From Elusimicrobia bacterium GWC2_64_44 (GTDB taxonomy: Bacteria > Elusimicrobiota > Elusimicrobia > Elusimicrobiales > UBA9959): a stretch of 64,000 bases of DNA. The stretch covers positions 74,944-138,943 of the forward strand of contig MGUG01000048.1 in NCBI GenBank assembly GCA_001799845.1, in the 5' to 3' direction. Positions 1 through 64,000 of this stretch are shown here, piece after piece. The notes beneath the pieces are model-generated. The model made no database searches. It was not told the origin of the DNA and saw only the letters and a program-made list of their open reading frames with translations. Within the stretch, counting starts at the first letter, position 1. Every line of letters begins with the position of its first letter. Made by a program: the position numbers and the translations under genes.

Positions 1-456
1 CTTGACCTCGCCGGCGCGCAGCGCGCGCAGCGCGCAGACGGCGGCCAGGTAGGTCTTGCCGGTGCCGGCCGGGCCCACGCCGAACACCAGGTCTTTGGAG
101 AGGATGGCCTCGACGTATTTCTTCTGGTTGTCGGTGCGGGGGCGGATCAGGTCGCCGTAATGGGATTTGAAGAGGACGCCCTCCGGCAGCGGGACCTCTT
201 CCCGTGGCCTCGCGTCCTCGGGGGCCAGGCGGGCGTTGTAGAAATCCTCCAGGGCCCCGCGCAGGGCGCGCAGCGCCTTCTCCACGGCCGCGGGAGAGCC
301 CTTCAGGGTGAGGTCGGCGCTCTCGCTCTCGGGGTGGTGGCGCACGTAGACCTGCACGCGGTGCAGGCGCTCCAGCTCGCGCAGGCCTTCGTCCTGCGCG
401 CCGAGCAGCAGCAGGATCTCCTCCCGGTTCTTGAGCTTGAATTTCCGGCCTTCCAT
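1..456 (-). CDS. phoH: PhoH-like ATPase, N-terminal 152 aa (C-terminus lies beyond the window start)
   Basis: Absent from the ORF track because it is open at the window edge. Reverse-strand translation from the ATG at 456-454 gives MEGRKFKLKNREEILLLLG...LIRPRTDNQKKYVEAILSKDLVFGVGPAGTGKTYLAAVCALRALRAGEVK, with Walker A GPAGTGKT in the usual PhoH context. Confidence 0.8.
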   Translation of the reverse strand, partial: MEGRKFKLKNREEILLLLGAQDEGLRELERLHRVQVYVRHHPESESADLTLKGSPAAVEKALRALRGALEDFYNARLAPEDARPREEVPLPEGVLFKSHYGDLIRPRTDNQKKYVEAILSKDLVFGVGPAGTGKTYLAAVCALRALRAGEVK

Positions 457-486
457 ATGTCCAGGGCGGGGCTCAGCCCCTCCGGT

Positions 487-1695
487 CTACTGCCACTTAG
501 AGATGCCGCGCGGTATAACCACAATGCCGTCGGGATCGATATAATAACGCTGCGCGTCCTGGTCGGAGTTGTAGCCTATGGTGGTCTTGGCCTCTATGGT
601 ATTATGGCGGTCCATGATCACCTTCTTGAGGCGGCAGCCCGGCTTGATCTCGCAGGCGTCCATGATGATGCAGTCCTCGAGCTGGCACTTTTCGTGCACG
701 GTCACGTCGTTGGCGAGGATGCAGCGCTTGAGCGAGGACTGGTGGATGTTGCAGCCGTCGGCCACCAGGCAGTCCTGCAGGTTGGACTCTATGATCTTGG
801 TGGGCGAGGTGGTGTTGCGCGCGTCCTGGATGGGCCAGGCCTTGTTGTGGAGGTCCAGTTTGGGCTTGGCGCCCAGCAGGTCCATGTGGGTCTGCCAGAA
901 GGATTCCAGCGTGCCTACGTCGCGCCAGTACGCCTTCTCCTCGTAGGCCTTCATGCCGGGCAGCGTCTGCTCGTTGAAGTTATAGCTGAAGACGCGGTAG
1001 CGCTTGAGGATGTTGGGCAGGATGGTCTTGCCGAAGTCCAACGCCGCGGTCTCGCCGGACTCCTCGTGCAGGATCTTGACCAGCGCGTCGTAGCTGAAGA
1101 TGTAGTTGCCCATCGAGGCCAGCGCGGCGTTGGGATTGCCGGGCATCGGCTTGGGGTTCTTGGGCTTCTCCTCGAAGCCCGTGATGCGGTTCTTGGCGTC
1201 CACGACGACGGTGCCGAAGCGCGAGGCCTGCTTGAGGGGGACCGTGATGGCCGAGACCGTGACGTCGGCCTTGTTGGCCACGTGGGCGTCGATCATCTGG
1301 CGGATGTCCATGCGGTAGATGTGGTCGGCGCCGAAGATGGCCACCAGGTCCGGCTTGTAGTCGGTGATCAGGTTCAGGTTCTGCTTCACCGCGTCGGCCG
1401 TGCCGCGGTACCACATCTCGCCCAGGCGCATCTGCGGGGGCACGACGGTGATGAAGTGCTCCTTGGTGATGCCGCCGAGGTTCCACGTCGAGCGCAGGTA
1501 CTCTATCAGCGACTGGGACATGTACTGCACCAGCACGTAGTTGGAGTAGATGCCCGAGTTGATGAAGTTGGAGAGCACGAAGTCGATGATGCGGTACTTC
1601 CCGCCGAACGGGACCGCCGGCTTTGACCGCTCCTTGGTCAGCGGGTAGAGCCGTTCCCCCTTGCCGCCCGCCATGATGATGCCTATGGTTTTCAT
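487..1695 (-). CDS. glgC: Glucose-1-phosphate adenylyltransferase
   Basis: 402 aa. The N-terminus GIIMAGGKGERLYPLTKERSKPAVPFGGKYRIIDFVLSNFINSGI matches the ADP-glucose pyrophosphorylase signature, followed by a C-terminal beta-helix-like region. Confidence 0.9.
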   Translation of the reverse strand: MKTIGIIMAGGKGERLYPLTKERSKPAVPFGGKYRIIDFVLSNFINSGIYSNYVLVQYMSQSLIEYLRSTWNLGGITKEHFITVVPPQMRLGEMWYRGTADAVKQNLNLITDYKPDLVAIFGADHIYRMDIRQMIDAHVANKADVTVSAITVPLKQASRFGTVVVDAKNRITGFEEKPKNPKPMPGNPNAALASMGNYIFSYDALVKILHEESGETAALDFGKTILPNILKRYRVFSYNFNEQTLPGMKAYEEKAYWRDVGTLESFWQTHMDLLGAKPKLDLHNKAWPIQDARNTTSPTKIIESNLQDCLVADGCNIHQSSLKRCILANDVTVHEKCQLEDCIIMDACEIKPGCRLKKVIMDRHNTIEAKTTIGYNSDQDAQRYYIDPDGIVVIPRGISKWQ

Positions 1696-1714
1696 TTGTG
1701 TAACCCCTTTGAGA

Positions 1715-2413
1715 TCAGCTGATCGCGTCCATTATCTCCCGCAGGTCCCGGCCGAGGCACAGGAATACGGGCTTGTCTTCGCAGGTGTAATTCTTGATGC
1801 GCTGCAGGCGCAGCTCGTGCGTGGCCGCGGTGAGGTCTTCCAGCGACTTGGCCTCGCGGGCCACTATCAGGTCCGGCTCGTCGAGCCCGTAGGACAGGAA
1901 GAAGTTCTCCTGGATGTCGCGGTAGCGCGAGACCACCTGCGCGCGCTCGCCCATCAGCTTCTCGCGCTCGCCCTCGGACAGCTCGTACCAGGTGTGCGCC
2001 TTCACCACCGGGTGCAGCAGCATGAAGCGGTGCCGGCCGAAGGTGTCCTTGGGCAGGAAGCCGAACTCCAGGTCTTTCCTCGGGATGGCCGGGTCCGCCC
2101 CCGGGTGGACGCCCAGGTAACAGTAGGAGGGCGTGAAATACCGGCCCGCGCCGGAGGAGAAGGTGCGCGCGCCGACCTCCTGCAGGTAGGGCAGGTCGTC
2201 GGACATGCGCCAGATCAGGATGTCCGCGTCGGAGCGCAGGCCCGAGACCATGTAGGTCCGCAGGAACAGCTTCTCCTGCGCGGCGCCCACCATGTTCTCG
2301 AATTCCTGCTTGGCGGCGATCTTCTCGTTGGAGATCAGCCGGCGGAACTCGGGCTGCAGCTTGACCAGCATGAAGCTGGAGTAAATGTTAGCGGTCTTTT
2401 TTGCTTTTTCCAT
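1715..2413 (-). CDS. Chlorite dismutase family / HemQ-like protein
   Basis: 232 aa. The overall pattern (FLRTYMVSGLRSDADILIWR, HRFMLLHPVVKAHTWYEL, DIQENFFLSYGLD) resembles the Cld/coproheme decarboxylase family as I recall it. The start overlaps the upstream ORF end by 26 nt. Confidence 0.6.
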   Translation of the reverse strand: MEKAKKTANIYSSFMLVKLQPEFRRLISNEKIAAKQEFENMVGAAQEKLFLRTYMVSGLRSDADILIWRMSDDLPYLQEVGARTFSSGAGRYFTPSYCYLGVHPGADPAIPRKDLEFGFLPKDTFGRHRFMLLHPVVKAHTWYELSEGEREKLMGERAQVVSRYRDIQENFFLSYGLDEPDLIVAREAKSLEDLTAATHELRLQRIKNYTCEDKPVFLCLGRDLREIMDAIS

Positions 2414-3329
2414 CTTTGGCCTCCGGGCTCCGCGCCGCCGTGAACGGGGGCTCCAGGTACAGGGAGCTGTGCCCGAGTATCTCCGTCTCTTCCGCCGTCT
2501 CCAGGCCGGTGGTGATCTCGGTCACCAGGAAGCGCCTGCCGCCGGCGTCTATGATATGCCCCCGGGGCACCAGCATGGCGTTCGAGCTCTTGCCTATGAA
2601 AAGCTGCCCGTCGAACTGCTCGCCTATCTTGACGCCGTTCTTGAGGTCGGTGACCTCCAGCCAGAGGCGGTTGAGGCCCTGCGAGTTCTTGACGCGCAGG
2701 AAATTCACCAGCGTGGTGTCGAATTCCGCCTCGGTGCGCAGGTGCTTCACCTTGGCGGTCATGCCCGGCGCCAGCTTGGAGTAGAGCGTTTCGGTGTTCT
2801 TGCCGATGATCACCACTTTCTTGGCCACGGTGAACAGGCGGTCGCCCTTGTTGACGCGGGTCCGGGGCTCTATGTAGACGTTGGTCACCACGCCCTCGGT
2901 CTCGGGCTTGACCTCGGTGAAGCTGTAGACGTCCTGCCAGCGGCGCTCGGTCTGCTTGCGCGATTCCTCGGAGCTGGAGTCCAGCAGGGCCGCCATCTCG
3001 GTGGAGACCATGCGGGCCAGGATGTGCTTGGGCGTGACGAAGGCGAACATCTCGGTCTGCACTTCCTCCACGCGCCCGTCGAAGGGGGCGAAAATGTCGT
3101 AGGTCTCCTGGGCGGTGCTGATGCCGGTCACCGGCGTATAGACCACTATCTCGCCGGTGCGGATGTTGTGGCTGGGGGCGAGGTCCCACGGGGAGGCCTT
3201 CGGCGCTTCGGCCGCCGGGGCGGCCTTCGGCGCGGCTTTCTGCGCGGCGGCGCGCTTCGCCGGGGCGGCGGCGTGGGCCTGGGCTGCCAGCGCCAGGAGC
3301 AGCAGGGAATTAATGAGCTTTCTTTTCAT
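2388..3329 (-). CDS. Secreted HlyD/membrane-fusion-protein-like protein
   Basis: 313 aa. It has a signal peptide (MKRKLINSLLLLALAAQAHA) and an Ala/Lys/Pro-rich linker. Lipoyl-like hairpin motifs (APFDGRVEEVQ; GVVTNVYIEPRTRVNKGDRLFTVA) are typical of periplasmic adaptor proteins. Confidence 0.55.
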   Translation of the reverse strand: MKRKLINSLLLLALAAQAHAAAPAKRAAAQKAAPKAAPAAEAPKASPWDLAPSHNIRTGEIVVYTPVTGISTAQETYDIFAPFDGRVEEVQTEMFAFVTPKHILARMVSTEMAALLDSSSEESRKQTERRWQDVYSFTEVKPETEGVVTNVYIEPRTRVNKGDRLFTVAKKVVIIGKNTETLYSKLAPGMTAKVKHLRTEAEFDTTLVNFLRVKNSQGLNRLWLEVTDLKNGVKIGEQFDGQLFIGKSSNAMLVPRGHIIDAGGRRFLVTEITTGLETAEETEILGHSSLYLEPPFTAARSPEAKDGKSKKDR

Positions 3330-4008
3330 TGAGTTTAGACCAGGCCTCCCAGGTCCACGGCATCCTGGCGCGGAACATCTCCTGGATGGCCTCGGCGTAG
3401 CGGCGGATCTCCCACTGCGCGTGGTCGTCGGCGCGCAGGCTGATGAAGTTCAGCAGGCTGCGCGCGTTGATGGTCCAGTGGAACTGGGTGTACTGCGCCA
3501 CGGGCAGCACCATGCGCGCCATCTCGCGGGCCGCGCCGGCGTCCAGCAGCTCCTGGTAGGCGGCGTAGGAGGCCTTCACGGCCTTGTCGTAGAGCTCCAG
3601 CATCTTCTTCTGGTCCAGGTTCGAGGACGGCAGGGAGCCCTGGCGGTTGCTGCGGTCCTGCGCCCGGAAAACTTCGGGGAAGTAGAACTCGTCGTGCACC
3701 TCGGTATAGCGGGCCGAGATCTCGTTGTAGGAGGCTATGCGGTGGCGCATCCACTGCCGCGCCACGAAGATGGGGCACTTGATGTGGAACTGGAAGACCG
3801 AATGCTCGAAGGGGCTGAAATGGCCGTGCTCGAGCAGGTATTCCAGCAGCTTGCGGTCGGCCGCCTCGCCCTTGGACACGGAGCCGAAGGAAACGCGGGC
3901 CGAGTCCACCGCGCGCTGGTCGCCGCCCATGAAATCTATGAGTTTAACGAAACCCTTGTCCAGCACCCGGGAAAGGTCCCGGCCGGTTTGAAGTCCTGTG
4001 TCTGACAT
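3310..4008 (-). CDS. thyX: FAD-dependent thymidylate synthase
   Basis: 232 aa. RHRIASYNEISARY matches the ThyX motif RHRxxSxxxxSxRY, and SPFEH is present upstream. Confidence 0.9.
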   Translation of the reverse strand: MSDTGLQTGRDLSRVLDKGFVKLIDFMGGDQRAVDSARVSFGSVSKGEAADRKLLEYLLEHGHFSPFEHSVFQFHIKCPIFVARQWMRHRIASYNEISARYTEVHDEFYFPEVFRAQDRSNRQGSLPSSNLDQKKMLELYDKAVKASYAAYQELLDAGAAREMARMVLPVAQYTQFHWTINARSLLNFISLRADDHAQWEIRRYAEAIQEMFRARMPWTWEAWSKLNEKKAH

Positions 4009-4081
4009 GAGCCCTCCGCGGAAAAATTTGAGAAACCCGGATAAAATTATATACTTTTCAAAGTCTTATTAAAAGGCCGCC

Positions 4082-4522
4082 ATGAAAATAAAACTCACCG
4101 CCGACGGTTCCCGCCTGGCGCGCAGCCGCAGCCTGCGCTCCCTTGAAAAGATCATGAAAGTCCTGCTGAACCCCGGCGGCTGCCCCTGGGACCGCCGCCA
4201 GACCCACGCCACGCTGCTGAAATACCTGCGCGAGGAAGCCGGCGAGGTGAGCCAGGCCGTGCGCCGCAAGGACTGGCACAATCTCAGGGAAGAGCTGGGC
4301 GACGTGCTGCTGCAGGTGGTGTTCCACAGCGAGCTCGCCAGGCGCGCCGGCCGCTTTTCGCTGGCCGACGTGATAAAGACCGTGAATTCCAAGATGGTGC
4401 GCCGCCACCCGCACGTGTTCGGCGCGGGGGCCAAGCTGGATACGCCGGCGCAGGTGCTGCGCCAGTGGAAGATCATCAAGAAGGCGGAAAAAGCCAGGGC
4501 CGCCCGCAAGGCGAGCAAGTGA
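4082..4522 (+). CDS. mazG: MazG-type nucleoside triphosphate pyrophosphohydrolase
   Basis: 146 aa. The motifs LREEAGEV...REELGDVLLQVVFH...VRRHPHVF are the MazG EExxE/ExxD helix pair. Confidence 0.8.
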   Translation: MKIKLTADGSRLARSRSLRSLEKIMKVLLNPGGCPWDRRQTHATLLKYLREEAGEVSQAVRRKDWHNLREELGDVLLQVVFHSELARRAGRFSLADVIKTVNSKMVRRHPHVFGAGAKLDTPAQVLRQWKIIKKAEKARAARKASK

Positions 4523-5988
4523 ACTCACGCAGGCTGGCGCGCCTGATCCATCCCGGCTTCCGGTTCGGCCTCTCCGACCCGGAGCAGGCGGTGAAGCTCG
4601 CCGGGCTCGGAGTTGGCGGCTTCTGCTTTTACGGCGGCGAGGCGGGCGAGGTGAGGGAGCTTTCCCGCCGCCTGAAGGCCGCCAGCGAAACCCCGCTGCT
4701 GATCTCCTCCGACTACGAGAACGGCGCCGGCCAGCGCGCGCGCGGCGCCACCGACCTGCCCTCCAGCATGGCCATAGGCGCCTCGGGCTCCGAGGCCCTG
4801 GCCCGCCGCAAGGGCGAGATCACCGCGCTGGAGGCCCGCGCGCTCGGCGTGGACTGGGTCTTCGCGCCCGTGCTCGACCTGGCTACCCGCCCCGATAACC
4901 CCATAGTGAACGTACGCGCCTACGGCGCCGCCCCCGGGCTCGCCGCCAGGCTGGGGGAGGCTTTTATTTCCGGGCTGAACTCGCAGGGCGCGCTGGCCTG
5001 CGTAAAGCATTTCCCCGGTCACGGCGACACCTCGGCCGACTCCCACCTCGAGCTGCCCTCGGTGGGCAAGAACCTGTTCGCGCTGGAGGAGCTGGAGCTG
5101 CGGCCTTTCAAAGCGCTGGCCCGCCGGGCCGACGCCGTTATGGCCGCCCACCTGCTGCTGCCGGAACTGGACGCGGTCAATCCCGCCTCGCTTTCCAGGG
5201 AGATCCTGACCGGCCTGCTGCGCCGGCGGCTCGGCTACGCGGGGCTTATCGTCACCGACGCGCTGGAGATGAAGGCCGTCTCCGCCGACCCCGCGGCCGG
5301 CGTGAAGGCCTTCCTGGCGGGGGCCGACGCGCTGCTGGTGCCCGACGACCCTTTCGCCCTGCACGCCGAGCTGGCGCGGGCCGCCAACGACGGCCTGCTG
5401 ACCGCCGCCGCGGTGGACGCGGCGCTGGCGCGCCAGGACTCGCTGGTGCGCAAGCTGGCCCCTTTCCGCTCCGCCCCGCCGCCCGACACCCTGCGCTGCC
5501 CCGAGCACCTGGCTTTCAACGCCGAGGCCGCCCCCGCCTGCCTGGCCTGGGCCTCGCCCGCTCGGTTCCGGCTGAACCCCGGAGAGACCGTGGGCTATTT
5601 CGAGCCGGTGACCGCGCAAAAGGACTGGAAGGGCGCGGCTTTCGCGGCGGAGCTGGCGCGGCTGGGCGTGCGCGTGGAACCCTACCAGCCCGGCTGCGGC
5701 ATGCGGCTGGCGGCGGGCTGCTTCTCGCGGCCGCGCGCGGGCTCCGGCAGCATAAACCTCTCGGACGAAGAGTGGCGCGCGCTGGAATCGGCCATCGCCG
5801 GCGCCGCCGATTCCGTCCTGCTGGCTTTCGGCAGCCCTTTCGTGCTCAACGGCCTCGCCCCGACGGCGGGGCTCTGCGCTTTCTGCGCGCTGGAGGACTT
5901 CCAGCGCGCCGCGGCCGGAGCGCTGGCCGGGCAGGTCAGGGCCGGCGGCTCCATGCCGGTCAAAATCTCACTGAGGAATAAAATATGA
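4519..5988 (+). CDS. Glycoside hydrolase family 3, NagZ-like beta-N-acetylhexosaminidase
   Basis: Contains the KHFPGHGDTSADSH and IVTDALEM motifs of GH3. The start is moved from the track's 4465 to the in-frame GTG at 4519, which overlaps the mazG stop (GTGA). The exact start is uncertain. Confidence 0.75.
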   Translation: MNSRRLARLIHPGFRFGLSDPEQAVKLAGLGVGGFCFYGGEAGEVRELSRRLKAASETPLLISSDYENGAGQRARGATDLPSSMAIGASGSEALARRKGEITALEARALGVDWVFAPVLDLATRPDNPIVNVRAYGAAPGLAARLGEAFISGLNSQGALACVKHFPGHGDTSADSHLELPSVGKNLFALEELELRPFKALARRADAVMAAHLLLPELDAVNPASLSREILTGLLRRRLGYAGLIVTDALEMKAVSADPAAGVKAFLAGADALLVPDDPFALHAELARAANDGLLTAAAVDAALARQDSLVRKLAPFRSAPPPDTLRCPEHLAFNAEAAPACLAWASPARFRLNPGETVGYFEPVTAQKDWKGAAFAAELARLGVRVEPYQPGCGMRLAAGCFSRPRAGSGSINLSDEEWRALESAIAGAADSVLLAFGSPFVLNGLAPTAGLCAFCALEDFQRAAAGALAGQVRAGGSMPVKISLRNKI

Positions 5989-7463
5989 ACGAAATCTCCG
6001 CTTTTCAGCAGATAACGGGCCTGGCCCCGCTGGACTACGCCATCCTGGGCACGGCTCTCGTGGCCCTGTTCGTGATCTCCTACTTCAAGGGCCGCGACGA
6101 GCACGACACCAAGGACTACTTCCTCGGCAACCGCAAGACGCCGGTCTGGGTGGCCACGCTGTCCTTCGTCGCCACCGAGATCAGCGCGATGACCATAGTC
6201 GGCATCCCGCCCATCGGCTACACCGAGAACTGGCAGTACCTGCAGTTCTTCATCGGCTCGGCGGCGGCGCGCATACTGATCGCGTTCTTCTTCATCCCCG
6301 CGTTCTACAAGTTCAGCTGCACCACGATCTACGAGTTCCTGAAGCACCGCTTCGGCGTGGAGACGCAGTACGCGGGCTCGGCCTTCTTTTTCGTGACCCG
6401 GCTGTTCGCTTCGGGCGTGCGGCTTTACGCGGCGTCGCTGGCCGTATCTGTCATCATGGGCTGGCAGCTGCTGCCCACCATAGCGTTCTTCACCGCCATC
6501 AGCATCCTGTTCATCGGCTTCGGCGGCATCAAGGCGGTGCTGTGGACCGGCACTTTCGAGTCCATAGTTTTCTATATCGCCGGCGGCGCGGTGGCCGGCT
6601 GGCTGCTGCTGCATATCGACGGCGGGCTGTCGGGCGCCTGGCAGCTGGCGTCGGAGGCGGGCAAGCTTTCCGTCTTCAAACTGGGCTGGAACCTCAACGA
6701 CCCCAACGTGCTGTGGGGGGCCGTGCTCAACGGCGTCTTCGGCTCCATGGCCTCGTTCGGCACGGACCAGGAGCTGATGCAGCGGCTGCTGACGCTGGAG
6801 ACGCGCAGGGAGAGCCAGAAGACGCTGATCCTCACCATCTTCACCAGCTTCCCGCTGACCTGGCTGTACCTGGGGCTCGGTACGCTGCTGTTCGTCTTCT
6901 ACCGGCAGAACACGGGGCTGCCGCTGCCGGAGAACGCCGATAAGATCCTGTCGCATTTCACGGTGCACGTGCTGCCGGCGGGGCTGAAGGGGCTGGTGCT
7001 GACGGCGGTGGTGCTGGCGAGCATAGACTCGCCGCTGAGTTCTCTGTCGTCGTCGTTCATTACGGACATTTACAGGCCGCTGATAAAGAAAGACGGCGAC
7101 GAGAAGCACTACCTGTTCGCCTCGCGGCTGAGCGTGCTCTGTTTCGGGCTGCTGCTGGCGGTCATCGCCTGGCTGTGCGCGTCGGGCTCTGGGCGCATGC
7201 TGTGGCTGGCCTTCAAGATCAACGGCGTGACCGCGGGCAGCCTGCTCGGCGTGTTCCTGCTCGGGCTGCTGACCGCGCGCATCTCCAACAAGGTCAACGT
7301 GCTGGCCATGTTCGCCAGCGCCTGTTTCGCCGGGCTGACGCTTTACCTTTCCGAAAAAGGCCTGGCCCCCATCGGCTGGAGCTGGATCGTAGTCATAGGT
7401 ACCGTTTCCACCTTCTCCCTCGCGTGGCTGCTGGCCCCGCTGGAGACTAAGTTCGGAAAATAG
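5985..7463 (+). CDS. Sodium:solute symporter family transporter
   Basis: 492 aa polytopic membrane protein. The N-terminal pattern DYFLGNRKTPVWVATLSFVATEISAMTIVG is typical of SSS transporters. It has an ATGA overlap with the GH3 gene. Confidence 0.8.
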   Translation: MNEISAFQQITGLAPLDYAILGTALVALFVISYFKGRDEHDTKDYFLGNRKTPVWVATLSFVATEISAMTIVGIPPIGYTENWQYLQFFIGSAAARILIAFFFIPAFYKFSCTTIYEFLKHRFGVETQYAGSAFFFVTRLFASGVRLYAASLAVSVIMGWQLLPTIAFFTAISILFIGFGGIKAVLWTGTFESIVFYIAGGAVAGWLLLHIDGGLSGAWQLASEAGKLSVFKLGWNLNDPNVLWGAVLNGVFGSMASFGTDQELMQRLLTLETRRESQKTLILTIFTSFPLTWLYLGLGTLLFVFYRQNTGLPLPENADKILSHFTVHVLPAGLKGLVLTAVVLASIDSPLSSLSSSFITDIYRPLIKKDGDEKHYLFASRLSVLCFGLLLAVIAWLCASGSGRMLWLAFKINGVTAGSLLGVFLLGLLTARISNKVNVLAMFASACFAGLTLYLSEKGLAPIGWSWIVVIGTVSTFSLAWLLAPLETKFGK

Positions 7464-7573
7464 CCGCGGCGCCGTGCCGGCCCGCCGTGCCGGTGGAAAC
7501 TAGTCAGATAAATTGGGAATGCGCCAATTGCCCGCGCCCCCGCCCCGCTGTATACTTAACTTGGGGAGGGGTT

Positions 7574-8458
7574 ATGAAGAGCCGGGGCGGTCTGGTCATG
7601 GTCATTGCGCTCGCGCTTTTGCGCGGGCCGCTGTTCTGCGTGCCGGAAGCCGGCGCGGCCGGCGCGGACTGTAAAGGCTTCTCCGCGCGGGTCGTAAGCT
7701 ACTCCGAAGCCAGCGACATAGGCCGTATCTCGGTGCTGGGGTTCGTGCCCAAGGGCGGGGTGGAAAAGAACGAAGCCGACTATATCTCGGAAAAACTGGC
7801 CGCCTGCCTGGCCGGCCACAGGAAGCCGGCCCTTATAGAACGGGCCCTCCTGGAAAAAGTCCTGAAAGAGGCGCGGCTTTCCTCTTCGGGCGCGGACGCG
7901 CAGGGCAAGGCGGCCGGGCTGGCCGACATCTTCTCTGTGGACGCGGTGGTCACCGGCACGGTATTCGCGGCCGGAGGCAAACTCAAGGTCCTGACGCGGC
8001 TGATAGAGCTGAAAACGGGGCGGGTCCTGCTGGCGGAGCAATCGGAAGCGGAGCGCGAGTGGCCGCAATTCCCCGACCCGTCGGGCACGGAGCTGGACTG
8101 GGATAGCCCGGCCTGGCCCCTTCCGCCAGCGGACCTCAGGGACGCCCTCGCCGAGCCGGAGCGGGAGTCCTGTTCCGCCCGGAAATCGCGGCTGAGCGGG
8201 CTGAATTCCGAGCTGGTGGAGGCCAAGGCGCTGTATTGGGCGGCGAAAATGAAGGAGCCCGGCTTCACCGTCCGCGGTCTGACCAGGAATCCCGGCACTG
8301 AGATCACAGATCCCGGGGTAAAGGCCCGGTTCTACAGGCTGCTCGAGGCCTATTACAGGTCCGACAGCGCCGGGGCGCCATCCCCGGAAAAACTTGCGGC
8401 CGTGCATGACCTGGTAGCCGAGGAAAACCGGGTCTACAACGAATGCGGCTCCCGCTGA
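7574..8458 (+). CDS. Secreted protein with FlgO/LpoB-like N-terminal domain
   Basis: Start trimmed to MKSRGGLVMVIALALL (signal peptide). The segment ISVLGFVPKGG...ADYISEKLAACL...ALIERALLEKVLKEARLSSSG...VDAVVTGTV...LKVLTRLIELKTGRVLLAE resembles FlgO-type domains. The C-terminal half is unassigned. Confidence 0.45.
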   Translation: MKSRGGLVMVIALALLRGPLFCVPEAGAAGADCKGFSARVVSYSEASDIGRISVLGFVPKGGVEKNEADYISEKLAACLAGHRKPALIERALLEKVLKEARLSSSGADAQGKAAGLADIFSVDAVVTGTVFAAGGKLKVLTRLIELKTGRVLLAEQSEAEREWPQFPDPSGTELDWDSPAWPLPPADLRDALAEPERESCSARKSRLSGLNSELVEAKALYWAAKMKEPGFTVRGLTRNPGTEITDPGVKARFYRLLEAYYRSDSAGAPSPEKLAAVHDLVAEENRVYNECGSR

Positions 8459-8493
8459 CGGCCCTCGCCGGGCCGCCGCGGCGGGTAAAGCAA

Positions 8494-8519
8494 AACCCCG
8501 CGGTTTGGGCCGCGGGGTT
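8494..8519. terminator. Bidirectional hairpin between convergent genes
   Basis: AACCCCGCGG-TTTGGG-CCGCGGGGTT, a perfect 10-bp stem flanked by A-run and T residues. Confidence 0.6.
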
Positions 8520-8538
8520 CTGTCAGCGCCGAACCTTA

Positions 8539-8760
8539 TCAGTTCGTGTGCTTGAGCAGGTGCTCTTTGCGGCGCTTTATCTCTTCTTCGAGCTTTTCGA
8601 GCTTTTCTTTGGCCTTTTCCTTGGTCTCGTCCATCCAGTCGCCCAGCTGCTCGCGGGTGTCCTTGCCCGCCTTGGGAGCGAACAGGATGCCGATGGCCGC
8701 GCCTATAAGGCCGCCGACCAGGAAAGCGCCGATTATTTCTCCGCCTCTGTTTTCTGACAT
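8539..8760 (-). CDS. YtxH domain protein
   Basis: 73 aa. The hydrophobic helix GAFLVGGLIGAAIGILFAPKAG is followed by a charged helix (KEKAKEKLEKLEEEIKRRKE), the typical YtxH layout. Confidence 0.8.
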   Translation of the reverse strand: MSENRGGEIIGAFLVGGLIGAAIGILFAPKAGKDTREQLGDWMDETKEKAKEKLEKLEEEIKRRKEHLLKHTN

Positions 8761-8868
8761 AAGAACCTCCAGTGAAATCCGTTTTTTCTCCGCTACTCCT
8801 AGTATTATACATTGGCGGGGGCCTTGTCAAACGCGGTCAGGGCGGGCCAAATCTTATATAATCCAGCT

Positions 8869-10143
8869 ATGAGGCTGCTGCTGTTCCTCCTGCTGCTGCT
8901 GCCCCCGTCCGCCGGGGCGCTGCAGTACGACGCCCGCCTCAGCGCGAAGCTGAAAAAAGAATTCGAGGGTAAGCTCTCCGCCGCCCAGACCGGCAGGGAG
9001 CTGCTGGCCCGCCTGGCCAAAACGCCGTCCTACGCGCGGCTGAAGGTGCTGGCCCGCAAGGACGACTCGGAGACCCTGGCCTGGTTCGACCCCGACGACA
9101 ACGCCGTCTACCTGAACTCCCGCTTCATCCTTAAATTCTTCGCCGCCAGGGACTTCCGCGACGCCAAGATAGTGGAGATCCTGTGGGGCAACAAAGAAGT
9201 GCGCACGGAGCTGGTCAAGTACGTCGCCCCCATCTACCTGCACGAGCTGGTGCACGCCGTGCAGTGCTATCTCTACCCGGAATACCGCCAGGACGCCGGC
9301 GCCAACCCGCTGGAGTTCGAGTACGAGGCCTACCTCACGGAGGACATGTACGTCCACGAACTGATGAAGGCCGACCCGGCGCTGCTGCGCGCCTTCATCC
9401 GGGGCACCTACACCGACCTCTACACGGCCAACATCTTCGGCAGCTACTTCACCCTGTCGCTGGACCCGGGCAAGTACCGCGAGAAGATCCGCCGCTACTA
9501 CGAGGAGCGCCTGGGGGGCTACGTCAGCATGGAGAAGGCCGCCGTCCGCAAGCAGAACAGCGTGGCCGATTCGAAGATCTTCGCCTACGCCTCCGGTGAA
9601 GTGGGCACCTACGCGCGGGACAACACCGCGCTGGCCCGCCTGCGCAAGGAAAAGAACGATTACGCCCGCTTCCTGGACGACTTCTACAATAAGCGCTGGC
9701 CCGCCTTCAGCGCCGACGCGCTGCTCTTCGTGGGGGAGCTCGCGCTGAAGGAGAAGAACTACCCGCTGGCGCTGGACTGCCTGGCCGTGGCCGATGCCAA
9801 TTCGGCGGGGGCCGGCCTGGCGCCGGAGGCGCTCAGCTCCCTGAAGACCAAGGGCGCGCTGGCCGTGCTGGAGGCGGCCTCGTTCGTGCGGGACTCCCAT
9901 AAAAAGATGGACATCGAGGTGCTGAGCCAGCATCTGAAGGCCCTGGAAAAAGCCTGCGCCGCCACGGGGCGCCCCTTTCCCGGGGACCTGAGCGCGCTGG
10001 CGGAGAAGCATTACCCGGAGGCCATGGCCTACTACGCCAGGAAGCACGCCGCGGAGACGGACCCCTCCAGGAAGGACTATTACAAGGAAAACCTCGACTA
10101 CTTCGCCGCCAGGGGAGAGGGCGGGGCGGCCCTGCCGGAGTGA
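8869..10143 (+). CDS. Secreted hypothetical protein with HExxH motif
   Basis: Start trimmed to MRLLLFLLLLLPPSAGA (signal peptide). It has a single HELVH motif (IYLHELVHAVQ) and a helical-repeat-like C-terminus. Confidence 0.5.
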   Translation: MRLLLFLLLLLPPSAGALQYDARLSAKLKKEFEGKLSAAQTGRELLARLAKTPSYARLKVLARKDDSETLAWFDPDDNAVYLNSRFILKFFAARDFRDAKIVEILWGNKEVRTELVKYVAPIYLHELVHAVQCYLYPEYRQDAGANPLEFEYEAYLTEDMYVHELMKADPALLRAFIRGTYTDLYTANIFGSYFTLSLDPGKYREKIRRYYEERLGGYVSMEKAAVRKQNSVADSKIFAYASGEVGTYARDNTALARLRKEKNDYARFLDDFYNKRWPAFSADALLFVGELALKEKNYPLALDCLAVADANSAGAGLAPEALSSLKTKGALAVLEAASFVRDSHKKMDIEVLSQHLKALEKACAATGRPFPGDLSALAEKHYPEAMAYYARKHAAETDPSRKDYYKENLDYFAARGEGGAALPE

Positions 10144-10169
10144 GTAGAGAGCAGATAAAACTTTTTTTC

Positions 10170-10198
10170 TTGAAACCCAAAGTTTAATTAAGTAGATT
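10170..10198 (+). promoter_or_regulatory. Putative sigma-70 promoter upstream of the aminotransferase/BMC genes
   Basis: TTGAAA-17 nt-TAGATT lies in the only AT-rich stretch of this intergenic region, about 40 nt upstream of the ATG at 10239. Confidence 0.35.
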
Positions 10199-10238
10199 AG
10201 TTACAGGCGTACCAGCTACAAGTCCAGCGGAGGAACTT

Positions 10239-11468
10239 ATGATCGACATCGCAAAGAACATCGCCACCACCCCGCGGCGCACCAAAGCTTCCGTTATCCG
10301 CGAGCTCCTGAAGACCACCAACCAGCCCGGCATCATCTCCTTCGCCGGCGGCCTGCCCGCCCCCGACCATTTCCCGTACGATTTCGTGGCCGAGACGGTC
10401 AAGGAGATCATGGCCAAGAAAGGCCGCGTCGCCCTGCAGTACGGCCCCACCGACGGGCTGCCGGAGCTGAAGGAAGAGTTCATCAAGTTCCTCAAGAAGT
10501 ACGAGAACATCGACGCCAAGCCCGAGAACCTCATCATCACCACCGCCAGCCAGCAGGCGCTGGACATGGTAGGCCGCCTCTTCATAGACGCCTCCGACCC
10601 GGTCATCGTCGAGAAGCCCAGCTATATGGGCGCGCTGCAGGTGTTCCGCTCCTACGGCGCCGAGTTCATAGGCGTCAAGCTCGAGGACGACGGCATCAGC
10701 ACCGACGAGCTGCAGGAGAAGCTGGAGTGGCTGCACGCCCAGGACGAGCATTATAAGTTCCTCTACCTGGTCCCGGATTTTCAGAACCCCAGCGGCGTGA
10801 CGCTGTCCGAAGAGAAGCGCAGGAAGATCATCGAGCTCTCCGAGAAATACAATGTCGCCGTCATCGAGGATTCTCCCTACCGCCAGATACGCTTCGAGGG
10901 CACGGAGCCCAAGATGCTCTACCGCCTGGACAAGGAAACCCACAAGACCGACAACATTATCTCGCTGTTCACCTTCTCCAAGACCTTCGCCCCCGGCCTG
11001 CGCCTGGGCATCATCCTCGGCCACCCGCAGATCATCAAGAAGATGGAGATCCTCAAGCAGTCGCTCGACCTCTGCACGTCGAGCCTCAACCAGCTCATCG
11101 CGGCCGAGTTCCTGCGCACCGGCTTCTTCGAGAAGCACATCCAGGTGGTCAAGAAAGACTACAAGGTCAAGAAGGACACGATGGTCGCCGCGCTGGGGAA
11201 ATACATGCCGGACGGCGTCACCTGGACCAACCCCGAGGGCGGTTTGTTCCTGTGGGTGCGCCTGCCCGAGGGCATGAGCGCCGACGACATGTTCCAGGAC
11301 GCGCTGAAAGAGAACGTGGCCTACGTGATAGGTTCCGCATTCCATTCCGACGGCTCCGGCAAGAACACGATGCGCCTGAACTTCTCTTTCGCCAGCCCGG
11401 ACCAGATCGACGAGGGCGTAAAGCGCCTTGCCGCGGCGGTCAAGAAGCGCCTGGTCGCTGTAAAATAA
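10239..11468 (+). CDS. PLP-dependent aminotransferase, class I/II
   Basis: 409 aa. FSKTFAPGLRLG is the PLP-lysine motif, and the size and layout fit the fold type I aminotransferase family. Confidence 0.8.
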   Translation: MIDIAKNIATTPRRTKASVIRELLKTTNQPGIISFAGGLPAPDHFPYDFVAETVKEIMAKKGRVALQYGPTDGLPELKEEFIKFLKKYENIDAKPENLIITTASQQALDMVGRLFIDASDPVIVEKPSYMGALQVFRSYGAEFIGVKLEDDGISTDELQEKLEWLHAQDEHYKFLYLVPDFQNPSGVTLSEEKRRKIIELSEKYNVAVIEDSPYRQIRFEGTEPKMLYRLDKETHKTDNIISLFTFSKTFAPGLRLGIILGHPQIIKKMEILKQSLDLCTSSLNQLIAAEFLRTGFFEKHIQVVKKDYKVKKDTMVAALGKYMPDGVTWTNPEGGLFLWVRLPEGMSADDMFQDALKENVAYVIGSAFHSDGSGKNTMRLNFSFASPDQIDEGVKRLAAAVKKRLVAVK

Positions 11469-11478
11469 ACCTTGCTGA

Positions 11479-12822
11479 ATGGCCGAAACCTCACCTGAGT
11501 TCAGCCGAAACCTTCGTGCCGCCGGCGTAGTCGGAGCCGGCGGCGCGGGTTTTCCTTCCTACGTGAAAGCGCAGGGGAAGGCCGAGTACGCGCTGGTGAA
11601 CGCGGCCGAGTGCGAACCCCTGCTCAAAAAGGACCAGAAGATCCTGGAGTATTTCCCGGAAAAGGTTTTCGACGGGCTGGACCTGCTGATGAAGGCCGTG
11701 GGCGCGTCCCGGGGTATAGTCGGCATCAAGAAGAAGCACGAGAAACTCATCGGGCGCCTGAAAGAGATAGCGAGATCCCGCAAGAATATTTCCATCCTCG
11801 AGATGGGCGACTATTACCCCGCCGGCGACGAGCAGTGCCTGGTCTTCGAGGCCACCGGGCGGATAGTGCCGCCCGGCGGCATCCCGCTCGACGTGGGCTG
11901 CGTGGTCAGCAACGTGGAGACCCTCTATAACGCCGCCTTCGCCCCGCGCCCGGTCACCGAAACTTTCATAACCGTCAACGGCGGCGTAAAGAAACCCGCT
12001 ACCTTCCGCGTGCCGGTGGGCGTCACCTGGCGCGAATGCGTGGAACTGTGCGGCGGGTTCACCGTCAAGGACCCCGCCTATATCGACGGCGGCCCCATGA
12101 TGGGCCGTGTACTGACCGATTTCGACCTGCCGGTGGTGAAAGCCTCCGCCGGCATCATAGTCCTGCCCAAGGACCATCCCCTCATAGTCAAGAAAGCGCA
12201 GAGCCGGCCCGTGTTCACCCGCATCGGGCGCTCCACCTGCGACCAGTGCTCTTTCTGCACCGAGTTCTGCCCGCGCTACCTGCTGGGCCACAACGTGCAG
12301 CCGCACCGCGTGATGCGCACCATGCAGTTCGCCGGCGGCGAGCACAAGGTGCACAGCCCCTACGGCCTGCTCTGCTGCGAATGCTCGCTCTGTTCCCTCT
12401 ACGCCTGCCCCGAGAACCTCAACCCGCGCGAAGCCTGCGTGGCCGCCAAGGGCGACCTGCGGGCCAGGAAGATAGGCTTCAAAAATTCGGACCTGAACAC
12501 CGGGCGCGCCCCGCAGGCGCACCCCGTGCGGGATTTCCGCAAGGTGCCGGTCTCGAAACTGGTGAAACGGCTGGGGCTCGAGGATTACAACAAGGACGCC
12601 CCCTGGACCGAGTTCTCGTACAAGCCGGCCAAGGTCAAAATTTTAATGAGCCAGCATATAGGCGCGCCCTGCGCTCCGGCGGTAAAGGAAGGGCAGCGCG
12701 TGGAGAAGGGCGCCGTGGTGGGGGACGTCTCCGCCGACAAACTGGGCTGCCCCGTGCACGCCAGCGTCTCCGGCACGGTGGTCAAGGTGAACGAAAAATA
12801 CGTGGAAATACAGGCGGACTGA
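11479..12822 (+). CDS. pduS: PduS-like / RnfC-like flavin and Fe-S oxidoreductase (BMC-associated)
   Basis: 447 aa. AGVVGAGGAGFPSYVK is the glycine-rich nucleotide loop. Two 4Fe-4S motifs are present (CDQCSFCTEFCP and CCECSLCSLYACP). There is a C-terminal RnfC-type barrel-sandwich segment (QHIGAPCAPAVKEGQRVEKG...HASVSGTV). The gene sits directly upstream of a PduT-like shell gene. Confidence 0.75.
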   Translation: MAETSPEFSRNLRAAGVVGAGGAGFPSYVKAQGKAEYALVNAAECEPLLKKDQKILEYFPEKVFDGLDLLMKAVGASRGIVGIKKKHEKLIGRLKEIARSRKNISILEMGDYYPAGDEQCLVFEATGRIVPPGGIPLDVGCVVSNVETLYNAAFAPRPVTETFITVNGGVKKPATFRVPVGVTWRECVELCGGFTVKDPAYIDGGPMMGRVLTDFDLPVVKASAGIIVLPKDHPLIVKKAQSRPVFTRIGRSTCDQCSFCTEFCPRYLLGHNVQPHRVMRTMQFAGGEHKVHSPYGLLCCECSLCSLYACPENLNPREACVAAKGDLRARKIGFKNSDLNTGRAPQAHPVRDFRKVPVSKLVKRLGLEDYNKDAPWTEFSYKPAKVKILMSQHIGAPCAPAVKEGQRVEKGAVVGDVSADKLGCPVHASVSGTVVKVNEKYVEIQAD

Positions 12823-12826
12823 ATTT

Positions 12827-13375
12827 ATGCTAAACGCTATAGGCGGGGTTGAACTCTCCAGCATAGCCAAGGGCCTCGAAGCGGCCGACGCCATGCTGAA
12901 GACCGCGAACATCAAGCTGATCCTGTCGCGCTCGGTCTGCCCGGGCAAGTACGTGGCCCTTATAGCCGGGGACGTGGGCGACGTGAACGCCGCGGTGGAG
13001 GCGGGCGCCGCCAAGGCCGCGCACGCGCTGGTGGACAGCTTCGTGGTGCCCAACATCCATCCCGAGGTTTTTCCGGCCATAGAAGGCACCGCCGTGGTGG
13101 AGGCGCTCGAGGCCCTGGGCGTCATAGAGGCTTTCTCCGTTTCCGCCCTGATAGAGGCCGCCGACGCCGCCGTGAAGGCCGGCACCGTGAAACTTCTTGA
13201 AATACGCCTGGCCATGGCCCTGGGCGGCAAAGCTTTCGTCACCATGACAGGCACGGTGGCCGCGGTGGAGACCGCCGTGAACGCCGGCGCCGCCGTGGTA
13301 GGCAAGAAAGGCCTGCTGGTGGAGAAGGTAGTGATACCGCAGCCCCGCCAGGAACTGCTGCGCGAAATTATCTGA
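12827..13375 (+). CDS. pduT: BMC-T tandem-domain shell protein, PduT-like with conserved Cys38
   Basis: 182 aa with two BMC domains (GGVELSSIAKGLEAADAMLK and [20 protein letters not shown]). Cys38 in SVCPGKY sits in the same context as the 4Fe-4S ligand (ICPGKF) of Salmonella PduT as I recall it. Confidence 0.8.
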   Translation: MLNAIGGVELSSIAKGLEAADAMLKTANIKLILSRSVCPGKYVALIAGDVGDVNAAVEAGAAKAAHALVDSFVVPNIHPEVFPAIEGTAVVEALEALGVIEAFSVSALIEAADAAVKAGTVKLLEIRLAMALGGKAFVTMTGTVAAVETAVNAGAAVVGKKGLLVEKVVIPQPRQELLREII

Positions 13376-13387
13376 CCGGAGCACCGC

Positions 13388-14170
13388 ATGAAATATCTTC
13401 TAGCCCTGCTGCTCGCCCTGCCCTCCGCCTTGAGCGCCGAGACCATAAGGATCATCGCGCCTTATACCGGCAGCCTGACCAATAAATACGTCAGCGACGC
13501 GTACGGCCTGGACCTGCGGGACACCGGGGAGATGCACGGCCTCTTCGCCCAATGGCTTAACACGGAAAAATTCCAGATCAACGCCTTCGTCTACACGGCC
13601 CCGGTAGTGAATTATAGCGACGTGGACGGCCTGCACCTGAACGCCGATTATTACCTTAAGCCCACGGCGGCCGGCAAATGGGTGCTAGGCGCCGGCCTGG
13701 AGACCCTGGACATCAAGCTGGACGCGGGCCGCAATATCCCGGGCCTCACCGCCTTCGCGCTGGACAATACGGTCTCCTTTTATTATGGCCGCGCCGGGCG
13801 CTACTTCAATTTCAAGAAGGGCTGGCTCTCCTCTTCCCTGCTGCCTTATGCGGGCTGGGCGCGGGAGAAGATCACGGGCGAACTGCGAATGGACCCGAAT
13901 GGCCCCTCCCCGGCGAGGACCATAGATATCGGCGATTCCGACAGCCACGCCCTGGCCGGCCTCAACCTTAACGCCACGATAGCGCATTTCATAGACCTGC
14001 AGGGCAAATGGATGGGGCGGTTCAAGGATGGCCGCACACTGGACGAGTACTCGCTGATGGCCAATATCTTCCTGAACAGGCATTGGGGCCTGAGCTACCG
14101 CTACAAGTACATGGAGTACGGCTCGTCCTCCAACGGCTACCACCTGGGCGGCGTGGCCTACGTCTTCTGA
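13388..14170 (+). CDS. Outer-membrane beta-barrel protein (unknown family) embedded in the BMC locus
   Basis: 260 aa. It has a signal peptide (MKYLLALLLALPSALSA), alternating hydrophobic strand patterns throughout, and a C-terminal ...HLGGVAYVF ending in Phe (OMP beta-signal). Confidence 0.65.
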   Translation: MKYLLALLLALPSALSAETIRIIAPYTGSLTNKYVSDAYGLDLRDTGEMHGLFAQWLNTEKFQINAFVYTAPVVNYSDVDGLHLNADYYLKPTAAGKWVLGAGLETLDIKLDAGRNIPGLTAFALDNTVSFYYGRAGRYFNFKKGWLSSSLLPYAGWAREKITGELRMDPNGPSPARTIDIGDSDSHALAGLNLNATIAHFIDLQGKWMGRFKDGRTLDEYSLMANIFLNRHWGLSYRYKYMEYGSSSNGYHLGGVAYVF

Positions 14171-14171
14171 C

Positions 14172-14206
14172 GGCCGGTATTGCCGGCCTTACTTTAATAG
14201 TATAAT
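14172..14206 (+). promoter_or_regulatory. Short hairpin plus TATAAT box between the OMP gene and tpiA
   Basis: GGCCGG-TATTG-CCGGCC (14172-14188) is followed by TATAAT at 14201-14206. This is the only 69-nt gap in the first half of the locus. It is a weak call. Confidence 0.3.
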
Positions 14207-14239
14207 TTGCGAAGATTGAGCGTTTCAAGGAGACTCAGA

Positions 14240-15019
14240 ATGGCTTCAGCTAAAAGAACCCCGATGATAGCCGGCAACTGGAAGATGCACATGACCGCCA
14301 AGGAGGCCGCCGACCTGGCCGCCGCCATGCGCAAAGGCCTGGACCCGGACCTGAAGCACGAAGTGCTGCTCGCCCCCACTTTCACCGCGCTGCACGCCGT
14401 CAACGCCGTGCTCGGCGGCTCCAAAATCTTCCTCTCGTCCCAGGACGTGTGCTGGGAAGAGAAAGGCGCCTTCACCGGCGCCGTCTCCCCGTCGCAGCTC
14501 AAGGACGCGGGCTGCACCCACGCCATCATCGGCCATTCCGAGCGCCGCAAGGTGTTCCTCGAGACCGACGAGGTGGTCAACAAGAAGATGAAGGCCGCCA
14601 TAAAGGCGGGTCTCGTGCCCGTGCTCTGCATCGGCGAGACGCTCGAGGAGCGCGAGAGCCAGAAGACCTACCGCGTGCTGGAGACCCAGCTCGTCGGCGC
14701 CTTCGCCGGCATCACGCCCGCCGAAGCCGCCAAGGTCGTGATAGCCTACGAGCCTGTGTGGGCCATCGGCACCGGCAAGACCGCCACGCCCGACCAGGCG
14801 CAGGACGCCCACGTTTTTGTGCGCAAGCAGATGGAGCGCATTTACGGGCGTGATTACGCCGAGGCCGTGCGCATACTTTACGGCGGCTCGGTGAAGGCCG
14901 ACAATATAGACGAGCTGATGGCCCAAGGCGACATAGACGGCGCGCTGGTGGGCGGCGAGAGCCTGAAGGCCGACAAGTTCCTGCGCGTCATACATTTTCA
15001 GCCCGCGCTGAGCAGGTAA
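14240..15019 (+). CDS. tpiA: Triosephosphate isomerase
   Basis: Start trimmed to MASAKRTPMIAGNWKMH. It contains the AIIGHSERR, YEPVWAIGTG and YGGSV motifs. Confidence 0.9.
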   Translation: MASAKRTPMIAGNWKMHMTAKEAADLAAAMRKGLDPDLKHEVLLAPTFTALHAVNAVLGGSKIFLSSQDVCWEEKGAFTGAVSPSQLKDAGCTHAIIGHSERRKVFLETDEVVNKKMKAAIKAGLVPVLCIGETLEERESQKTYRVLETQLVGAFAGITPAEAAKVVIAYEPVWAIGTGKTATPDQAQDAHVFVRKQMERIYGRDYAEAVRILYGGSVKADNIDELMAQGDIDGALVGGESLKADKFLRVIHFQPALSR

Positions 15020-15022
15020 AAC

Positions 15023-15655
15023 GTGAACGAGCAGCTGCTGAAGGAAATACTCGAGGACCTGAAACTCCGCCAGGCGCGTTCCGCCCTGGCCGTCCCCGTG
15101 GGCATTTCCAACCGCCACGTGCATCTGACGAAGGAAGATTTCAAGACCCTCTTCGGCGCGGACGCTGACGACACGCGGCTCAAGGCGGTAAAGCAGCCCG
15201 GCCAGTACGCCTGCAACGAGCGGGTGACGGTGGAAGGCCCCAAAGGCGCGCTCAAGGACGTCCGGATGATCGGGCCGTACCGGAAATACAGCCAGGTGGA
15301 AGTTTCCCTGGGCGACGCGCGCCGGCTGGGAGCGGAACCGCCGATACGCGACTCCGGCAAGCTGGACAACTCCCCGGGCGTCAGGCTGGTCGGGCCCAAG
15401 GGTTCCGTGACCTTGAAGAGCGGCCTGATCCTGTCCAAGCGGCATATACATTTTAACGTGAAGGAAGGCGCGGCGTACAAAGTGAAGGACGGGCAGGAAG
15501 TGCGCGTGCTCTGCGGCCGGGGCACGGACCGGGAGACCATCTTCGAGCGGGTGCTGTGCCGCGTTTCGGACGCCTATTCCCTGGAGCTGCACCTCGACGT
15601 GGAAGAAGCCAACGCCGCCGGCCTGAAGAACTGCGACCCGGCCTACATAGTGTAA
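15023..15655 (+). CDS. pduL: PduL-type phosphotransacylase with N-terminal encapsulation-peptide-like helix
   Basis: 210 aa with a GTG start. Two PTAC repeats are present (GISNRHVHL and SKRHIHF). The N-terminus EQLLKEILEDLKL is an amphipathic helix. Confidence 0.85.
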   Translation: MNEQLLKEILEDLKLRQARSALAVPVGISNRHVHLTKEDFKTLFGADADDTRLKAVKQPGQYACNERVTVEGPKGALKDVRMIGPYRKYSQVEVSLGDARRLGAEPPIRDSGKLDNSPGVRLVGPKGSVTLKSGLILSKRHIHFNVKEGAAYKVKDGQEVRVLCGRGTDRETIFERVLCRVSDAYSLELHLDVEEANAAGLKNCDPAYIV

Positions 15656-15835
15656 GGATTTTGAAGTAAAGAACTCCTTTTAGGAGGGGTTCAGCGGAGC
15701 CTGAGCCGCAGGGCGAAGGCGCAGCGACGACGAAACGGGGAACCTTAGGTTCCCCTTGTAGAGCGCCCGGCCGACGAAGGCCGGGTCGCAATCGACCCCG
15801 GGCAAAGCCCGGGGCGCGACAGACTGGAGGATAAT
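15656..15835 (+). other. 180-nt hairpin-dense non-coding spacer upstream of BMC-H 1
   Basis: Three perfect GC-rich hairpins are present. They are GGGGAACC-TTA-GGTTCCCC (15737-15755), CCCGGCC-GACGAA-GGCCGGG (15766-15785) and CCCCGGGC-AAA-GCCCGGGG (15796-15814). No ORF is present. Confidence 0.7.
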
Positions 15836-16120
15836 ATGGACGCACTCGGAATGATAGAAACCAAGGGCCTCGTGGCCTGTGTGGAAGCGGCTGACGCCGC
15901 GGTGAAAGCCGCCAACGTCAAGATCGTCGGCTACGAGAAGGTCGGCTCCGGCCTCGTGACCATCCTTTTCCGCGGCGAAGTGGCCGCCTGCCGCGCCGCC
16001 TGCGACGCCGGCGCCGCCGCCGCCCAGAAAGTGGGCGAGCTGGTGAGCGTGCACGTGATCCCGCAGCCGCACGGCGACCTGGAAGGCAAGCTGCCGATCA
16101 GCGACGCCAAGAAGAAGTAG
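15836..16120 (+). CDS. BMC-H hexameric shell protein (PduA/EutM-like)
   Basis: 94 aa. [26 protein letters not shown]...GSGLVT...VHVIPQPH is a canonical single BMC domain. Confidence 0.9.
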
Positions 16121-16132
16121 ACTGCCGTTCCG

Positions 16133-16159
16133 GGCGCAGGGGGCTTCGGCCCCCGCGCC
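16133..16159 (+). terminator. UUCG-tetraloop hairpin after BMC-H 1 (possible attenuator or 3' stabiliser)
   Basis: GGCGC(A)GGGGGC-TTCG-GCCCCCGCGCC forms 11 bp with one bulge. It is followed by TGACTCTTTTG and then the SD of the BMC-P gene. Confidence 0.45.
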
Positions 16160-16178
16160 TGACTCTTTTGGAGGAATC

Positions 16179-16487
16179 ATGCTATTCGCACGAGTAGTGG
16201 GTAACGTGGTCTGCACCCGCAAGGACGACAAGCTCGTCGGCACCAAGCTGCTGATGGTGCAGCCCGTGGGCCTCGACGACAAGCCGCGCGGCAACACTCT
16301 CGTCGGCATCGACGCCGTGGGCGCCGGCACCGGCGAACTGGTGCTGCTGGTGCAGGGCTCCAGCGCCCGCCAGACTTCCAAGACCGAAAATACGCCGGTG
16401 GACTGCACGGTCTTCGCCATCGTGGATACCGTGGAGAAGGACGGCAAGATAGTCTTCAAGAAATCGGTCGGAAAATTCCAGGAATAA
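16179..16487 (+). CDS. BMC-P pentameric vertex protein (EutN/CcmL/PduN family), paralogue 1
   Basis: 102 aa. The matching segments are MLFARVVGNVVCTRKDDKLVGTKLLMVQPV...GIDAVGAGTGELVLLVQGSSAR...FAIVD. Confidence 0.85.
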   Translation: MLFARVVGNVVCTRKDDKLVGTKLLMVQPVGLDDKPRGNTLVGIDAVGAGTGELVLLVQGSSARQTSKTENTPVDCTVFAIVDTVEKDGKIVFKKSVGKFQE

Positions 16488-16490
16488 GCC

Positions 16491-17903
16491 ATGCCTTTAA
16501 GCGAAGAAGACCTGCGGAAGATAGTGACGGAGGTGGTGCGCAATCTCGAGACGGCCCCGGCCGCCCCGGCGCAGTCCTCTGCCGGCCCGGTGTTCGACAC
16601 CGTCGACGCCGCCGTGAGCGCCGCCGAGCAGGCCCAGCCCGTGTTCCAGGAGCTGGGGCTGGCGGCGCGGGAAAAGATAATCTCCGCCATGCGCGAAGTT
16701 TCGCGCGCCAATTCCCGCCGCTGGGCGGAACTGGCCGTGGCCGAGACCGGCATGGGCCGGGTGGAAGACAAAGTTTTGAAGAACCAGGTCTGCATCGACG
16801 GGACCCCGGGCGTGGAAGATCTGCGCGCGATGGCCTACACCGGGGACAAGGGCCTGACCCTGGTGGAATACGCGCCCTTCGGCGTGGTGGCCGCCATCAC
16901 GCCCTCCACCAACGCCGTGGCCACCATCATCTCCAACGCCATCGGCATCCTCGCCGCCGGCAACTCCGTGGTCTTCTCGCCTCACCCCGCCGCCAAGGGC
17001 TGCGTGGCCGACGCCGTGCGCGTGCTGGATAAAGCTATCGTAGCGGCGGGCGGGCCCGCTAATTTGGTGACTACCATCGCCAAGCCCACCCAGGAGGCGA
17101 CCAAGCAGCTCCTGTGCCACCCCCGGACCAACATGAACATAGTGACCGGCGGCCCGGCAATTGTGAAAGTGGCCATGACCGCCGGCAAGCCCTGCAAGAC
17201 CATAGCCGCCGGGCCCGGCAACCCGCCCGTGGTGGTGGACGAGACCGCCGTGTTCCCGGATTGCGCCAGGGAAATAATTTACGGCTGCGGCTTCGACAAC
17301 AACGTGCTGTGCATCGCCGAGAAGGAAGTGATAGTGACCGAGGCCGCGAAGTCCCGCTTCCTGGAAGCCATGCGCTCAGACCCCCGCGCCTACGAACTCT
17401 CCGGCTCACAGATGGACGGACTCACCAAACTCATTATCCTGGAACCCGGGCCGGAGCCCAAGATCAACCGGGACTTCATAGGCAAGAACCCGTCGGTGAT
17501 AGCCCGGGCCATAGGCCTGAGCCTCTCCGACGACATCCGCGTGCTCTGGGCCGAGGTGCCTAACGACCACCCGTTGGTCCACGCCGAGCAGCTGATGCCG
17601 GTGCTGCCCGTGACCGTGGCCCGCGACGTGGACGCCGCCATCGAGCTGGCCCGCCGCGCCGAGGGGAATAACCACCACAGCGCCGGGATGTATTCCACCA
17701 ATGTCAAGAACATGACCAAGATGGGCCGCCGCATGGCCTGTTCCATCTTCGTCAAGAACGGCTGCACGCTGCATGGCCTGGGCCTCGGCGAGGGCTACGC
17801 CTCCATGTCCATCGGGACGCCTACGGGCGACGGCATCACCAAGACCAGCCATTTCGTGCGCCCGCTGCAGTGCAGCGTAGTCGGCGATCTGAGAATAGCG
17901 TAA
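16491..17903 (+). CDS. CoA-acylating aldehyde dehydrogenase (EutE/PduP-like) with N-terminal encapsulation-peptide-like helix
   Basis: 470 aa. GFDNNVLCIAEKE is the catalytic Cys loop. The N-terminal helix EEDLRKIVTEVVRNL is followed by an Ala/Pro linker. Confidence 0.85.
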   Translation: MPLSEEDLRKIVTEVVRNLETAPAAPAQSSAGPVFDTVDAAVSAAEQAQPVFQELGLAAREKIISAMREVSRANSRRWAELAVAETGMGRVEDKVLKNQVCIDGTPGVEDLRAMAYTGDKGLTLVEYAPFGVVAAITPSTNAVATIISNAIGILAAGNSVVFSPHPAAKGCVADAVRVLDKAIVAAGGPANLVTTIAKPTQEATKQLLCHPRTNMNIVTGGPAIVKVAMTAGKPCKTIAAGPGNPPVVVDETAVFPDCAREIIYGCGFDNNVLCIAEKEVIVTEAAKSRFLEAMRSDPRAYELSGSQMDGLTKLIILEPGPEPKINRDFIGKNPSVIARAIGLSLSDDIRVLWAEVPNDHPLVHAEQLMPVLPVTVARDVDAAIELARRAEGNNHHSAGMYSTNVKNMTKMGRRMACSIFVKNGCTLHGLGLGEGYASMSIGTPTGDGITKTSHFVRPLQCSVVGDLRIA

Positions 17904-17914
17904 GGAGATTTAAT

Positions 17915-18463
17915 ATGCAGGCCAATATAGCCGTGGGTTTGATCGAACTCTCCTCGATAGCCAAAGGCATCGAGACCCTGGACGCCATGTGCAAGGCCGC
18001 GGGCGTCAAGCCCGAGGTGCACCAGGCGATCTCGAAGGGGAAATATATCATCGTGATCTCGGGCCCGCTCGGCGAAGTCGAGTCTTCCCTGGCCAAGGGC
18101 GCGGAGATAGCCGGCAATACCGTGATAGCCCGGCACCTCATCCGCAACATCCACTCCGGCGCGCTGGCCGCGCTTAATAAAAAAGTTAAGCCCGCCAAGA
18201 TAGAGGCCGTGGGTATTGTCGAGACCAAAGAGGCCCTGCCGGCGCTGTTCGCCGCCGACGCGGCCGCGAAGGCCGCCTTCGTGCACGTGGCCGAGGTCAA
18301 CACCGGGCGTGGCATAGGCGGCAAAGGCTATTTCACCGTGGTCGGCGAGCCCGGCGCGGTGCGCACTGCGGTCACCGCCGGCGTGAAAGCCATCGGCGAG
18401 GACGCCGTGATCAGCCGCATAGTGATACCCAACGCGCACGAGCATCTCGGCGCGGCCATATAG
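17915..18463 (+). CDS. BMC-T tandem-domain shell protein, PduT-like fold but Ser at the cluster-ligand position
   Basis: Start trimmed to MQANIAVGLIELSSIAKG. It has two BMC domains (the second is AVGIVETKEALPALFAADAAAKAA). AISKGKY aligns with the SVCPGKY segment of the first BMC-T. Confidence 0.8.
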   Translation: MQANIAVGLIELSSIAKGIETLDAMCKAAGVKPEVHQAISKGKYIIVISGPLGEVESSLAKGAEIAGNTVIARHLIRNIHSGALAALNKKVKPAKIEAVGIVETKEALPALFAADAAAKAAFVHVAEVNTGRGIGGKGYFTVVGEPGAVRTAVTAGVKAIGEDAVISRIVIPNAHEHLGAAI

Positions 18464-18472
18464 GAGATTGCC

Positions 18473-18919
18473 ATGAGAATAGTCATAGGCGCTGACCACG
18501 CGGGTTTCGACGCTAAAGAGCGGCTCAAGAAGTTCCTGCAGAAGCTCGGCCACGACGTCACCGACTTCGGCTGCTACTCTACGGAGCCGGTGGATTTTCC
18601 GGACATAGCCCTGCTCGTCAGCGAGGCCGTGCGCCGGAAAGAGTTCGACCGTGCCGTGCTGGTGGACGGCTTCAACGGCGCCATGCCGCTGGCCGCCAAC
18701 AAGGTGCACGGCATCCGCGCCGTGGCAGCCTACGACACCATCTCGGCCCGCTTCGCGGCGGCGCACGAGGACTGCAACGTGCTCTGCCTTGGCGGCAAGA
18801 CGCACGGCGAGCTGGCCCTCGAGGAAATGATCAAGGTCTGGCTCAATACCCCTTTCGAGGGCGGCAAGTACCAGAAGCGCCTCGACAAGATCACCGCGAT
18901 AGAACAGAAGAATTACTGA
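18473..18919 (+). CDS. rpiB: RpiB/LacAB-family sugar-phosphate isomerase
   Basis: 148 aa. The matching segments are MRIVIGADHAGF...VLVDGFNGAMPLAANKVHGIRA...CNVLCLGG. Confidence 0.85.
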   Translation: MRIVIGADHAGFDAKERLKKFLQKLGHDVTDFGCYSTEPVDFPDIALLVSEAVRRKEFDRAVLVDGFNGAMPLAANKVHGIRAVAAYDTISARFAAAHEDCNVLCLGGKTHGELALEEMIKVWLNTPFEGGKYQKRLDKITAIEQKNY

Positions 18920-18920
18920 G

Positions 18921-19217
18921 ATGAAACAGGCCAAGGTCATAGGAAGGGTTTTCTGCTCCCGCCAGTGCTGCGGCATGGAGTCGAAGACGCTTCTTTTGAT
19001 CCAGCCGCTCGACTGGGAGACCGACAAGCCCGCGGGCGACCCGCTGGTAGCGGGAGACACCGTCGGGGCCGGGGCGGGGGAGACGGTCTTCTTTGTCGCC
19101 TCCCGCGAGGCCATACAGGCCTTCGAGGGCTGGGAGGGCGAGACGGCGGCCAAGGCCGCGCCGCCGCCAGTGGACGCCGCGATAGTAGGGATAATCGACG
19201 GCAAGCAGATCCGCTAA
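18921..19217 (+). CDS. BMC-P vertex protein, paralogue 2 (divergent)
   Basis: 98 aa. The EutN pattern is VIGRVFCSR...LLLIQPL...AGDTVGAGAGETVFFV...DAAIVGIIDG. It has an unusual CSRQCCG segment and an insertion (AIQAFEGWEGETAAKAAPPP). Confidence 0.75.
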   Translation: MKQAKVIGRVFCSRQCCGMESKTLLLIQPLDWETDKPAGDPLVAGDTVGAGAGETVFFVASREAIQAFEGWEGETAAKAAPPPVDAAIVGIIDGKQIR

Positions 19218-19221
19218 TTTT

Positions 19222-19497
19222 ATGTTCGTAGCCAAAGTCATAGGGAACGTCTGGGCCACCCGCAAGCATCCGGGGCTGAAGGGAGCCACCATGCTGCTGG
19301 TCAAGCCGCTGGGCGCCGACGGGAAACCGGCCGGCGAGGCGCAGCTCGCGCTCGACGGCGGGCAGGGCGCCGGGCCCGGAGATACCGTGCTGATAGTGGA
19401 CGAGGGCGGCTCCGCCCGCAAGATACTGCGGAATCCGAAAGCGCCGGTGCGCACCGTGATAGCCGGCATCGTGGATAAAGTCTATTTAGGAGAATAA
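19222..19497 (+). CDS. BMC-P vertex protein, paralogue 3
   Basis: 91 aa. The matching segments are [30 protein letters not shown]...[22 protein letters not shown]...TVIAGIVD. Confidence 0.85.
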
Positions 19498-19501
19498 GAC
19501 C

Positions 19502-20482
19502 ATGAACGACGAAGATATAAAGAAAATAGCCGCCGAGGTGGCCAGGATCATGAAGGCCGGGGGGCAGTCCGCTCCCCGCCAGAGCCTGGGCGATTCCGTG
19601 AGCATCGGCTCAGCCGGAAAAGTTTTCCAGCGCCCGCTGGTGAACTCCCCGGCCCCCTCCGAAAAGAAGCCCTGCACGGGCCAGGGCGACTGCCGCCTGG
19701 AGGAGAACACCTGCAGCTCCTCCTGCCAGAGCTGCAACCCGCTGAACAAATATACCCCGCAGCAGATCAAGGCCAGCGCCGACCGCGTGAGCTTCTGCAA
19801 CCCCAACGAGTCCAGCTCCTCTATCGCCGGCATGATAGACCACACCCTGCTCAAGGCCAACGCCACGCAGGAGGAGATAGGCAAGCTCTGCGAGGAGGCA
19901 CGCAAGTACCGCTTCGCCTCCGTGTGCGTGAACCCCGGCTACGTTGCCATGGCCAGCCGCCTGCTGCGCGGCTCCTCCGTGATGGTCTGCACCGTCATCG
20001 GCTTCCCGCTGGGCTCGACCACCCCGACGGTGAAGGCCATAGAGGCCCGCGACGCCATAGCCAACGGCGCCGACGAGATAGACATGGTCATCAATATCGG
20101 CGCGCTGAAATCCGGCAACGACCAGCTGGTGCAGGACGATATCAAGGCCGTGCGCGAGGCCACCCGCGGCAAGTGCCTCAAGGTCATCCTCGAGACCTCG
20201 TACCTGACCAAGGACGAGAAGGTGCGCGCCTGCAAGATGAGCAAGATCGCGCAGGCCGACTTCGTGAAGACCTCCACCGGCTTCGGCTCCGGCGGGGCGA
20301 CCCCCGAGGACATAGCGCTGATGCGCGAGACCGTGGGCCCCGAGATGGGCGTGAAGGCCTCCGGCGGCATCAAGAACGCGGAGGTGGCCGCGGCCATGAT
20401 CAAGGCCGGCGCCACGCGCCTCGGCACGAGCGCCAGCATCGCCATAGTTTCCGGCGGAGAAGCCGCCAAAGGGCAGTATTAA
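19502..20482 (+). CDS. deoC: Deoxyribose-phosphate aldolase (DERA) with an N-terminal extension of about 100 aa
   Basis: 326 aa. The DERA core starts near aa 110 (MIDHTLLK) and contains [17 protein letters not shown] (Schiff-base Lys) and GVKASGGI. The extension carries the helix [15 protein letters not shown] and the Cys pattern C58-x5-C64-x6-C71-x3-C75-x2-C78. Confidence 0.85.
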
Positions 20483-20662
20483 GCAGGGCGGTCCGGCCGG
20501 GGGGACACCCCGCCCGCCCGGACTGCAGGGAACCGTTGCGCGGTTCCCCTCCAGCCGAAGCGGCTGGAGCCTCCCCTCCCCAACGGGCGTTCGGGGCATC
20601 CCCCCGGTCGTACCTTGGGGCGAATTTAAAAGAGGAGTTCCTTAGAATCAAGGAGAAAGAAT
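20483..20662 (+). other. Second 180-nt hairpin-dense non-coding spacer, upstream of BMC-H 2
   Basis: Contains GGGAACCG-TTGCG-CGGTTCCC (20528-20548), CTCCAGCC-GAAGC-GGCTGGAG (20549-20569) and further GC-rich stems at 20483-20526 and 20578-20596. It is the same length as the 15656-15835 spacer. Confidence 0.7.
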
Positions 20663-20956
20663 ATGTCTGAACCTAAAGAAGCGCTGGGAATGATAGAGAC
20701 CAAGGGTTTCATCGGCATGATCGAAGCCTCCGACGCCATGAGCAAGGCCGCCAAGGTGCGCCTGCTCGGCTACGAGAAGATCGGCTCGGGCTACATGACC
20801 ACCCTGTGCGTGGGCGAAGTGGGCGCCGTGCGCGCCGCCGTGGAAGCCGGCGCGGCCTCGGCCCAGAAGGTGGGGGAGCTCGTAGGGATGCACGTCATAC
20901 CGCGCCCCTCCGACGACCTGGACAAGTACCTCGCGAAGATCTCGGTGAAGCTCTGA
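20663..20956 (+). CDS. BMC-H hexameric shell protein, paralogue 2
   Basis: 97 aa. The matching segments are [26 protein letters not shown]...GSGYMT...MHVIPRP. Confidence 0.9.
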
Positions 20957-21006
20957 TAAACGGCCCGCGGCCCCGTTGCGTCTGACGCCGGGCCGCGCGC
21001 GGTTTT

Positions 21007-21246
21007 ATGCTTACCAAGGGCGCCCTTGAAGACCTGATCATGGAGCACCTCCGGCCCGCGCCGGGGGCGGCGCCCGCCATGAAAAAAGTCCCCGAGCTGA
21101 AAAAGAAAGTCTTTCTCAGCGATTGGGAGCTCCGCCGGCTCTACAAGCCAGGAGCGCGAGCGGTAACGGTGCCAGCCAACGCCATCCTCAGCCCGCTCTC
21201 GCTGGACTGGCTGGACTACGACGGGGTGAATGTGCTCAGGGTCTGA
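21007..21246 (+). CDS. Small BMC-locus protein with encapsulation-peptide-like N-terminus
   Basis: 79 aa. The N-terminal helix KGALEDLIMEHL is followed by a Pro/Ala linker. Then comes FLSDWELRRLYKPGARAVTVPANAILSPLSLDWLDYDGVNV, which resembles a short module I recall at the N-termini of some BMC-locus accessory proteins. Confidence 0.5.
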   Translation: MLTKGALEDLIMEHLRPAPGAAPAMKKVPELKKKVFLSDWELRRLYKPGARAVTVPANAILSPLSLDWLDYDGVNVLRV

Positions 21247-21272
21247 TCTTGCGGTCAATTACTGGAGGTAGT

Positions 21273-22586
21273 ATGAACAAACTGTTTTTAACCTTTAGCC
21301 TCGCGCTGGCCTGCGCCCTGCCCGCCGCCGCGCAGCTGGATTTCGACAAGCCCGCGGAGACGCAGACCCAGGCGGTCCAGGACCCGGTGCAGGCCGCCCC
21401 GGTCAACGTGATCGAGGCCGAGCTGGCCTTCCTGAGCGCCGCCGCCAAAGATAAGGACGAGGACGTAATGGAGCTGGTGCTGCCCCAGGTGGAAGACTGG
21501 CTGCTCCGCCACCCGGCCGCCGCCGGCGCGGCCGACGCCCAGCTGCTGAAGGCGGACCTCCGCTACAGGCTGGGCGACCACAAGGCCGCCATGATGGACC
21601 TGCTCAGGTATTTTTACGAGTATCCCCAGGCCGCCTCTGAGGACGCCGCCCGCAAGCTCTTCCAGGAGCTGCTCGATAAGAAAGCCGACAAGAAACTCAA
21701 GCCCGCGCTGCTGGCGCTGGCCGGCGCGCCGGAGGGCGAAGATACCGCCGCCCGCCTCTACGCCCTGCTGCAGGCCGCGCCCGCCGCCGCCGGCGCGTTC
21801 CTCTACGAGCCGATCATCGCCGAGCACCGGGCCTTCCTCAACAGGTTTCCCGACCGCGCCGGCAACGACGCCCTGCGCGTGGCCGTGGCCGACCTGCACC
21901 TTAACATGAAGGAATACCTGAAGGCCGCCCACGCCTACGAAAAGATGATACAGCTGCACCCCGACAGCCAGCTGGCCGCCAGGGCCAAGCTGCTGCTGGC
22001 CGTAGTGCTGGCCGACAACCTGAAACAGTACGACAAGTCCATCGCCGTGTTCCAGGATATCACCGTGGCGCTGGCCGGCACCGAGCAGGCCAAGGCCGCC
22101 TACTCCCGCCTGCCCGGCCTTGCCGAGAAGCAGAAGAAGTACCAGCTCGCCGTCGACGTCTACGAGGAGATCATCGCCCGCTACCCGGACACCGAAGAGG
22201 CCTACAACGCCTACAAGGCCGAAGCCCGCGTTCTGCGCGAGGAGATGGACAAGTATTCCGAGGCCGTGGCCGTGCTGAACCGCCTGGCCGACAAGTACAA
22301 GGGTGAAAAAGGCGTAGCCGCGCTGCTGCTCTCCGCCGAGATCTACCGCAAAGACCTGAAGGATACCGCCGGCGAGGTGGCCATGTACGACCGGATAGTC
22401 GCGGAGTACGACACCGACCCGCAGGCCCCCAAGGCGCTCTACGCCGCCGGAGAGCTGTTCGACAAGGCCAAGGACACGGACAAGGCCAGAGAATATTACC
22501 AGAAGATCCTGGAGAAGTATCCCGAAGACCCGCTTTCCAAGAAAGCTGAAAAGCGCGTCGCGGCCATCATAGCGGGCAAACCTTAG
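21273..22586 (+). CDS. Secreted TPR-repeat protein
   Basis: Start trimmed to MNKLFLTFSLALACALPAAAQ (signal peptide). It has repeated TPR-like helices (e.g. YLKAAHAYEKMIQLHPDS, EEAYNAYKAEARV, AREYYQKILEKYPEDP). Confidence 0.7.
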   Translation: MNKLFLTFSLALACALPAAAQLDFDKPAETQTQAVQDPVQAAPVNVIEAELAFLSAAAKDKDEDVMELVLPQVEDWLLRHPAAAGAADAQLLKADLRYRLGDHKAAMMDLLRYFYEYPQAASEDAARKLFQELLDKKADKKLKPALLALAGAPEGEDTAARLYALLQAAPAAAGAFLYEPIIAEHRAFLNRFPDRAGNDALRVAVADLHLNMKEYLKAAHAYEKMIQLHPDSQLAARAKLLLAVVLADNLKQYDKSIAVFQDITVALAGTEQAKAAYSRLPGLAEKQKKYQLAVDVYEEIIARYPDTEEAYNAYKAEARVLREEMDKYSEAVAVLNRLADKYKGEKGVAALLLSAEIYRKDLKDTAGEVAMYDRIVAEYDTDPQAPKALYAAGELFDKAKDTDKAREYYQKILEKYPEDPLSKKAEKRVAAIIAGKP

Positions 22587-22593
22587 GAGAAAG

Positions 22594-23685
22594 ATGAACA
22601 CACAACTGGGCGTGATAGAAGGTTTTTACGGCGAGCCATGGAGCTGGGGCCAGAGGACCGACTACGCCGGCTTCCTCCGCAAGCACGGTTTTTCGTTCTA
22701 CATTTACGCGCCCAAGGGCGACCCGTACCTGCGCCGCAAATGGCGCGAGGCGTACCCCAAGGCGATAGAGGAGAAGCTGGCCAAACTGGCCGGGCAGTGC
22801 CATTCCGCCGGCATAGAGTTCGGCGTGGGCTTCAGCCCTCACGAGGTCTACCTCTCCGACTTCAGCCTCGAGACCAAGAAGTTCCTGCAGGCCCGGCTGG
22901 ACCTCTTCAACCGGCTGCGGGTGAACAAGCTCTGTATCCTGATGGACGATATGAAGGGGGATATCCCCAACCTCGCCGAGAAGCAGGTGGAGATAGTCAA
23001 TTGGATGGCCGCCCGCACCAGCGCCAAGCAGATCGTCTTCTGCCCGACGTACTATTCCGACGACCCCGTACTGGAGAAGTTGTTCGGCAAGATGCCGGAG
23101 GGCTACCTGGGCAAGCTGGGCAAGGCGCTGGACCCCAAGGTCAGCATGTTCTGGACCGGGGAGCTGGTGTGCTCTAAAGCCTACACGCCGGAGCATCTGA
23201 AGGGCGCAGCCGAACGGCTGGGGCGCAAGCCTTTCCTGTGGGATAATTACCCGGTCAACGACGGGGCGCGCATGTGCAAGTTCCTTCACCTGCGGGCGGT
23301 CACCGGGCGGCCAGGCGCGCTGGGCGAGCACCTGGCGGCGCACGCCGTGAATCCGATGAACCAGGCCACGCTTTCCAAGATCGTGCTGTTGACGCTGAAG
23401 GCCTCTTACGAAAAGGGCGCCGCCTACGATCCGGACAAGGCCTTCAGGAAGGCCGCCGACATGGTGACCTGCCGCGACATGGCCGACCTGCTGGTCCGCG
23501 ACCTGCCCGCCTTCATGGACAAAGGCCTCGAGGGGCTGACCGAAGCGGAAAAACTGACGCTGAAGGAAGACTACTCTCCTTTCATCGAGGAGCGCGAGAA
23601 CGATACCGGGCAGGCCGCACGGGAGATCGTGGACTGGCTCTCCGGCCGCTACAACATCACCAAGGAGCAGGTCCAGGCGCAATAG
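22594..23685 (+). CDS. Glycoside hydrolase family 84 (O-GlcNAcase/NagJ-like) catalytic domain protein
   Basis: 363 aa. It contains GVIEGFYGEPWS, YIYAPKGDPY, CILMDDM (Asp-Asp pair) and WDNYPVND. No signal peptide is present. Confidence 0.75.
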   Translation: MNTQLGVIEGFYGEPWSWGQRTDYAGFLRKHGFSFYIYAPKGDPYLRRKWREAYPKAIEEKLAKLAGQCHSAGIEFGVGFSPHEVYLSDFSLETKKFLQARLDLFNRLRVNKLCILMDDMKGDIPNLAEKQVEIVNWMAARTSAKQIVFCPTYYSDDPVLEKLFGKMPEGYLGKLGKALDPKVSMFWTGELVCSKAYTPEHLKGAAERLGRKPFLWDNYPVNDGARMCKFLHLRAVTGRPGALGEHLAAHAVNPMNQATLSKIVLLTLKASYEKGAAYDPDKAFRKAADMVTCRDMADLLVRDLPAFMDKGLEGLTEAEKLTLKEDYSPFIEERENDTGQAAREIVDWLSGRYNITKEQVQAQ

Positions 23686-23700
23686 CGCGGAGCTAAATAA

Positions 23701-23733
23701 AAAGGCCGTCCGCTTTTCAGGCGGACGGCCTTT
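23701..23733. terminator. Bidirectional rho-independent terminator
   Basis: AAAGGCCGTCCGC-TTTTCAG-GCGGACGGCCTTT, a perfect 13-bp stem with A/T flanks, between convergent genes. Confidence 0.8.
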
Positions 23734-23741
23734 CTATTTAG

Positions 23742-23813
23742 GGGACGTTGTTGAGTTGTTGACTTGTTGCGCTTCTGCAGTTCTTGGAAAACTCAACAAC
23801 TCAACAACGTCCC
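23742..23813. repeat. Perfect 21-bp inverted repeat with 30-nt spacer
   Basis: GGGACGTTGTTGAGTTGTTGA (23742-23762) and TCAACAACTCAACAACGTCCC (23793-23813). The arms are AT-richer than the surrounding DNA and contain the tandem GTTGTTGA GTTGTTGA. Confidence 0.85.
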
Positions 23814-23819
23814 TGCCGG

Positions 23820-25010
23820 CTAGATGATGCCCAGCTCTTTGCCGCACTTGCGGAACTTCTCCACGGCGACCTTCAGGTTCTCGAGGGTGTGGCCGGCGGT
23901 AACTATGGTGCGCAGGCGCTCCTTGCCCTTCGGCACCGTCGGGAAGCCCAGCGGCAGCGCGAACACGCCTTCCTCGAACAGGCGCTGCGACAGCGCCTTG
24001 GCCTTGACCGGGTCGCCTATCATCACGGGGGTGATGGGGGTGACGGACTCTCCGGTGTTGAAGCCGGCCTTTTTCATCTCTTCTTTGAAGAAGTTCGTGT
24101 TGTCCCAGAGCCGCTTGAGGTAGGCCGGCTCGGTGAGCAGGATGTCCAGCACGGCCAGGCAGGAGGCCGCCACCGACGGCGGCTGCGAGCTGGAGAAAAG
24201 GAACGGCCGGGCTACCGAGCCCAGGTAGTCGCGCAGGTCCTGCGTGGTGGCGGCGTAGCCGCCGACGGCCGCGAAGGCCTTGGACAGCGTGCCGATCTGG
24301 ATCTCCACCTGGCCGTCCAGGTTGAAGTGGCTCACCGTGCCGCGCCCTTCTTTGCCTATCACGCCGGAGGCGTGCGCGTCGTCCACCATGACGAACGCCC
24401 CGTACTTGTGGGCGGTGGCTACGACCTCGTCGAGGTTGGCGATATCGCCGTCCATCGAGAAGACGCCGTCGGTGACGACCATCTTGCGGCGGGCCTTGCG
24501 GGCCTCGGGGCTTTCCAGGATCTCGGTCAGGTGCTTTATGTCCTTGTGGCGGTAGATCTTGCGTGGGGATTTAGCCAGCCGCGCGCCGTCGATGATGGAG
24601 GCGTGGTTCAGCTCGTCGGAGATCAGCAGGTCCTCCTCGGAGGACATCAGCGACTGGCAGACGGCCACGTTGGAGGTGAAGCCGGACTGGAACAGGATCG
24701 AGGCCTCGGAGTGCTTGAAGGCCGCGAACTTCTCCTCCAGCTCCGTGTGCAGCGACATCGTGCCAATGATCGTGCGCACGGCGGCTGAGCCGATGCCGTA
24801 TTTCTCTATCGCGGCTATCGCCGCGGCCTTCACCTTGGGGTTGTCGGCGAGGGCCAGGTAGTTGTTGGAGGTGAGGTTGATGACTTCCTTGCCGTCTATG
24901 ATCGAGACGGGGGCCTGGGCCGACTGCAGCACGCGGGGTTTGAGCAGGCGGTTCTCGGCCTTCAGCTTGGCGACCTCTTCGGAGGCGAATTTCAGCGTAT
25001 CGAAGGACAT
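23820..25010 (-). CDS. kbl: 2-amino-3-ketobutyrate CoA ligase (glycine C-acetyltransferase)
   Basis: Trimmed from the 761-aa fused ORF to MSFDTLKFASEEV (396 aa). It contains SNNYLALADNP, DELNHASIIDG, VDDAHASG and GTLSKAF (PLP Lys), and sits directly downstream of tdh. Confidence 0.9.
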   Translation of the reverse strand: MSFDTLKFASEEVAKLKAENRLLKPRVLQSAQAPVSIIDGKEVINLTSNNYLALADNPKVKAAAIAAIEKYGIGSAAVRTIIGTMSLHTELEEKFAAFKHSEASILFQSGFTSNVAVCQSLMSSEEDLLISDELNHASIIDGARLAKSPRKIYRHKDIKHLTEILESPEARKARRKMVVTDGVFSMDGDIANLDEVVATAHKYGAFVMVDDAHASGVIGKEGRGTVSHFNLDGQVEIQIGTLSKAFAAVGGYAATTQDLRDYLGSVARPFLFSSSQPPSVAASCLAVLDILLTEPAYLKRLWDNTNFFKEEMKKAGFNTGESVTPITPVMIGDPVKAKALSQRLFEEGVFALPLGFPTVPKGKERLRTIVTAGHTLENLKVAVEKFRKCGKELGII

Positions 25011-25024
25011 TGTGGTTCTCCTTT

Positions 25025-26059
25025 TTAAGGGGTCAGGATTATCTTGCCGCACTTCGTGTCCTTCGAGTTGATGAGGTCGAAGGCTTTCTTGAAATCCTTG
25101 AAGGCGAAGGTGTGCGTCACTGCGGGGCGCGGGTTCACCGCCCCGGACTTCAGCAGGCTCTCCATCTTGTACCAGCTGCGGAAGATCTCGCGGCCGGCCA
25201 CGCCTTCCAGGCGGATGCCGCGCTTCACGATGTCGCCGGCGTAGTCCAGGCTCAGGTCCGCCGACGGGAGGCCGAACGCCACGAAGCGCCCGCCGGGGCG
25301 CAGGGCCTTCAGGCCGAGGGCTACGGCCTTGGCGCCGCCGCTCATCTCGATCACGGCGTCGGCGCCCTCGGGGCAGAGCTTGGCGATCTTGGCCAGGCAG
25401 TCCGCGCCCGACGCCGGGTCTATGGCCGTGCAGGCGCCCATCTTTACCGCGAGCTTCCGGCGGTAGGGGGAGGGGTCCAGCGCGATGACGCGCTTGGCCC
25501 CGGCGGCCTTGGCGATGCCGGCCGCGAACAGTCCGTGCGGGGTGCAGCCGGAGACTATAAGCGAGCGGCCTACCAGGTCCTCGTTCAGCACGGCGTGCAC
25601 CGCGCTGCCGAAGGGCTGCATGATGGCGCCTACGTCCTTGAGGGAGTCGTCGGTGTGCTTCCACGCGCAGCGGGCCGGCACCACGGCGTATTCGGCGAAG
25701 CCGCCGGGCACGTCGCGGCCTATGACCTTGAGATTCTGGCAGATGTGGCGCTGGTCGTTGCGGCACTGGCCGCAGACGCCGCAGAAAATGTGGGATTCCA
25801 CGGAGACGAAGTCGCCTTTCGCGAAGCCCTTGGCCTGCGTGCCGATCTCCACCACCTCGCCGCAGAACTCCTGCCCGAAGACGAAGGGCAGGGCCGGGGC
25901 GGCGCAGTCGGGGCCGGCGGAGTTGTAGATCGCGACGTCGCCGGGACTGATAGAGGCCGCGGTAACGCGGATCAGCAGGTCGTCTTTGGAAATTTCCGGT
26001 ACGGCGGCGTCGCGGTAGCTGGCGCCGCGGGCGCAGGAAGTCTTTACTATCGCTTTCAT
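25025..26059 (-). CDS. tdh: L-threonine 3-dehydrogenase (Zn-dependent MDR family)
   Basis: 344 aa. It contains GQEFCGEVVEIG and the structural-Zn loop CGVCGQCRNDQRHIC, and is paired with kbl. Confidence 0.85.
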   Translation of the reverse strand: MKAIVKTSCARGASYRDAAVPEISKDDLLIRVTAASISPGDVAIYNSAGPDCAAPALPFVFGQEFCGEVVEIGTQAKGFAKGDFVSVESHIFCGVCGQCRNDQRHICQNLKVIGRDVPGGFAEYAVVPARCAWKHTDDSLKDVGAIMQPFGSAVHAVLNEDLVGRSLIVSGCTPHGLFAAGIAKAAGAKRVIALDPSPYRRKLAVKMGACTAIDPASGADCLAKIAKLCPEGADAVIEMSGGAKAVALGLKALRPGGRFVAFGLPSADLSLDYAGDIVKRGIRLEGVAGREIFRSWYKMESLLKSGAVNPRPAVTHTFAFKDFKKAFDLINSKDTKCGKIILTP

Positions 26060-26183
26060 CGTAGGGCTCCTTAAAAAAACTTGTCCGGCGGGCGGCGCCC
26101 GCCAATCACTATCATATAAAATAAAAGCGGCTGAAAAAATATTCTTAAAACGCGCGGTAAATTTAGTAAATTATAGGGGCAAT

Positions 26184-26582
26184 ATGCCGGAGCTCTCCAA
26201 ACCCCTGCCGCCAGAAGACAAGCTGGTGCTACTCCCGAAAAACCCGGGGACTTTTTTCGTTTTCTGGCAATTCTCGGCCGGCCGCTCCGAGGCTTTCCTG
26301 ACCGCCTCTTTCGCCCCGGAGGTCGAGCTCCGCATCGCCTACTCCGACGATAAGTCCCACGCCGCGGCGCACAAAGCGGCCTGGCAGTCCGGCCGGGCCT
26401 ACCTGCCGGTGCCGGAGCGCGGCGGCAACTGCGAGGTCGCCCTCTACGCGCTGCGCAACGGCGTGTGGGAAAAACTGCTTGAATCCAACCAGGCCGCGGC
26501 CCCGGTACGCGCCGGCGCCGAGGCGGACCGCGCTTACGCCAGCATGGAGTTCCACAAGCGGGTGCAGGGAGGGACCGTCTGA
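26184..26582 (+). CDS. DUF4912-like protein
   Basis: 132 aa. DKLVLLPKNPGTFFVFWQFS resembles the DUF4912 N-terminal pattern, and its position immediately upstream of a GH57 enzyme is typical as I recall. Confidence 0.55.
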   Translation: MPELSKPLPPEDKLVLLPKNPGTFFVFWQFSAGRSEAFLTASFAPEVELRIAYSDDKSHAAAHKAAWQSGRAYLPVPERGGNCEVALYALRNGVWEKLLESNQAAAPVRAGAEADRAYASMEFHKRVQGGTV

Positions 26583-28189
26583 TGGCCTCCCGCGGCTCCC
26601 TGATGTTCCTCCTGCACGCGCACCTGCCGTACGTGAACCACCCGCAGGATTCCTCTTTCCTCGAGGAGAGCTGGTTCTTCGAGGCCGTCGTCGAGACCTA
26701 CGTGCCGCTGATCTCGGTGCTGGAGCGCCTGGCCGGCGAGGGCATCAGGCCCGGCGTGGCCGTCTCCATTTCCCCGACGCTCGGCGCGATGCTGGAGAAC
26801 GAGGCGCTCGAGGCCAAGCTGGGCCTCTACGTCGAGTCACGCCTGGAGCTGCTGGGCCGAGAGCTGGAGCGCGCCAAGGACGACCCGGCGCTGCTGCGGA
26901 CCGTGCAGCTCTACCACGAACTATACTCCGAGGCCGCCGGGCTCCTGCACAAGTACAGCGGCGACCTGATCACCCCGCTGAAGGCCCTGCAGCACGCCGG
27001 GCAGATAGAGATCCTCACCACTTCCGCCACGCACGCCGTGCTGCCCCTGCTGGCGCGCCCCGAGGCCGTGCGCGCGCAGCTCGCCGTGGCCGCCGAAGAT
27101 TACACCGACCGGTTCAACTGCAAGCCCGCCGGCTTCTGGCTGCCCGAGTGCGCCTACGAGCCGCGCCTGAACTCTTACCTGAAGCTGTCCGGCTTCGGCT
27201 ATACCTTCGCCGAGTCGCACGCCGTGGAGTCCGCGGCCGCGCAGGCCCCCAACGGGGTTTACTCGCCCTACCGCACCTCCAACGGCCTGGGGCTGTTCGC
27301 GCGCGACGCGGCCAGCTCGCGCGAGGTCTGGAGCTCGCGCTTCGGCTATCCCGGCGACCCGGCCTACCGCGAATTCTACCGCGACCTGGGCTACGACGGG
27401 GACTACGAATACGTCCGCCCCTACCTGGGCTCCGACGGCATCCGCCGGCCGCTTGGCCTGAAATACCACCGCATCACCGACTCAGGCGCCGACCTGTCCG
27501 CCAAGCAGTATTACGACCCTGACGCCGCTCTGGCCCGCGTGGAGGCGCACGCCGCCGACTTCCTGGAACGCCGCCTCAAGCAGACCGACGACTTTTACGC
27601 CGCCCGCGGCGCGCGGCCGCTGATCGTGAGCTGCTACGATGCCGAGCTGTTCGGCCACTGGTGGTTCGAGGGCCCCGCCTTCCTGGAGGCCGTCATCCGC
27701 AAGATCAGGGTCGACCGCCTGCCGCTGCAGTTCGTAACGCCTACGGAGTATCTCAACTCCTGCCAGGAGCCGCCCGAGCTTTCGCCCGGCATGTCCTCCT
27801 GGGGCGAGAACGGCTACTTCGACCCGTGGGTGAACGAGACCAACGATTTTATCTACCCCGCCGTCTACGCCGCCACCGACAAGATGATAGAGACGGCCAA
27901 CCGCTTCCGCAACCAGGACCTGGGCAACCTCGCCCAGCGCGCGCTGAACCAAGCCGCCCGCGAGACGCTGCTGGCGCAGTCTTCGGACTGGGCCTTCCTG
28001 CTCTACATCGGCTCCCACGCCGCTTACGCCAAGGGGCGGCTGGAGGACCACGCGGCTAACGCCGTGCGCCTGCTCGGCGAGGTCATAGAAAAAAGGCTCG
28101 ACGAGGGCGCGCTCGCGGCGCTGGAGCGGCAGAACAATCTTTTCCCGCGCCTGGATTTCCGCGTCTTCGCTTCCGTCTCCAAGTTCTGA
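26582..28189 (+). CDS. GH57-family 1,4-alpha-glucan branching enzyme
   Basis: 535 aa. It contains MFLLHAHLPYVNHP, WLPECAY and AELFGHWWFEG (GH57 hallmarks). Confidence 0.85.
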   Translation: MASRGSLMFLLHAHLPYVNHPQDSSFLEESWFFEAVVETYVPLISVLERLAGEGIRPGVAVSISPTLGAMLENEALEAKLGLYVESRLELLGRELERAKDDPALLRTVQLYHELYSEAAGLLHKYSGDLITPLKALQHAGQIEILTTSATHAVLPLLARPEAVRAQLAVAAEDYTDRFNCKPAGFWLPECAYEPRLNSYLKLSGFGYTFAESHAVESAAAQAPNGVYSPYRTSNGLGLFARDAASSREVWSSRFGYPGDPAYREFYRDLGYDGDYEYVRPYLGSDGIRRPLGLKYHRITDSGADLSAKQYYDPDAALARVEAHAADFLERRLKQTDDFYAARGARPLIVSCYDAELFGHWWFEGPAFLEAVIRKIRVDRLPLQFVTPTEYLNSCQEPPELSPGMSSWGENGYFDPWVNETNDFIYPAVYAATDKMIETANRFRNQDLGNLAQRALNQAARETLLAQSSDWAFLLYIGSHAAYAKGRLEDHAANAVRLLGEVIEKRLDEGALAALERQNNLFPRLDFRVFASVSKF

Positions 28190-28200
28190 CGACGCGCGTA

Positions 28201-28236
28201 AAAGAAAGAGCCTCCCCTGCGGGAGGCTCTTTCTTT
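28201..28236. terminator. Bidirectional rho-independent terminator
   Basis: AAAGAAAGAGCCTCCC-CTGC-GGGAGGCTCTTTCTTT, a perfect 16-bp stem between convergent genes. Confidence 0.85.
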
Positions 28237-28249
28237 TTTATCGCCGCGG

Positions 28250-29452
28250 CTACTGCGCGGGGGGCGGGGTCACCGCCGGCACGGCCGCGGCTGGAGGCTG
28301 GGCCGCGGGAACGCAGGACCGCGTGCCCATGCGGGTCAGCCAGGCCGCGCCCAGGCCGGTCATGACCCCGAAGGCCAGCAGCATCATGCCGACGAGGACC
28401 AGCACGCCGCCCAGCAGCGGGACCAGCTTGCCCAGGAAGAGCAGCGCCGCTATCAGCGCCGCGCCGGCGGCCGCTTTGCCGGGGAGCCCGGCAGGGCCGG
28501 TCTTCTTTATCCCGTCGAAGAAGCGCCCCTGCACTATCACGCAGAAGGCGGTCAGGCCCAGCGCGGCCGCCGCGGCGAACAGGATCAGCGCGAAGGGCAC
28601 CAGCGGGATGCCGAGTATGGAGACCACCATCAGCAGCAGGCCGGGGAAGAGGCCCACCAGGATCAGCGCGCCTATGCCGCAGGCCCGCCAGATATCCGCG
28701 TTCATGGCCGCCTGCGCCCTCTGCACGTTGTCCGGGAAGAACACGGCGATCAGCGCTATCACCAGGACGGCCCCGGCCAGCACGGTCAGGAGTACGACGA
28801 ACCACACCAGGACCAGCCACGCCAGGGTCCGGAAGTCGTCGGCGTGGATGTTGCTCAGGCTGGTGCTCCAGGTAGTGGACACGGTCCTGAAGTTGCGGGG
28901 ATCGCCGGGTCCGGGGTGGATGCGGGCCGCCGAGCGGGCCGTGCGCAGCGCGCTCGAGAGCGTGCCCTTGAGCGCGTCGGCGCTGAAGGAGTTTACCGTA
29001 CCGCGGTGCACCGCTTTAGGCCCCTTTTCCACGCCGCCGCCCAGGGCCGAGATCTCGCCGTCCACCCGGCCTTCTCCGGAGAGCGTCACCTTGCCGCCCA
29101 CGGCGGAGACGTTGCCGTTCACCTGGCCGCTGATCTCCACCGGCCCGCCGATGCTGGACACGTCGCCGCGCACCCTGCCGGGGATGGCTACCGGGCCGCC
29201 CATGGAGACCAGGTCGCCGGTCAGCTCGCCGGAGATGGTCACCGTGCCGCCCCCCAGGGACATCGCGTCGCCGTCGAGCGTGCCTTCCACCGTGACCGAC
29301 TTGTCGGTGGCGATATCGCCGTTGAGGGTCTGGCCCTTGGCCACCATGATGTCCTCGTGTTTCACTTCTGGCTGGCGGGCCCAGGCGGTACTCCCCAGCA
29401 CCAGCAGCGACGCCAGGTAAGCGAGCGCTAATTTTTTTATATGCTTTTTCAT
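28250..29452 (-). CDS. Membrane protein with periplasmic bactofilin-like beta-helix repeats
   Basis: 400 aa with a signal peptide. It has repeated GDxxSxGGxVxIxGxV units (e.g. GDLVSMGGPVAIPGRVRGDVSSIGGPVEISGQVNGNVSAVGGKVTLSG). The C-terminal half has several hydrophobic helices. Confidence 0.6.
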   Translation of the reverse strand: MKKHIKKLALAYLASLLVLGSTAWARQPEVKHEDIMVAKGQTLNGDIATDKSVTVEGTLDGDAMSLGGGTVTISGELTGDLVSMGGPVAIPGRVRGDVSSIGGPVEISGQVNGNVSAVGGKVTLSGEGRVDGEISALGGGVEKGPKAVHRGTVNSFSADALKGTLSSALRTARSAARIHPGPGDPRNFRTVSTTWSTSLSNIHADDFRTLAWLVLVWFVVLLTVLAGAVLVIALIAVFFPDNVQRAQAAMNADIWRACGIGALILVGLFPGLLLMVVSILGIPLVPFALILFAAAAALGLTAFCVIVQGRFFDGIKKTGPAGLPGKAAAGAALIAALLFLGKLVPLLGGVLVLVGMMLLAFGVMTGLGAAWLTRMGTRSCVPAAQPPAAAVPAVTPPPAQ

Positions 29453-29462
29453 AGTTCCTCCG

Positions 29463-29927
29463 TTAGATCCTCTGCGCGGCGGTTCTGCGGCCGGCCGCTA
29501 TTCCGATGACCGCGGCGCTGATAAGCGCCGCCAGGGCTATCTCGTGCGCCGGCGGCAGGTAAGCCAGGGCGATACCGGCCAGGTCGCGGGCGAAAGCGGC
29601 TCCCGCGGCTAGTTTGCCGGCCAGCAGCGCGGCGCGCGCGCCCAGCAACCGGGCCAGTTGAGAAACCCCGCCAGGTTCAGCGGCCAGCGGCGCGTAATCC
29701 GCCGCGAGCCGCCACAGCGGGCCGGCCGAAACCAGCCCGACCAGCCCCGCCCAGGAAGCCGTCAGCCCGGCCAGGCCCTTTATGGCCCAGCCCAGGCGCT
29801 CTTTAGCCGCCGCTTCCGCTGCCACGGCCGCCATGACCCGCGCCCTGAACCCGGTCGTCGGGGTCCTGTAGGGCAGGGCCGCTATGGCCGCCGCTAATCT
29901 GTCACGCTGTCCGGTTCCCATATCCAT
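29463..29927 (-). CDS. Putative anti-sigma factor (membrane protein)
   Basis: 154 aa, Ala-rich with hydrophobic helices. It lies immediately downstream of the ECF sigma gene. The call is positional inference only. Confidence 0.4.
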   Translation of the reverse strand: MDMGTGQRDRLAAAIAALPYRTPTTGFRARVMAAVAAEAAAKERLGWAIKGLAGLTASWAGLVGLVSAGPLWRLAADYAPLAAEPGGVSQLARLLGARAALLAGKLAAGAAFARDLAGIALAYLPPAHEIALAALISAAVIGIAAGRRTAAQRI

Positions 29928-29942
29928 AATACGCGCGGCCTC

Positions 29943-30491
29943 CTAGAACGGTTGCGCCTGTTTTAACTTTGCCCTGATCAGTTCCCGGCCCCTGAAGAGG
30001 CGGGCCTTCACCGTGCCTTCCGGCACGCCCATCACACGGGCTATGTCGGCCGGGCCCAGGTCTTCCTTATATTGCAGCAGCAGGGCCTCGCTGTAGATGG
30101 CCGGCAGCGAGGCCAGCAGCGTCTCTATGCGCTCGGAGTCCAACGAGTCGGAGACGGTTTCGTCCACGGCCCGCGCGCAATCGGGCAGGTCGGGGAATTC
30201 CTCCGCGTCCAGCGAGACGGTACGGCCCCCGGCGCGCAGGGCGTCCATGCAGGCGTTGTGGGCTATGCGGAAAAGCCAGGGCGCGAAGGGCTGGACGGTA
30301 TCGTAGGAGTGGAGGGCGCCGAAAGCCTTCACGAAGGCGGCCTGGGCGGCTTCCTCGGCGGCGGCGGGGTCCTTGAGCAGGCGCAGGGCGAAGCTGTAGA
30401 GGCGGTCCTGATAGGCGTCGACGACGCCGCCAAAAGCGGCGGTGTCACCGGCCAGGCAGCGGCCCAGCAGCTCTTTTTCAGTTTCGCCCAT
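29943..30491 (-). CDS. ECF-type RNA polymerase sigma factor
   Basis: 182 aa. Region 2 is AYQDRLYSFALRLL...FAPWLFRIAHNACMD. Region 4 HTH is LGPADIARVMGVPEGTVKARLFRGR. Confidence 0.85.
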   Translation of the reverse strand: MGETEKELLGRCLAGDTAAFGGVVDAYQDRLYSFALRLLKDPAAAEEAAQAAFVKAFGALHSYDTVQPFAPWLFRIAHNACMDALRAGGRTVSLDAEEFPDLPDCARAVDETVSDSLDSERIETLLASLPAIYSEALLLQYKEDLGPADIARVMGVPEGTVKARLFRGRELIRAKLKQAQPF

Positions 30492-30527
30492 CGTTAGTAA
30501 TACGCGCCGGGCCCCGTTCTGGTTGCG

Positions 30528-31436
30528 CTACTTCTTCAAGGCCTTCCAGACCCGCTTGAAATCTTCGGGGAGGGGGGCTTCCAGCCGGGTTTCTTTCCCG
30601 GTGGAGGGATGGCTGAAGACCAGGCTGAAGGAATGCAGCAGCATGCGCGCCGCGTCGGGCCCGCCGTAGAGCTTGTCGCCTATGATGGGGTGGCCGATAT
30701 ATTCCAGGTGGATGCGGATCTGGTTGGTGCGGCCGGTCATGGGGTGGATATGCAGCAGGGCGCAGTTCTTGCCTGTCTCCTTCACCCGGTACTCGGTCAC
30801 GGCCTCGCGGCCGTATTCCCAGACCTTGATCTTCTTGAAGCCGCTGGCGCGGCCTATCGGCGCGTCTATCAGGCCCCGCCGTTTTTCGGGGATGCCGGCC
30901 ACGGCGCCGATATAGGTCTTCTCCATCAGCCGCTCGCGGAAACCTTCCTTGAGCGCTTCCTGCACCTCCGCGGTCTTGGCCAGCAGCATCAGGCCGCTGG
31001 TGTCGCGGTCCAGGCGGTGCACCAGGCCCAGGCGTTCTATGCCGCCCTTGGCCAGTTCCGGCCGCCCCGAGAAGATCATCGAGACCAGCGTGGGCTCTCC
31101 GATCAGCGTGGCGGCGGGGTTGGTCTCCCAGCCGGGGGCGTTGGGATGGACAGCCAGGCCGGCCGGTTTTTTTACCGCTATCAGCGACTTGTCCTCGAAG
31201 AGGATGATGTCCTCGAAGCCCGCGGACAGGGTCTTGGCCGGGTCCAGCGAGGCGACTTCCACCACGTCGCCGTCGTTAAGCACGAAGCCCGGCTTCTTCT
31301 TCGCCCCGTTCACTGTGGCCAGGCCGTCCTCGGCGAGCTTGCGGGCGAAGGAGCGGGAGTAGTTCTCGCCTTTCTCCGTCAGGAACACGTCCAGGCGGCA
31401 CGGTATGCCGGAATAAACCAGTTTAGTCTTTTTCAT
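30528..31436 (-). CDS. RluA/RluD-family pseudouridine synthase
   Basis: Trimmed to MKKTKLVYSG (302 aa). It has an S4-like N-terminus, HRLDRDTSGLMLLAKT and GRTNQIRIHL. Confidence 0.85.
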   Translation of the reverse strand: MKKTKLVYSGIPCRLDVFLTEKGENYSRSFARKLAEDGLATVNGAKKKPGFVLNDGDVVEVASLDPAKTLSAGFEDIILFEDKSLIAVKKPAGLAVHPNAPGWETNPAATLIGEPTLVSMIFSGRPELAKGGIERLGLVHRLDRDTSGLMLLAKTAEVQEALKEGFRERLMEKTYIGAVAGIPEKRRGLIDAPIGRASGFKKIKVWEYGREAVTEYRVKETGKNCALLHIHPMTGRTNQIRIHLEYIGHPIIGDKLYGGPDAARMLLHSFSLVFSHPSTGKETRLEAPLPEDFKRVWKALKK

Positions 31437-32221
31437 TTTTTTGCCTTTAGCGCGGCTATCGCGGCCAGCGCACCCAAGAATACCGCCGCCGAGATCAGCT
31501 GCGCCGGGGAAAGACCCAGACGCGCCGCCCCGCGGTCGTCGCCGCGCAGGAACTCGAGCGAAAAGCGGAGCAGGGCGTAGAGCGCGGCGTAGACCGCGGC
31601 GAGCGTGCCGGGCCTGAACCGGCCGGTGAGCGCGCGGGGCAGCGCCGCGTTCAGCGCCAGGAAGATCAAAAAGTCGCCGGCGGCCTCGTAGAGCTGCACC
31701 GGGTGCAGCGGCACGCCGAGGCAGAGGGGGCTGACCTCGGAGGCCGGGTCCGTGAAGGTGACGGCGAGCGCGCCCGAGGCCGCGCGGCCGTGGCAGCAGC
31801 CGGCCAGGAAGCAGCCCACGCGCCCGAAGGCGTGCCCCAGCGCCAGCGCCGGGGCCGCGAGGTCGGCGGCTTTCAGCGCGTTCAGCTTCCTGAGGCGCGC
31901 GGTCAGGAAGAAGGCCGCGCCGCCGGCCAGCAGCCCGCCGTAGAAGACGAAGCCGTACTGGAAGCTGCGCAGCAGGTAAAGAACGCGCGAGAGGAGATCG
32001 GGGCCGAAGCCGTCCCAATAGGTGACGGCGTAGAACAGCTTGGCGCCCAGCATGCCGCTGAGCACCGTGTAGAACACCAGGTCCGACAGGTCGTCCCTGC
32101 TGAAGCCGGCCGGGGCGGCCTTGCGGAAGAGATAAAGGATGCCGGCCAGGTAGCCGCAAGCCACCAGCAGGCCGTAGGCGGGCAGTTTGAAGGAACCGAG
32201 CTGGAAGATTACTGGATGCAT
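31433..32221 (-). CDS. lgt: Prolipoprotein diacylglyceryl transferase
   Basis: Trimmed to MHPVIFQLGSFKLPAYG (262 aa). It contains GRVGCFLAGCCHG and HPVQLYEA. Confidence 0.85.
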   Translation of the reverse strand: MHPVIFQLGSFKLPAYGLLVACGYLAGILYLFRKAAPAGFSRDDLSDLVFYTVLSGMLGAKLFYAVTYWDGFGPDLLSRVLYLLRSFQYGFVFYGGLLAGGAAFFLTARLRKLNALKAADLAAPALALGHAFGRVGCFLAGCCHGRAASGALAVTFTDPASEVSPLCLGVPLHPVQLYEAAGDFLIFLALNAALPRALTGRFRPGTLAAVYAALYALLRFSLEFLRGDDRGAARLGLSPAQLISAAVFLGALAAIAALKAKK

Positions 32222-32244
32222 AGGTAGACAGGACCGGGCCGCGC

Positions 32245-32880
32245 TCAGCTGTTTTTCTTTATGAAGTCCGCGGCCCGCGCGTAGCTGCGCAGCTGCTCGG
32301 CGGGCACGCCGCGCTCGCGGCACAGGCGCAGCAGGCGGCCGGCCGCGTAGACCTTGTCGGCCAGGCAAGCCGCCTTGAAATCGTTGGGGCCGTCGCCGAA
32401 GAAGACCACCCTGCGGCCGGCGCGCTGGAAACGCGCCACGCGCGAAGCTTTGAAGTCGCTGAGGTTGGTGCGGCGCAGGAAGGGATAGGTGATCCTGATG
32501 CCGCCCTTTACCACCCTGGCGCGGCCGAAAAAGGACTTTACCTTCACGCCGTGTTTTTTAAAGAAAGGGTCCGCGTAGAGGTCCACGCCGCCGCTGGCTA
32601 TCTCGAAGGGCACGCCGGAGGCTTCGCAAAAAAGGATGAACTGCCGGAAGCCCGGGCGGGTGCGGACCTCTTTGCGCACGAAGTCGGCTATGGTCTTCTC
32701 GGAGAGCGCCGCGCCGGCGAAGGCCCTCTTCATGAAGTCCTCCACCTTCACCTTCAGGGAGTAGGATTCCTCTATGGTCTTCTTGTCGGCGAAGCCGTAA
32801 TGCAGCAGCAGGTGGTCGCCCACGTCGCGCAGGGTGACGGTGCCGTCGAAATCAGAGACCGCGGCCCAGCCCTTCTTCAC
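32245..32880 (-). CDS. HAD-superfamily hydrolase
   Basis: GTG start (VKKGWAAVSDFDGTVT). It has the DxDxT motif and FFGDGPNDF. There is a GTGA overlap with the upstream gene. Confidence 0.7.
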   Translation of the reverse strand: MKKGWAAVSDFDGTVTLRDVGDHLLLHYGFADKKTIEESYSLKVKVEDFMKRAFAGAALSEKTIADFVRKEVRTRPGFRQFILFCEASGVPFEIASGGVDLYADPFFKKHGVKVKSFFGRARVVKGGIRITYPFLRRTNLSDFKASRVARFQRAGRRVVFFGDGPNDFKAACLADKVYAAGRLLRLCRERGVPAEQLRSYARAADFIKKNS

Positions 32881-33503
32881 AGCACCGCCTTGAGGAAGTC
32901 CTCGCGCCGGCCCTGCAGCGCCAGCTTGAGGTAGAGGTTGTATTCTTTCTGCACGCCTATCGTGGAGGTGTCGCCGTTGTAGGAGTGGCCGGGGTAGACC
33001 GCGGCTTCCCCGGGCAGCGCCGCCAGCCTGACGAAGCTGTCGTAGAGGGCCTCCGCGCTGGAGCCCGGCAGGTCCACGCGCCCGCACTCGCCTATAAAGA
33101 GCGTGTCCCCGGTGAAGACCGCGCCGGGAGCCGTGTAGCAGACGGAACCGGGAGTGTGGCCTGGGGTGTGCAGCACACCCAGCTTCAGCGAGCCGGCCTG
33201 CACCTGTTCGCCGTCGGCCACCGTCCTGAGGCCGGCCGGTCTGGCCTCCAGCATGAAATAGTCCGCCTCGTGGAGGTATACCGGCAGCCCGTCGCCGGAG
33301 ACGGCCGCCACGGCGTTGATGTGGTCGGGATGCCCGTGGGTGAGCAGCACGCAATGCAGTTTAAGGCCTTCGGCCTTGACTGCCGCCAGCAGCTTCTCGG
33401 GCTGCCAGGCCGGGTCCAGCACGGCGGCGTCCCTGGTCTCCTCGTCCCAGACGAGGTAGGAGAAATTGTCCATCGGGCCCAGCTTGAGCTGCTTCACCTT
33501 CAT
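32877..33503 (-). CDS. Metallo-beta-lactamase fold hydrolase (glyoxalase II-like)
   Basis: Trimmed to MKVKQLKLGPMDNFSYLV (208 aa). It contains LLTHGHPDH and HTPGHTPGS. Confidence 0.8.
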   Translation of the reverse strand: MKVKQLKLGPMDNFSYLVWDEETRDAAVLDPAWQPEKLLAAVKAEGLKLHCVLLTHGHPDHINAVAAVSGDGLPVYLHEADYFMLEARPAGLRTVADGEQVQAGSLKLGVLHTPGHTPGSVCYTAPGAVFTGDTLFIGECGRVDLPGSSAEALYDSFVRLAALPGEAAVYPGHSYNGDTSTIGVQKEYNLYLKLALQGRREDFLKAVL

Positions 33504-33790
33504 CGGTCGGACTCCTTGGGCGCGGGGAAGCGGTATTCGGTCTCGCCGGGGCGCAGCATGCTGAGCTCCCTGCGGGCGGCCTGCTCTATGGCGGGCTTCG
33601 CGCTCACTTCCGTGCGCTGCAGCCGCAATTCGCGGTGCTGCGCCTCCAGCCGCGCCTTCTCGGCGCCGAGGCGGCGGTACTCGCGGTAATTCTTCACCAG
33701 CGAGCGGAAGCCGCTGTTGCCCAGAAGCACAGCGGCGACGGCCGCCAGCAGGACGTATTTGAGGTTGAACCTGAAGCGCAGTGGTTTCAT
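33500..33790 (-). CDS. ftsB: FtsB/DivIC-family septum formation initiator
   Basis: 96 aa. A single N-terminal TM is followed by a coiled coil (YRRLGAEKARLEAQHRELRLQ) and IEQAARRELSMLRPGE. Confidence 0.7.
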   Translation of the reverse strand: MKPLRFRFNLKYVLLAAVAAVLLGNSGFRSLVKNYREYRRLGAEKARLEAQHRELRLQRTEVSAKPAIEQAARRELSMLRPGETEYRFPAPKESDR

Positions 33791-33803
33791 GGCGAGTCTG
33801 TAA

Positions 33804-33838
33804 AAAAGCCCCGTCCGGGTTTAGCGGGCGGGGCTTTT
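33804..33838 (-). terminator. Rho-independent terminator after eno
   Basis: AAAAGCCCCG...CGGGGCTTTT arms have further internal pairing. On the minus strand they are followed by a T-run. Confidence 0.7.
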
Positions 33839-33850
33839 CGTCGGGGCCGC

Positions 33851-35134
33851 TTACTTGAACTTGAAGACCATGTCCTTGGCGTACTTGGCCTTCTTGCCCA
33901 GTTCCTCCTCGATGCGGATGAGCTGGTTGTACTTGCACAGGCGCTCGGAGCGGCACGGCGCGCCGGTCTTGATGGCGCCGGCGTTCGTCGCGACGGCGAG
34001 GTCGGCTATGAAGGCGTCTTCGGTCTCGCCCGAGCGGTGGCTGATCACGGTGGCGTAGCCGGCCTTGTGGGCCATCTCGATGACGCGGATGGTCTCGGTC
34101 AGGGAGCCGATCTGGTTGAGCTTGATGAGGATGGCGTTGCCGATCTGCTCCTCGATGCCGCGCTTGAGGCGCTCGGGGTTGGTGACGAACAGGTCGTCGC
34201 CCACCACGCGGGCCTTCTTGGCCAGGCTCTTGGAGAGGTGGTCCCAGCCTTCCCAGTCGTCCTCGGCGAGCGGGTCCTCGTAGGAGACTATCGGGAAGTG
34301 TTTGCGCCACTCGGCGTACTTGGTCGTCATCTCGTTGGCGGTCAGGTTGGAACCCTCGAAGACGTAGCGGTCGTTCTGGAAGAACTCGCTGGCGGCGGAG
34401 TCCAGCGCTATCTGGACCTCCTTGAAGGTGTAGCCGGTCTCCTTGATGGCGTTGCAGATGGTCTCCAGCACGGCCTCGTGCGTGAAGATCTTCGGGGCGA
34501 AACCGCCCTCGTCGCCCACCGCGGTGGTGTAGCCGGCCTTGACCAGGATCTTCTTGAGGGTGTGGTAGACCTCGCAGCCCATGCGGATGGCGTCGGTGAA
34601 GTGCGGCGCGCCCGTCGGGACGATCATGAACTCCTGGATATTGATGCCGGAGTCAGCGTGCTTGCCGCCGTTGATGATGTTCATCATCGGGGCCGGGATG
34701 ATGAAGTCTTTGTGCTTGAGGCCGTAGGCCTTGCGGATATAGGCGTAGAGCGGGAGCTTGGCCGAGGCCGCGCCGGCGCGGGCCAGCGCCATGGAGACGG
34801 AGAGGATGGCATTGGCGCCCAGTTTGCTCTTGGTCTGGGTGTCGTCGAGCTTTATCATCATCTCGTCTATCTTGATCTGGTCGGCCTTGAGCCCGGTGAT
34901 CTCGTTGGCGATGGCTTTGTTGACGTTCTCCACGGCCTTGGCCACGCCCTTGCCCAGGTAGCGCTTGCCGCCGTCGCGCATTTCCAGCGCTTCGTGCGTG
35001 CCGGTGGAGGCGCCGCTCGGCACGGCCGCGCGGCCGAAAGAGCCGTCGGTCAGCATTACGTCGGCTTCCACGGTGGGAAAGCCGCGGGAGTCCAGTATTT
35101 CCCTGGCGGTGATTTTTTTGATTTTAGCGTCCAT
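33851..35134 (-). CDS. eno: Enolase
   Basis: 427 aa. It contains [20 protein letters not shown] and DDLFVTNP. Confidence 0.95.
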
Positions 35135-35180
35135 GTATTTTTTCTCCTGGGGACCGGCGCCTTGAACTGCGCCCCGGGCC

Positions 35181-36680
35181 CTAAAATTTACCTGCCACTA
35201 TCTTCCTGCCGGCCTCGCAGAGGGCGGCTATTTTCTTCTGGTCCGCGGCCTCGGCGTAGAGGCGCACGGTAGGCTCGGCGCTGCCGGCGGGGCGCAGGCC
35301 CAGCCAGCTGCCGTCCTTCATGATGAACTTGAAGCCGTCGGTCTGGTCGATGCGCCAGACCGGGGCGCCGGCCAGGCTCAGCGGCGGGTTGAGCTTGAGC
35401 TTCTCCACCAGCCCTTCCATGTGCACGTTCTTGTCGAGCTGCAGGGTGAGCCGCGTGTTGGTGAAGGTGCCCACCTTCTTGGCCAGGTCCGCTATGATCT
35501 TCTTTATCGGCTTGCGCTCGTAGGCCACCATCTCCGCCATCAGCAGGCAGGCGAGGATGCCGTCCTTCTCGGGGACGTGGTTCATGATGGTCAGGCCGCC
35601 GGACTCTTCGCCGCCCAGCAGGTACTGCCCGGTGCGCATCAGGTTGCCGACGTGCTTGAAGCCGACGGCCGTCTCGCGCACTTCGAGGCCGTGCGACTTG
35701 GCTATGGCGTCCGTGAAATGGGAGGTCATCACCGAGCGGGCGACCTTGCCCTTGAGGCCGCGGTTCTTGGCCAGGTGCTCGAGGACCAGCCCCAGCACCA
35801 GGTTGGGGGAGATCCAGGTCCCGTCGGAATCTATCACGCCGAAGCGGTCGGCGTCGCCGTCGCAGGCCAGGCCCAGGTTCAGCTTGCCCTTCACCACGGC
35901 TTCCCGGAGGCCCTTGAGGTTCTCCTCGCCGGTGTCGGGGGCGCGCCCGCCGAACAGCACGTCGCGCTCCTCGCGCAGGCCGGTCACTTTGGCGCCGGCC
36001 CGCTCCAGCATGGGCCGCAGGTAGCCGCGGGCCGCGCCGTTGACGGAATCGGTCGCTATCTTCAGGCCGGCCTTCTTGATGGCGCCCAGGTCCAGCAGGG
36101 AAGAGAGCTGCTTGAAATAGTCCTCGCGGAAATCCTTCACCATGATGATGCCGGCCGTCACGCCGTGGTCGAAGGGGATGATCTTCTCCACCTCGGCGAT
36201 GGTCAGCGCCTGCACGCGGGCTTCGAGGTCCGCCGTGATCTCCGGCATGGCCGGGCCGCCCCAGTAGGGGGTCCACTTGACGCCGCTGTAGTAGGGCTGG
36301 TTCTGGCTCGCCGTGAGCATCAGCCCGCCGGAGGCGTCGTTCTTCATGACCTCGAAAGCCACCACCGGCGTCGGGGTGTCGGAATGGGAGATTATGGCGG
36401 TGATGCCCTCCGAGGCGATGGCCTCGGCGGCGTTCTTCGCGAAATCCTCGGACATGTAGCGGGTGTCGTACCCGATGACGATCTTCGCCGTTTTCGGCGC
36501 GGGCTTGCCGGCTTTGCGGAGGCTGAGCAGGAATTCCTCGCCCTTGTAGCCGTATTCCCGGTTTTCCTTTACATGCTCGGCGGCGGCATGGGCCACGCGG
36601 CGCAGGGTAGCAAGGTTGAACTCTTCGCCGATCACGGCTCTCCAGCCAGAGGTGCCGAACTTGATATTAGGGGTCGCCAT
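35181..36680 (-). CDS. Alpha-D-phosphohexomutase family (phosphoglucomutase/phosphomannomutase) with atypical active-site loop
   Basis: Trimmed to [14 protein letters not shown] (499 aa). It contains DGDADR (Mg loop), GGEESGG (sugar loop) and RPAGSAEP (phosphate loop). The phosphoserine loop reads TASQNQ instead of TASHNP. Confidence 0.8.
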
Positions 36681-36764
36681 AGATGTAGGAAATATAGCAT
36701 AAGAGAGCAAAAAAAGCAAAGAGGCGGCCGGCCCGGCCGATATTTTTGTAAAATATAAACCCGA

Positions 36765-37250
36765 ATGAAATATATACTTATAATCTGCGCGCTGCTGGCC
36801 CAGCCGCTCGCCGCCGCGGACGGCGCCGCGGAGCTGGAGCTCAGGGGCTACCTTTCCGCGTGGACGCAGGCTTGCGCCGGCGCTTCCTGCCAGCTGCCCA
36901 AACCCGGGGAGCGCAGCCGGCCCGTCGCCCTGCGGCTGGCCCTGCCTTCGGCTCCCGGAGAGGCCGCGGCCGCCCACGCATCGGAGAAGCTGCTGCTGCC
37001 AGGAGGCGGAGAGCTGGAAGTGGACCTGGATTTTTACGCCGTCTGCCCCTATGCCGGCAAGGCCGCCGCCCCCGCGCCCTGCGCCGGGCGCTATTTCCAG
37101 GCGCAGGTCTCCCTGTCCGGCCCGGCCGGCGCCTTCTGCGCCGCCGCCCTCAACGCTGACGACTTCGCCCCTTTTCCCGTCCTGATGTGCGCCGGCCCCG
37201 GCCAGGCCGGCCTTCGCTACGGCGTCACCCTGCACCGCCAGCCCCTCTGA
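36765..37250 (+). CDS. Secreted hypothetical protein
   Basis: 161 aa with a signal peptide (MKYILIICALLAQPLAAA). It is Cys-containing and Ala/Pro-rich, with no recognisable motif. Confidence 0.45.
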   Translation: MKYILIICALLAQPLAAADGAAELELRGYLSAWTQACAGASCQLPKPGERSRPVALRLALPSAPGEAAAAHASEKLLLPGGGELEVDLDFYAVCPYAGKAAAPAPCAGRYFQAQVSLSGPAGAFCAAALNADDFAPFPVLMCAGPGQAGLRYGVTLHRQPL

Positions 37251-37253
37251 CCT

Positions 37254-37937
37254 ATGGCTAAAGAAAAAATAAACCTCTTCTCCGGGCATTATCACACGCC
37301 TGAGCTCGCCGCCTACTTCTCCAGTCTGACCGCCGCCGACGAAGGCTACGCCGCCCATGTCATAGAAGCCATGGAGAAGGCCGGCGTACGCGGCTCCGCC
37401 GTCACGGCGCTCGAGGGCAAGCTGCTCGAAACGCTGGCGCGCCTGTCCGGCGCTAAAAAGGCCGTGGAGATCGGCACGCTCTACGGCTACTCCGCCCACT
37501 GGCTGGCCCGGGGCCTGCCCGAAGGCGCGCGCCTCTACTCGCTGGAGTCGGACCCCGCCTGCGTGAACGCGGCCAAGGACGGCGTCGAGGCCTCCTCTCT
37601 CTCCCGCAAGGTCACCGTGATGGAGGGCCCGGCGCTGGAGAACCTCAAGACGCTGGCCAAGCTCGGCCCCCACGACCTTTGCTACATCGACGCCGACGTC
37701 GTGAATTATCCGGCCTACCTGCGCTGGGCGGCCGCCAACTTGCGGCCGGGCGGCCTGGTGCTGGCCGCCGGCGCTTTCTTCAAGGGCAAGATCTGCTACG
37801 AGGGCGACGACGCGGCCGACAACGCCGGCGCCCGCGCTATGCGCGAGTTCTTCCACGTGCTCTTCGACGCGGACCGCTTCGTTTCCGCTTCCCTCATCCC
37901 GACGGGGGAAGGCCTGGCGCTGGGCATAAAAGGATGA
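37254..37937 (+). CDS. Class I SAM-dependent O-methyltransferase (family 3-like)
   Basis: 227 aa. It contains AVEIGTLYGYSAHWLA (SAM-binding motif I) and YIDADVVNYPAYL. Confidence 0.75.
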   Translation: MAKEKINLFSGHYHTPELAAYFSSLTAADEGYAAHVIEAMEKAGVRGSAVTALEGKLLETLARLSGAKKAVEIGTLYGYSAHWLARGLPEGARLYSLESDPACVNAAKDGVEASSLSRKVTVMEGPALENLKTLAKLGPHDLCYIDADVVNYPAYLRWAAANLRPGGLVLAAGAFFKGKICYEGDDAADNAGARAMREFFHVLFDADRFVSASLIPTGEGLALGIKG

Positions 37938-39088
37938 GGAAGCTGCTGCTGCCCGCGGCGCTCCTGCTGCTCTCCGCCTGCTCCGGCCAGCCGGCCGAGC
38001 GCCCGGCGCTGGCCAAGAAAGGCCAGCCGGCCCCGCAGATAACCCTGCCTAAATTGCTCAACGCCCCGGTCAAAGAGCTGCGGAACTGGGACGCGCTCGA
38101 GGGCAAGGTGGTGGTGCTGGAGTTCTGGGCCACCTGGTGCGAGCCCTGCGTCGACTATATCCCAAAGCTCAACCTGCTGGCCGAGCGCTTCCGCGGCAAG
38201 CCTGTGGTCTTCCTGCACGTCACCGACGAGAGCGAAGAGGACGTGCGCGAATTCCTGAAACTCAACCGCATAGACGGCTGGATAGCGCCCGAGGCCGCGG
38301 CTGAGGTCTTCAAGGCCTTCAGGGTCTACGGGCGGCCGCACACCGTGCTGATCGGCCGCGACGGCTCCGTGGCGGGCTTCCCGCACGGCGACCTGGATGC
38401 CGAGACGGTGATGGAGCTGCTGGCCGGGCAGTATACCCGGAAAGAAACCAGGGAACCGGTACTTTCCACCGGCGCCGCGCTGGCCGAGTTCTACCTCGCC
38501 CGCTCAGAAGCGCATTCCGGCACCGCGCAGTACGGCCCGGCCTCGCTCACCGCCTCCGGGATGTCGCTCGAGTACGCGCTGGAATGGCTTTACGGCGAGG
38601 TGGACAGGTTCGATATCAAGCCCTCCGCCGCGGGCGAGCTTAGCTCCTCCTACGACATCCGCTTCCGCCTGCCGGTCTCCCGCGCCGGCCAGAAGAAAGA
38701 ATTTTTCCTGAAGGGGCTGGAGTCCTCGCTGGGGCTGAGGGTGAGCAGGACCGAACGGGAGGGGGAAGTTTATGTCCTTAAGAAAATGCCCGGCGGGCCG
38801 ATAAACGTCAAGGAACGCCGGGAATACGGCGGCGCCGAACTTAACGGCGCCGTGCTGGAAGTGAAGGGTTCCGGTTTCGGCGTGCTGGCCTCGCGGCTGA
38901 AAGAGGTACTGCGGGAGCCGGTGCTGGACGAAACCAAAGAACCCGGCCCCTACGAATACGAATTCGAGCTGGACAGCGCGGACCCGAAGGCCATAGACGC
39001 GCTGCTGCAGCGGCAGCTGGGGCTCAAGCTGGCGCGCCAGCTCCGGAAGCTGACGGTAGTCGAGATCTCAAAGCCCGCCGCGAAATGA
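37934..39088 (+). CDS. Lipoprotein: TlpA-like thioredoxin domain fused to a TIGR03435-like C-terminal domain
   Basis: Trimmed to MRKLLLPAALLLLSAC (lipobox LSAC). It has the redox motif WATWCEPC. The C-terminal roughly 240 aa end in LLQRQLGLKLARQLRKLTVVEI, which resembles the TIGR03435 family as I recall it. Confidence 0.6.
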   Translation: MRKLLLPAALLLLSACSGQPAERPALAKKGQPAPQITLPKLLNAPVKELRNWDALEGKVVVLEFWATWCEPCVDYIPKLNLLAERFRGKPVVFLHVTDESEEDVREFLKLNRIDGWIAPEAAAEVFKAFRVYGRPHTVLIGRDGSVAGFPHGDLDAETVMELLAGQYTRKETREPVLSTGAALAEFYLARSEAHSGTAQYGPASLTASGMSLEYALEWLYGEVDRFDIKPSAAGELSSSYDIRFRLPVSRAGQKKEFFLKGLESSLGLRVSRTEREGEVYVLKKMPGGPINVKERREYGGAELNGAVLEVKGSGFGVLASRLKEVLREPVLDETKEPGPYEYEFELDSADPKAIDALLQRQLGLKLARQLRKLTVVEISKPAAK

Positions 39089-39510
39089 AAAGACTGTCCT
39101 CCAAGCCCACCGTCTACCTGATAGACGGCTCCAACTTCTCCATGCGCTTCTGGGAGAAGGCCGGCGGCGCCAAACCCGACGAGCTGGAGCGGGAGTTCCT
39201 CGCCTGGCTGGCGGAGGCCGCCCGCACCGAGGCGCTGCGCGCCTCCTGCTTCCGGGTGGTCTTCGACGGGCCCTGGCGCAAGCCCGGGGCCTCGGGGCCG
39301 TCCATCACCGTTTATTACAGCGAGGGCGAACCGGCCGACGAGATGCTGGCGGAGCGCGGCTACTTCATGCAGACGGAAGGCATCCGCGCCTTCATAGTCA
39401 CGTCGGACAACGGCCTGCGCGACCGCGCCCGCGCCGAAGGGGTGAAGACGCTGGACTGCGAGACCTTCCAGCGCCTGGTCACCGCCGAGCTCCGCAAGGA
39501 AACCCGGTAA
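39085..39510 (+). CDS. NYN/YacP-like predicted RNA-binding nuclease
   Basis: 141 aa. It contains VYLIDGSNF...VVFDG...FIVTSDNGLRDRA. There is an ATGA overlap with the upstream gene. Confidence 0.6.
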   Translation: MKRLSSKPTVYLIDGSNFSMRFWEKAGGAKPDELEREFLAWLAEAARTEALRASCFRVVFDGPWRKPGASGPSITVYYSEGEPADEMLAERGYFMQTEGIRAFIVTSDNGLRDRARAEGVKTLDCETFQRLVTAELRKETR

Positions 39511-39676
39511 CCTGAATCCAGCAGGATTCCCCGCGCAGCGGGCGGAGGGCCAAGCGCTATGCGCGCCAGGCCCGACGAGGTGTATGCCTCCCGAAGGGCG
39601 CCCGCTATGCGGGCGGAAAGTTGCAACAGCAACTTTTAGGCTAAATTTGTAGAATAGTAAGGTTGTATCGGCTTCA

Positions 39677-39760
<84 letters not shown>

Positions 39761-39792
39761 AGCAGATTTGCGGATATTTTCTGGAGGCTAAC

Positions 39793-40419
39793 ATGGGATT
39801 CGCTCCTGCGGGTATTAAACTGATAGTCGGCGGCGTGCTGGCCGCGGCCATAGGCGGCGTGGTGATAGTCTGGTGCCGGGTCACCGGCATGACCATCCTG
39901 GGCCTGGGCCTGGTCTTCGCCGCCTTCTCCGCCTATTTCTTCCGCGACCCCGAGCGCGACAAGGTCTTCGCCCCCGGCGAGATCGCCTGCCCGGCCGACG
40001 GCACCGTGATGACCGTCAGGAACGAGGGCAAGCCCGGCATCACCGTCGTGCGCATCTTCCTCTCCGTGCTCAACGTCCACGTGCAGCGCGCCCCGATGGA
40101 AGGTAAAGTCGAAAAGACCCTTTATACCAAGGGCAAGTTCGCCATCGCCTACAAGCCAGAGGCCGCCGATAACGAGCGCAACCTGATCCGCATCGCCGGC
40201 GAGTACGGCCGCTTCGTGGAGATAGAGCAGATCACCGGCTCGATAGCGCGCCGCATCGCCTGCTACGTCAAGGAAGGCCAGGCCGTGCGGCAGGGCGAGC
40301 GCGTGGGCATGATCTACTTCGGTTCGCAGGTGGCCGTCTACCTGCCGGACACCGTGCGTGTGCTGGTGAATCCCGGCGACAAGGTGGAAGGCGCCGAGAC
40401 CGTGCTGGCCCTCTGGTAA
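39793..40419 (+). CDS. psd: Phosphatidylserine decarboxylase (short, Asd-type proenzyme)
   Basis: Trimmed to MGFAPAGIKLIV (208 aa). It has two N-terminal TM helices and the self-cleavage motif in MIYFGSQV. Confidence 0.8.
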   Translation: MGFAPAGIKLIVGGVLAAAIGGVVIVWCRVTGMTILGLGLVFAAFSAYFFRDPERDKVFAPGEIACPADGTVMTVRNEGKPGITVVRIFLSVLNVHVQRAPMEGKVEKTLYTKGKFAIAYKPEAADNERNLIRIAGEYGRFVEIEQITGSIARRIACYVKEGQAVRQGERVGMIYFGSQVAVYLPDTVRVLVNPGDKVEGAETVLALW

Positions 40420-40429
40420 GGTTTAAATC

Positions 40430-41227
40430 ATGGAAGAGATACACGAAAAAAAGCGCATAGACATGGTCAAGCTGAAGAAGACAGGCGCCATCGTGCTGCC
40501 GTCCATCTTCACCATCGCCAACATGGCCTTCGGCTTCTTCGCGATCCTGCTGGCCTCCGAGGGCCGGTTCGTGCAGGCGGCCTGGTTCATCGTCGTATCC
40601 TACGCCATGGACATGCTCGACGGGCGCGTGGCGCGCCTGGTGCACGGCGAGAGCTCCTTCGGCGTGGAGATAGACTCCCTCTCCGACTGGATCTCGTTCG
40701 GCATCGCGCCCGCCTACATGATCTACAAGCTCGCGCTGAAGGATTACGGCATGTGGGGCTACCCGGTGGCCTTCCTCTACGTGCTCTGCGGCGCGCTGCG
40801 GCTGGCGCGCTACAACGTCAAGTCCCATTTCGGCGGCAGCGACAAGGATTACTTCCAGGGCCTGCCCATCCCCGGCGCCGCGGGCGTGATGATCTCCTTC
40901 GTGCTGGCCTACAGCATGCTCGAGGGGGAGGGCGGCACGCGCAGCATCCCCCAGGTGATGGCGCTGATGCCGTACGTCTACGCGGCCATCCCGTTCATCG
41001 TCGTGACGCTGGCGCTGCTGATGGTGTCCAACGCGCCGTACGCCGCCTTCAAGGGCGACAAGGTGAAGCTGAGCTCCATCAAGGGCATACTGCTGGTCAC
41101 CGCCGTGCTGTCGCTGGTGGTAGCCTACCCGCAGGACGCGATGTTCGTGTTCTTCTCCATCTACGCCTTGTCGGGGCTGATAGGCGGCGTCTACAACGCC
41201 GTGAGGGGCAAACCCGCCACGGCCTGA
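40430..41227 (+). CDS. pssA: CDP-diacylglycerol--serine O-phosphatidyltransferase
   Basis: 265 aa. DMLDGRVARLVHGESSFGVEIDSLSD matches the CDP-alcohol phosphatidyltransferase motif D-x2-DG-x2-AR-x8-G-x3-D-x3-D. Confidence 0.85.
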   Translation: MEEIHEKKRIDMVKLKKTGAIVLPSIFTIANMAFGFFAILLASEGRFVQAAWFIVVSYAMDMLDGRVARLVHGESSFGVEIDSLSDWISFGIAPAYMIYKLALKDYGMWGYPVAFLYVLCGALRLARYNVKSHFGGSDKDYFQGLPIPGAAGVMISFVLAYSMLEGEGGTRSIPQVMALMPYVYAAIPFIVVTLALLMVSNAPYAAFKGDKVKLSSIKGILLVTAVLSLVVAYPQDAMFVFFSIYALSGLIGGVYNAVRGKPATA

Positions 41228-41239
41228 ACCTGGCCGCGC

Positions 41240-41277
41240 AAAGAAAAAGCCCGGGAAAGTTCCCGGGCTTTTTCTTT
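41240..41277. terminator. Bidirectional rho-independent terminator
   Basis: The arms AAAGAAAAAGCCCGGGAA / TTCCCGGGCTTTTTCTTT are perfectly complementary and lie between convergent pssA and metG. Confidence 0.85.
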
Positions 41278-41290
41278 GGCGTCCGCCGGT

Positions 41291-42796
41291 TCAGTTGGTC
41301 TTGACGTCGCCGGTCTTCTCGTCTACCTTGCGGGGGAAGAGCGGGGGCACTTTCTTCGGTTCGGTACCGTCGGCGGTCCTGCCCACGCCGAGCTGCAGGT
41401 GCATCCGGCTCGCGGTGTCGGGCATGAACGGGTCTATCCAGCCGGCTATCAGGCGCAGGCACCAGACCATCTCGTCGAGGAAGAGCTTCAGGGCGGCCGG
41501 GTCTTTCTTGGCCATCTCCCAGGGCTTCTTCTCGTTGACCAGGTGGTTGAGGCGGCTCACGGCCTTCCAGATCTTTTCCAGCGCGTCGCTGAACTGCAGC
41601 TCCTCTATGGAGCGGTGTATCTCGGGCGTCCAGGTCTGGAACTCGCCGAAGATGACCGAGCCTTCCGGCTTTTCCGGCAGCTGGTGGTCAAGGTACTTGG
41701 CGGCCATGTTCATCAGGCGGGAGAACAGGTTGCCCAGGTCGTTGGCCAGGTCGGCGTTGTAGCGGCGCTTGAACGCCTCCATCGAGAAGTCCCCGTCCTG
41801 GCCGAACGAGACTTCCCGGAAGATGAAATAGCGCAGCGCGTCCACGCCGTACTCCTGCACCACGTCCTCGGCCTTTATGAAGTTGCCCTTGGACTTGGAC
41901 ATCTTGTCGCCGTTGATGGTCCACCAGCCGTGCGCGTACACCTTGCGCGGCAGCTCTACGCCCAGCGCCATCAGCATGGCGGGCCAGATCACGCCGTGGA
42001 AGCGGAAGATCTCCTTTCCCACCAGGTGCACATCGGCGGGCCAGAGCGTCGGGAACTCCGGCGAGGAGCCGGCCGGGTTATAGCCGGGCCCGGTGGCGTA
42101 GTTCAGCAGCGCGTCGAACCAGACGTAGACGGTGTGCTTGGGATTGGACTTTACCGGCACGCCCCAGGCCACCTTGGTGCGCGATATCGAGATATCCTTC
42201 AGGCCCGACTTCACGAAATTGATCAGCTCCTGCGCGCGGTAGCGGGGGGAGAGGAAGTCGGGGTGCTTCTCGTAATACTCCAGCAGCGCGCCCTCGTACT
42301 TGGACAGCCTGAAGAAATAGGTCTCCTCGCTGACGTGCTCCACCGGCTTGCCGTGCACGGGGCAGTTCTTCTCCTTCAGCTCTCCCTCGTCGTAGAAGGC
42401 CTCGCAGGAGCGGCAGTAAAGCCCCTCGTAGGAGCCCAGGTAGACGTCGCCGGTCTTGAGCAGCTGCTCGAACACGGCCTGCACGCCGGCCTCGTGCGCC
42501 GGGTCGGTGGTACGGATGAAGTAGTCGTATTTCACGTTGAGCGTCTTCCACAGCTCGCGGAAGGCGGCCGAGATGCCGTCGCACCAGACCTTGGGCTCTA
42601 CGCCTTTTTCTTTGGCGATCTTCTCGATGTTGGAGCCGTGCTCGTCCGTGCCGGTCTGGAAATGCACCGGGATGTCCTTGTTGCGCAGATGGCGGGCCAG
42701 GACGTCGGCGGCCAGCGTGGTATAGGCGTGGCCTATGTGCGGCTTGTCGTTGACGTAGTAGAGGGGCGTGGTGATGTAATATTTTTTGTTTTTCAT
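41291..42796 (-). CDS. metG: Methionyl-tRNA synthetase
   Basis: Trimmed to MKNKKYYITTPLYYVN (501 aa). It contains the HIGHAYT (HIGH) and KMSKS motifs and Zn-knuckle Cys residues (CRSCEAF...CPVHG). Confidence 0.95.
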   Translation of the reverse strand: MKNKKYYITTPLYYVNDKPHIGHAYTTLAADVLARHLRNKDIPVHFQTGTDEHGSNIEKIAKEKGVEPKVWCDGISAAFRELWKTLNVKYDYFIRTTDPAHEAGVQAVFEQLLKTGDVYLGSYEGLYCRSCEAFYDEGELKEKNCPVHGKPVEHVSEETYFFRLSKYEGALLEYYEKHPDFLSPRYRAQELINFVKSGLKDISISRTKVAWGVPVKSNPKHTVYVWFDALLNYATGPGYNPAGSSPEFPTLWPADVHLVGKEIFRFHGVIWPAMLMALGVELPRKVYAHGWWTINGDKMSKSKGNFIKAEDVVQEYGVDALRYFIFREVSFGQDGDFSMEAFKRRYNADLANDLGNLFSRLMNMAAKYLDHQLPEKPEGSVIFGEFQTWTPEIHRSIEELQFSDALEKIWKAVSRLNHLVNEKKPWEMAKKDPAALKLFLDEMVWCLRLIAGWIDPFMPDTASRMHLQLGVGRTADGTEPKKVPPLFPRKVDEKTGDVKTN

Positions 42797-42801
42797 TTGT
42801 T

Positions 42802-43878
42802 TCAGTCCGGTCTTACCAGGTCTTCCAGCTTTACTCCGGCGCGCTCGCTCTCGAGCAGCGCGGTCTCCAGCAGCAGCATGTAGGAAACGTTGCGGTCGGC
42901 CATGCGGCGCAGGTCCAGCGTGCGGCGCAGCAGGGCGGTGTAGCGGGCCTTGGCCGGGCCTTCGGCGCCGCGCCAGGCCAGCCGCGTCTTGGCCAGCACC
43001 AGGTCCAGCAGGGTCTTCACCTCGTCGCGGGCCTTGTGGCTGTCGCGAGGAAGGCCGGAGGCGAACTTGAAGGCCCGCGCCGGGTCGCCGGGGCGCAGCG
43101 CCGAGATCCTCTTGAGGAAGGCCGCGGCCTCGCCGGCCTTCTCCAGGGAGCCCACGCCCAGCGCCGCCAGCGCGGCGGCCTGGGCGGGGTCGGTGCCCTG
43201 CGCCTCCAGGATGGCCTTGAGGGCGGCTTTGGGCAGCGGCGCGAAATCTATTATGCAGGAGCGCGACAGGATGGTGGACAGCAGCGCGGTCTTGCGCGAG
43301 ATGGTCATTATCACCGTGGTGCCGGGGGGCGGCTCTTCCAGCGTCTTCAGGATAGCGTTCTGCGCGTTGCCCAGCATGGCCTCGGCGTCGCGCACGATGA
43401 AGACCTTCCAGGGCGAGAGCATGGACTTCTGCTGCGTCCACCGCGTCATCTCGCGCATGATCTCTATCTTCAGATTGGAGGTTTCCTCTTCTTTGAGGAA
43501 AGCCGCCTGCGTTTCGGTGTCTATCACGCGGATGTCCGGGTGCGCGCCGCTGGTGGCCTGCCGGCAGCTCAGGCAGACGCCGCAGGAGTCCGACTTGTCG
43601 GCGTGCACCTTGAGGGGCGGCAGTTCCGGCCCGGGAGGGGGCGGCGGCGCGGCCGCGGCGAAAAGGTCGTCGGGATCGGGCGGTGGCGGCGCGGGGCGGG
43701 TCTCCCGGTGCTCGGTGTGGGAGCAGTTCAGCGCCTTGGCGAATTCCAGCGCGGCCAGGAATTTGCCCACGCCGGGCGGGCCGTGGAAGATCAGGGCCGG
43801 CGGCACGCGGCCGGACTCGATCATGGCGCGCAGCCGCTGGGCGGTCTTGTCCTGGCCGAGGAGTGAGGAGAATGACAT
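42802..43878 (-). CDS. holB: DNA polymerase III delta-prime subunit
   Basis: 358 aa. It contains GPPGVGKF and CGVCLSCRQ. A Pro-rich insertion of about 35 aa (RPAPPPPDPDD...PPPPPGPELPP) precedes the Zn module. Confidence 0.8.
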   Translation of the reverse strand: MSFSSLLGQDKTAQRLRAMIESGRVPPALIFHGPPGVGKFLAALEFAKALNCSHTEHRETRPAPPPPDPDDLFAAAAPPPPPGPELPPLKVHADKSDSCGVCLSCRQATSGAHPDIRVIDTETQAAFLKEEETSNLKIEIMREMTRWTQQKSMLSPWKVFIVRDAEAMLGNAQNAILKTLEEPPPGTTVIMTISRKTALLSTILSRSCIIDFAPLPKAALKAILEAQGTDPAQAAALAALGVGSLEKAGEAAAFLKRISALRPGDPARAFKFASGLPRDSHKARDEVKTLLDLVLAKTRLAWRGAEGPAKARYTALLRRTLDLRRMADRNVSYMLLLETALLESERAGVKLEDLVRPD

Positions 43879-43882
43879 GTGC

Positions 43883-44500
43883 TTATTTCCGCAGCAGCTT
43901 TTCTACCCGCGTCCGGATGTCCGCCTGTATCTCGCCTACGGAGCGGCCGCCGTCCACGCGCGTCACTCCGGGGCGGCGCGCCAGCAGCTTGTAGGCGCGG
44001 TTGACCCGGCGGCGGAAAGCGTCGGGCGCGCGCTCTATGCGGTCCCGGCCGGGCCGCGTCTTCTCCCTCTGGGTGAAGACCTTGTCGGGGATGTCGAAAA
44101 CTATGGTCAGGTCGGGCTTCAGGTTCAGCGTGGCTATGCGGTTGAGCGTTTCCACGGTCTTCAGGTCGAGCCCTCGCCCGTAGCCCTGGTAGGCCGTGGT
44201 GGAAAGAGTGTAGCGGTCGGAGATGATGACTTTGCCGGCTTTCAGCGCCGGGAGTATTTTTTCGAGGGTGTGCTTGACCCGAGAGGTCTCGTAGAGGAAC
44301 AATTCGGTCAGCGGCTCTATGTCGCTTTTCGGGTCCAGCAGGATCTCCCGGATCTTCTCGGACAGATAGGTGCCGCCGGGCTCGCGCGTGACCATGACTT
44401 CCAGGCCGCGCTTCTCCAGCCAGGCCTTCAGCAGCCCGGCCTGCGTGGACTTGCCGGAGCGGTCCGGCCCCTCTAGAACTATGAAAATACCGCGTTTCAT
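43883..44500 (-). CDS. tmk: Thymidylate kinase
   Basis: Trimmed to MKRGIFIVLEGPDRSGKSTQ (205 aa). It has a P-loop, TREPGGT and DRY. Confidence 0.9.
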   Translation of the reverse strand: MKRGIFIVLEGPDRSGKSTQAGLLKAWLEKRGLEVMVTREPGGTYLSEKIREILLDPKSDIEPLTELFLYETSRVKHTLEKILPALKAGKVIISDRYTLSTTAYQGYGRGLDLKTVETLNRIATLNLKPDLTIVFDIPDKVFTQREKTRPGRDRIERAPDAFRRRVNRAYKLLARRPGVTRVDGGRSVGEIQADIRTRVEKLLRK

Positions 44501-44635
44501 AACTATATGATAGCAAAGCCCGGGGCCGGGGGGCCAGAACCCGCGGACGGCGGGCCGGGGCGGGGACTTAAGGCTTGCTGTCGGTGGCCCGGATATATCA
44601 AAATCTATACACCGACGGAAGACAGCGCGGGAACT

Positions 44636-46996
44636 ATGCAAAAACTGACCGGGGCGCTCTCAGCCCTGACCAAACTCCTGAACAGGCGCCGCGCGCTGAC
44701 CGCCGTCTTTGCGGCCTGCGTCGCCCTGCTGGCGGCCTGGCTGCAGTACGACGCGCGCCTGGCCGCCGCCCAGAGCCCTTCTCTGGCTTTCATGGCCGAC
44801 AAGGGCGAGCCGCTGCTGCACGCCGTCAGGAGCTCCGCCCTGGCCTGGTCCATGCCGGCGCCGTCCGTACTGTCGGCGCTGCTGGTCTACCACGCAGGGC
44901 CAGGGGCTTACGCCGCGGTTTTCATCGGCCTGAAAGCGGCAACCCTCTTCCTCGTCTTCGCCCTCGCGGCCGGGGCGGGGGTCCCGTTGGCCGGCCTGGC
45001 CGCCCTGCTGGCCGCGCTGCCTTTTGCCGGCGGCAATTTCGAACAGCTGCTCTACGCTTTCTCGCTGCTGGCCTTCCTGAACCTCGCGGCGGCGCGCGCC
45101 GCCGGCGGGGCCGCGGCCAACGCGGCGGCCGGCTTCGGCTTCGGCCTGACGCTGCTGGTGCGGCCGGCGCTCTTCCCGCTGGCGCCGCTGCTGCTGCTGC
45201 CGTGGCTGGCCGGCAAGCGCAACGCGCGGCCGCTGCGCGCGCTGGCTTTCGCGGCCGCCGCCTGCGCGGCGCTCGCGCCGTGGACGCTGGTGAATTACCA
45301 ACTGGACAAGAAGCTGGTGGTCTTCGAGCGCGGCCGGGCGGACTGCAATATCATCAGCACGGTACTGCGCAGCGATTCTACCGTCGAGGGTGACTGCCGC
45401 GCGCTGGCGGGCCTTGCTCCGGGCGAAAGCGCCCTTCGCTGGGCCGCGGCCAGGGTGCTCCCCGCCCCCTGGCCCTATGTCTTCGACGGAGCGAAGCGCT
45501 TCTTCAGGCTTTTCCTCGCGCACCCGCTGCTCTGGCTGCTGGCCCTGGCCGGGCTGGCGCTGGGGCAAACCTACTCCGGGCGGCTCAGCGGGGCCTGCGC
45601 CCTGGGCCTCGGGCTTTTTTATTCGGCCTTTTCTTTCGAGCCCAGGTACGCCGAGCCGCTCGCCTATTTGCTGGCTCTGCCTGGCGCGGCCTGGCTGTGC
45701 GGGCTGCCGGGCCTGAAGCCGGCCGCCACCGAGCCTTACGCGGCCCCGGGGCTTGCCGTTTCAGGGGCCGGGTTGGGTGCCGGGCTGGTCCTGGCGGCGC
45801 TGCTGCTATCTCACGCTTTCAGCGCGAAGAACATCTATTCCGCAGTGACCGCGGCCCTGTCGCGGCACCCGGGCGACCTGTGGCTGCTTGAAAAGCGGGC
45901 CGACCTCCTGCTGTGGAACGATAATACGGAGGCCGGTCTTGCCGCCCTGGGCGCAGCGGCCGAAGTCTCGGCCCTCGGCTTCCCGCTGGCTCCCCGCGGA
46001 GAACAGGGAGGGCGCTCCGGAGAAGCCCTGGCCCGGGCGGCGCTGGAGGACCTGGACGCCGGGCGCAGTTCCGAGGCCGCGTACGGGTTGGGCGCCCTGG
46101 CCGGCTTCGTTTCCGAGAACCATATAAAGGTGCGCGGCCCCGGCGGCGCCCGGGCGGAGCGGCTCCTGGCGGAGCTCCGCGGCGCGGGCAATATCCCCTG
46201 GCACTTCGTGTCGCAGGCCCTGCGCTTCTGGCCCAGCGAACGCCGGGGAGTTCTGCTGCGCCGGCTTTCTGCCGCGGCCCCGTGGTTCGCCGTGCCGCAC
46301 GGAGTGCTTCCGCTCAGCGTCCCGGCGGAATACGAGCTGGACGGCGAGGACCTGGCCCGCGAGCTGATCGCAAAAGACTGCGCTGGAGCGGCGGCGTCTG
46401 GGGATTTCCCGCTGGAATACGCCTATGGCCGGTACCGCGCCTCCGCCGCCCCGTGGACGGCGCTCTGGCTGGCCCTCAGCGGCAGGGACATACGCTTTTC
46501 ACAGTCGGAGCGCTCGGCCCTGCTGGCCGCCGCCGCAGCCCCTGAAAAAAGCGCTGCGGCGCCGCCGGGCGGGCAGCCGGCGCTAGGCATACTCGCGGTC
46601 TGCCGGAACGGCGGAGCGGCGCCTGCCGGCTGGGCCGCCCTCCGCAGGCCGGCACTCTTCGAACTGGCCGCGCGGCTGGCCGGCGAGGCTAAGGACGCCG
46701 CAGCGTTGAAAACACTTGGCGCGTATCTGGACGCGCATCCGCGCGAGCTGGGAGGCTACGCTCACAACCTTGCGCTGTCCTTGCAGCAGGCCGGCGCGTA
46801 CCCGGCGGCTATAGAGAGGTTTGATAAATTGCTGGCCGGCAAGCCCGGCGACCCGAAGCTCCTCAACGACAGGGGCATGTGCCGCCTGCTTGCCGGGAAC
46901 CGTGCCGCCGCGGGGGCTGATTTCCGCGCCGCCCTGGCCGCTTCGCCGGGCTTCGCCGAAGCGGAGCGGAACCTGGCTTATCTCGCCCGCCTGTAA
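44636..46996 (+). CDS. Polytopic membrane protein with C-terminal TPR repeats (possibly GT39/GT83-like glycosyltransferase)
   Basis: Trimmed to MQKLTGALSALTKLL (786 aa). The N-terminal roughly 420 aa contain many hydrophobic helices. The C-terminal TPR-like helices include AYPAAIERFDKLLAGKPGDPKLLNDRGMCRLLAGN. The family assignment is tentative. Confidence 0.5.
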   Translation: MQKLTGALSALTKLLNRRRALTAVFAACVALLAAWLQYDARLAAAQSPSLAFMADKGEPLLHAVRSSALAWSMPAPSVLSALLVYHAGPGAYAAVFIGLKAATLFLVFALAAGAGVPLAGLAALLAALPFAGGNFEQLLYAFSLLAFLNLAAARAAGGAAANAAAGFGFGLTLLVRPALFPLAPLLLLPWLAGKRNARPLRALAFAAAACAALAPWTLVNYQLDKKLVVFERGRADCNIISTVLRSDSTVEGDCRALAGLAPGESALRWAAARVLPAPWPYVFDGAKRFFRLFLAHPLLWLLALAGLALGQTYSGRLSGACALGLGLFYSAFSFEPRYAEPLAYLLALPGAAWLCGLPGLKPAATEPYAAPGLAVSGAGLGAGLVLAALLLSHAFSAKNIYSAVTAALSRHPGDLWLLEKRADLLLWNDNTEAGLAALGAAAEVSALGFPLAPRGEQGGRSGEALARAALEDLDAGRSSEAAYGLGALAGFVSENHIKVRGPGGARAERLLAELRGAGNIPWHFVSQALRFWPSERRGVLLRRLSAAAPWFAVPHGVLPLSVPAEYELDGEDLARELIAKDCAGAAASGDFPLEYAYGRYRASAAPWTALWLALSGRDIRFSQSERSALLAAAAAPEKSAAAPPGGQPALGILAVCRNGGAAPAGWAALRRPALFELAARLAGEAKDAAALKTLGAYLDAHPRELGGYAHNLALSLQQAGAYPAAIERFDKLLAGKPGDPKLLNDRGMCRLLAGNRAAAGADFRAALAASPGFAEAERNLAYLARL

Positions 46997-47022
46997 CGCC
47001 TCACCCGTAAATGGACAAAAGA

Positions 47023-47048
47023 AAAGGCCCCGGAGTTCCGGGGCCTTT
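47023..47048. terminator. Bidirectional rho-independent terminator
   Basis: The arms AAAGGCCCCGGA / TCCGGGGCCTTT lie between convergent genes and are flanked by A- and T-rich runs. Confidence 0.8.
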
Positions 47049-47067
47049 CTTGTTATTAGCTGCTTGC

Positions 47068-49578
47068 TCAGGAGCACTCTGAATAGCCGCAGTCGTGGCA
47101 GGTGGGGCCAGAGCAGCCGGACTCGTAGCTGACGTTGGACGAGTAGCACTTGGGGCAGTACTGCGTGTGCGAGGCGTCCCACAGCTCCAGCTTTTCCTGG
47201 CCGTTGATCTCGGCGTCGCTGGCTATCACGCCGGAGCGCTTCAGGTGGCTGCGCAGCGCCACGGCGATGCCGTGCGCCACCGAGTTGATGCGGTTCTCGC
47301 CCAGGCCGACGGGCCGGTCGCCCTTCACCGAGTTGAGGTGCTTGATCACCTTCACCGGGTCGCCGCCTTCCTCGAGGTACTTGGAGAGCAGGATGCCGAT
47401 GAGCGAGGTCAGGCCGCTGATCTCGGTGCCCAGCGGCGGCATGTTGGTGAACACCTGGTACGGGCCGTGCTCGTTGTAGTTGATGTGCACGTGCAGCGGG
47501 CCGTAGCCGGTCTTCAGCTGGAAATATTCCGACGACACGCCGAAAGACTGCAGCGGCGCTTTCTTCTTCTTGGTCTTGGCCAGCGCCTGGGCGTCGCCGC
47601 CGATGTTGAGCACCTGCTGTGCCTTGCAGCCGTCGCGGTAGACGGTGAGGCCCTTGCAGCCCAGCTTGTGCGCGAGCAGGTAGCAGTTCTTCACGTCCTC
47701 CGCCTTGGCGGAGTTGGGCATGTTGATGGTCTTGGAGACGGCGTTGTCGACGTGCCGCTGGAAGGCCGCCTGGATGCGGATGTGGCTCTCCACGCTCACG
47801 TCGTGCGCGGTGGGGAACAGGGCCTGCACCTGCCTGGGGATCTCCGGGATGCCGCGCACGGCCTTGTGGTTGGCCTCTATCTTCTTCCAGAGGGCTTTCT
47901 CGTCGAGGCCGAAGAAATGCTGCTCCTTCGCGAGCTGCTTGAAGAGCGCGTTCACCTCGAAGAAGGTGTCCTTCGCCTCGGGGTCGCGCTTGTTCTTTAT
48001 GGCCTCCAGCGCCCTGGCGTTGTAGCGCGTGTAGGCGATGGCGAAGAACGGCTCGATGCCCGAGCCCTGCAGGCCGGCCGCTATGGCGATGGTGCCGGTG
48101 GGGGCGATGGTGGTGCGGCAGGCGTTGCGGGGCCGCGCGGCCACGCCGCGGAAATGTTTGCTCTCGGCGTCGTAGATGGAGCCCTTCCAGTTCTGGAACA
48201 CGCCGCGCTCGCGGGCCAGCTCTTCGGAGGCCTCGAGCGACCTCTCGTTGATGAACTTCATCACCTCTTCGGCCTTCTTCAGGCCTTCGGGGCTGTCGTA
48301 GGCCACGCCGAGCTTTACGGCGGTCTCGGCCCAGCCCATCACGCCCAGGCCTATCTTGCGGTTGCCCTTGGCGATCTTCTCTATCTCCGTCAGCGGGTAA
48401 TTGTTGATCTCTATGACGTTGTCGAGGAAGCGGATGGCGCTGGTCACGGTGGCTCCGAGGCGCTCCCAGTCCAGGGCGCCGCGCGTGACCTCGCCGGTGA
48501 CGTAGTTGGCGAGGTTGATGGAGCCCAGGTTGCAGGACTCCCACGGCAGCAGCGGCTGCTCGCCGCAGGGGTTGGTGCTTTCTATCTGGCCCAGCTCCGG
48601 CGTGGGGTTGGAATTGGTGTCGTTGATGCGGTCGATGAAGACGATGCCCGGGTCGCCGCTGGCCCACGCGGAGTCCACCATGCTGTTGAAGACCTCGCGG
48701 GCTTTCAGCGCGCCGGCCGGCTCCTTGGTGCGGGGGTTGATGAGGTCGTAGCTGGCGTTGGCCTCCACGGCCTTCATGAACTTGTCGTCGAGGGCGATGG
48801 AGATGTTGAAGTTCTCCAGCGCGCCCTGCTGCGACTTGATGGTGATGAAATCCTTGACCTCGGGATGCCAGTAGGGGATGATGCCCATGTTGGCGCCGCG
48901 GCGCGTGCCGCCCTGCTTGACCACGTCGGTCAGCTTGTCGAAGAGCTTCATGAACGACACGGCCCCGGAGGCCACGCCGTTGGTCTTCTTCACCAGGTCG
49001 CCCTTGGGGCGCACGCGGCAGAAGGAGAAGCCGGTGCCGCCGCCGGATTTCTGGATGAGGCTCTGCGCGGTCAGCGCCTTGGCGATGCCCTCCATGGAGT
49101 CCGGCACGGGCAGCACGTAGCAGGCGGAGAGCTGCTGCAGGTCGCGCCCGGCGTTCATCAGCGTGGGGGAGTTGGGCAGGAAGTCGAAGCCCGCCATCAG
49201 GTTGTAGAACTCGTTCTGCCGGAGGTCGGCGGCCTCGCGCGCGGCGGGCTGCTCGTGGTAGGCCTTCTCCAGGTTGGAGATGAAGCGCATGAAGTTGGCT
49301 TCGCGCTCGGAGGACTCGGCCAGGCCGTCGTGGAAGAGCAGCGTGGGGGAAATGGTGCCGTCGGTGGCGGTTTCGGTGACGCGGCAGCTGACGCCTTCGA
49401 AGACGCCCCACTTTTTGGCTTCGGGATGGAAGATAAGTTCGGAAAGGGAGATGTTATGCGCTACGCGCTCGAAAAGCTGCTCGGCGGAGTTCTCTTCGCG
49501 GAGGTACTTGTCCTTGATCACCTTGGCCTGGTTCTCGCTGATGTGGATCTCTTTTCTGACTGCCGTGATGGTCTTCAT
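47068..49578 (-). CDS. nrdJ: Class II (adenosylcobalamin-dependent) ribonucleotide reductase
   Basis: Contains the STNPCGEQPLLPWESCNLGSINL thiyl-Cys loop and a C-terminal Cys-rich tail (CPKCYSS...CHDCGYSECS). The start is set to the ATG at 49578, preceded by AAGGAC 6 nt upstream, rather than the TTG at 49608 used in the track. Confidence 0.9.
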   Translation of the reverse strand: MKTITAVRKEIHISENQAKVIKDKYLREENSAEQLFERVAHNISLSELIFHPEAKKWGVFEGVSCRVTETATDGTISPTLLFHDGLAESSEREANFMRFISNLEKAYHEQPAAREAADLRQNEFYNLMAGFDFLPNSPTLMNAGRDLQQLSACYVLPVPDSMEGIAKALTAQSLIQKSGGGTGFSFCRVRPKGDLVKKTNGVASGAVSFMKLFDKLTDVVKQGGTRRGANMGIIPYWHPEVKDFITIKSQQGALENFNISIALDDKFMKAVEANASYDLINPRTKEPAGALKAREVFNSMVDSAWASGDPGIVFIDRINDTNSNPTPELGQIESTNPCGEQPLLPWESCNLGSINLANYVTGEVTRGALDWERLGATVTSAIRFLDNVIEINNYPLTEIEKIAKGNRKIGLGVMGWAETAVKLGVAYDSPEGLKKAEEVMKFINERSLEASEELARERGVFQNWKGSIYDAESKHFRGVAARPRNACRTTIAPTGTIAIAAGLQGSGIEPFFAIAYTRYNARALEAIKNKRDPEAKDTFFEVNALFKQLAKEQHFFGLDEKALWKKIEANHKAVRGIPEIPRQVQALFPTAHDVSVESHIRIQAAFQRHVDNAVSKTINMPNSAKAEDVKNCYLLAHKLGCKGLTVYRDGCKAQQVLNIGGDAQALAKTKKKKAPLQSFGVSSEYFQLKTGYGPLHVHINYNEHGPYQVFTNMPPLGTEISGLTSLIGILLSKYLEEGGDPVKVIKHLNSVKGDRPVGLGENRINSVAHGIAVALRSHLKRSGVIASDAEINGQEKLELWDASHTQYCPKCYSSNVSYESGCSGPTCHDCGYSECS

Positions 49579-49754
49579 TCTTACGTCCTTGACCGCTTCA
49601 TTTCCCAACCTGCGTAGGTGCCGTAAGGAGCGCTCCTTAAGACGGCCGGGCCTATCAGGCCTCCGTTCCGGCTGCGCACCGCCCGGGCCGCCGCGGCGGC
49701 TGTGGGCCGGGTTTTGTCGTTAACCCTGCACCAAAAAGCTTTTGGAATAAGTTT

Positions 49755-49783
49755 AATCTACAATAGTGCCGGAGGGATGTCAA
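49755..49783 (-). promoter_or_regulatory. Sigma-70 promoter for nrdJ
   Basis: The minus strand reads TTGACA-17 nt-TAGATT. This implies a GC-rich leader of about 170 nt that includes the perfect palindrome TAAGGAGCGCTCCTTA (49624-49639). Confidence 0.55.
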
Positions 49784-49808
49784 ATCTGCCGACGGCGGCC
49801 TTAAAAAG

Positions 49809-49846
49809 CCTCCCGGAACGGCCAAAACTGTTATAATTCCGGGAGG
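49809..49846. promoter_or_regulatory. 10-bp inverted repeat bracketing an extended -10 box upstream of the sigma-54-like gene
   Basis: The repeat is CCTCCCGGAA-N18-TTCCGGGAGG. The spacer contains TGTTATAAT (49829-49837, an extended -10 on the + strand). The right arm overlaps the SD-like GGGAGG 12 nt before the ATG at 49858. Confidence 0.45.
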
Positions 49847-49857
49847 GGAAAGCTCCA

Positions 49858-50907
49858 ATGAAAAAGCCCAGAAAACCGTCGCAGGAATTGGCGCAGGCGC
49901 AGGTGCAGCGGCAGGACCTGCGACTCTTCGCCGTGCTGGCCTCTTCGGAGGAGGATTTCCTGCGCCAGTCGGCGGAGCTGGAAGCCGACCCGCTCTTCGC
50001 GCGGCTCTGCGCCCCCGGCCCGGACGGGAGCGCCCCGGTGCTGCGCCGGCGCCTGCCCGGAGCTTCCTACGCCTTCTCCCTGGCCTGCGGGGACGACGCC
50101 CTGGCCGCGGCCGCCGGCCCCGGCGGCACCGCCGGCGAGTGGCTGGCCGCCAGGCCGGAGATGCTGGCGCTCGCGCGCCGCGTCGGGCTGGAGAATTTCG
50201 AGAAATTTTTCCTGTCGGACTCCGCCTTCAGCCCCGCCGCAGCCGCGCGGGCCTGCGGCTGCACTCCAGCCGAGGCCGCCGCCCTTAAAACTTTCGCCGC
50301 CGCCTTCCTGCTCGCGCACGAGCATATCGCCCCGGCCGCGCTGCCCAGGCTTTACCTGCGCTGCGCCGCGTCCGTAGGCGCCGAAGGCGGGAAACTTTCC
50401 ATTGCGTACACGCACCCGTCCTACCTGCGCGGCGCCTGCACCGTGGACCACCGGGCCCTGGCCAGCCTGGTAAAGAGCGGCGGGCTCACCCCCGCCGACG
50501 CCGCGCGCGCCGCCGGGCTGGCCGCGCGCGCCCAGCGACTGGCCTGGCGCCGGGCCGGCTTTCACCGCGTGATCTTGGCGCTGGTAGAGGCGCAGTCGGG
50601 CTTCCTGCTGCGGCGCTCGGGACTGGCCCCGCTGACGCAGCGGGAGCTGGCCGCGCGCTCCGGCCTGGACCCCGCCACGGTCTCGCGCCTCATAGCCTCC
50701 AGGACCTTGCTCGCCCCGTGGGGAGACGAGATAAAGCTGAAAGACCTTTTTCTCGCTAAAAACGCGTTTATAATTGATAAAATAAAGGCCATACTGGGGG
50801 CTGCCGACCAACGCTTGACCGACACCGAACTGACCGCGGTCCTCAGAACTAAACACGGTATACGGGTATCACGCCGCAGCGTGAACCTGTACAGGTCAAA
50901 GTTATGA
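49858..50907 (+). CDS. rpoN: Compact sigma-54-like RNA polymerase sigma factor
   Basis: 349 aa. The C-terminal HTH (LTQRELAARSGLDPATVSRLIASRTL...WGDEIKLKDLF) and the RpoN-box-like GIRVSRRSVNLYRSKL match the sigma-54 DNA-binding end. The N-terminus (QELAQAQVQRQDLRLF...ELEADPLF) resembles region I. It is about 100 aa shorter than typical RpoN. Confidence 0.6.
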   Translation: MKKPRKPSQELAQAQVQRQDLRLFAVLASSEEDFLRQSAELEADPLFARLCAPGPDGSAPVLRRRLPGASYAFSLACGDDALAAAAGPGGTAGEWLAARPEMLALARRVGLENFEKFFLSDSAFSPAAAARACGCTPAEAAALKTFAAAFLLAHEHIAPAALPRLYLRCAASVGAEGGKLSIAYTHPSYLRGACTVDHRALASLVKSGGLTPADAARAAGLAARAQRLAWRRAGFHRVILALVEAQSGFLLRRSGLAPLTQRELAARSGLDPATVSRLIASRTLLAPWGDEIKLKDLFLAKNAFIIDKIKAILGAADQRLTDTELTAVLRTKHGIRVSRRSVNLYRSKL

Positions 50908-52016
50908 TGAGCAAAAAAATAGGCGCGGCCGCCAATCCCATCTACAAAAGCCTCTTCGACGCGGTCTTCTTCAAGGCGCAGGAACCCATGCTGGTGCTGG
51001 ACCGCGGGCTCGCCGTGCTGGTGGTGAACAACAGCGCGCTGAAGCTGCTGGGCTGGTCGGGGCAGGACATCAACGACAAGCCGGTCTCCGAGCTGGTGCT
51101 GGGCAAGGACCTGAAAGATTTCCTCGAACTCCTGGAGCTGGCCTCGCGCAACGGCGTGGTGCGCAACTACCGCTTCTATATGCTGACCGCCTCCAAGAGC
51201 ATAGTGCGCCTCTTTCTCACCGTGCAGGCGCTCAAGGACGAGGCCGGCGTGGTGAACGGCTACTGCCTGTCTTTCTCGCCGGTCTCGCCCGACGAATGGT
51301 CCGCGCTGAAGGACCCGCACGTGTTCAAGAACGCTGCGCGCAAGCTCAACCGTCTCACTTCCATGGGCCAGCTCACCGCCATGTTCGCGCACGACATCAA
51401 GAACCCGCTGCACGTGATCCTCTCCACGTCGGAGCTGCTCGGCGCGCTGGAGAACCCGCCCGAGGGCGTGAAGACCGGGGCCGAGCTCATCGAGCGCAAC
51501 GCCCGACGGGCCTCAAAGATAGTCAAAACGCTGCTGGATTTCTCCCGCAGCGGCATGTGCCGCCTGGAGCCCTACTCCCTGGAGACAGCCGCCGACAACG
51601 CGCTGGAGCTGATAGACAGCTCGCTCAAGACCGCCAAGGTGCGTGTAGAGAAAAAATTCGACCGCGCGCCCAAGGTGTTCCTGGACCCGCATTACCTGCA
51701 CAGCGTCATCTACAACCTCCTTAACAACGCGGCCCAGGCCCTGGATGGCGCCCCCGACGGGCGCATCTCCGTCACGTCGGGCTGGCTGGAGAAGGAGGGC
51801 GAGGTGTTCCTGACCATCGCCGACAACGGGCCCGGCTTCGAGTCCGCCATGGCCGACAATCTCTTCCAGCCTTTCTTCACCACCAAGGAGAACGGCACGG
51901 GCCTCGGCCTCTACCTGGCCCGCCAGATCATGGACGAGCACGGCGGCCGCATCATAGTGGCCTCCTCGCCCGAGGGCGGGGCCATGGTGAGCCTGCGCTT
52001 CAAGAAGATCGTTTAA
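50904..52016 (+). CDS. Cytoplasmic PAS-domain sensor histidine kinase
   Basis: 370 aa with no TM segment. It has a PAS-like N-terminus, H-box FAHDIKNPL, N-box NLLNNAAQA and G-boxes DNGPGF and GTGLGL. There is an ATGA overlap with the sigma-54-like gene. Confidence 0.85.
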   Translation: MMSKKIGAAANPIYKSLFDAVFFKAQEPMLVLDRGLAVLVVNNSALKLLGWSGQDINDKPVSELVLGKDLKDFLELLELASRNGVVRNYRFYMLTASKSIVRLFLTVQALKDEAGVVNGYCLSFSPVSPDEWSALKDPHVFKNAARKLNRLTSMGQLTAMFAHDIKNPLHVILSTSELLGALENPPEGVKTGAELIERNARRASKIVKTLLDFSRSGMCRLEPYSLETAADNALELIDSSLKTAKVRVEKKFDRAPKVFLDPHYLHSVIYNLLNNAAQALDGAPDGRISVTSGWLEKEGEVFLTIADNGPGFESAMADNLFQPFFTTKENGTGLGLYLARQIMDEHGGRIIVASSPEGGAMVSLRFKKIV

Positions 52017-53383
52017 TGGGCAATATCCTCATCGCCGAAGACGACGCCGACACGCGCTACGTGCTGAAGGCCGCGCTAGAGAGCGGCCGGCACGCCTGCG
52101 CGGCGGCCGCCTCCGGCGCCGAGGCCCTGGCGCTGGCCGAGGCGCTCACCTTCGACGCCGTGGTGCTGGATATGGTGCTGGGCGACGCCGACGGGCTGGA
52201 GATACTGAAAAAACTGAAGAGCGAGGATCCCGGCCTGCCCGTCGTCATCCTCACCGGGCACGCCAACGTGCAGACCGCCGTGAAGGCCATGAAGCTGGGC
52301 GCGCTGGATTACCTGATAAAGCCTTTCGGCAACGAGGAGCTGCTGCTGATCATGGAAAAGGCCGTGAAGGAGCGCCGCCTCAAGCGCGAGTTTGACGCCC
52401 TGCGCAGCCACGTTAAGCGCGCCCAGGGCGCCGAGCCGGTGTTCGGCCCCAGCAAAGAGATCAAAAATACCGCCGCGCTGGCCCGCCAGGTGGCAGCCAC
52501 CGACCTCACCGTCATCCTGTCCGGCCCGTCGGGCGCCGGCAAGGAAGTGTGGGCGCGCGAGATACACAGGCTTTCCTCCCGCGCCGGCAGCCCCTTCGTG
52601 GCGCTGGACTGCGGCGCGCTGCCCGAGAACCTCGTCGAGAGCGAGCTGTTCGGCTACGAGCGCGGCGCTTTTACCGGCGCGGACCGCCGCAAGCCCGGCC
52701 TGTTCGAGGCGGCCTACGGCGGCACCCTTTTTCTCGACGAGATAGCCAACCTGACTCCGGGCACGCAGGCCAAGCTCCTGCGCGTACTGGAAGAGCGCAG
52801 GATCCGCCACCTCGGCGGAAAAAAGGACATTCCCATCGACACGCGCGTGATAGTAGCCGCCAACCGGGACCTGCCAGCCTGCATCAAGGCGGAAGAGTTC
52901 CGCGAGGACCTCTATCACCGCCTCAACCAGTTCACCCTGCGCGTGCCTTCGCTGGCCGAGCGCAAAGAGGACATCCCCGCGCTGGCGGCCTTCTTCCTGC
53001 GCGAGGCCGAGAAGCTGGTGAATAAAAAGATAGACTCCATTTCCGACTCCGCCATGGCCGCGCTGGCGGCCTACGCCTGGCCGGGCAACGTGCGCGAGCT
53101 CAAGAACGTCATTATCCGCGCCGCCCTGCTGAGCGGGGGGGAAATACTGCCGGTACACCTGGGCCTGGGCGGCGAACCCGCGTGCCCGGAGACGCCGCGC
53201 GCCGCAGCGCCCGAAAGTTTCGATCTGAAAGAAAACCTCCGTCTCGCCCGCTCGGAAACCGAACGCCGACTGATACGTGCTGCGCTGGCCGAAACCGGCG
53301 GAAATAAGCTGAAAGCTGCCAAGCTTCTGTCCATCGACCGCAAAGCACTTTACACAAAGATCAAAGAGTACTCACTAGAGTAG
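52016..53383 (+). CDS. Sigma-54-dependent response regulator (NtrC family enhancer-binding protein)
   Basis: 455 aa. It has a REC domain (VVLDMVLGDADG), AAA+ Walker A GPSGAGKE, the GAFTGA motif (ERGAFTGA) and a C-terminal Fis-type HTH (GNKLKAAKLLSIDRKALYTKIKEY). There is a 1-nt overlap with the kinase stop. Confidence 0.9.
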   Translation: MGNILIAEDDADTRYVLKAALESGRHACAAAASGAEALALAEALTFDAVVLDMVLGDADGLEILKKLKSEDPGLPVVILTGHANVQTAVKAMKLGALDYLIKPFGNEELLLIMEKAVKERRLKREFDALRSHVKRAQGAEPVFGPSKEIKNTAALARQVAATDLTVILSGPSGAGKEVWAREIHRLSSRAGSPFVALDCGALPENLVESELFGYERGAFTGADRRKPGLFEAAYGGTLFLDEIANLTPGTQAKLLRVLEERRIRHLGGKKDIPIDTRVIVAANRDLPACIKAEEFREDLYHRLNQFTLRVPSLAERKEDIPALAAFFLREAEKLVNKKIDSISDSAMAALAAYAWPGNVRELKNVIIRAALLSGGEILPVHLGLGGEPACPETPRAAAPESFDLKENLRLARSETERRLIRAALAETGGNKLKAAKLLSIDRKALYTKIKEYSLE

Positions 53384-53394
53384 TGGGGAAACTT

Positions 53395-53448
53395 TTCCAC
53401 AGTTATGCTGTGGAATATATTCCACAGTGTGGATAATATTCCACAGTG
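53395..53448 (+). promoter_or_regulatory. Cluster of TTCCACAG repeats/palindromes (putative enhancer, UAS)
   Basis: The cluster has TTCCACAG-N5-CTGTGGAA (53395-53415, perfect), TTCCACAG-TGTGGATA (53420-53435) and a third TTCCACAG (53439-53446). The 13-mer ATATTCCACAGTG occurs twice, 19 nt apart. The cluster lies about 190-240 nt upstream of the -24/-12 element. Confidence 0.6.
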
Positions 53449-53635
53449 ACTTTTAACAACTATTTCACTTTTTCGCCGCATTTCGGCACTGTCCCATCCT
53501 GTATAATTAAAACATGCAAAAGGCAATTGCGCCTATGAAAACGGCAGCGCCGCAGTCGGGCTTGCCCGCTCTCTTTTGGGGGATAATCCTTAAAACTATC
53601 AGCAAATATCTACCCATTTAGGGGTATAATGCTTT

Positions 53636-53651
53636 TGGCAAAGTCGTTGCT
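53636..53651 (+). promoter_or_regulatory. Sigma-54 (-24/-12) promoter
   Basis: In TGGCAAAGTCGTTGCT, the GG and GC are separated by exactly 10 nt as in the consensus TGGCAC-N5-TTGCW. It lies about 60 nt upstream of the ATG at 53711, which has a GGAGG SD. Confidence 0.7.
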
Positions 53652-53710
53652 ATAGTTAAAAAACGAGGGGATAACTATTCCAGATTTGGTTCCAGACAGT
53701 CGGAGGCACT

Positions 53711-56700
53711 ATGAAAACGTTCAAAGCCCGCATAACTAAAATCCTGATGGCGCTGCTGCTGCTGCCGGCAATAGCCGCCGCGGCCCCGAGCCAGATCAAC
53801 TACCAGGGCCGCCTGGTAGACGCAACCGGCAATCCGCTGAGCGGGAGCTACACGCTGACTTTCCGGATCTACGACGCCGCCTCGGCCGGAACCACGCTCT
53901 GGACCGAACCGCAGACGCTCACCGTGGATAACGGCATCTTCAGCGCCAAACTTGGCTCTGTCGCCAACCTGCCGCCCTCCGTGTTCTCCGCTGACACCCG
54001 CTACCTCGGCGTGACCGTCGGAGCCGACGCCGAGATGACCCCGCGCGTGCAGCTGCTCTCCGTCCCCTACGCCATCTACGCCGCCAGCGCCGCCAGCGTG
54101 GGCACTCCCGGCCAGGGCGTCATTATTTCCACCTTCGTGCAGGTCAACGACTATATCAGCGCCACACGGTTCATCGGCGACGGCTCGGGCCTTACCGGCA
54201 TCAGCGCCGGCGGGAGCTCCATAGTGCTCCCCATCGTTTCCACCCACATCGCCGACGGCAGCATTGCCAACGCCGACCTTGCTGGCTCCATCGCCTACAA
54301 CAAGCTCACCCTGACCGGCGCGATACTGAACGCCGACCTGGCTGGCTCCATCGCCTACAACAAGCTTGCCCTGACCGGCGCAATACTGAACGCCGACCTG
54401 GCCGGTTCCATCGCCGACAGCAAGCTGAACACCATCACGACTGCGGGTAAAGTTGACGGCGCGGCCGTGACCGGCCTGGCCAGCCTGCCCGCCGGCGCGG
54501 GCCTTATCCCCGCCGCCAATCTGCCCGCTACCGTGTCGTACCTGGGCAGCGACATAAGCAGCGCCGAGATCGCCGACGGCACCATCGCCGACGGCGACCT
54601 GGCCGCCAGCGGTTTCAATCTTTCGAAGTTCACCGTCGGCCAGATCAATACCGACCTCGTGGCGGGCACCCTTGTGTCCACCCACATCGCCGACGGCAGC
54701 ATAGCCAACGCCGACCTCGCGGGTTCCATAGCTTATAACAAGCTGGCTCTGACCGGAGCCGTCCTCAACGCCGACCTCGCCGGCTCCATCGCCTACAACA
54801 AGCTCGCCCTGACCGGCGCGATACTGAACGCCGACCTGGCTGGCTCCATAGCCGACAGCAAACTGAGCGCCATCACTACGGCCGGCAAAGTGGACGGCTC
54901 TGCCGTGACCGGCCTGGCCAACCTGCCCGCCGGCGCGGGCCTCATCCCCGCGGCCAATCTGCCCGCCACCGTGTCGTACCTGGGCAGCGACATCAGCAGC
55001 GCGGAGATCGCCGACGGCACCATCGCCAACGGCGACCTGGCCGCTTCCGGTTTCGACCTGGCCAAGTTCACCGTGGGACAGATCAGTACCGACCTTATAC
55101 CCGCGACTATAGTGTCTACTCATATAGCGGACGGCAGCATCGCCAACGCGGACCTGGCGGGCTCTATCGCTTACAACAAGCTGGCGCTTACCGGCGCCAT
55201 CCTGGACGCCGACCTGGCGGGCTCCATCGCCTACAGCAAGCTGAGCCTGACCGGCGCCATCCTGAACGCCGACCTGGCCGGTTCTATCGCCGACAGCAAG
55301 CTGAGCGCCATCACCACGGCCGGCAAAGTGGACGGTTCTGCCGTGACCGGCCTGGCCAACCTGCCCGCCGGCGCGGGCCTCATCCCCGCCGCCAACCTGC
55401 CCGCCACTGTGTCCTACCTGGGCAGCGACATAACTAATGCCGAGGTCGCGGCGGCCGCCGGCATCGTGTATTCCAAACTCGACCTTTCCAACAGCATCGT
55501 GGCCGGCGACCTGACCGCAGGCGCTGTCACCAAGGCCAAGCTCGCCGTGGAAGGCTGCGCTGACGGCAAGATCCTCAAGCTTGCCGGCGGCGCGTGGACC
55601 TGCGACGACGACGCCGGCGCCGGCGGTTCTGTCGCCGGTACCGGTGCCGCCGGCCGCGTGGCCTTCTGGACCGGGGCCGCCGCCATCGGTTCCAACGCGA
55701 ACATTTTCTGGGACGACACTAATTCTTACCTGGGTATAAATGACACGACTCCCGGCCAGGCCCTCGACGTGACCGGCAACATCAACGTGACCGGCAACGT
55801 AGTCGCCGCCAACGTGAGCGGCAACGGCTCCGGGCTGACGGCGCTTAATGCTGCAAATCTCGGTTCTGGCACCGTGGACGATGCGCGCCTCTCCGCCAAC
55901 GTGACGCTGCTGGGTGCTACGATAGACGCGGGCGAGCTGCCTGCCGACGGTTACGCTGCGACGTACGTGAACGCGGCCGAGGGTGATTCCGTAACTACGG
56001 GCATGATCACCAACGGCACTATCCTCAACGCCGACCTGTCGGCGAGCGGCTTCGACCTGGGCAAGTTCAGTGCGGGCACGCTGGGCACCGAGTTCATCGG
56101 CGGCACCATAGTTTCTACGCACATAGCCGCTAACGCCGCTATCCCTGACACCAAGCTGGCTACGATAGCTACCGCGGGCAAGGTATCCGACACCGCGCTG
56201 TCCGCCAACGTGACGCTGCTGGGCGCGACTATCGACGCGGGCGAGCTGCCTGCCGACGGCTACGCTGCGACTTACGTGAACGCGGCCGAGGCTGATTCCG
56301 TCACCTCTGCGATGATAACGAACGGAGAGATTGTGGACGCAGATATCGCTGCCGGTGCGGCTATAGTGCTGTCTAAATTGGCGACTACCGGTTCGCTTGG
56401 AGCGGCTGTTACGCATAAGGCCGGCGCTGGGACTGGCGAGGCTGCTCCGATCGGAACTCTCAGTGTTAATACTGGTACGCAGGCTACACTTGATACCGCA
56501 GGAGAAGAAGTTCTTATGAGCTTTTCCGTCCCGGCGGATTCCTTTAACGGGAATGGTAAAGCCGTAAAAATCAAGGCGTGGGGCACGACAGCCGCTAATG
56601 CGAACAGTAAGACCATAAAGATACGCTTCGGCGGTCTTGCCGGAGACGTCGTTCTGACCACTACTACATTCGCTAATGCTCAAGCCTGGGACCTTGAAGC

Positions 56701-56896
56701 GACGGTAGTACGTACCGGTGTCGGCACGCAGGAGTCAATCGCAAGGGGCTATGTCGGCGAATTCGTAGTGCCGGTAGCTAAAAACACTCCCGCTCAGGAC
56801 GAAACTGGCGCAGTTTCAGTCGCAGTTACCGGCGATACAGCAACTGCCGCAGGAGATGTAGTGGCTGAAGGTCTTATTGTTGAGTTCGTGAACTGA
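53711..56896 (+). CDS. Secreted repeat-rich fibre/adhesin-like protein (tail-fibre-like repeats)
   Basis: 1061 aa with a signal peptide (MKTFKARITKILMALLLLPAIAAAAP). The N-terminal module is INYQGRLVDATGNPLSGSYTLTFRIYD...LWTE. It has 20-aa repeats (ADLAGSIAYNKLALTGAILN) nested in 146-aa repeats. The C-terminal domain of about 200 aa is distinct and has lower GC. Confidence 0.8.
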   Translation: MKTFKARITKILMALLLLPAIAAAAPSQINYQGRLVDATGNPLSGSYTLTFRIYDAASAGTTLWTEPQTLTVDNGIFSAKLGSVANLPPSVFSADTRYLGVTVGADAEMTPRVQLLSVPYAIYAASAASVGTPGQGVIISTFVQVNDYISATRFIGDGSGLTGISAGGSSIVLPIVSTHIADGSIANADLAGSIAYNKLTLTGAILNADLAGSIAYNKLALTGAILNADLAGSIADSKLNTITTAGKVDGAAVTGLASLPAGAGLIPAANLPATVSYLGSDISSAEIADGTIADGDLAASGFNLSKFTVGQINTDLVAGTLVSTHIADGSIANADLAGSIAYNKLALTGAVLNADLAGSIAYNKLALTGAILNADLAGSIADSKLSAITTAGKVDGSAVTGLANLPAGAGLIPAANLPATVSYLGSDISSAEIADGTIANGDLAASGFDLAKFTVGQISTDLIPATIVSTHIADGSIANADLAGSIAYNKLALTGAILDADLAGSIAYSKLSLTGAILNADLAGSIADSKLSAITTAGKVDGSAVTGLANLPAGAGLIPAANLPATVSYLGSDITNAEVAAAAGIVYSKLDLSNSIVAGDLTAGAVTKAKLAVEGCADGKILKLAGGAWTCDDDAGAGGSVAGTGAAGRVAFWTGAAAIGSNANIFWDDTNSYLGINDTTPGQALDVTGNINVTGNVVAANVSGNGSGLTALNAANLGSGTVDDARLSANVTLLGATIDAGELPADGYAATYVNAAEGDSVTTGMITNGTILNADLSASGFDLGKFSAGTLGTEFIGGTIVSTHIAANAAIPDTKLATIATAGKVSDTALSANVTLLGATIDAGELPADGYAATYVNAAEADSVTSAMITNGEIVDADIAAGAAIVLSKLATTGSLGAAVTHKAGAGTGEAAPIGTLSVNTGTQATLDTAGEEVLMSFSVPADSFNGNGKAVKIKAWGTTAANANSKTIKIRFGGLAGDVVLTTTTFANAQAWDLEATVVRTGVGTQESIARGYVGEFVVPVAKNTPAQDETGAVSVAVTGDTATAAGDVVAEGLIVEFVN
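54236..55435 (+). repeat. In-frame tandem repeat: 438-bp units (2 full plus 1 partial), each containing three 60-bp sub-repeats
   Basis: Unit starts (VSTHIADGSIANADLAGS) are at 54236, 54674 and 55112, exactly 438 nt apart. The 60-nt sub-repeats start at 54272, 54332 and 54392. A separate 309-bp repeat pair starts at 55892 and 56201 (SANVTLLGATIDAGELPADGYAATYVNAAE). Confidence 0.9.
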
Positions 56897-56997
56897 CATC
56901 AATAGCAGGGAAGCTGTTCTCGGGCCGGTAAGTATCATACGGCCCGAGTAAGGTTGGAATGGCAGAGTCACTGTAAATATCGGTCGGATGGCTTTTT

Positions 56998-58542
56998 ATG
57001 AGATATAAATACGCGGGGTTTGCGGCGGCGGCGTTGTGCTTTGGCGCGCTGTGCTCGTACGCGGCCAATAGCCAGGAGACGCGGGCCCTTACCACGGGGT
57101 TCTCCGTCTCCAATAGCGGCGGCAAGACGCTGGAGTCCACCGTCGGAGAGATCTCCGGCTCCACCATGGCCGCTTCGGGCAAGGGCCTGCGCAGCGGCCA
57201 TTCCGGCACCAGCCACAGCCCCGGCGTGGTCTACGACCTCACCGCTTCCACCAACGCCTCCGGCCAGGCCCTCTTCCAGTGGACCAGCGTTGGCGCTGAC
57301 GGCCTTTCCGGGCAGGCGGCCTACGTAGAGGTCAAGATCGCAACTTATCCCATCACCTACGCCAATTATTCCACTATTAATTCTTCCTTTACACTGGCGT
57401 CGCTGGCACCGGGCAGCGTAGAACAGGAACTTTACGGCGGGCTCACGGCCGGCAAGACCTATTACACCGCTGTGCGCGTGCGCGACGGCGCCAACATGTA
57501 CGGCCGCCTCTCGGCCAACGCCACCTTCGGCACCGCCCCCGTCAGGCCCCGCGCGCCCGTAGTGTCCGGCGTGGTGGCCGGCGGCAACTTCACCATTTCC
57601 TGGGGCGCCGTCACCTCCAACGTGGCAGGCAGCACCATCACCGTGCAGAACTACGAGGTCTACTACAGCACCGCGCTCAGCGGCGCTATCTCCGGCCCCG
57701 TTACGCTTCCCAACTCCACGCTGTCGTACAGCGTGGCCACCAGCCCGCTGCGGTGGTACTTCCTCAAGGCCCTCGACGGCGACGGCTTCCGCAGCGACGC
57801 TTCCGTCTGGCTGAACAACTCCGACGAGGTCTCCCGCACCGTGGCCGACGACTCCCGCGCCGTGGTGGACATGAGCCCCTACGTCGAGGACTTCCTCGCC
57901 ACCTCCGGCCTGCAGCCCGTCCTGCAGCATGAGCCCCAGTTCGAATCCGGCTCCACGGTGGTGTCCTACAGGTTCTACTTCCGCGACGCGGCCAACAACG
58001 AGGTAACGCAGCACCTGGCCGAGGACGTCACGCTGATCCTGCCGCTCTCCCGCACCGGAGCGTTCACCGTCAGCGCCGTCTCGCCCGCAGTGAATTACAG
58101 CGTCTACGACTACTCCGCCTACTTCTACAACGGCGTGGAGGACGTCAAGATAGGCGGCACCGTGAACCCGTCCGACGGCTCGGTGTCCATCCTGACGCGG
58201 CGGCCCGGCCTCTACAAGGTCAAGCAGGTCATCCGCGCGCAGAGCTTCAGCGTCATCCAGACCGAGCCGCGCAAGGTCTTCACGCCCAACGGCGACGGCG
58301 TCTGGGACCAGTTCAACATCGTCTACGACAACCCGGAGGGCCTGGCCATCACCGACGCCAAGGTCTACGACCTGTCAGGCGCCGAGATCGCCAGCCTGCG
58401 GTCGGGCACCTACGGCGCGCAGGCCTCGCTGGCCTGGGACGGCCGCAGGTCCAACGGCGACAAGGCCGTGTCCGGTATCTACATCTACCAGTTCAAGGCC
58501 GGCAGCAAGTTCTATAACGGCACCATGGTGGTGGCGCGGTAA
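56998..58542 (+). CDS. Secreted protein with FN3-like modules and a C-terminal FlgD-Ig-like/CHU_C-like beta-sandwich domain
   Basis: 514 aa with a signal peptide (MRYKYAGFAAAALCFGALCSYAA). FN3-like segments are present (FTISWGAVTS...YEVYYS). The C-terminus is KVFTPNGDGVWDQFNIVYD...KVYDLSGAEIASL...WDGRRSNGDKAVSGIYIYQFKAG. Confidence 0.7.
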   Translation: MRYKYAGFAAAALCFGALCSYAANSQETRALTTGFSVSNSGGKTLESTVGEISGSTMAASGKGLRSGHSGTSHSPGVVYDLTASTNASGQALFQWTSVGADGLSGQAAYVEVKIATYPITYANYSTINSSFTLASLAPGSVEQELYGGLTAGKTYYTAVRVRDGANMYGRLSANATFGTAPVRPRAPVVSGVVAGGNFTISWGAVTSNVAGSTITVQNYEVYYSTALSGAISGPVTLPNSTLSYSVATSPLRWYFLKALDGDGFRSDASVWLNNSDEVSRTVADDSRAVVDMSPYVEDFLATSGLQPVLQHEPQFESGSTVVSYRFYFRDAANNEVTQHLAEDVTLILPLSRTGAFTVSAVSPAVNYSVYDYSAYFYNGVEDVKIGGTVNPSDGSVSILTRRPGLYKVKQVIRAQSFSVIQTEPRKVFTPNGDGVWDQFNIVYDNPEGLAITDAKVYDLSGAEIASLRSGTYGAQASLAWDGRRSNGDKAVSGIYIYQFKAGSKFYNGTMVVAR

Positions 58543-58629
58543 ACTAAGGCCCGGGCGAGTTTAGCGGGCGAGGGTGGCGGCTGGCGGCGGGGGAACCCGC
58601 CGCACGGCCGTTACATTCAGGTAATATTT

Positions 58630-60081
58630 ATGAAACAGTTAAAATGTAGAATTGTAACTGTGGCGAAAGCATTTATTCTATTTTTGGCCTTTGCCACGGT
58701 CACTATGAACGCCGAAGCTTCCTTTTCTGCCGACTCAGCCTGCGGGGCGCGCGCCTCCGCGATGGCCGGCGCTTTTACCGCGGTGCCCGGCGGCGCCGAG
58801 GCCGCCTGCTCCAATCCCGCCACGCTGACCGAGCTCGGCTCGCCCGAGCTCACCGCGGTCTACGGCCGCCTCTACTCCGGCCTCTCCGACGATTCCTCTA
58901 TCGGCCAGGGCTACTTCGGCTTCGCCGCGCCGATCAAGAAATACCTGCAGGGCAACGCCGCCTTCTCCTGGAGCGACACCCGCCTGAGCGAGGCCTACTC
59001 CGAGAGCGCCTACTCCCTCAGCTACGCCACTTCCGTCTACCGCGGCATCGGCGCGGGCCTCACGCTCAAGTACCTGCGCCGCGCCTATACCTCCGACGCC
59101 TATACCGCGCTGGACCCGGTTTTCAACAGCGGCTATTCCAAAGGCGCGCTCGGCGCCGACCTGGGCTTCTTCTACCGGCCCCGGACCAACTACGCTTTCG
59201 GCCTTTCGTTCCGCAACCTCAACAAGCCCGACCTGGGCCTGGCCTCCTCCGACCCGCTGCCCCTGGAGACCCGCGCGGGCTTCTCCTACCTGACCCGCTC
59301 CACCCTGCTCGACGTGGACGCGGCGTTCGCGGGCCCCGACTACAATCTTTCCGCCGGCGTAGAGCACCTGTTCCAGCGCCGCTTCCTGCTGCGCATGGGC
59401 CTGGCCACCGGCAACGATTCCCGCCGCAGCGTGAACCTGGGCTTCGGCAGCCGCTTCGGGCTGGCCTCCTTCGACTACGCCTTCAGCCTTCCCATCAGCG
59501 GCATAGCCGGCACCATCGGTTCCCACCGCCTGGCTTTCTCTTTCAAGTTCGGCGCCGACGCGGCCCTGGCCGAAGACCTGGCCGCCGCGGCCGACCTGAA
59601 GCGGGCGCAGGAGCGCGCCGTGCTGCAGGAGGAGAAGATACGCGTGCTGCAGGAGCGGCTGGACGCCGTAGTGCGCCAGAGCGTGGGCCTCGCGCAGCAG
59701 CCCGCTGCACAGCCCGCTGCCGTTCCCGCGCAGGCGGCGCAGCCCGCGCAGCAGCCCGTGGTCATAATACAGCCTTCCCAGTCGGACGCGAAGGCGCAGG
59801 CGGAAATAAGCCGCCAGATAGAGAATTTGAAACTGGAGCTGGAGAAGTCCCGCGCCGAGATGGAGACGCTGAAGGCCAGGCCGGCCGCGGCTCAGCAGCC
59901 CAAGCCCGCCCAGCAGCCCGCGCGCCGCACCTACGTGGTTAAAGACGGCGACACGCTGGGAAGCATCGCGGCCTCCGTCTACGGCGACGCCGACCGCTGG
60001 CCGGAGATCTACCGCGCCAACAGCGCCTCGGTGGGCCGCGGGGGCGAAGTTAAACCGGGGCAGGTGCTGTCGCTGCCTTAA
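58630..60081 (+). CDS. Outer-membrane beta-barrel (PorV/FadL-like N-terminal motif) fused to coiled coil, Pro/Gln/Ala linker and C-terminal LysM
   Basis: 483 aa with a signal peptide. The motif GARASAMAGAFTAVPGGAEAACSNPATL and strand-like segments extend to about aa 305 (HRLAFSFKFG). These are followed by a coiled coil (LKRAQERAVLQEEKIRVLQERL; IENLKLELEKSRAEMETLK). The LysM is YVVKDGDTLGSIAASVYGDADRWPEIYRAN...PGQVLSLP. Confidence 0.7.
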   Translation: MKQLKCRIVTVAKAFILFLAFATVTMNAEASFSADSACGARASAMAGAFTAVPGGAEAACSNPATLTELGSPELTAVYGRLYSGLSDDSSIGQGYFGFAAPIKKYLQGNAAFSWSDTRLSEAYSESAYSLSYATSVYRGIGAGLTLKYLRRAYTSDAYTALDPVFNSGYSKGALGADLGFFYRPRTNYAFGLSFRNLNKPDLGLASSDPLPLETRAGFSYLTRSTLLDVDAAFAGPDYNLSAGVEHLFQRRFLLRMGLATGNDSRRSVNLGFGSRFGLASFDYAFSLPISGIAGTIGSHRLAFSFKFGADAALAEDLAAAADLKRAQERAVLQEEKIRVLQERLDAVVRQSVGLAQQPAAQPAAVPAQAAQPAQQPVVIIQPSQSDAKAQAEISRQIENLKLELEKSRAEMETLKARPAAAQQPKPAQQPARRTYVVKDGDTLGSIAASVYGDADRWPEIYRANSASVGRGGEVKPGQVLSLP

Positions 60082-60112
60082 CCCGGCGCGGAAGTTTTAG
60101 AGAGATACTAAT

Positions 60113-63100
60113 ATGAACGAGAATTTCGACGAATCCTCCCTCAACGAGGCCGCCATTAACGACGTGGAAACGGCCCGCCTGGCCCTGCGCTGGTCGCTGG
60201 ACAAGATCCGCGCCCTGCACGAGGAAGACCTCAAGACCCGCCAGAACCTGCAGGAAAAGAACAGCCAGGTGGCTTTCCTCGAGAACCAGCTGAAGTCCAA
60301 GAACACCGAGATAGACCGCTCCACCCGCGTGCACGAGGAGGAGATGAAGTCCCGCCAGTCGTCGATGGAATACCAGTTCCGCGCGCGCCTGGAGCGCCTG
60401 ACCGAGCGCGAGAAAGAGCTGGAAGACAAGATCTCCAAGAACGAGGAGGTGCTCAAGCAGAAGGAGCTCCGCCTCGACTCCGATTACCAGAAGAAGGCGG
60501 AAGACCTCCGCGGCCGCTGGGCCAGCGTGGAGGGGGAACTGTGGCAGCTGCGCCAGGAGCAGCTGGCCAAGCAGCAGGAGTTCGAGCGCGTCTACGGCGC
60601 CCGCCTGGAAGAAGAGAAGAAAAGATTTTCAGAGGAAGCCGCCCAGCAGAAGTCCATGCTGGAGGAGACCTACCGCAACCGCGTGGAGGAGCTCGAGAAG
60701 CGCGAGCGCTCCGTCAGCGACGAGCTCAAGAAGCAGGAGGCCGTGCTGAAGTGGGCCAAGGACAGCTGGCAGAAGGACACCGAGGAGCGCGAGCGCGTCC
60801 TGAAGCAGAAAGACCTGGAGATAGACAAAAAGATCCTGGAGAAGAACCAGGAGATCGACGATTACAAGGTCAAACTTTCGCTGCTCGAGAAGCAGCTCAA
60901 GGACCTGCCCGAGGCGGTCAGGCGCCGCGACGAGGACCTGAACCGCTACAAGGACGCGATCGGCAGCCTGGAAAGCGTCATCCGCACCTTGGAGAACGAG
61001 AAGAAGAACCAGCAGGCCGACTACGAGGGCCGCCTCTCCAAGGCGGGCGAGGCGGTAGAGCACGAACGCTCCCGCTTCCGCGAGATGGAGGCCGAGATCC
61101 CGCGGCGTCTGAAGATCGCCGTAGAGCACGAGCGCAACCGTTTTTCCGAGAAGCTGCAGGAGATCGAGCGCGGCTACCGCGACGACCTGGGCAAGCGCCA
61201 GGACGAGGTGGACTATCTGCAGCGCAACCTGCACACTTTCGAGGAGACCATAAAGACCCTGCAGGCCGAGCGCGAGACCATGGCGCACAAGGCCGACCAG
61301 CTGCAGACGCAGTATAACGTGCGGCAGGAGGAATTCTCCTTCCGCGAGAAGCAGCTGCAGTCCGAGTACGACGTGCGCCTCAAGGTGGAGATGGAGAAGC
61401 ACACCGCCGCGCTGCGCTCCGAGATAGAGACCGCCGGCCGCATCTACGAGGACAGCCTCCGCCTGAAGGTGGAGGAGATCTCCCACCTGCGCCGCGACAT
61501 CGACGAGATTTCCAAGGAAAAGACCGCTGCCAAGGACCAGCAGGCCGAGCTGCGCCGCCAGCTCGAGGCCGCCGCCGAGCGCGGCGTCTCCGAGCAGGAC
61601 GCGCTGCGGGCCAGGCTGAAAGCCGAGAGCGAGCAGCGGCTGGCCGAGGCCGCCGCGCACGCCGAGCGGACACGCGCCGCCGAGAAGCAGAAATTCGCCG
61701 ACGAGCTCGACGGCCGCGCCGGCGAGTTCAAGGCCGAGGTCGCCCGCAAGGACGACGAGATCATGGCCCTGCGCCTGTCGGTCCAGAAGGCCGGCGAGGA
61801 GCAGCGCATGCTGCGCCAGAAGGCCGGCGAAGAGCTGAAGGCCGCCGTGCAGGAAGAAAAAGCCCGCGCCGCCGCCGAGCTGGAGGACCGGGCCTCGCGC
61901 CTGGCCGCCACCATCAAGCTGCGCGACGACAAGATCTCCGAGCTCACCTCCGCCCTCGAGGCGGCCAGGATAGAGCGCGAGGAGCTGATGCTGCTGGAGC
62001 GCGAGCGCCTGCAGCGCATCTACGCCGAGAAAGAAAAAGCTATAGACGAGGAGCTGGCCGCCCGCGACGCCGAACTGCTGCGGGCCCGCGAGGCCGCAGC
62101 CCGCGCCGGCGCCGAGAAGGACGCCGCGGCGCACGCCTTCGCCGCGGACCGCCGCAACCTGGAAGAAAAGCTTACCGCCCTCACCGTGCGGCTGACCGAA
62201 GAGGAAGCCGCGGCCGGGGTGAAGCTGGACGCCGCGCTGCGCCGCGAAGCGGACCGCTACGCCGAGATCATAGACCGCAAGAACAAGGAGCTGGAGGCGG
62301 CGGCGCAGGTGCGCCAGTCGCAGGAAGACGCCTACCGCAAAACGCTGGCCGATTTCCGCTCCAACTTGTCCGAAGCGCTTGGCAAGTTCGAAGCGCTGAA
62401 GGCCACCGCCGAAGAGCGGCAGGCGCAGCTGATGGCCCTGCAGGTAGAACTGGCCCAGGAGAAGAAGCAGGCCGGCGAGCTGGGGTCTTCGCTCTCCGCG
62501 CGCCTCTCCGAGAAGGAAAAACTTTACCGCGACCTCCGCCTGCAGCACGACGACCTCAAGGAGGCCTTCGAAGAGGAAGTGAAGACCGCCGAGCGCCGCT
62601 ACAACGACGCCCTGCTGAAGCTGCGAGCGGCCGAGGAGCAGAAGGCCGCCCGCGACAAGCAGATAGAGGCCTTCAAGCGCGACGGCGACCTGCTGCGCGC
62701 CGAGAACCAGCGCCGCGAGCACGAGGCGGCCGAGCTGAAAGCCTCAGTTTCCAAGCAGGTGGAGACCGAGCGCCGCGAGATGCACGCCTCCGGCGAGCGC
62801 CGCGCGCACGAGTACGCCCAGAAGGAAAAGTCCCTGCTCTCCGAGATCTCCGCGCTGCGCGACATCGCCAACGCCAAGGACGTCATGCTGGAGAAGCAGA
62901 AGGTCCAGTTCGAGGAAGCCCGCAACAGCGCCGAGCGCCTGAAGGCCGCCCTGGAAGAAGAGCGGGCCCGCCAGACCGAGGCTGAGGCAGACCGCTCCCT
63001 CCGGTACGAGGAATACGACGAACGCCTGGCCGCCACGGCCGAGCGTGAGAAAGCGCTGTCCGGCGAGATCCTGGCGCTGAAGAAAACGCTGTCGGATATA

Positions 63101-63763
63101 ACGGCGGAGGCCATGTCGGGCAAGTCCAACTCCGAGGTTCAGCGCGTCACCCTGGAGCGCTTGGCCGCTGCTTTCGAGGTAGAAAAGGCCAAGCGCGCCG
63201 AAGCCGAGGCTGCGGCCCTCTCCGCCAGCTCCGCGCTGCGCGAGAAAGCCTCCGAGGCCGACACCCGTAAGGCCGAAACAGAATCTCTGATCGGCGCCAT
63301 CGGGCGCCTGAAGACCGCCTTTACCGAGGAACGCAAGAAGCGCGCCGACGCCGAGCTGCAGGCAGAAACTGCCCAGGCCGCGCTGCGCGAGAAAGGCGAC
63401 CTGCTGGAGAACCGCAGGTCCGAGTCCGAAGGGCTCCGCACGTCAGCGGAACGCCTGAAGGCGAACCTCGACGAGGAGAAGCGTCGCCGCGCGGAAGCCG
63501 AACTGGCCGCCACCACCGCCCGTTCCGAACTCCACGAAAAAGCCGAAGACCTCAACGGCCGCCGCGCCGACATAGACGCCCTGCGGCACGCCATCGAGCG
63601 GCTCAAGCACGCCTTCGAAGAGGAGCGCGCCAAGCGCGTCGAGAGCGAGCTGCTGGCGCAGACCGCCCATTCCGCCCTGCGCGAGAAACAGGAAGAGTTC
63701 CTGCGCACCCAGAAACTTGTAGAACAACTTAAGGATAAGCTCCGGCTATGGAAGAGCAAGTAA
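60113..63763 (+). CDS. Giant coiled-coil protein (1216 aa), no signal peptide
   Basis: Heptad-like, E/K/R/L/A-rich sequence throughout, with no NTPase motifs seen. The C-terminal 49-aa tandem repeats follow the pattern RLKxAFxEE+x+RxEAELxAxTAxSALREK. Confidence 0.75.
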   Translation: MNENFDESSLNEAAINDVETARLALRWSLDKIRALHEEDLKTRQNLQEKNSQVAFLENQLKSKNTEIDRSTRVHEEEMKSRQSSMEYQFRARLERLTEREKELEDKISKNEEVLKQKELRLDSDYQKKAEDLRGRWASVEGELWQLRQEQLAKQQEFERVYGARLEEEKKRFSEEAAQQKSMLEETYRNRVEELEKRERSVSDELKKQEAVLKWAKDSWQKDTEERERVLKQKDLEIDKKILEKNQEIDDYKVKLSLLEKQLKDLPEAVRRRDEDLNRYKDAIGSLESVIRTLENEKKNQQADYEGRLSKAGEAVEHERSRFREMEAEIPRRLKIAVEHERNRFSEKLQEIERGYRDDLGKRQDEVDYLQRNLHTFEETIKTLQAERETMAHKADQLQTQYNVRQEEFSFREKQLQSEYDVRLKVEMEKHTAALRSEIETAGRIYEDSLRLKVEEISHLRRDIDEISKEKTAAKDQQAELRRQLEAAAERGVSEQDALRARLKAESEQRLAEAAAHAERTRAAEKQKFADELDGRAGEFKAEVARKDDEIMALRLSVQKAGEEQRMLRQKAGEELKAAVQEEKARAAAELEDRASRLAATIKLRDDKISELTSALEAARIEREELMLLERERLQRIYAEKEKAIDEELAARDAELLRAREAAARAGAEKDAAAHAFAADRRNLEEKLTALTVRLTEEEAAAGVKLDAALRREADRYAEIIDRKNKELEAAAQVRQSQEDAYRKTLADFRSNLSEALGKFEALKATAEERQAQLMALQVELAQEKKQAGELGSSLSARLSEKEKLYRDLRLQHDDLKEAFEEEVKTAERRYNDALLKLRAAEEQKAARDKQIEAFKRDGDLLRAENQRREHEAAELKASVSKQVETERREMHASGERRAHEYAQKEKSLLSEISALRDIANAKDVMLEKQKVQFEEARNSAERLKAALEEERARQTEAEADRSLRYEEYDERLAATAEREKALSGEILALKKTLSDITAEAMSGKSNSEVQRVTLERLAAAFEVEKAKRAEAEAAALSASSALREKASEADTRKAETESLIGAIGRLKTAFTEERKKRADAELQAETAQAALREKGDLLENRRSESEGLRTSAERLKANLDEEKRRRAEAELAATTARSELHEKAEDLNGRRADIDALRHAIERLKHAFEEERAKRVESELLAQTAHSALREKQEEFLRTQKLVEQLKDKLRLWKSK
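63158..63745 (+). repeat. In-frame 147-bp (49-aa) tandem repeats x4 in the coiled-coil gene
   Basis: The repeat-initial Arg codons of RL(A/K)... are at 63158, 63305, 63452 and 63599, exactly 147 nt apart. A more divergent copy starts at 62936. Confidence 0.85.
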
Positions 63764-64000
63764 GCCACATAAGCGACCTGGAAGGTCTTAACTCCGAACT
63801 GGATGGTTTCCTCGCCGACCTGCACGGCCGCGAGGAGACCCTGGCCGCGCGCGTCAAGACGCTCGAAGAAGAGCTGAAGGGCGCCCGCGCCTCGGCCGGC
63901 GCGGAGCTGGGCCGCCTGGCGCAGAAGGAAGCCGCCCTCTCTTCCGCCATGGAAGACCTGCGCACCACGCTGGCCCGCGAGAGCTCCGCGGCGGTGTCGC
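63748..64000 (+). CDS. Second coiled-coil protein, N-terminal part (runs off the window end)
   Basis: Absent from the track because it has no stop in the window. The ATG at 63748 overlaps the end of the previous gene by 16 nt. The translation MEEQVSHISDLEGLNSELDGFLADLHGREETLAARVKTLEEELKGARASAGAELGRLAQKEAALSSAMEDL... is coiled-coil-like. Confidence 0.55.
   Translation, partial: MEEQVSHISDLEGLNSELDGFLADLHGREETLAARVKTLEEELKGARASAGAELGRLAQKEAALSSAMEDLRTTLARESSAAVS

Follow-up and report, generated by a model that had tools for sequence, protein, structure and literature searches.

Locus identity and composition

The region at positions 11479-21246 on the + strand of the 64-kb window (the whole stretch of DNA analysed) is a metabolosome locus of SPU1 type (sugar-phosphate-utilising) from the uncultured Elusimicrobia bacterium GWC2_64_44, and in our assessment it likely processes deoxyribose-5-phosphate. 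By Pfam it carries two BMC-H, two BMC-T and three BMC-P shell genes together with an acylating aldehyde dehydrogenase, a PduL-type phosphotransacylase (PTAC), a PduS-like metabolosome NADH dehydrogenase (MNdh), triosephosphate isomerase (TPI), an RpiB-like protein and DERA (Table 1). The microcompartment gene cluster is real and complete, and it probably serves deoxyribose-5-phosphate breakdown; the system is already known, and the GWC2_64_44 locus is a typical member of it. The sequence itself shows which families the proteins belong to, their catalytic residues, the Fe-S motifs and the targeting helices.

Every component of the locus was placed by Pfam and NCBIfam, with all 13 genes called in the preliminary description valid at their coordinates and the seven shell ORFs assigned to BMC-H/T/P families by profile search (PF00936 and PF03319). 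The earlier typing as SPU was correct. A DeoC-type aldolase (PF01791) with an N-terminal extension bearing an amphipathic helix lies among the shell genes, with BMC-P3 and BMC-H2 on either side, and the locus also encodes a CoA-acylating aldehyde dehydrogenase and an RpiB-type pfam02502 protein with Asp in place of the catalytic Cys. Features of the SPU1 subtype seen here are PTAC (pfam06130) with TPI (pfam00121), two BMC-H paralogues, and a CPGK BMC-T^s beside a PduS homologue with a second BMC-T^s without Cys; no BMC-T^dp, and no third BMC-T of any kind, is present in the locus. The host is a member of the Elusimicrobia, as are those of all the nearest loci.

The catalogue of Sutter et al. 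2021 lists the locus itself. MNdh and the aldehyde dehydrogenase match OGR76170.1 (A2X32_02770) and OGR76176.1 (A2X32_02805) of the Elusimicrobia bacterium GWC2_64_44 MAG exactly, and A2X32_02775, which lies between these tags and by locus-tag order is the BMC-T at 12827-13375, is labelled 'bmcType=SPU1 (main), 182 aa' in the BMC-Ts tree of the supplement (Sutter et al. 2021). A new locus is thereby ruled out: this is the SPU1 main locus of that genome, catalogued in 2021.

A Pfam search of the other likely genes of the 64 kb, where several ORFs have no Pfam match, gave no diol or glycerol dehydratase, ethanolamine lyase, glycyl-radical enzyme, class II aldolase or B12 genes, and DERA was the only aldehyde-generating enzyme found by Pfam within the window. 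The interpretation in the preliminary description is kept as to SPU function and DERA as the sole aldehyde source found, and given up as to novelty and an uncharacterised class.

Table 1. Features of the locus, with positions in the window
Feature	Position	Strand	Basis or remarks
MNdh (PduS-like metabolosome NADH dehydrogenase), 447 aa	11479..12822	+	Complex1_51K, SLBB, Fer4_17, C-terminal RnfC_N (Pfam)
BMC-T^SE, PduT-type tandem-domain	12827..13375	+	two PF00936; full-length TIGR02526 eut_PduT match
ORF260, 260-aa secreted protein, perhaps outer-membrane	13388..14170	+	signal-peptide-like N-terminus, C-terminal Phe
Terminator-like GC hairpin, just 3' of ORF260	14172..14188	+	GGCCGGTATTGCCGGCC then T-rich tail
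TPI, 259 aa	14240..15019	+	Pfam TIM 3.5e-93
PduL-type phosphotransacylase (PTAC)	15023..15655	+	PF06130 1.7e-68, domain from residue 25; short N-terminal helix
Stable GC-rich hairpin array upstream of BMC-H1	15690..15825	+	MFE -74.5 kcal/mol, z = -5.2
BMC-H1, interface motifs KAAN / PQPH	15836..16120	+	one PF00936, 1.3e-28
BMC-P1	16179..16487	+	PF03319 7.2e-31
Aldehyde dehydrogenase, EutE/PduP type	16491..17903	+	Pfam Aldedh; NF011927
Second BMC-T^s	17915..18463	+	two PF00936; full-length TIGR02526 match
RpiB-like protein, bare 148-aa domain	18473..18919	+	LacAB_rpiB PF02502 1.1e-44; no N-terminal extension
BMC-P2	18921..19217	+	PF03319 4.1e-21
BMC-P3	19222..19497	+	PF03319 5.7e-26
DERA, 326 aa	19502..20482	+	extension (residues 1-110) and aldolase barrel; DeoC domain from residue 111
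DERA encapsulation-peptide helix, residues 3-19	19508..19558	+	AlphaFold2; hydrophobic moment
GxAGKVF motif, DERA linker residues 36-42	19607..19627	+	conserved
Cysteine cluster of DERA extension (C58, C64, C71, C75, C78, C99)	19673..19798	+	conservation
Second GC-rich hairpin array, upstream of BMC-H2	20485..20625	+	MFE -90.8 kcal/mol, z = -4.5
BMC-H2, interface motifs KAAK / PRPS	20663..20956	+	one PF00936, 1.7e-26
ORF79, 79-aa conserved small protein	21007..21246	+	N-terminal amphipathic segment and eut_hyp (TIGR02536) C-terminal-tail-like domain

DERA and its N-terminal extension

DERA scored 294 bits against the TIGR00126 equivalog (NCBIfam; cut-off 117) and matched solved DERAs at better than 1e-80, aligning with 8qps from residue 105 onwards (E = 4.7e-82). 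D194, K227 and K256 were invariant among 68 homologues, and with this intact active site the enzyme is predicted to cleave deoxyribose-5-phosphate.

The extension begins with a putative encapsulation peptide, for which AlphaFold2 gave block pLDDT values of 87 (residues 1-10) and 76 (residues 11-20). Its hydrophobic moment (0.69) is the highest in the protein, and the helix is nearly identical to the N-terminal amphipathic helix of the aldehyde dehydrogenase (EEDLRKIVTEVVRNL), which likewise has the top hydrophobic moment of its own protein. The linker that follows contains the GxAGKVF motif, in which G39, K40 and F42 are invariant and G36 is conserved in at least 90% of 68 SPU1 DERAs. Cysteines make up 8.5% of the extension cluster versus 2.3% of the barrel; C99 is conserved in 100%, C75 and C78 in 97% and C71 in 85%, and four or more cysteines are present in the cluster of 105/109 SPU1 DERA homologues. 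Other SPU-type DERAs have a CxxCGxC motif and one remote Cys. The conserved cluster C71/C75/C78/C99 seems to be unreported so far. It is followed by a copy of the last helix-strand unit of DERA itself.

Shell proteins

BMC-T^SE has the pore motif CPGK (...SRSVCPGKYV...), and its gene lies directly 3' of that for MNdh, a position it occupies in 97% of MNdh loci (PMC11626177). The second BMC-T^s, 36% identical to it, lacks the pore Cys (ISKGK). The BMC-H paralogues share 59% identity, and PRPS of BMC-H2 is one residue off the published PRPH. The three BMC-P are 39-43% identical to each other, with the genes at 18921 and 19222 adjoining.

Other enzymes and small ORFs

Two ferredoxin motifs were found in MNdh, CDQCSFCTEFCP at residue 254 and CCECSLCSLYACP at residue 299. 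The aldehyde dehydrogenase scored 569 bits against NF011927 (cut-off 403) and PTAC 238 bits against NF011652 (cut-off 209; both NCBIfam). The hydrophobic moment was 0.74 for EDLRKIVTEVVRNL of the aldehyde dehydrogenase, the highest in that protein, and 0.49 for the PTAC N-terminus, MNEQLLKEILEDLK. Neither TPI nor the RpiB-like protein has a targeting peptide; TPI has no N-terminal extension, and its ATG at 14240 gives a length equal to that of the orthologue in the related locus L081. In the RpiB-like protein VLVDGFNG aligns with IVICGTGLG of RpiB 3he8, which puts Asp at the catalytic Cys, a substitution common to all SPU RPIs (PMC11585597).

ORF260 had no Pfam or NCBIfam match, and its 48 homologues carry Elusimicrobia names or none. 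ORF79 received no firm family assignment from Pfam or NCBIfam; the window copy and its L003 orthologue gave weak matches to TIGR02536 at positions about 158-204, and its position is the same in L001-L003 and L081. Both GC-rich hairpin arrays contain a GGGAACC...GGTTCCC hairpin.

Predicted pathway

Deoxyribose-5-phosphate would be made in the cytosol from deoxynucleosides by enzymes encoded outside the window; because no genes leading from deoxynucleosides to it were found in the window, this supply is assumed. Nucleoside phosphorylase, deoxyribokinase and acetate kinase were all absent from the 64 kb by Pfam, and the sole mutase candidate is a PGM/PMM-family gene (35181-37856). The substrate is presumed to enter a shell that, by analogy with Hodarchaeales, would assemble from two charge-complementary BMC-H, two BMC-T^s trimers and three BMC-P pentamers. 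DERA, by analogy with SPU6, would split it into glyceraldehyde-3-phosphate and acetaldehyde, the aldehyde dehydrogenase would convert acetaldehyde to acetyl-CoA with production of NADH, and PduL would form acetyl-phosphate and recycle CoA within the shell. MNdh would re-oxidise NADH, its FMN and two [4Fe-4S] clusters relaying the electrons to the [4Fe-4S] pore of the neighbouring BMC-T^SE, through which they would leave the shell; an external acceptor beyond the pore, and operation of this route in vivo, are presumed. TPI would interconvert glyceraldehyde-3-phosphate and DHAP; as it lacks a targeting peptide here, it probably does so outside the shell. The RpiB-like protein, with its catalytic Cys lost and no peptide of its own, is probably a non-catalytic partner of DERA.

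Alternative readings and related loci

Deoxyribose-5-phosphate might not be the main physiological substrate: another or additional sugar phosphate could be processed, with the Cys-to-Asp RpiB-like protein acting as an active isomerase on a (deoxy)sugar phosphate and so supplying either DERA or a promiscuous reaction of that enzyme. The protein retains His98 and its fold, nearly every SPU subtype has an RPI conserved beside DERA, in SPU3 as a fusion of the two (PMC11585597), deoxynucleoside catabolic genes were not found by Pfam flanking the locus in the 64-kb window, and Dwyer et al., who leave the role of RPI unexplained, raise the same possibility (PMC11585597). We nevertheless consider it unlikely, given that the window DERA scores high as an equivalog of housekeeping DERAs and keeps its active site intact, that the SPU6 homologue cleaves deoxyribose-5-phosphate while its RPI is negligibly active on ribose-5-phosphate, and that locus L006 has a plain DERA beside TPI with RPI and shell genes absent. 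It is very improbable that the locus has fallen silent or into decay and no longer builds an organelle: no regulator adjoins it, but all 16 ORFs are intact and as rich in third-position GC as real genes are in this DNA, the residues of active sites and interfaces are conserved, and the full-length DERA has more than 100 close homologues in public metagenomes.

A question of extent bears on the upstream genes. The true SPU1 core could be the segment from TPI to ORF79 (14240-21246), with MNdh and BMC-T^SE a redox module, once satellite, that came to lie upstream along with the gene of an unrelated envelope protein and is transcribed with the upstream aminotransferase operon instead of the shell genes. 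Only 10 bp lie between the aminotransferase stop (11468) and the start of MNdh (11479), a terminator-like hairpin lies just beyond ORF260, and PduS/T occur in satellite loci of five SPU1 genomes (Sutter et al. 2021). MNdh and BMC-T^SE are absent within 10 kb of the related loci L002 and L003 (20 kb fetched), and no BMC genes were seen near ORF260 homologues in the neighbourhoods inspected in other genomes; ORF260 is probably a passenger gene. Judging from the hairpin, MNdh/BMC-T^SE/ORF260 and TPI to ORF79 may be separate transcripts, and since an unrelated gene and the hairpin intervene and L002 and L003 lack the pair, NAD+ recycling by MNdh may be accessory rather than core. Against a composite origin, which we regard as possible but the less probable account, A2X32_02775 is catalogued in the main locus, and the whole arrangement is kept in L081, collinear at about 91% DNA identity; such an origin would touch transcription-unit structure only and leave the function unchanged. 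We retain an SPU1 locus, likely for deoxyribose-5-phosphate; in favour of this reading, four further Elusimicrobia loci show an identical order of genes between TPI and ORF79, and L081 is collinear throughout.

Comparison with known systems

The closest reference is the SPU1 catalogue of 62 Elusimicrobia loci (Sutter et al. 2021, Nat Commun 12:3809, Supplementary Data 2), whose published SPU1 description the locus matches point by point, with no essential difference among the features compared. Common to both are DERA and RPI flanking two BMC-P, with a third BMC-P; an aldehyde dehydrogenase with encapsulation peptide, PTAC and TPI; a BMC-H pair, one with KAAK/PRPx and the other with KAAN/PQPH; and a pore-Cys PduT-type BMC-T^s beside PduS with a second BMC-T^s without Cys. 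The window differs in PRPS for PRPH in BMC-H2 and in the 260-aa envelope-protein gene between BMC-T^SE and TPI. SPU1 DERA extensions are said in the catalogue to 'do not resemble EPs', whereas the first 19 residues of the window DERA are clearly EP-like.

The preliminary statement that for no SPU member had a substrate been demonstrated or a shell purified is outdated by PMC11585597 and PMC12747264; the class is no longer uncharacterised, having been partly tested in the laboratory since 2024. The literature searched contained no native SPU organelle, in vivo SPU substrate or experiment on SPU1. For the SPU6 BMC of Chloroflexi bacterium GWB2_54_36 (Commun Biol 7:1562), deoxyribose-5-phosphate cleavage by DERA was measured (Km value reported as 0.104), the DERA-RPI complex was purified and the ribose-5-phosphate isomerase activity of RPI was negligible (Dwyer, Sutter and Kerfeld 2024, PMC11585597). 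SPU6 shares with the window an extended DERA, a Cys-to-Asp RPI, aldehyde dehydrogenase, a BMC-P triplet and the predicted chemistry; unlike the window it has BMC-T^dp, lacks PTAC and MNdh/BMC-T^SE, and carries encapsulation peptides on the aldehyde dehydrogenase C-terminus and on RPI. SPU-type shells of Hodarchaeales (Asgard archaea) have been reconstituted, with cargo recruitment dependent on encapsulation peptides (2025 preprint, PMC12747264). In common with the window, these systems have DERA, an aldehyde dehydrogenase and PTAC, MNdh together with a BMC-T^s bearing CPGK, and three pentamers; unlike in the window, the archaeal DERA is fused to a flavoprotein domain, and a citrate synthase-PTAC and one pentamer with a DNA-binding tail are present, the 79-aa ORF at 21007 being the window's sole relic of the flavoprotein/eut_hyp family.

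With the EUT and PDU metabolosomes the window shares its core: a signature enzyme that yields an aldehyde, a CoA-acylating aldehyde dehydrogenase, a PTAC of the PduL type, PduS paired with PduT, and encapsulation peptides of amphipathic character; electron transfer by MNdh/BMC-T^SE has been shown in Clostridium botulinum (PMC11626177). The window differs from EUT and PDU in that a class I aldolase takes the place of a B12-dependent lyase or dehydratase as signature enzyme, alcohol dehydrogenase and B12 genes are absent, and the predicted substrate is a phosphorylated sugar.

Gene content of the locus and its surroundings

The SPU1 (sugar-phosphate-utilising) bacterial microcompartment (BMC) locus consists of 16 tightly spaced ORFs on the + strand (window 11479-21246), whose third-position GC is high, as in real genes of this 64% GC window. 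Gene calls made earlier for this interval were all borne out by profile searches, which assigned no family to the ORFs designated ORF260 and ORF79. Deoxyribose-phosphate aldolase (DERA) had been proposed as the only enzyme supplying an aldehyde; it was indeed the lone aldehyde-producing signature enzyme found, and when the remaining likely genes of the 64-kb window were scanned with Pfam, neither another such enzyme nor B12 genes emerged.

Features of the SPU1 locus and counterparts of ORF79 in comparison loci (window coordinates unless a locus is named)
Feature	Position	Strand	Basis
PduS-like flavo-Fe-S protein (MNdh, metabolosome NADH dehydrogenase)	11479	+	profile search
BMC-T (tandem-domain)	12827 and 17915	+	profile search
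ORF260	13388-14170	+	no family assigned
TPI	14240 (true start)	+	profile search
PduL (PTAC)	15023	+	profile search
BMC-H (single-domain)	15836 and 20663	+	profile search
BMC-P (three)	16179, 18921 and 19222	+	profile search
Aldehyde dehydrogenase	16491	+	NCBIfam NF011927 (EutE/PduP-type), 569 bits
RpiB-like protein (RPI)	18473	+	profile search
DeoC-family aldolase (DERA)	19502-20482	+	NCBIfam deoC equivalog TIGR00126, 294 bits (cut-off 117 bits)
ORF79	21007-21246	+	no family assigned
ORF79 counterpart, L001	7875-8060
ORF79 counterpart, L002	11560-11787
ORF79 counterpart, L003	11655-11906

Deoxynucleoside catabolic genes, a regulator and acetate kinase were sought across the window and none was found; nucleoside phosphorylase was likewise absent from it, and its only candidate phosphopentomutase is a PGM/PMM-family ORF (35181-37856). 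Rfam matched a single RNA in the window, a tRNA at 39677, and gave neither a riboswitch nor any other known RNA close to the locus. ThyX, MazG, thymidylate kinase and a ribonucleotide reductase with a TSCPD domain are encoded at 3310-4522 and 43883-49608, so that deoxynucleotide synthesis and housekeeping genes share the window with a locus for a deoxyribose-phosphate catabolic organelle. A 1216-aa ORF lacking a Pfam match occupies 60113-63763, a region of strong AT skew (+0.35); its first 429 translated residues have a high content of Glu, Lys, Arg and Gln and resemble a long coiled coil.

Proposed pathway and cargo targeting

The published SPU scheme is the best-supported model for this locus, and the sequence evidence gathered here supports it. 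The DERA residues D194, K227 and K256 are invariant across 68 homologues, and cleavage of deoxyribose-5-phosphate has been measured for an SPU6 DERA (Dwyer, Sutter and Kerfeld 2024). Aldehyde dehydrogenase would then yield acetyl-CoA and NADH, PduL would recycle CoA with formation of acetyl-phosphate, and TPI would handle the triose phosphate. NAD+ would be recycled by MNdh, in which we found two ferredoxin motifs, together with the PduT-type BMC-T^SE; PduS homologues and their Fe-S BMC-T^SE partner were shown to regenerate NAD+, with electrons passing out through the shell (PMC11626177).

The aldehyde dehydrogenase (EEDLRKIVTEVVRNL) and DERA carry closely similar N-terminal amphipathic helices, in each case the most amphipathic segment of the protein, and the DERA helix was predicted by AlphaFold2 (block pLDDT 87 and 76). 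Weaker helices of the same kind are present in PTAC and ORF79. TPI and RPI have no extension and so would lie outside the shell or be carried in by a partner; in SPU6, a stable DERA-RPI complex was reported, with RPI inactive on ribose-5-phosphate (Dwyer, Sutter and Kerfeld 2024).

A cysteine cluster in the DERA extension

SPU DERAs share a conserved cysteine cluster in the part of the extension that links the targeting helix to the barrel; its commonest spacing in SPU1 is C-x5-C-x6-C-x3-C-x2-C-x20-C. Among SPU1 DERAs (n=109), at least four cysteines are present in the extension of 105, conservation reaches 100% at residue 99, 97% at residues 75 and 78 and 85% at residue 71, and cysteine makes up 8.5% of the extension vs 2.3% of the barrel; G-K-x-F is also invariant within GxAGKVF (residues 36-42). 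The feature extends to other DERAs: in 101 of 150 diverse representatives the extension is 45 residues or longer, and 55 of these 101 have three or more cysteines within the 70 residues before the barrel, mainly as C-x(4-12)-C-x2-C-G-x-C (ferredoxin-like; 22 sequences) or C-x2-C-x(3-8)-C-x3-C (12 sequences). Homologue sets came from full-length searches; the first 133 DERA residues used as query gave only 6 matches.

An alignment of the C-x(4-12)-C-x2-C-G-x-C type has four invariant cysteines, and its profile weakly matched 4Fe-4S ferredoxin motifs (PscB, E = 0.005; marginal). The segment after the cysteines matched the helix-strand at DERA's own C-terminus, AGAxRIGxSxG (1mzh, E = 6e-4; marginal), which suggests that a duplicate of this last unit (AGAxRIG) follows the cluster. 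In an AlphaFold2 model of full DERA, the cysteine region was unresolved (pLDDT 40-60). Taken on sequence evidence, it is a tentative and rather doubtful reading that the SPU DERA extension is more than an encapsulation peptide and that its cluster binds Fe-S or zinc, coupling packaging or activity to redox state or metal. Such binding could account for the insolubility of full-length SPU DERA on aerobic expression in E. coli, and would place cargo loading under a further redox or metal checkpoint; the SPU6 enzyme was purified without its N-terminal extension, a region removed to obtain soluble DERA (Dwyer, Sutter and Kerfeld 2024). The searchable text of the 2021 catalogue (Sutter et al. 2021), the 2024 characterisation and a 2025 preprint on Hodarchaeales shells does not mention the motif, and the cluster seems unreported so far. 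It is a modest, testable side lead, and the sole forward-looking point of the locus.

Public records often annotate close DERA homologues as 216-236 aa proteins with no extension (e.g. the search entries P0131, P0134 and P0137), a start-site error described by Dwyer et al. 2024. By exact look-up, the full-length DERA of the window is present in JGI and ENA only and absent from NCBI.

Gene order, redox module and accessory ORFs

Among species-representative genomes, the nearest DERA loci all belong to Elusimicrobia, and the order TPI-PTAC-H-P-AldDH-T-RPI-P-P-DERA-H-ORF79 is common to four of these loci. Window 3360-24172 has a collinear counterpart, with DNA identity of about 91%, in a JGI metagenome contig (L081). 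In an Elusimicrobium MAG (L006, 7816-10684), genes for an aminotransferase (83% identical to that at window 10239-11468), TPI and a DERA with no N-terminal extension follow one another directly, uninterrupted by shell genes; this arrangement supports a functional TPI-DERA link independent of the shell, on a contig that stops 117 bp past DERA and may have been followed by a shell cluster further downstream.

MNdh starts 10 bp after the aminotransferase gene, a terminator-like hairpin lies 3' of ORF260, and MNdh and BMC-T^SE are absent from the 20 kb fetched for each of the comparison loci L002 and L003. The redox module (MNdh/BMC-T^SE) may therefore be a semi-independent add-on, consistent with the satellite PduS/T loci catalogued in five SPU1 genomes (Sutter et al. 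2021).

ORF260, inside the BMC locus, encodes a 260-aa protein that has a signal peptide and ends in Phe; no Pfam or NCBIfam model matched it, and the 48 homologues are either labelled Elusimicrobia or unnamed. We considered whether it might be a BMC-linked channel that takes up substrate across the outer membrane, and rejected this because four other genomic contexts had no BMC or deo neighbours; ORF260 is treated as a passenger gene.

Each BMC-H gene is preceded by an array of three or four highly stable GC-rich hairpins (15690-15825, z = -5.2; 20485-20625, z = -4.5). Both arrays contain a GGGAACC...GGTTCCC stem that does not recur elsewhere in the window; the first one is placed 3' of BMC-H1 in L081, not 5' as here. 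These arrays may act in mRNA processing or stability and thereby set the amount of shell protein made.

ORF79, which begins with an amphipathic segment, is kept at the 3' end of SPU1 loci. It and its L003 orthologue weakly matched the C-terminal tail of eut_hyp (TIGR02536), a family whose flavoprotein-like core occurs as an N-terminal fusion in longer DERAs of other SPU-type loci (L005, L008 and L010). Direct BLASTP of ORF79 against that flavoprotein-like domain was not significant, and a tentative ORF79-eut_hyp link is suggested solely by the weak model matches. BMC-P2 (18921-19217) has a Cys-rich N-terminal loop (VFCSRQCCG), which was dropped as a candidate feature (CSRQCC) because conservation of the double Cys is confined to its nearest relatives (L001 and L081).

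Comparison with known SPU systems

The preliminary description had regarded the class as experimentally untouched, a view now out of date given the 2024 SPU6 DERA work and the 2025 preprint, in which Hodarchaeales SPU-type shells were reconstituted and cargo recruitment was peptide-dependent. The searchable literature reports no native SPU organelle, in vivo substrate or SPU1 experiment. Few bacterial organelles are as widespread as SPU microcompartments, which may be a main recycling route for the sugars of environmental DNA; this gives a well-annotated example some value as a reference.

By exact look-up, MNdh and the aldehyde dehydrogenase are OGR76170.1 (A2X32_02770) and OGR76176.1 (A2X32_02805) of the MAG Elusimicrobia bacterium GWC2_64_44. 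In the supplementary BMC-T^s tree published by Sutter et al. 2021, the entry for A2X32_02775 of this MAG reads "bmcType=SPU1 (main), 182 aa, PduT type"; by locus-tag order, A2X32_02775 is the gene at 12827-13375. The 2021 catalogue thus already includes the locus, which, being listed there, adds nothing to it.

The assignment to SPU was correct, and the window matches each point catalogued for SPU1 (62 loci, Elusimicrobia only; Sutter et al. 2021): an aldehyde dehydrogenase bearing an encapsulation peptide; PTAC and TPI; two BMC-H proteins, KAAK/PRPH vs KAA(N/D)/PQPH (here KAAK/PRPS in BMC-H2 and KAAN/PQPH in BMC-H1); a PduT-type BMC-T^s with a pore cysteine adjoining the PduS homologue (here CPGK, directly 3' of MNdh); and a second BMC-T^s with no cysteine (here SKGK). 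In alignment, the RpiB-like protein has Asp at the catalytic-Cys position of RpiB enzymes, a replacement reported for all SPU RPIs (Dwyer et al. 2024). Already catalogued, the locus is typical of its class, which is known and has since been characterised in part.

What the first reader, a model, noticed from the sequence alone, without database searches (positions are those of the whole stretch)
49858..53651. Self-contained sigma-54 module: compact sigma-54-like factor, PAS kinase and NtrC-type activator sitting directly on their presumptive target promoter
The three genes are translationally coupled (ATGA and TAATG overlaps). A 349-aa protein has a sigma-54-type HTH and an RpoN-box-like C-terminus (SRRSVNLYRSKL) but is about 100 aa shorter than usual. 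It is followed by a cytoplasmic PAS histidine kinase and a GAFTGA-containing enhancer-binding protein. Twelve nt after the activator stop begin TTCCACAG palindromes (53395-53448). About 190-240 nt further downstream lies TGGCAAAGTCGTTGCT with exact GG-N10-GC spacing (53636-53651). rpoN is normally found with lptB/hpf/ptsN rather than with a two-component pair. This may therefore be a dedicated sigma-54 paralogue wired to one operon.
Basis: partly seen in the sequence, partly recalled or inferred. Interest (0 to 1): 0.65.

Follow-up and report, generated by a model that had tools for sequence, protein, structure and literature searches.

The report
Compact sigma-54 cassette of Elusimicrobia
An uncultured Elusimicrobia bacterium encodes an unusually small sigma-54 transcription factor beside its own sensor kinase and activator, just upstream of a highly conserved sigma-54 promoter for a variable surface-fibre gene; the arrangement recurs across the phylum and I found no description of it.

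Summary
Genes 49858-53383 encode a 349-aa sigma-54-like protein, a cytoplasmic PAS histidine kinase and an NtrC-type activator, joined by ATGA and TAATG overlaps. Three TGTrGA-N6-TCyACA palindromes start right after the activator stop. TTGGCAAAGTCGTTGCTAT lies at 53635-53653, 58 nt before a 1061-aa fibre gene.

Comparative data make this more than a pattern match. The trio occurs once in each of 32 Elusimicrobiales species. In 552 kb of related loci, 28 of 29 TGGCA-N6-TTGC matches are this element, always downstream of the activator and next to its palindromes. Remote modules (24-38% sigma identity, including Endomicrobiia) keep the sigma-(kinase)-activator-promoter layout.

The sigma is truly compact. 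Its C-terminal 225 residues align with E. coli RpoN 231-465 (99.6% probability) and Region I aligns weakly. Region II and the first half of the core-binding domain have no detectable counterpart.

I could not test the "dedicated paralogue" idea. Published surveys found no RpoN in the two Elusimicrobia genomes available in 2011, and the promoter is fully canonical. The protein is therefore more likely the lineage's only sigma-54. It is a new variant of a known kind.

The parts
49832..49837 (+). TATAAT 20 nt before the sigma ATG, preceded by TG (TGTTATAAT). Candidate housekeeping promoter of the three-gene operon.
   Evidence: Read from the sequence. No sigma-54-type element lies in this 249-nt intergenic region. 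Inference only.
49858..50907 (+). Compact sigma-54 (349 aa). Region I-like N-terminus (~10-50, ELEADPLF at 40). Residues 51-124 have no detectable homologue. Residues 125-349 match E. coli RpoN 231-465. Predicted long helix 212-245, HTH 258-280 (TVSRL, invariant R277), RpoN box SRRSVNLYR at 338-346.
   Evidence: Pfam Sigma54_DBD only. TIGR02395 scores 61.7 bits against a cutoff of 277. PDB profile hits are all sigma-54, residues 203-347. hhalign. AF2 pLDDT 83 and Foldseek top 24 hits all sigma-54.
50904..52016 (+). Cytoplasmic PAS histidine kinase (370 aa): H-box FAHDIKNP at 161, N, G1 and G2 boxes present. ATGA overlap with the sigma stop.
   Evidence: Pfam PAS, HisKA, HATPase_c. Best NCBIfam match is AtoS, below cutoff. 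Motifs. Conserved next to the sigma in all complete related loci.
52016..53383 (+). NtrC-type enhancer-binding protein (455 aa): receiver (VVLDM motif at residue 49; the phospho-acceptor Asp inferred at D52), Walker A GPSGAGKE at 170, GAFTGA at 217, Walker B LFLDE at 238, C-terminal Fis-type HTH. TAATG overlap with the kinase stop.
   Evidence: Pfam Response_reg, Sigma54_activat (E=1e-63), AAA_lid_14, HTH_8. Motifs. 79-94% identical in related loci, more conserved than the sigma at 57-91%.
53384..53445 (.). Three inverted repeats TGTrGA-N6-TCyACA (53384-53401, 53409-53426, 53428-53445; start-to-start 25 and 19 nt). Presumed activator binding sites (UAS).
   Evidence: 81 such sites lie in the 400 nt upstream of the promoter in 31 loci (12.4 kb), against 21 in the remaining 502 kb. 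They stay with the promoter when other genes separate it from the activator gene (L004, L011, L013, L040). The same repeat type follows related activator genes outside the phylum.
53453..53468 (+). Conserved block TTAACAACTATTTCAC between the UAS and the promoter. Resembles an IHF-type site (WATCAANNNNTTR, two mismatches). Possible DNA-bending site.
   Evidence: Invariant TTAACAA in alignment A4. Present in 27 of 31 loci at a fixed 47-48 nt before the TATAAT block. The IHF reading is inference from the textbook consensus.
53502..53507 (+). Invariant TATAAT, unexplained. Candidate sigma-70-type -10 box or protein site, rigidly spaced from the UAS unit and variably spaced (31-209 nt) from the sigma-54 promoter.
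53635..53653 (+). Sigma-54 promoter TTGGCAAAGTCGTTGCTAT: GG at 53637-53638 (-24), GC at 53649-53650 (-12). Predicted start near 53662.
   Evidence: Only perfect TGGCA-N6-TTGC in the window. 28 of 29 such matches in 552 kb of related loci are this element, all on the + strand downstream of the activator gene. It is an invariant block in an otherwise 67%-identical intergenic alignment. The start position is inferred from the usual -12 convention.
53702..53706 (+). Ribosome-binding site GGAGG of the fibre gene.
   Evidence: CGGAGGCA(C/T)TATG is invariant in alignment A4.
53711..56896 (+). Target gene: 1061-aa secreted repeat fibre. Signal peptide, conserved N-terminal domain (INYQGRLVD...), 146-aa units x2.7 with 20-aa sub-repeats, variable C-terminus.
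   Evidence: NCBIfam Bdello_MAT_N E=6e-11, 42 bits (cutoff 60). A gene with this N-terminus starts 55-75 nt (70-88 nt from the T of TGGCA) after the promoter in related loci. 17 related contigs run off inside it.
56998..63763 (+). Three same-strand downstream genes, probably co-transcribed: 514 aa with a CHU_C/T9SS-like C-terminus (56998-58542), 483 aa with LysM (58630-60081), 1216 aa with no family (60113-63763).
   Evidence: No further sigma-54-type promoter lies in this stretch. Co-transcription is inferred from strand and short gaps (31-101 nt).

Best explanation
This is the reduced sigma-54 system of Elusimicrobiota. One operon encodes a compact sigma-54, a cytoplasmic PAS sensor kinase and an NtrC-type activator.

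Proposed mechanism (inferred):
1. The kinase senses an intracellular signal through its PAS domain and phosphorylates the activator's receiver domain.
2. The activator oligomerises on the three TGTrGA-N6-TCyACA repeats that start at the base after its own stop codon.
3. The compact sigma, bound to core RNA polymerase, holds a closed complex at TTGGCAAAGTCGTTGCTAT about 190-250 nt downstream. Its RpoN box contacts the -24 GG and its HTH contacts the -12 GC.
4. DNA looping, perhaps helped by a bend at the conserved TTAACAA block, brings the activator's GAFTGA loops to the sigma's Region I-like N-terminus.
5. ATP hydrolysis opens the promoter, and a variable surface-fibre gene with about three downstream genes is transcribed.

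Shown here: gene content, domain content, motif presence, co-conservation of all parts, and the compactness of the sigma.

Inferred: the sigma binds core polymerase despite lacking a recognisable first half of the core-binding domain; the activator binds the repeats; this is the genome's only sigma-54.
For: Sigma identity:
- Pfam Sigma54_DBD in all 25 close and 53 distant members.
- The profile hits only sigma-54 chains in the PDB.
- hhalign aligns residues 125-349 with E. coli RpoN 231-465 (prob 99.6%, E=9e-24). This covers the beta region, long helix, HTH with invariant Arg and the RpoN box xRRxVxxYR.
- The N-terminus aligns co-linearly with Region I (residues 2-55 vs 4-55, P=2.4e-4).
- AF2 model pLDDT 83; the top 24 Foldseek hits are all sigma-54.

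Activator and kinase: complete motifs.

Conservation:
- One trio in each of 32 Elusimicrobiales species, in nrd-tmk-holB-metG synteny.
- 28 of 29 TGGCA-N6-TTGC matches in 552 kb are this promoter, all in the same orientation downstream of the activator gene.
- UAS repeats are about 150-fold enriched upstream of it and move with it.
- The promoter is an invariant island in a diverged intergenic region.
- A metagenome scan for the 19-mer found 14 activator/fibre loci and no other convincing locus type.

Generality:
- Remote modules keep sigma-(kinase)-activator followed within 160 nt by TGGCA-N6-TTGC: L065 (assigned to Endomicrobiia from a >=90%-identity DnaJ cluster member), L067, L077, L081.
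- All 4 strict matches in 98 kb of the seven remote loci scanned together are at that position; L081 has one more there.

Sole sigma-54:
- Two surveys found no RpoN in the Elusimicrobia genomes then sequenced.
- The promoter is fully canonical, so it offers no insulation from a second sigma-54.
Against: - Nothing here is experimental.
- No Pfam Sigma54_AID or Sigma54_CBD hit in any of 78 members.
- Residues 51-124 have no credible counterpart in canonical sigma-54.
- The N-terminal half modelled alone is poor (pLDDT 62) and finds nothing in the PDB. Core binding is therefore unproven.
- I could not inspect the rest of any genome, so a full-length rpoN and further activators or promoters are not excluded.
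- An invariant TATAAT in the same intergenic region could be a sigma-70 promoter for the fibre operon.
- L010 and L014 show no such promoter in the DNA held. L078 has the trio and palindromes but no strict -24/-12 match.
Confidence: 0.7

Rival explanations
1. The compact protein is a specialised sigma-54 paralogue that coexists with a normal full-length rpoN elsewhere in the genome and serves only this operon.
For: - It is not in the lptB-rpoN-hpf context typical of housekeeping rpoN.
- It is always tied to one kinase/activator pair and one promoter.
- It evolves faster than its activator, 57-91% against 79-94% identity.
- Multiple rpoN paralogues with separate regulons are known in Rhodobacter and rhizobia (own knowledge; plasmid-borne rpoN copies seen).
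Against: - No full-length rpoN was seen in about 1 Mb of related DNA held, though that DNA is all from the same neighbourhoods.
- Published surveys report no RpoN in the Elusimicrobia genomes then available.
- The promoter is a textbook TGGCA-N6-TTGC and the DNA-contacting residues are canonical, so nothing would keep a housekeeping sigma-54 off it.
- The gene lies in conserved chromosomal synteny and was found once per species.
Confidence: 0.2
2. The 349-aa protein is not a sigma factor. It is a sigma-54-derived DNA-binding protein that occupies the -24/-12 element as a repressor, placeholder or decoy, and a canonical sigma-54 does the transcription.
For: - Only the DNA-binding half is recognisably sigma-54.
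- The segment equivalent to the minimal core-binding fragment of E. coli sigma-54 (about residues 120-215; own knowledge) has no detectable counterpart.
Against: - A Region I-like N-terminus is conserved at the right place. A pure DNA binder would not need it.
- The C-terminal part of the core-binding region (E. coli 231-310) is retained.
- The N-terminal 210 residues are conserved family-wide and model confidently in the full-length context.
- A GAFTGA activator is co-encoded in every lineage and needs a sigma-54 partner.
Confidence: 0.07
3. The fibre operon is transcribed mainly from a sigma-70-type promoter that uses the invariant TATAAT at 53502-53507. The sigma-54 element is secondary or only modulates this.
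For: - TATAAT is invariant in the 10-species alignment and present at the conserved position in most of the 31 loci examined, at a fixed distance from the UAS/TTAACAA unit.
- The sigma gene's own upstream region has a similar TGnTATAAT.
Against: - No conserved -35 element. The simple sigma-70 scan does not call it.
- Its distance to the fibre ATG varies from about 100 to 280 nt, while the sigma-54 promoter keeps a fixed 70-88 nt from the T of TGGCA to the ATG.
- It does not explain the 19-nt invariant -24/-12 block or the co-encoded sigma-54 and activator. The two promoters could coexist.
Confidence: 0.25
4. The -24/-12 match and the palindromes are chance patterns in an AT-rich intergenic region.
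For: A single TGGCA-N6-TTGC in 64 kb is not unexpected. One-mismatch matches are fewer than in shuffles.
Against: The element is identical in about 28 species at the same relative position and strand, with three phased palindromes, amid diverged flanks.
Confidence: 0.01

Closest known systems
Canonical sigma-54 (E. coli/Klebsiella RpoN, 477 aa; Aquifex aeolicus sigma-N, 398 aa, PDB 5ui5)
   Same: - Region I-like N-terminus, beta segment, extra-long helix, HTH with the conserved Arg, and three-helix RpoN domain with xRRxVxxYR.
- Recognises TGGCA-N6-TTGC.
- Partnered with a GAFTGA AAA+ activator.
   Different: - 322-387 aa in nearly all family members (rare outliers 399-472 aa), with no acidic Region II.
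- No detectable counterpart of the first half of the core-binding domain (E. coli about 57-230 replaced by about 75 residues).
- Fails Pfam AID and CBD and the TIGR02395 cutoff.
- Not in an lptB-hpf-ptsN context.
Borrelia burgdorferi Hk2-Rrp2 / RpoN / rpoS promoter, and Chlamydia CtcB-CtcC / sigma-54 (own knowledge, not tested here)
   Same: Minimal sigma-54 systems: one kinase, one activator and very few promoters (essentially one in Borrelia).
   Different: - Those sigma-54s are full-length with all three domains, and rpoN is not co-transcribed with the kinase and activator.
- Rrp2 is reported to act without a classical upstream site.
- Here all three genes form one operon next to UAS, promoter and target.
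NtrB-NtrC / glnAp2 and AtoS-AtoC type two-component sigma-54 activation
   Same: PAS kinase plus receiver-AAA+-Fis HTH activator, tandem inverted-repeat UAS 100-300 nt upstream of a -24/-12 promoter, and a possible bend site between them.
   Different: The best NCBIfam matches (AtoC, NtrX, PEP-CTERM regulator, NtrC) are all below their cutoffs, so this is not an orthologue of any of them. The sigma gene is part of the same operon. The target is a surface fibre.
Gas-vesicle clusters in L083 ('Patescibacteria group' MAG) and L082 (Omnitrophota MAG), which hold the closest non-Elusimicrobia relatives of the activator
   Same: - Kinase-activator followed directly by TGTAGA-N6-TCTACA repeats and a TGGCA(C/T)-N5-TTGCT promoter.
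- In L083 an rpoN gene is adjacent.
   Different: The L083 sigma-54 is a canonical 481-aa protein with AID+CBD+DBD, transcribed divergently. The target is gas-vesicle genes.
Bdellovibrio mosaic adhesive trimer (MAT) fibres (PMC10769870), as the closest family for the target gene
   Same: Conserved N-terminal domain, long repetitive shaft and variable C-terminal end.
   Different: The NCBIfam score of 42 bits is below the cutoff of 60. No structural or sequence match for the rest. No evidence that these Elusimicrobia are predators.

Membership tests
Sigma-54 (RpoN) family | C-terminal RpoN box (ARRTVAKYR-type) in a three-helix domain that reads the -24 GG | tested here: met
   SRRSVNLYR at 338-346. 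R339, R340, V342, Y345 and R346 are invariant in 25 close members; R340 is invariant and R339/R346 nearly invariant in 53 distant ones. It aligns to the RpoN box of PDB sigma-54 chains.
Sigma-54 (RpoN) family | Extra-long helix plus HTH that reads the -12 element (conserved Arg, E. coli R383) | tested here: met
   Predicted helix 212-245 and HTH 261-279. TVSR(277)L aligns with E. coli STISR(383)V. R277 is invariant.
Sigma-54 (RpoN) family | Core-binding domain (Pfam PF04963; E. coli about 120-310) | tested here: inconclusive
   No PF04963 hit in 78 members. hhalign aligns residues 125-225 to E. coli 231-330, the C-terminal part. Residues 51-124 have no credible match (prob 21%). The N-terminal-only model is too poor for a fold test.
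Sigma-54 (RpoN) family | Region I / activator-interacting domain (Pfam PF00309) | tested here: inconclusive
   No PF00309 hit. The profile-profile alignment is co-linear, residues 2-55 to E. coli 4-55, P=2.4e-4, probability 44%, sharing L..E(L/F)...I..E.E.(N/D)P(L)(L/F).
Sigma-54 (RpoN) family | Passes the curated whole-protein model (TIGR02395 rpoN_sigma, cutoff 277 bits) | tested here: not met
   61.7 bits, matching model positions 291-425 only. NCBI records call the homologues 'hypothetical protein'.
Sigma-54 (RpoN) family | Binds core RNA polymerase and needs an AAA+ activator for open-complex formation | not testable with these tools
   Only indirect evidence: obligate genomic linkage to a GAFTGA activator and a -24/-12 promoter.
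NtrC-family bacterial enhancer-binding protein | Receiver domain + AAA+ sigma-54 interaction domain with GAFTGA + C-terminal Fis-type HTH | tested here: met
   Response_reg (E=3e-27), Sigma54_activat (E=1e-63), AAA_lid_14 and HTH_8. GAFTGA 217, Walker A 170, Walker B 238. It is not an orthologue of AtoC, NtrC or ZraR: all equivalog cutoffs are missed.
Class I histidine kinase with PAS sensor | PAS + HisKA (H-box) + HATPase_c (N, G1, G2 boxes) | tested here: met
   No N-terminal hydrophobic segment is evident in the sequence, so it is probably cytoplasmic (inference).
Sigma-54-dependent promoter with upstream activator sites | GG-N10-GC with TGGCA/TTGC flanks, 12 nt upstream of the start, and activator sites 80-300 nt upstream | tested here: met
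   The sequence criteria are met and phylogenetically footprinted. The transcription start and activator binding are not testable here.
Bdellovibrio MAT (mosaic adhesive trimer) fibre family | NCBIfam NF053851 N-terminal domain above cutoff | tested here: not met
   42.4 bits against a cutoff of 60 (E=6e-11), residues 15-86. It resembles the family but is not a member by the curated threshold.

The most novel reading that the evidence does not exclude
Elusimicrobiota have replaced canonical sigma-54 with a 322-387-aa minimal form. It binds core RNA polymerase without Region II and without the first half of the classical core-binding domain. It is the only sigma-54 in the cell and is hard-wired, with one kinase and one activator in the same operon, to essentially a single promoter that controls a hypervariable surface fibre or adhesin. 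That would be the smallest natural enhancer-dependent transcription system.
Probability: 0.4. Interest if true: 0.75.

Novelty: new variant of a known kind. Interest (0 to 1): 0.6.

Why it matters
- Sigma-54 is the one bacterial sigma factor that needs an ATP-driven activator, and its domain plan has been treated as fixed. The 2025 survey I read identifies sigma-54 by strict scores for three Pfam domains, so it would miss this family.
- This family has 192 representatives at 50% clustering with E<1e-30. It keeps the DNA-reading half and a Region I-like tip but has a much reduced middle. That gives a natural experiment on which parts of the core-binding domain are really needed.
- It is also a very small, fully linked sensor-activator-sigma-promoter cassette that could be tested or reused as an orthogonal switch.
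- It changes the picture of Elusimicrobia, which were recorded as lacking sigma-54.
- It links their sigma-54 to giant or variable surface proteins, in line with the proposal that sigma-54 controls the cell exterior (PMC3162934).

Tried and rejected
- **Looking for a second rpoN or activator.** A six-frame phmmer scan of the window found only the genes of the cassette. No available tool could target a hypothetical canonical Elusimicrobia rpoN.
- **Fold test of the N-terminal half alone.** The model had pLDDT 62.5 and Foldseek found nothing below E=0.6. This is inconclusive, not negative.
- **Second homologue search with the distant alignment A3.** It returned almost only the close family again.
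- **Fusion proteins.** The 839- and 914-aa representatives have no recognisable extra domain, so they give no sigma-activator fusion evidence.
- **Small ORF or RNA explanation for the conserved intergenic blocks.** ORFs starting after TATAAT differ in length and end point between species. Rfam finds nothing in 49500-53800.
- **Spacer conservation due to coding.** The same reading frame crosses the promoter in two loci but is stopped earlier in the window. Rejected.
- **PHROGs and PDB sequence searches of the fibre operon proteins.** Only a LysM-type hit turned up.
- **My first promoter pattern used N7 instead of N6** and missed the site. Corrected.

Full report
**What is in the window**

Between a minus-strand ribonucleotide reductase gene (47068-49608) and a long plus-strand repeat-protein gene lie three tightly packed plus-strand ORFs:
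- 49858-50907, 349 aa
- 50904-52016, 370 aa, sharing ATGA with the previous stop
- 52016-53383, 455 aa, sharing TAATG

Pfam gives Sigma54_DBD alone for the first (residues 226-349). It gives PAS+HisKA+HATPase_c for the second and Response_reg+Sigma54_activat+AAA_lid_14+HTH_8 for the third. The activator has Walker A, GAFTGA and Walker B motifs and a receiver domain (VVLDM motif; acceptor Asp inferred). The kinase has H, N, G1 and G2 boxes.

Three 18-nt inverted repeats (TGGGGAAACTTTTCCACA, TGTGGAATATATTCCACA, TGTGGATAATATTCCACA) begin at the base after the activator's TAG. TGGCAAAGTCGTTGC at 53636-53650 is the only perfect TGGCA-N6-TTGC in the 64 kb. The fibre ATG is at 53711, behind a GGAGG. 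The rest of the window is ordinary chromosome of a 65% G+C organism.

**Is it more than a pattern?**

The 349-aa protein has 65 close homologues, nearly all 336-384 aa apart from two fragments. Where named they are 'hypothetical protein' from Elusimicrobia MAGs, and Sigma54_DBD is their only sigma-54 Pfam domain.

A scan of one genome per species found the gene in 32 Elusimicrobiales/Elusimicrobiaceae MAGs, once in each; the scan patterns detect only close relatives. In every locus with enough flank it is followed by the kinase and the activator, usually downstream of nrd-tmk-holB-metG. The activator is 79-94% identical across these loci. The sigma is 57-91% identical.

In 552 kb of these loci, both strands, TGGCA-N6-TTGC occurs 29 times. 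Twenty-eight of these are the same element, consensus TTGGCAAAGTCGTTGCTAT. All are on the operon strand and downstream of the activator gene.

Repeats of the form TGTrGA-N6-TCyACA (two mismatches allowed) occur 81 times in the 400 nt upstream of that element in 31 loci. They occur 21 times in the other 502 kb. They come as a triplet with 24-25 and 19 nt spacing.

In L004, L011, L013 and L040 other genes lie between the activator gene and the promoter. There the repeats stay with the promoter, not with the gene.

In an alignment of ten intergenic regions (67% mean identity) the repeats, a TTAACAA block, a TATAAT, the 19-nt promoter and the ribosome-binding site stand out as invariant islands.

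An exact-match scan of JGI metagenome contigs for the 19-mer gave 26 stretches:
- Fourteen carry the activator and/or the fibre N-terminus beside it.
- Ten of the others lie in unrelated, coding-like sequence of different G+C.
- Two short contigs have a matching palindrome next to it.
- No second kind of locus emerged.

A gene with the conserved fibre N-terminus (MKT.KA...INYQGRLVD) starts 55-75 nt after the element throughout (70-88 nt from the T of TGGCA).

**How far does the arrangement extend?**

A profile search of 1.84 billion representative proteins found 192 clusters at E<1e-30. Nearly all are 322-390 aa and aligned end to end. Those with names are Elusimicrobiota.

Contexts of remote members:
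- L065 (24% identity): sigma-activator. A DnaJ cluster member assigns it to Endomicrobiia.
- L067 (27%): sigma-kinase-activator.
- L077 (38%): nrd-sigma-PAS kinase-activator.
- L078 (31%): sigma-hybrid kinase-activator-1455-aa FN3 protein.
- L079: activator-small ORF-sigma.
- L081: a 322-aa sigma-kinase-activator-protein of more than 2434 aa.
- L068: the only exception with usable flank.

In L065, L067, L077 and L081 a strict TGGCA-N6-TTGC lies within 160 nt of the activator stop. In L077 and L081 the same palindrome type precedes it. All four strict matches in the 98 kb of the seven remote loci scanned together sit there, and L081 adds one more. The spacer, frozen as AAGTCG in the close family, is free in these remote modules. 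The base after TGGCA is A in every Elusimicrobiota site.

The closest activators outside the phylum (L082, L083) precede gas-vesicle genes. They also have TGTAGA-N6-TCTACA repeats and a TGGCA(C/T)-N5-TTGCT promoter right after the stop. L083 has a canonical 481-aa rpoN (AID+CBD+DBD) next door. So placing the activator gene on top of its own enhancer and promoter is an older habit of this activator subfamily. What is special to Elusimicrobiota is the compact sigma fused into the operon.

**What kind of sigma-54 is it?**

Profiles of the close (A1) and distant (A3) families hit only sigma-54 chains in the PDB, but only with residues about 201-349.

I built a reference alignment of eight canonical sigma-54s: E. 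coli from the RefSeq record and seven from plasmid or chromid records, including Bacteroidota, Bacillota and Fusobacteriota. Against it, hhalign gave:
- Residues 125-349 align with E. coli 231-465 at 99.6% probability. This covers the last helices of the core-binding region, the beta segment (canonical 'PD..V....G.W.V.LN'), the extra-long helix, the HTH (TVSR277L against STISR383V) and the RpoN box (SRRSVNLYR against ARRTVAKYR).
- Residues 2-55 align co-linearly with Region I residues 4-55 (P=2.4e-4, probability 44%).
- Residues 51-124 have no credible partner. The best alternative has 21% probability and maps to a different repeat of the core-binding domain.

No member hits Pfam Sigma54_AID or Sigma54_CBD. 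TIGR02395 gives 62 bits against a 277-bit cutoff.

The full-length AlphaFold model is confident (pLDDT 83). Its 24 best PDB matches are all sigma-54, with up to 320 aligned columns but low TM-scores because the domains are arranged differently. The N-terminal half modelled alone is poor and uninformative.

My reading is as follows. Region I is retained in diverged form. Region II is absent. About 170 canonical residues (E. coli about 57-230) are replaced by about 75, and everything from about 231 onward is retained. In E. coli, residues 120-215 are the classical minimal core-binding fragment (own knowledge, Gallegos and Buck 1999). How this protein holds core polymerase is therefore the main open mechanistic question.

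**Paralogue or the only sigma-54?**

I could not test this directly. The window and all loci hold no other sigma-54 or activator, but they sample one neighbourhood.

Indirect points favour a sole, lineage-specific sigma-54:
- Conserved chromosomal synteny and one copy found per species.
- Francke et al. list Elusimicrobium minutum among diderms lacking sigma-54 and activators (PMC3162934). A second survey counts zero RpoN in the two Elusimicrobia genomes of 2011 (PMC3372290).
- A 2025 survey that demands all three Pfam domains does not cover the phylum and would miss this family (PMC12316311).
- The target promoter and the DNA-contacting residues are canonical. A co-resident housekeeping sigma-54 would not be excluded from it.

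I put the paralogue reading at about 0.2.

**The target**

The 1061-aa product has a signal peptide. Its N-terminal domain resembles the Bdellovibrio mosaic-adhesive-trimer fibre N-terminus (42 bits, below the 60-bit cutoff; family described in PMC10769870). It has 146-aa units with 20-aa sub-repeats and a C-terminus with no known relatives.

Seventeen related contigs run off inside this gene, as expected for a repetitive, variable gene. Three further same-strand genes follow: one with a CHU_C/T9SS-like tail, one with LysM and one unknown of 1216 aa. In other lineages the module precedes giant FN3-type or other very large proteins. Sigma-54 control of surface structures fits the 'bacterial exterior' theme of PMC3162934.

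**Loose end**

An invariant TATAAT (53502-53507) sits a fixed 47-48 nt after the TTAACAA block and thus moves with the enhancer unit. Its distance to the sigma-54 promoter falls into classes of 31, 73, 134, 144 and 209 nt. It may be a sigma-70 -10 box giving basal or competing transcription, or a protein site. No conserved -35, small ORF or Rfam family explains it.

**Verdict**

The module and promoter interpretation is strongly supported by comparative evidence. The 'dedicated paralogue' claim is unsupported and less likely than 'the phylum's own reduced sigma-54'. The cassette works like a classical NtrB/NtrC-sigma-54 switch, and the sigma belongs to the sigma-54 superfamily by its DNA-binding half. 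It fails the curated whole-protein definition and lacks a recognisable half of the core-binding domain, so it is a new variant of a known kind. Interest is moderately high (0.6).

Noticed in passing
window 11479-20482: Bacterial microcompartment locus: RnfC-like flavoprotein, two BMC shell genes, triosephosphate isomerase, phosphotransacylase (PTAC), aldehyde dehydrogenase, RpiB and DeoC-type aldolase. This is a sugar-phosphate/aldehyde-type metabolosome in an Elusimicrobia genome.
   Followed up: no
window 53502-53507 (and the same position in the related loci): Invariant TATAAT a fixed 47-48 nt after a conserved TTAACAA block. It is tied to the enhancer repeats but lies at variable distance (31-209 nt) from the sigma-54 promoter. 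Possible second (sigma-70) promoter or protein site; unexplained.
   Followed up: partly
window 53635-53653; L065, L067, L077, L081, L082, L083: All Elusimicrobiota promoters examined read TGGCAA, whereas the two outgroup loci read TGGCAC or TGGCAT. The spacer AAGTCG is frozen within the close family but free in remote modules.
   Followed up: partly
window 53711-56896 and related loci: The fibre gene has a 438-nt unit repeated 2.7 times with 60-nt sub-repeats. Seventeen related contigs run off inside it, suggesting a repetitive and hypervariable gene. Its N-terminus resembles Bdellovibrio MAT fibres below the family cutoff.
   Followed up: partly
L083:308-5750 and L082:4514-9102: Gas-vesicle gene clusters in non-Elusimicrobia MAGs are preceded by PAS kinase-activator pairs with the same repeat type and a sigma-54 promoter right after the activator stop. 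L083 has a canonical 481-aa rpoN divergently adjacent.
   Followed up: partly
L081:3968-4936: An even shorter family member (322 aa) in the same sigma-kinase-activator arrangement, followed by two TGTAGA-N6-TCTACA repeats, TGGCAATAAAATTGC and a gene of more than 2434 codons.
   Followed up: partly
L068:2045-9597: Here the compact sigma gene is not next to an activator. It follows a PorV-like/TPR gene and a 1469-aa FN3/Big_5 protein gene that is itself preceded by TGGTAATTGTGTTGC (GG-N10-GC).
   Followed up: no
L077:4077-7817: The ribonucleotide reductase gene upstream of the cassette carries an intein with a LAGLIDADG endonuclease in this relative (1246 aa against 846 aa in the window).
   Followed up: no
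L075 (Lacticaseibacillus paracasei plasmid NZ_CP052066.1, 44045-46038): A plasmid-borne full-length rpoN is flanked by a sigma-54 activator gene and a PTS gene. This is another case of rpoN travelling with its activator and target.
   Followed up: no
window 42535-42552 and the equivalent position in about 15 loci: A TGTGGA-N6-TCCACA-like match recurs 8-11 kb upstream of the promoter; in the window it falls inside the metG ORF. It is probably a conserved coding coincidence.
   Followed up: no

Follow-up and report, generated by a model that had tools for sequence, protein, structure and literature searches.

A conserved sigma-54-controlled gene block of Elusimicrobiales that may encode a regulated, wall-anchored surface adhesin

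What do the genes downstream of a sigma-54 promoter in an uncultured Elusimicrobia bacterium encode, and do they belong together? The window analysed here, a 64-kb stretch of DNA from an Elusimicrobiales MAG, carries five such genes (g1–g5), all on the + strand and in the same direction, the last of which exits the window (Table 1). A preliminary description had read them as parts of an envelope-spanning or surface system, and its ORFs, gaps, 16-nt overlap, hairpin and -24/-12 promoter are all located at the positions that it gave. All cluster ORFs display a coding signal (GC3 of 0.76–0.90 against GC2 of 0.37–0.53), and conserved homologues exist for every one of them. We tentatively propose, with a probability of about 0.45, that the block from position 49858 to the window end, together with two genes beyond, forms a single module, conserved in Elusimicrobiales, for a regulated, wall-anchored surface adhesin.

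Table 1. Features of the block; positions refer to the window unless a locus is named.
Feature	Position	Strand	Description
Sigma-54-like protein, 349 aa	49858..50907	+	region-I-like N-terminus, HTH, RpoN box; opens the conserved block
PAS-HisKA-HATPase histidine kinase, 370 aa	50904..52016	+	Pfam matches; predicted cytoplasmic
NtrC-type sigma-54 activator, 455 aa	52016..53383	+	REC, AAA+ with GAFTGA, Fis-type HTH
Putative activator sites, 3 tandem palindromes TGTGGA-N6-TCCACA	53384-53401, 53409-53426, 53428-53445		sequence pattern
A/T-rich element (AACAACTATTT ... TATAAT)	53455..53507	+	between activator sites and promoter
Sigma-54 -24/-12 promoter, TGGCAAAGTCGTTGCT (GG-N10-GC)	53636..53651	+	motif and conservation
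g1, secreted fibre, 1061 aa	53711..56896	+	signal peptide, MAT-type N-domain, repeat shaft, variable tip
Tandem repeats of the fibre shaft	54231..55433	+	438-nt (146-aa) unit, 2.7 copies, nested 60-nt sub-repeats
GC-rich hairpin	56919..56948	+	9-bp stem, 12-nt loop, T tract absent; just past g1 stop codon
g2, secreted protein, 514 aa	56998..58542	+	signal peptide, tandem FN3, T9SS-type CTD
g3, outer-membrane PorV/PorP-family barrel, 483 aa	58630..60081	+	barrel, helical stalk, LysM
g4, coiled-coil protein, 1216 aa	60113..63763	+	predicted cytoplasmic; ~49-aa repeats near C-terminus
g5	63748..64000	+	first 84 codons only; L001 orthologue shows coiled coil and HisKA-HATPase
g6, response regulator, beyond the window	L001:11092-12309	co-directional after g5	REC, one membrane helix, propeller-like domain

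The proposed sigma-54 control is supported by the promoter, which is the sole match to TGGCA-N6-TTGCW within 64 kb (0.21 expected) and is phylogenetically conserved, being identical in four diverged loci (L003, L015, L018 and L020) where the flanking sequence differs, and near-identical in a further one (L034, TGGCAACTTTGTTGCT). The three matches to TGTGGA-N6-TCCACA (0.02 expected) all fall at 53384..53445, ~200-250 bp from the promoter, and five relatives carry triple palindromes of the form TGTrGA-N6-TCyACA at the equivalent position. The A/T-rich element is kept in the window and in the same four diverged loci, while its adjoining bases vary, and is a candidate for either an IHF-type bending site or a sigma-70 -10 box. 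The three genes 5' of the promoter are part of the same conserved block. The first product matches Pfam Sigma54_DBD (51.9 bits), its residues 228-348 align with Aquifex RpoN (5ui5_I, E 1.2e-8), and ELEADPLF and VSRRSVNLYR are kept in a five-ortholog alignment; no core-binding domain was detected, and the gene is syntenic in L003, L015, L018, L020 and L034. The PAS kinase, in which no membrane helix was found and whose syntenic relatives are 54-82% identical, is the presumed partner of the activator. The latter matches Sigma54_activat (214 bits), Response_reg and HTH_8 in Pfam, and its translation displays the GAFTGA and Walker A motifs and D51.

The same gene order (sigma-54-like protein, PAS kinase, NtrC-type activator, g1, g2, g3, g4, g5, g6) is found in ~30 related GTDB species, with barrel identities of 38-95%, so that the neighbourhood check suggested in the preliminary description came out in favour of synteny. 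Its count of five co-directional genes holds; three upstream genes also belong to the block, and a sixth, g6, follows. This synteny must be interpreted cautiously: since many of the relatives are fairly close and the housekeeping genes on either side (RNR upstream, ftsQ/ftsA downstream) keep the same order too, it partly reflects vertical inheritance. The block could thus be an assemblage of neighbours adjacent by descent, with a sigma-54 regulon consisting of the fibre alone, a separate g2-g3 pair and an unrelated g4-g6 signalling operon. Hairpins of differing sequence occupy the same position after g1 in L001, L009, L014, L018 and L020, and this conserved hairpin, together with spacers of 101 nt (g1-g2) and 87 nt (g2-g3), leaves room for separate transcription of g2-g6. 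In addition, two deep relatives (L004 and L005) have no fibre, no g4 and no sigma-54 regulators, and in most of the distant barrel-CTD pairs the kinase and regulator are missing. Nevertheless, the gaps are short (including 31 nt between g3 and g4 and 7 nt between g5 and g6 in the orthologous locus L001), the genes share one direction, g4 and g5 overlap, scans inside the block found no recognisable promoter or terminator, and a terminator scan of the intergenic gaps found no credible + strand terminator, in agreement with the earlier reading of these gaps. Moreover, L004 and L005 retain the CTD protein, the LysM barrel, the cytoplasmic coiled-coil kinase and the REC-TM-propeller regulator together between unrelated flanks, and the output domain of g6 is predicted to be periplasmic and is therefore sensible only with an envelope partner. 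A mere adjacency of unrelated units hence appears improbable to us.

The surface part of the single module that we favour includes g2 and g3. Signal peptides are predicted for g1, g2 and g3, and the architectures given in the preliminary description (FN3 and a sorting-domain-like C-terminus in g2; barrel, coiled coil and LysM in g3; a cytoplasmic coiled coil in g4) were confirmed. The g2 protein begins with a motif (residues 27-78) that is invariant yet disordered, contains two additional beta domains besides its tandem FN3, and ends in a T9SS-type, type B-like domain (residues 418-514; motif alignment TPNGDG.ND ... WDG ... G.YIY ... VVAK). It matches Pfam CHU_C (29.1) and FlgD_ig (27.4), both with a cut-off of 27, and TIGR04131 with 21-25 bits, under the cut-off of 35; the best Foldseek matches of its AF2 model (pLDDT 70) are tandem FN3 domains. 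The g3 protein comprises a 14-strand barrel (73-306) and a LysM domain (433-483; Pfam, 25.5 bits), between which lies a pair of long helices with a P/Q/A linker (309-421). In Foldseek, its AF2 model (pLDDT 83.7) best matches PorV chains (8gl6_F, 6h3i_F; TM 0.60-0.64), and it scores 55.8 bits against NCBIfam PorV_fam, below the cut-off of 90, while all 50 of its relatives examined match PorV_fam (best E 3.1e-30) and PorV/PorQ models, and many match PorP models too. By these criteria, g2 and g3 are a pair of a T9SS-type CTD protein and a PorV/PorP-family barrel, in the cargo-then-shuttle gene order of type B (PMC12618676, PMC9143113). In the distant loci examined, barrel and CTD genes adjoin in nearly all cases, with cargos of 134-2995 aa; LysM-extended barrels co-occur with the REC-TM-propeller pair, and in most of the distant loci short barrels come with neither the LysM extension nor this pair.

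These resemblances raise the idea of an ordinary T9SS cargo operon, in which g2 is a type B substrate, g3 a PorP/SprF-like shuttle and the remainder lineage-specific decoration, with the full T9SS (SprA/Sov, PorK/L/M/N, PorU) encoded elsewhere in these Elusimicrobia. The CTD tails match type A, type B, PorU and PorZ models, the barrels match PorV, PorQ, PorP and PorV2 models, PorV is the best structural match to g3, the gene order is identical in F. johnsoniae (PMC12618676), and orthologues already carry the corresponding PGAP names. However, T9SS is said to be confined to Bacteroidota or the FCB group (PMC12618676, PMC12398890, PMC5445135), and the window proteins score under the curated cut-offs. 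Full-text searches retrieved no report of T9SS in Elusimicrobia, the few papers with both terms leaving them unconnected, and the Pfam matches of the scanned window genes and of the genes flanking eight loci include no T9SS core family. We consider such an operon unlikely, though the least unlikely of the alternatives. Somewhat less probable still is a self-contained two-partner export, where the PorV-like barrel, aided by BAM, would itself carry or thread the CTD protein across the outer membrane without a separate translocon and the kinase-regulator pair would gate the step. It would accommodate the single barrel per cargo despite widely differing cargo sizes, the several pairs per locus and the finding of no other outer-membrane component in any locus, and the invariant disordered segment of g2 might serve as a peptide for threading or docking. 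In contrast, known barrels of the PorV/PorP family bind CTDs by surface loops and conduct no cargo (PMC10994853, PMC9143113), a barrel of 14 strands offers little width for an FN3-rich cargo, and the cluster encodes no energy source.

In the wall-anchored module proposed here, the fibre g1 supplies the variable part. Its MAT-type N-terminal beta domain (~26-130) matches NCBIfam Bdello_MAT_N with 42 bits (E 5.9e-11), below the cut-off of 60, and 43 of 45 relatives of this domain match the same model; no Pfam, PHROG or PDB match was found for g1. The C-terminal tip (~900-1061) is unrelated in the neighbour locus L001, which is 90-94% identical, and such an exchange between near-identical loci is as would be expected for a ligand-binding fibre. 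The contigs of many relatives start within the fibre gene.

The g4 protein consists to 68% of E/K/R/Q/A/L, with only 2 prolines in 1216 aa; no membrane helix, family or PDB match was found, and it is syntenic and 44-90% identical among relatives. The fifth protein, previously described as a coiled coil, is one, and is a histidine kinase as well: 81 of its 84 residues in the window are identical to the full-length L001 orthologue (L001:7506-11084, 1192 aa), a cytoplasmic protein with a coiled coil followed by HisKA-HATPase. In g6 the phospho-acceptor residues are conserved, and its periplasmic domain, with weak fold matches only, is a probable beta-propeller. Giant cytoplasmic coiled coils tied to two-component signalling, along with a set of fibre, CTD protein and PorP-like barrel that parallels sprB-sprF, also recall a gliding or surface-motility apparatus, in which a SprB-like adhesin would be moved along a cytoplasmic coiled-coil track and g4 and g5 would act like AglZ or FrzS. 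Nevertheless, no GldLM/PorLM, ExbBD/TolQR or MotAB homologue was found in any locus, and LysM would pin the barrel, wall anchoring in T9SS having been proposed as a mark of non-mobile adhesins (PMC9143113). We regard motility as very improbable.

Returning to the regulated adhesin, the statement that none of the proteins has an assignable function was too strong, given the MAT N-domain of g1, the T9SS-type CTD of g2, the PorV/PorP-family barrel of g3 and the kinase g5. From the observed gene content, domain identities, conservation and promoter, we infer all contacts between the cluster proteins, the adhesin role and the way in which signals travel. The cytoplasmic PAS kinase would phosphorylate the activator, which would occupy the three palindromes directly past its own stop codon and open the promoter at 53636, possibly via the sigma-54-like protein of the block. 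The g2 protein would leave the cytoplasm by Sec and its CTD would be held by the cognate g3 barrel, as PorP/SprF hold type B CTD proteins, while the helical stalk and LysM would pin g3 to peptidoglycan, making the complex static. With its conserved MAT-type base and exchangeable tip, g1 would be the ligand-binding element and probably docks on the g2-g3 platform. However, MAT-type N-domains are found in >48,000 protein clusters, probably mostly without such a barrel, and g1 may therefore anchor independently. The soluble kinase g5, probably paired with g4, whose gene overlaps that of g5 by 16 nt, would phosphorylate the receiver domain of g6, whose single membrane helix would relay the signal to the propeller-like domain beside the g3 stalk. 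The outcome would be that adhesin retention or display is controlled from the inside out. The envelope-spanning layout first suggested is thus consistent with the predicted surface, outer-membrane, peptidoglycan and cytoplasmic locations, to which g6 adds a link between inner membrane and periplasm. If true, parts of the Bacteroidota T9SS and of Bdellovibrio prey-binding fibres would have been reused here, together with an unusual membrane-spanning signalling pair.

Known systems resemble the module piecewise. Its regulatory part shares with NtrC-family units the activator with REC, AAA+ GAFTGA and Fis-type HTH, the upstream palindromes and a GG-N10-GC promoter, but has a compact sigma-54-like gene of its own ahead of it, for whose product no core-binding domain was detected. 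A dedicated two-component pair coupled to a CTD-bearing surface protein recalls PorX/PorY and PorA of P. gingivalis, where the CTD also acts as a signal in the periplasm (PMC12152298, PMC7712824); there, PorY is a membrane sensor and PorX cytoplasmic, the reverse of the arrangement here, with its cytoplasmic kinase and membrane-spanning regulator. Neither a PglZ domain nor an ECF sigma factor is present in the module. The likeness to LapD/LapG/LapA (PMC3032553) is one of logic only: a bitopic protein of the inner membrane passes a cytoplasmic signal to its output domain in the periplasm, near the outer-membrane barrel by which a large adhesin is held. The Lap system is not homologous. The input of g6 would be receiver phosphorylation instead of c-di-GMP binding, its periplasmic domain is propeller-like and not a LapD output domain, and the cluster has neither a LapG-type protease nor a type I secretion system.

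The fibre resembles the non-S74 class of mosaic adhesive trimer (MAT) fibres of Bdellovibrio bacteriovorus (PMC10769870), with a signal peptide, a beta-rich N-domain of ~110-130 aa, a long repetitive shaft, no S74 protease domain and a tip that varies between near-identical loci. It differs in its sub-threshold N-domain match, in shaft repeats and tip without detectable PDB or Pfam relatives, and in being a single gene of a sigma-54 operon beside an outer-membrane barrel-CTD pair.

The earlier view that the cluster matches no described machine was likewise too strong, since g2-g3 resemble the T9SS CTD/barrel pairs. Of the assemblies described so far, the PorE-PorP-PG1035 complex of T9SS, a cell-wall anchor, comes closest; in it, a type B CTD protein is anchored by PorP, which in turn is tied to peptidoglycan by PorE, a protein with a beta-propeller (PMC9143113). 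The differences are these: no T9SS is described in Elusimicrobiota, the window proteins remain below curated thresholds without SprA or PorKLMN genes nearby, LysM is fused to the barrel by a helical stalk instead of residing in a separate OmpA_C lipoprotein, and the propeller is carried by an inner-membrane response regulator, unlike in PorE. Nevertheless, as in PorE-PorP-PG1035, SprB-SprF and other type B pairs, a Sec-exported cargo with a C-terminal beta-sandwich sorting domain, bearing the motif given above for g2, is encoded directly ahead of its own 14-strand PorV/PorP-family barrel (PMC12618676), and with the first of these the module would also share a peptidoglycan-tied barrel and a periplasmic beta-propeller, predicted here, within the assembly.

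The five genes downstream of the −24/−12 element, which a preliminary description had presented as a co-directional, sigma-54-driven cluster of unknown function that reads like parts of an envelope-spanning or surface appendage, belong to a real, conserved and regulated envelope module. The block is neither an artefact nor categorically new, as it recombines known kinds of components (a T9SS-type cargo with its anchor, a MAT-type fibre and a sigma-54/EBP switch) with two unusual signalling proteins. The five plus-strand open reading frames, the last of them truncated, were recovered with exactly the spacing claimed (101, 87 and 31 nt, followed by a 16-nt overlap), and all of them display the codon-position GC pattern expected of genuine genes when genomic GC is 65%. 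A 9-bp hairpin lacking a T tract was found where it had been reported, and a consensus scan likewise revealed no convincing plus-strand terminator in the intergenic gaps.

Conservation of the neighbourhood, proposed in that description as a check, was evaluated by tblastn of the cluster proteins against the loci of a profile scan, together with five loci from an exact-protein look-up. The gene order is kept in about 30 species, with identities of 38-95% for the barrel-LysM protein (g3). The scan, performed with a g3 profile on one genome per GTDB species, retrieved 38 loci, all from Elusimicrobiota except for one short contig binned as spirochaete, and the named homologues of g2, g3 and g6 all come from Elusimicrobia/Elusimicrobiales metagenome-assembled genomes. 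The conserved order comprises the genes of a sigma-54-like protein, a PAS kinase, an NtrC-type activator, the fibre (g1), the CTD protein (g2), the barrel-LysM protein (g3), a coiled-coil protein (g4), a coiled-coil histidine kinase (g5), a response regulator (g6) and, convergently, a type IV pilin-like gene. It is flanked by a class II ribonucleotide reductase gene on one side and by ftsQ/ftsA on the other, and these flanks are also collinear in close relatives, so part of the synteny reflects simple descent. More telling are two loci with unrelated surroundings (L004 and L005), in which a CTD protein and a barrel with LysM nevertheless keep company with a cytoplasmic coiled-coil kinase and a REC-TM-periplasmic regulator.

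Positions of the features discussed (window positions unless a related locus is named)
Feature	Position	Strand	Remark
829-aa open reading frame	44507-46996	+	between the thymidylate kinase and ribonucleotide reductase genes
Sigma-54-like protein	49858-50907	+	349 aa
PAS kinase	50904-52016	+	
NtrC-type activator	52016-53383	+	
tRNA-Ile(TAT) call	53368-53454		ARAGORN
Three palindromes	53384-53445		directly past the activator stop codon
A/T-rich element AACAACTATTT ... TATAAT	53455-53507		between palindromes and promoter; conserved in the window and four relatives
−24/−12 element TGGCAAAGTCGTTGCT	53636-53651		
g1, fibre	53711-56896	+	
Hairpin	56919-56948		3' of g1
g2 ribosome-binding region	56975-57003		
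g2, CTD protein	56998-58542	+	
g2 residues 27-78	57076-57231	+	
g3, barrel-LysM protein	58630-60081	+	
g4, coiled-coil protein	60113-63763	+	1216 aa
g4 C-terminal repeats	63146-63742	+	residues about 1012-1210
g5, coiled-coil histidine kinase	from 63748	+	runs off the window
Type IV pilin-like gene	L001:12371-12820	−	L001 is a near-identical locus; convergent on the cluster end
Relay flanked by two cargo-barrel pairs	L004:1941-17052		

The convergent pilin-like gene (N_methyl, ComP_DUS/Pilin) is present in all loci of the main clade and has an equivalent in more than 20 loci. Its identity of 65-79% exceeds that of the cluster proteins between equally diverged loci. This gene may be unrelated to the block or may be a functional partner of it, and a possible interplay between fibres and pili was also raised for MAT fibres (PMC10769870). 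Further upstream, the 829-aa open reading frame has a GC3 of 0.83, as genes here do, and an unusually high GC2 of 0.57, shows no Pfam match at E ≤ 1e-5 and clusters with no open reading frame of the other loci, few of which extend this far upstream; it may be a lineage-specific gene or no gene at all.

Regarding regulation, the proposed −24/−12 element is the only match to TGGCA-N6-TTGCW in 64 kb (0.21 expected). Four relatives (L003, L015, L018 and L020) carry the identical element and L034 a nearly identical one, within surrounding DNA that has diverged. The gene ending upstream of it encodes a complete enhancer-binding protein (a REC domain with D51, Walker A, GAFTGA and a Fis-type HTH). 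The palindromes that follow its stop codon read TGTGGA-N6-TCCACA (three matches, against 0.02 expected), and relatives carry three TGTrGA-N6-TCyACA palindromes at the equivalent position. The region displays the GG-N10-GC promoter, the GAFTGA-bearing AAA+ activator and the upstream sites of a sigma-54 promoter served by a bacterial enhancer-binding protein. The tRNA-Ile(TAT) called here is absent from Rfam and overlaps both the activator stop codon and the three palindromes; it is almost certainly a false positive due to these inverted repeats. The A/T-rich element may be an IHF-like bending site or, alternatively, a sigma-70 −10 box giving basal transcription. A second sigma-54 promoter was looked for before g2 and none was found.

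The sigma-54-like gene is always the first of the block. Its product contains a sigma-54 HTH and an RpoN box, aligns with the Aquifex RpoN (E 1.2e-8) and has an N-terminus that, judged by eye, resembles region I, while no core-binding domain was detected in these 349 residues and the score against TIGR02395 is 61.7 bits for a cut-off of 277. It may be the sole sigma-54 of the cell or a dedicated paralogous sigma factor; alternatively, it may act as a regulator that binds promoters but not RNA polymerase.

The g2 protein starts with a Sec signal peptide, as T9SS type B substrates do (MRYKYAGFAAAALCFGALCSYA/ANS, judged by eye; residues 6-28 are modelled as a hydrophobic helix). It is followed by a segment predicted to be disordered (residues 27-78, pLDDT about 30), in which nine positions are invariant in 38 orthologues (E27, T28, E46, S47, G50, G67, S72, H73 and G76), also in the longer 720-aa forms; this segment may be a docking or threading peptide. 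Tandem FN3 domains come next, and then the CTD, which passes the Pfam thresholds for CHU_C (29.1 bits, cut-off 27) and FlgD_ig, and scores below those of the T9SS type B family TIGR04131 (21-25 bits, cut-off 35) and the NCBIfam type A family. Its sequence retrieves only weak PDB matches, to FlgD and the PorU CTD (E 0.3-0.9). Among 13 barrel-adjacent CTD tails, 12 match the type A and eight the type B model (best E 1.1e-10). The gene of the cognate PorP/SprF-like barrel, g3, starts 87 nt past g2, and this adjacency of cargo and barrel is found in all main-clade loci and in most deep ones. Around the g2 ribosome-binding region, nucleotide conservation is far above that of the rest of the spacer (GGTCGGATGGCTTTTTATGAGATAT in the window, GCGGGATGGCTTTTTATGAAATAT in most of 12 relatives); this stretch may be a translational control element. 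The hairpin 3' of g1 is GC-rich and conserved in position, not in sequence. It would probably stabilise or attenuate the transcript, with the consequence that the fibre would be made in excess over g2-g6.

The AF2 model of g3 (pLDDT 83.7) displays a 14-strand barrel, two long helices with a P/Q/A-rich linker between them, and a LysM domain. In Foldseek, PorV chains from the translocon of the F. johnsoniae T9SS (8gl6_F and 6h3i_F; E 4e-12 to 7e-12, TM 0.60-0.64) rank first, ahead of FadL and TodX, so the fold is FadL-like with PorV as its closest structure. At the sequence level, the PorV_fam model (NF033709, covering PorV/PorQ) is matched by all 50 g3 relatives compared (best E 3.1e-30), and the same relatives also match the PorP/SprF (32), PorV (31), PorV2 (21) and PorQ (14) models. 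The homology of g3 to the PorV/PorQ/PorP barrels is therefore clear, even though the window protein stays under the curated cut-offs of PorV_fam (55.8 bits, cut-off 90) and of the PorP family TIGR03519 (21 bits, cut-off 90.55). Several orthologues are annotated by PGAP as "conjugal transfer protein TraF". We rejected this assignment, as the Pfam TraF_2 match is sub-threshold (20 bits), no conjugation genes are found nearby, and both the structural and the HMM comparisons give PorV as the best match. The other public name, "nucleoid-associated protein YgaU", and the TraF name appear to be misleading carry-overs from LysM matches and from weak TraF_2 matches, respectively.

The fibre g1 begins with a signal peptide and a domain of ~110 aa matching the NCBIfam model Bdello_MAT_N (NF053851) at E 5.9e-11, with 42.4 bits for a cut-off of 60 and coverage of model positions 3-77 of 162. 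When residues 1-170 were compared by full HMMER with 1.84 billion cluster representatives, 48,314 relatives were retrieved at E ≤ 0.001, and the MAT N-domain model recognises 43 of 45 sampled among them (best E 3.5e-25). The invariant MAT N-domain has been considered a probable cell-proximal anchor, the binding partner of which is unidentified (PMC10769870). The shaft contains 2.7 copies of a 438-nt repeat. Despite 90-94% identity in g2-g4, the tips (the last ~170 residues) of the window and L001 fibres are unrelated and share only the junction motif IT....DADI...AAI..SKLATTG.LGA, and the L003 fibre presents yet another shaft and tip. The tip of g1 is mosaic and exchangeable, as in MAT fibres, and from its constant base and variable tip we infer that it would be the obvious ligand-binding element. 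The reading of g1 as a phage tail fibre was rejected, as it has no PHROG and no PDB match. Two IMG/VR scans for the MAT-type N-domain produced 38 matches, none of them confirmed and all attributable to chance, a weak negative as such scans require exact words. Many contigs start inside or just after the fibre gene (L001, L002, L007-L010, L012, L016, L019, L022-L025, L028 and L030-L032), suggesting that the near-identical shaft repeats break short-read assemblies and that the locus is systematically truncated in public MAGs. The L003 fibre gene contains a run of N, of which an extra 303-aa gene in this locus is an artefact.

The g4 protein is a proline-poor cytoplasmic coiled coil without relatives outside the clade. 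Its C-terminus consists of ~49-aa repeats (..ERLK.AF.EE+.+R..AE..A..A..AL.EK..), and the window protein exceeds its 90%-identical L001 counterpart by 49 residues, suggesting that the number of repeats varies. Neither of two other assignments was retained: paralogy with g5, as the similarity in BLASTP is purely compositional, and SMC, as the match (20 bits, cut-off 567) is coiled-coil noise. In the complete, 95%-identical L001 copy, g5 comprises a ~970-aa cytoplasmic coiled coil followed by HisKA and HATPase_c domains. HATPase_c scores 74 bits, and HisKA 25.7 bits in L001 (cut-off 26.9) and 36-42 bits in L004 and L005. The g6 regulator contains a receiver domain with catalytic residues (D8/D9, D52, T80 and K102) invariant in 16 regulators, a Pro/Ala-rich linker, one membrane helix and a periplasmic domain of ~220 aa with five W..G..LW..D repeats, for which weak propeller-type matches are the only family hints. 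Judged by domains and residues, g5 and g6 appear to form a two-component pair. If this is true, the soluble g5 (about 1200 aa, mostly coiled coil) would feed a phosphorelay whose output is directed into the periplasm. A limited literature search brought up neither a receiver whose output domain is periplasmic nor the combination of receiver, single membrane helix and periplasmic propeller fed by a soluble coiled-coil kinase.

The distribution of these components reveals three evolutionary layers. In the first, seen in distant loci of Elusimicrobiota, barrels of the PorV family nearly always adjoin a CTD protein with the tail motif P.K.FTPNGDG.ND ... WDG ... SG.YIYQ ... GT.VVAK; the cargo spans 134 to 2995 aa, and several pairs occur in some loci. 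In the second, LysM-extended barrels (L004, L005 and the main clade) are accompanied by the coiled-coil kinase and the REC-TM-propeller regulator, whereas the short barrels in most of the distant loci examined are accompanied by neither signalling protein. This correlation is the main reason to think that the periplasmic domain of the regulator acts on the periplasmic stalk of the barrel. The third layer (g4, the MAT-type fibre and the sigma-54 regulatory genes) is restricted to the clade of the window. In L004, a single kinase-regulator pair is flanked by two cargo-barrel pairs (a 2687-aa CTD protein with a LysM-bearing barrel, and a 465-aa CTD protein with a 428-aa barrel), suggesting that one relay may serve more than one pair.

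The sequence data establish the domain identities, the conservation, the promoter with its activator sites and the exchange of fibre tips. From these elements, a mechanism can be proposed that is tentative in all its contacts, in the passage through the outer membrane, in the sense of signalling and in the role as adhesin. Activation of the NtrC-type protein would switch on the sigma-54 promoter. Once across the outer membrane, by whichever presumed route, g2 would be held at the cell surface by g3 through its CTD, by analogy with the pairs PorP-PG1035 and SprF-SprB (PMC9143113) and with the cognate type B shuttles (PMC12618676). The stalk and LysM domain of g3 would fix the complex to the cell wall, a single polypeptide doing for the barrel what PorE does for PorP, and the fibre base could plausibly dock on g2 or g3. 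Phosphotransfer from g5 to g6 would carry a cytoplasmic signal into the periplasm; the opposite direction, in which envelope occupancy modulates the relay, is also possible. Wall-anchored PorP-PorE complexes have been proposed to mark non-mobile adhesins in T9SS (PMC9143113), and the absence of a motor gene here fits a static device, possibly an adhesin as well.

No family of the SprA/Sov translocon, PorK/N ring or PorL/M motor was detected in the locus flanks (up to 10 kb) or in the 64-kb window. According to the literature consulted, T9SS is restricted to Bacteroidota or the FCB group, and our search on T9SS in Elusimicrobia or Elusimicrobiota returned nothing relevant and no link between the two. 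One may imagine a minimal CTD system independent of T9SS, in which PorV-like barrels, anchored to the wall by their fused stalk and LysM, would each receive and hold their own cargo, gated from the cytoplasm by the coiled-coil kinase through the regulator with its periplasmic output, with the platform as cell-surface receptor of the MAT base. We consider this reading unlikely, at roughly one chance in five; the architecture it requires, a response regulator with periplasmic output, was not found described. Proteins of both kinds, CTD cargo and PorV/PorP-type barrels, are regarded as belonging to a machine specific to Bacteroidota. Deep conservation of the one-barrel-per-cargo rule in a second phylum would mean either that T9SS parts are more widespread than assumed or that the cargo-anchor pair is an older, separable module. 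In addition, a MAT-type fibre beside a defined outer-membrane platform offers a concrete candidate partner for the MAT fibre base. The value of the conserved envelope module lies in the three questions that it raises, namely the independence of CTD-barrel pairs from T9SS, the docking site of the MAT base and a phosphorelay directed outward into the periplasm.

Compared with known systems, the base of g1 appears homologous to that of MAT fibres and its tip behaves alike, although its score is under the Bdellovibrio-specific threshold. Similarly, the window proteins fail or are borderline for the curated T9SS families. The outward signalling from g5 to g6 would be similar in logic to LapD (PMC3032553), and a likeness to PorA-PorY (PMC12152298) would hold if envelope occupancy modulated the g5/g6 relay. 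Nevertheless, the closest parallel is the T9SS type B cargo with its anchor and wall tether, as the cluster would work alike and is built from homologous parts, belonging to the CTD superfamily and the PorV/PorP barrel superfamily.
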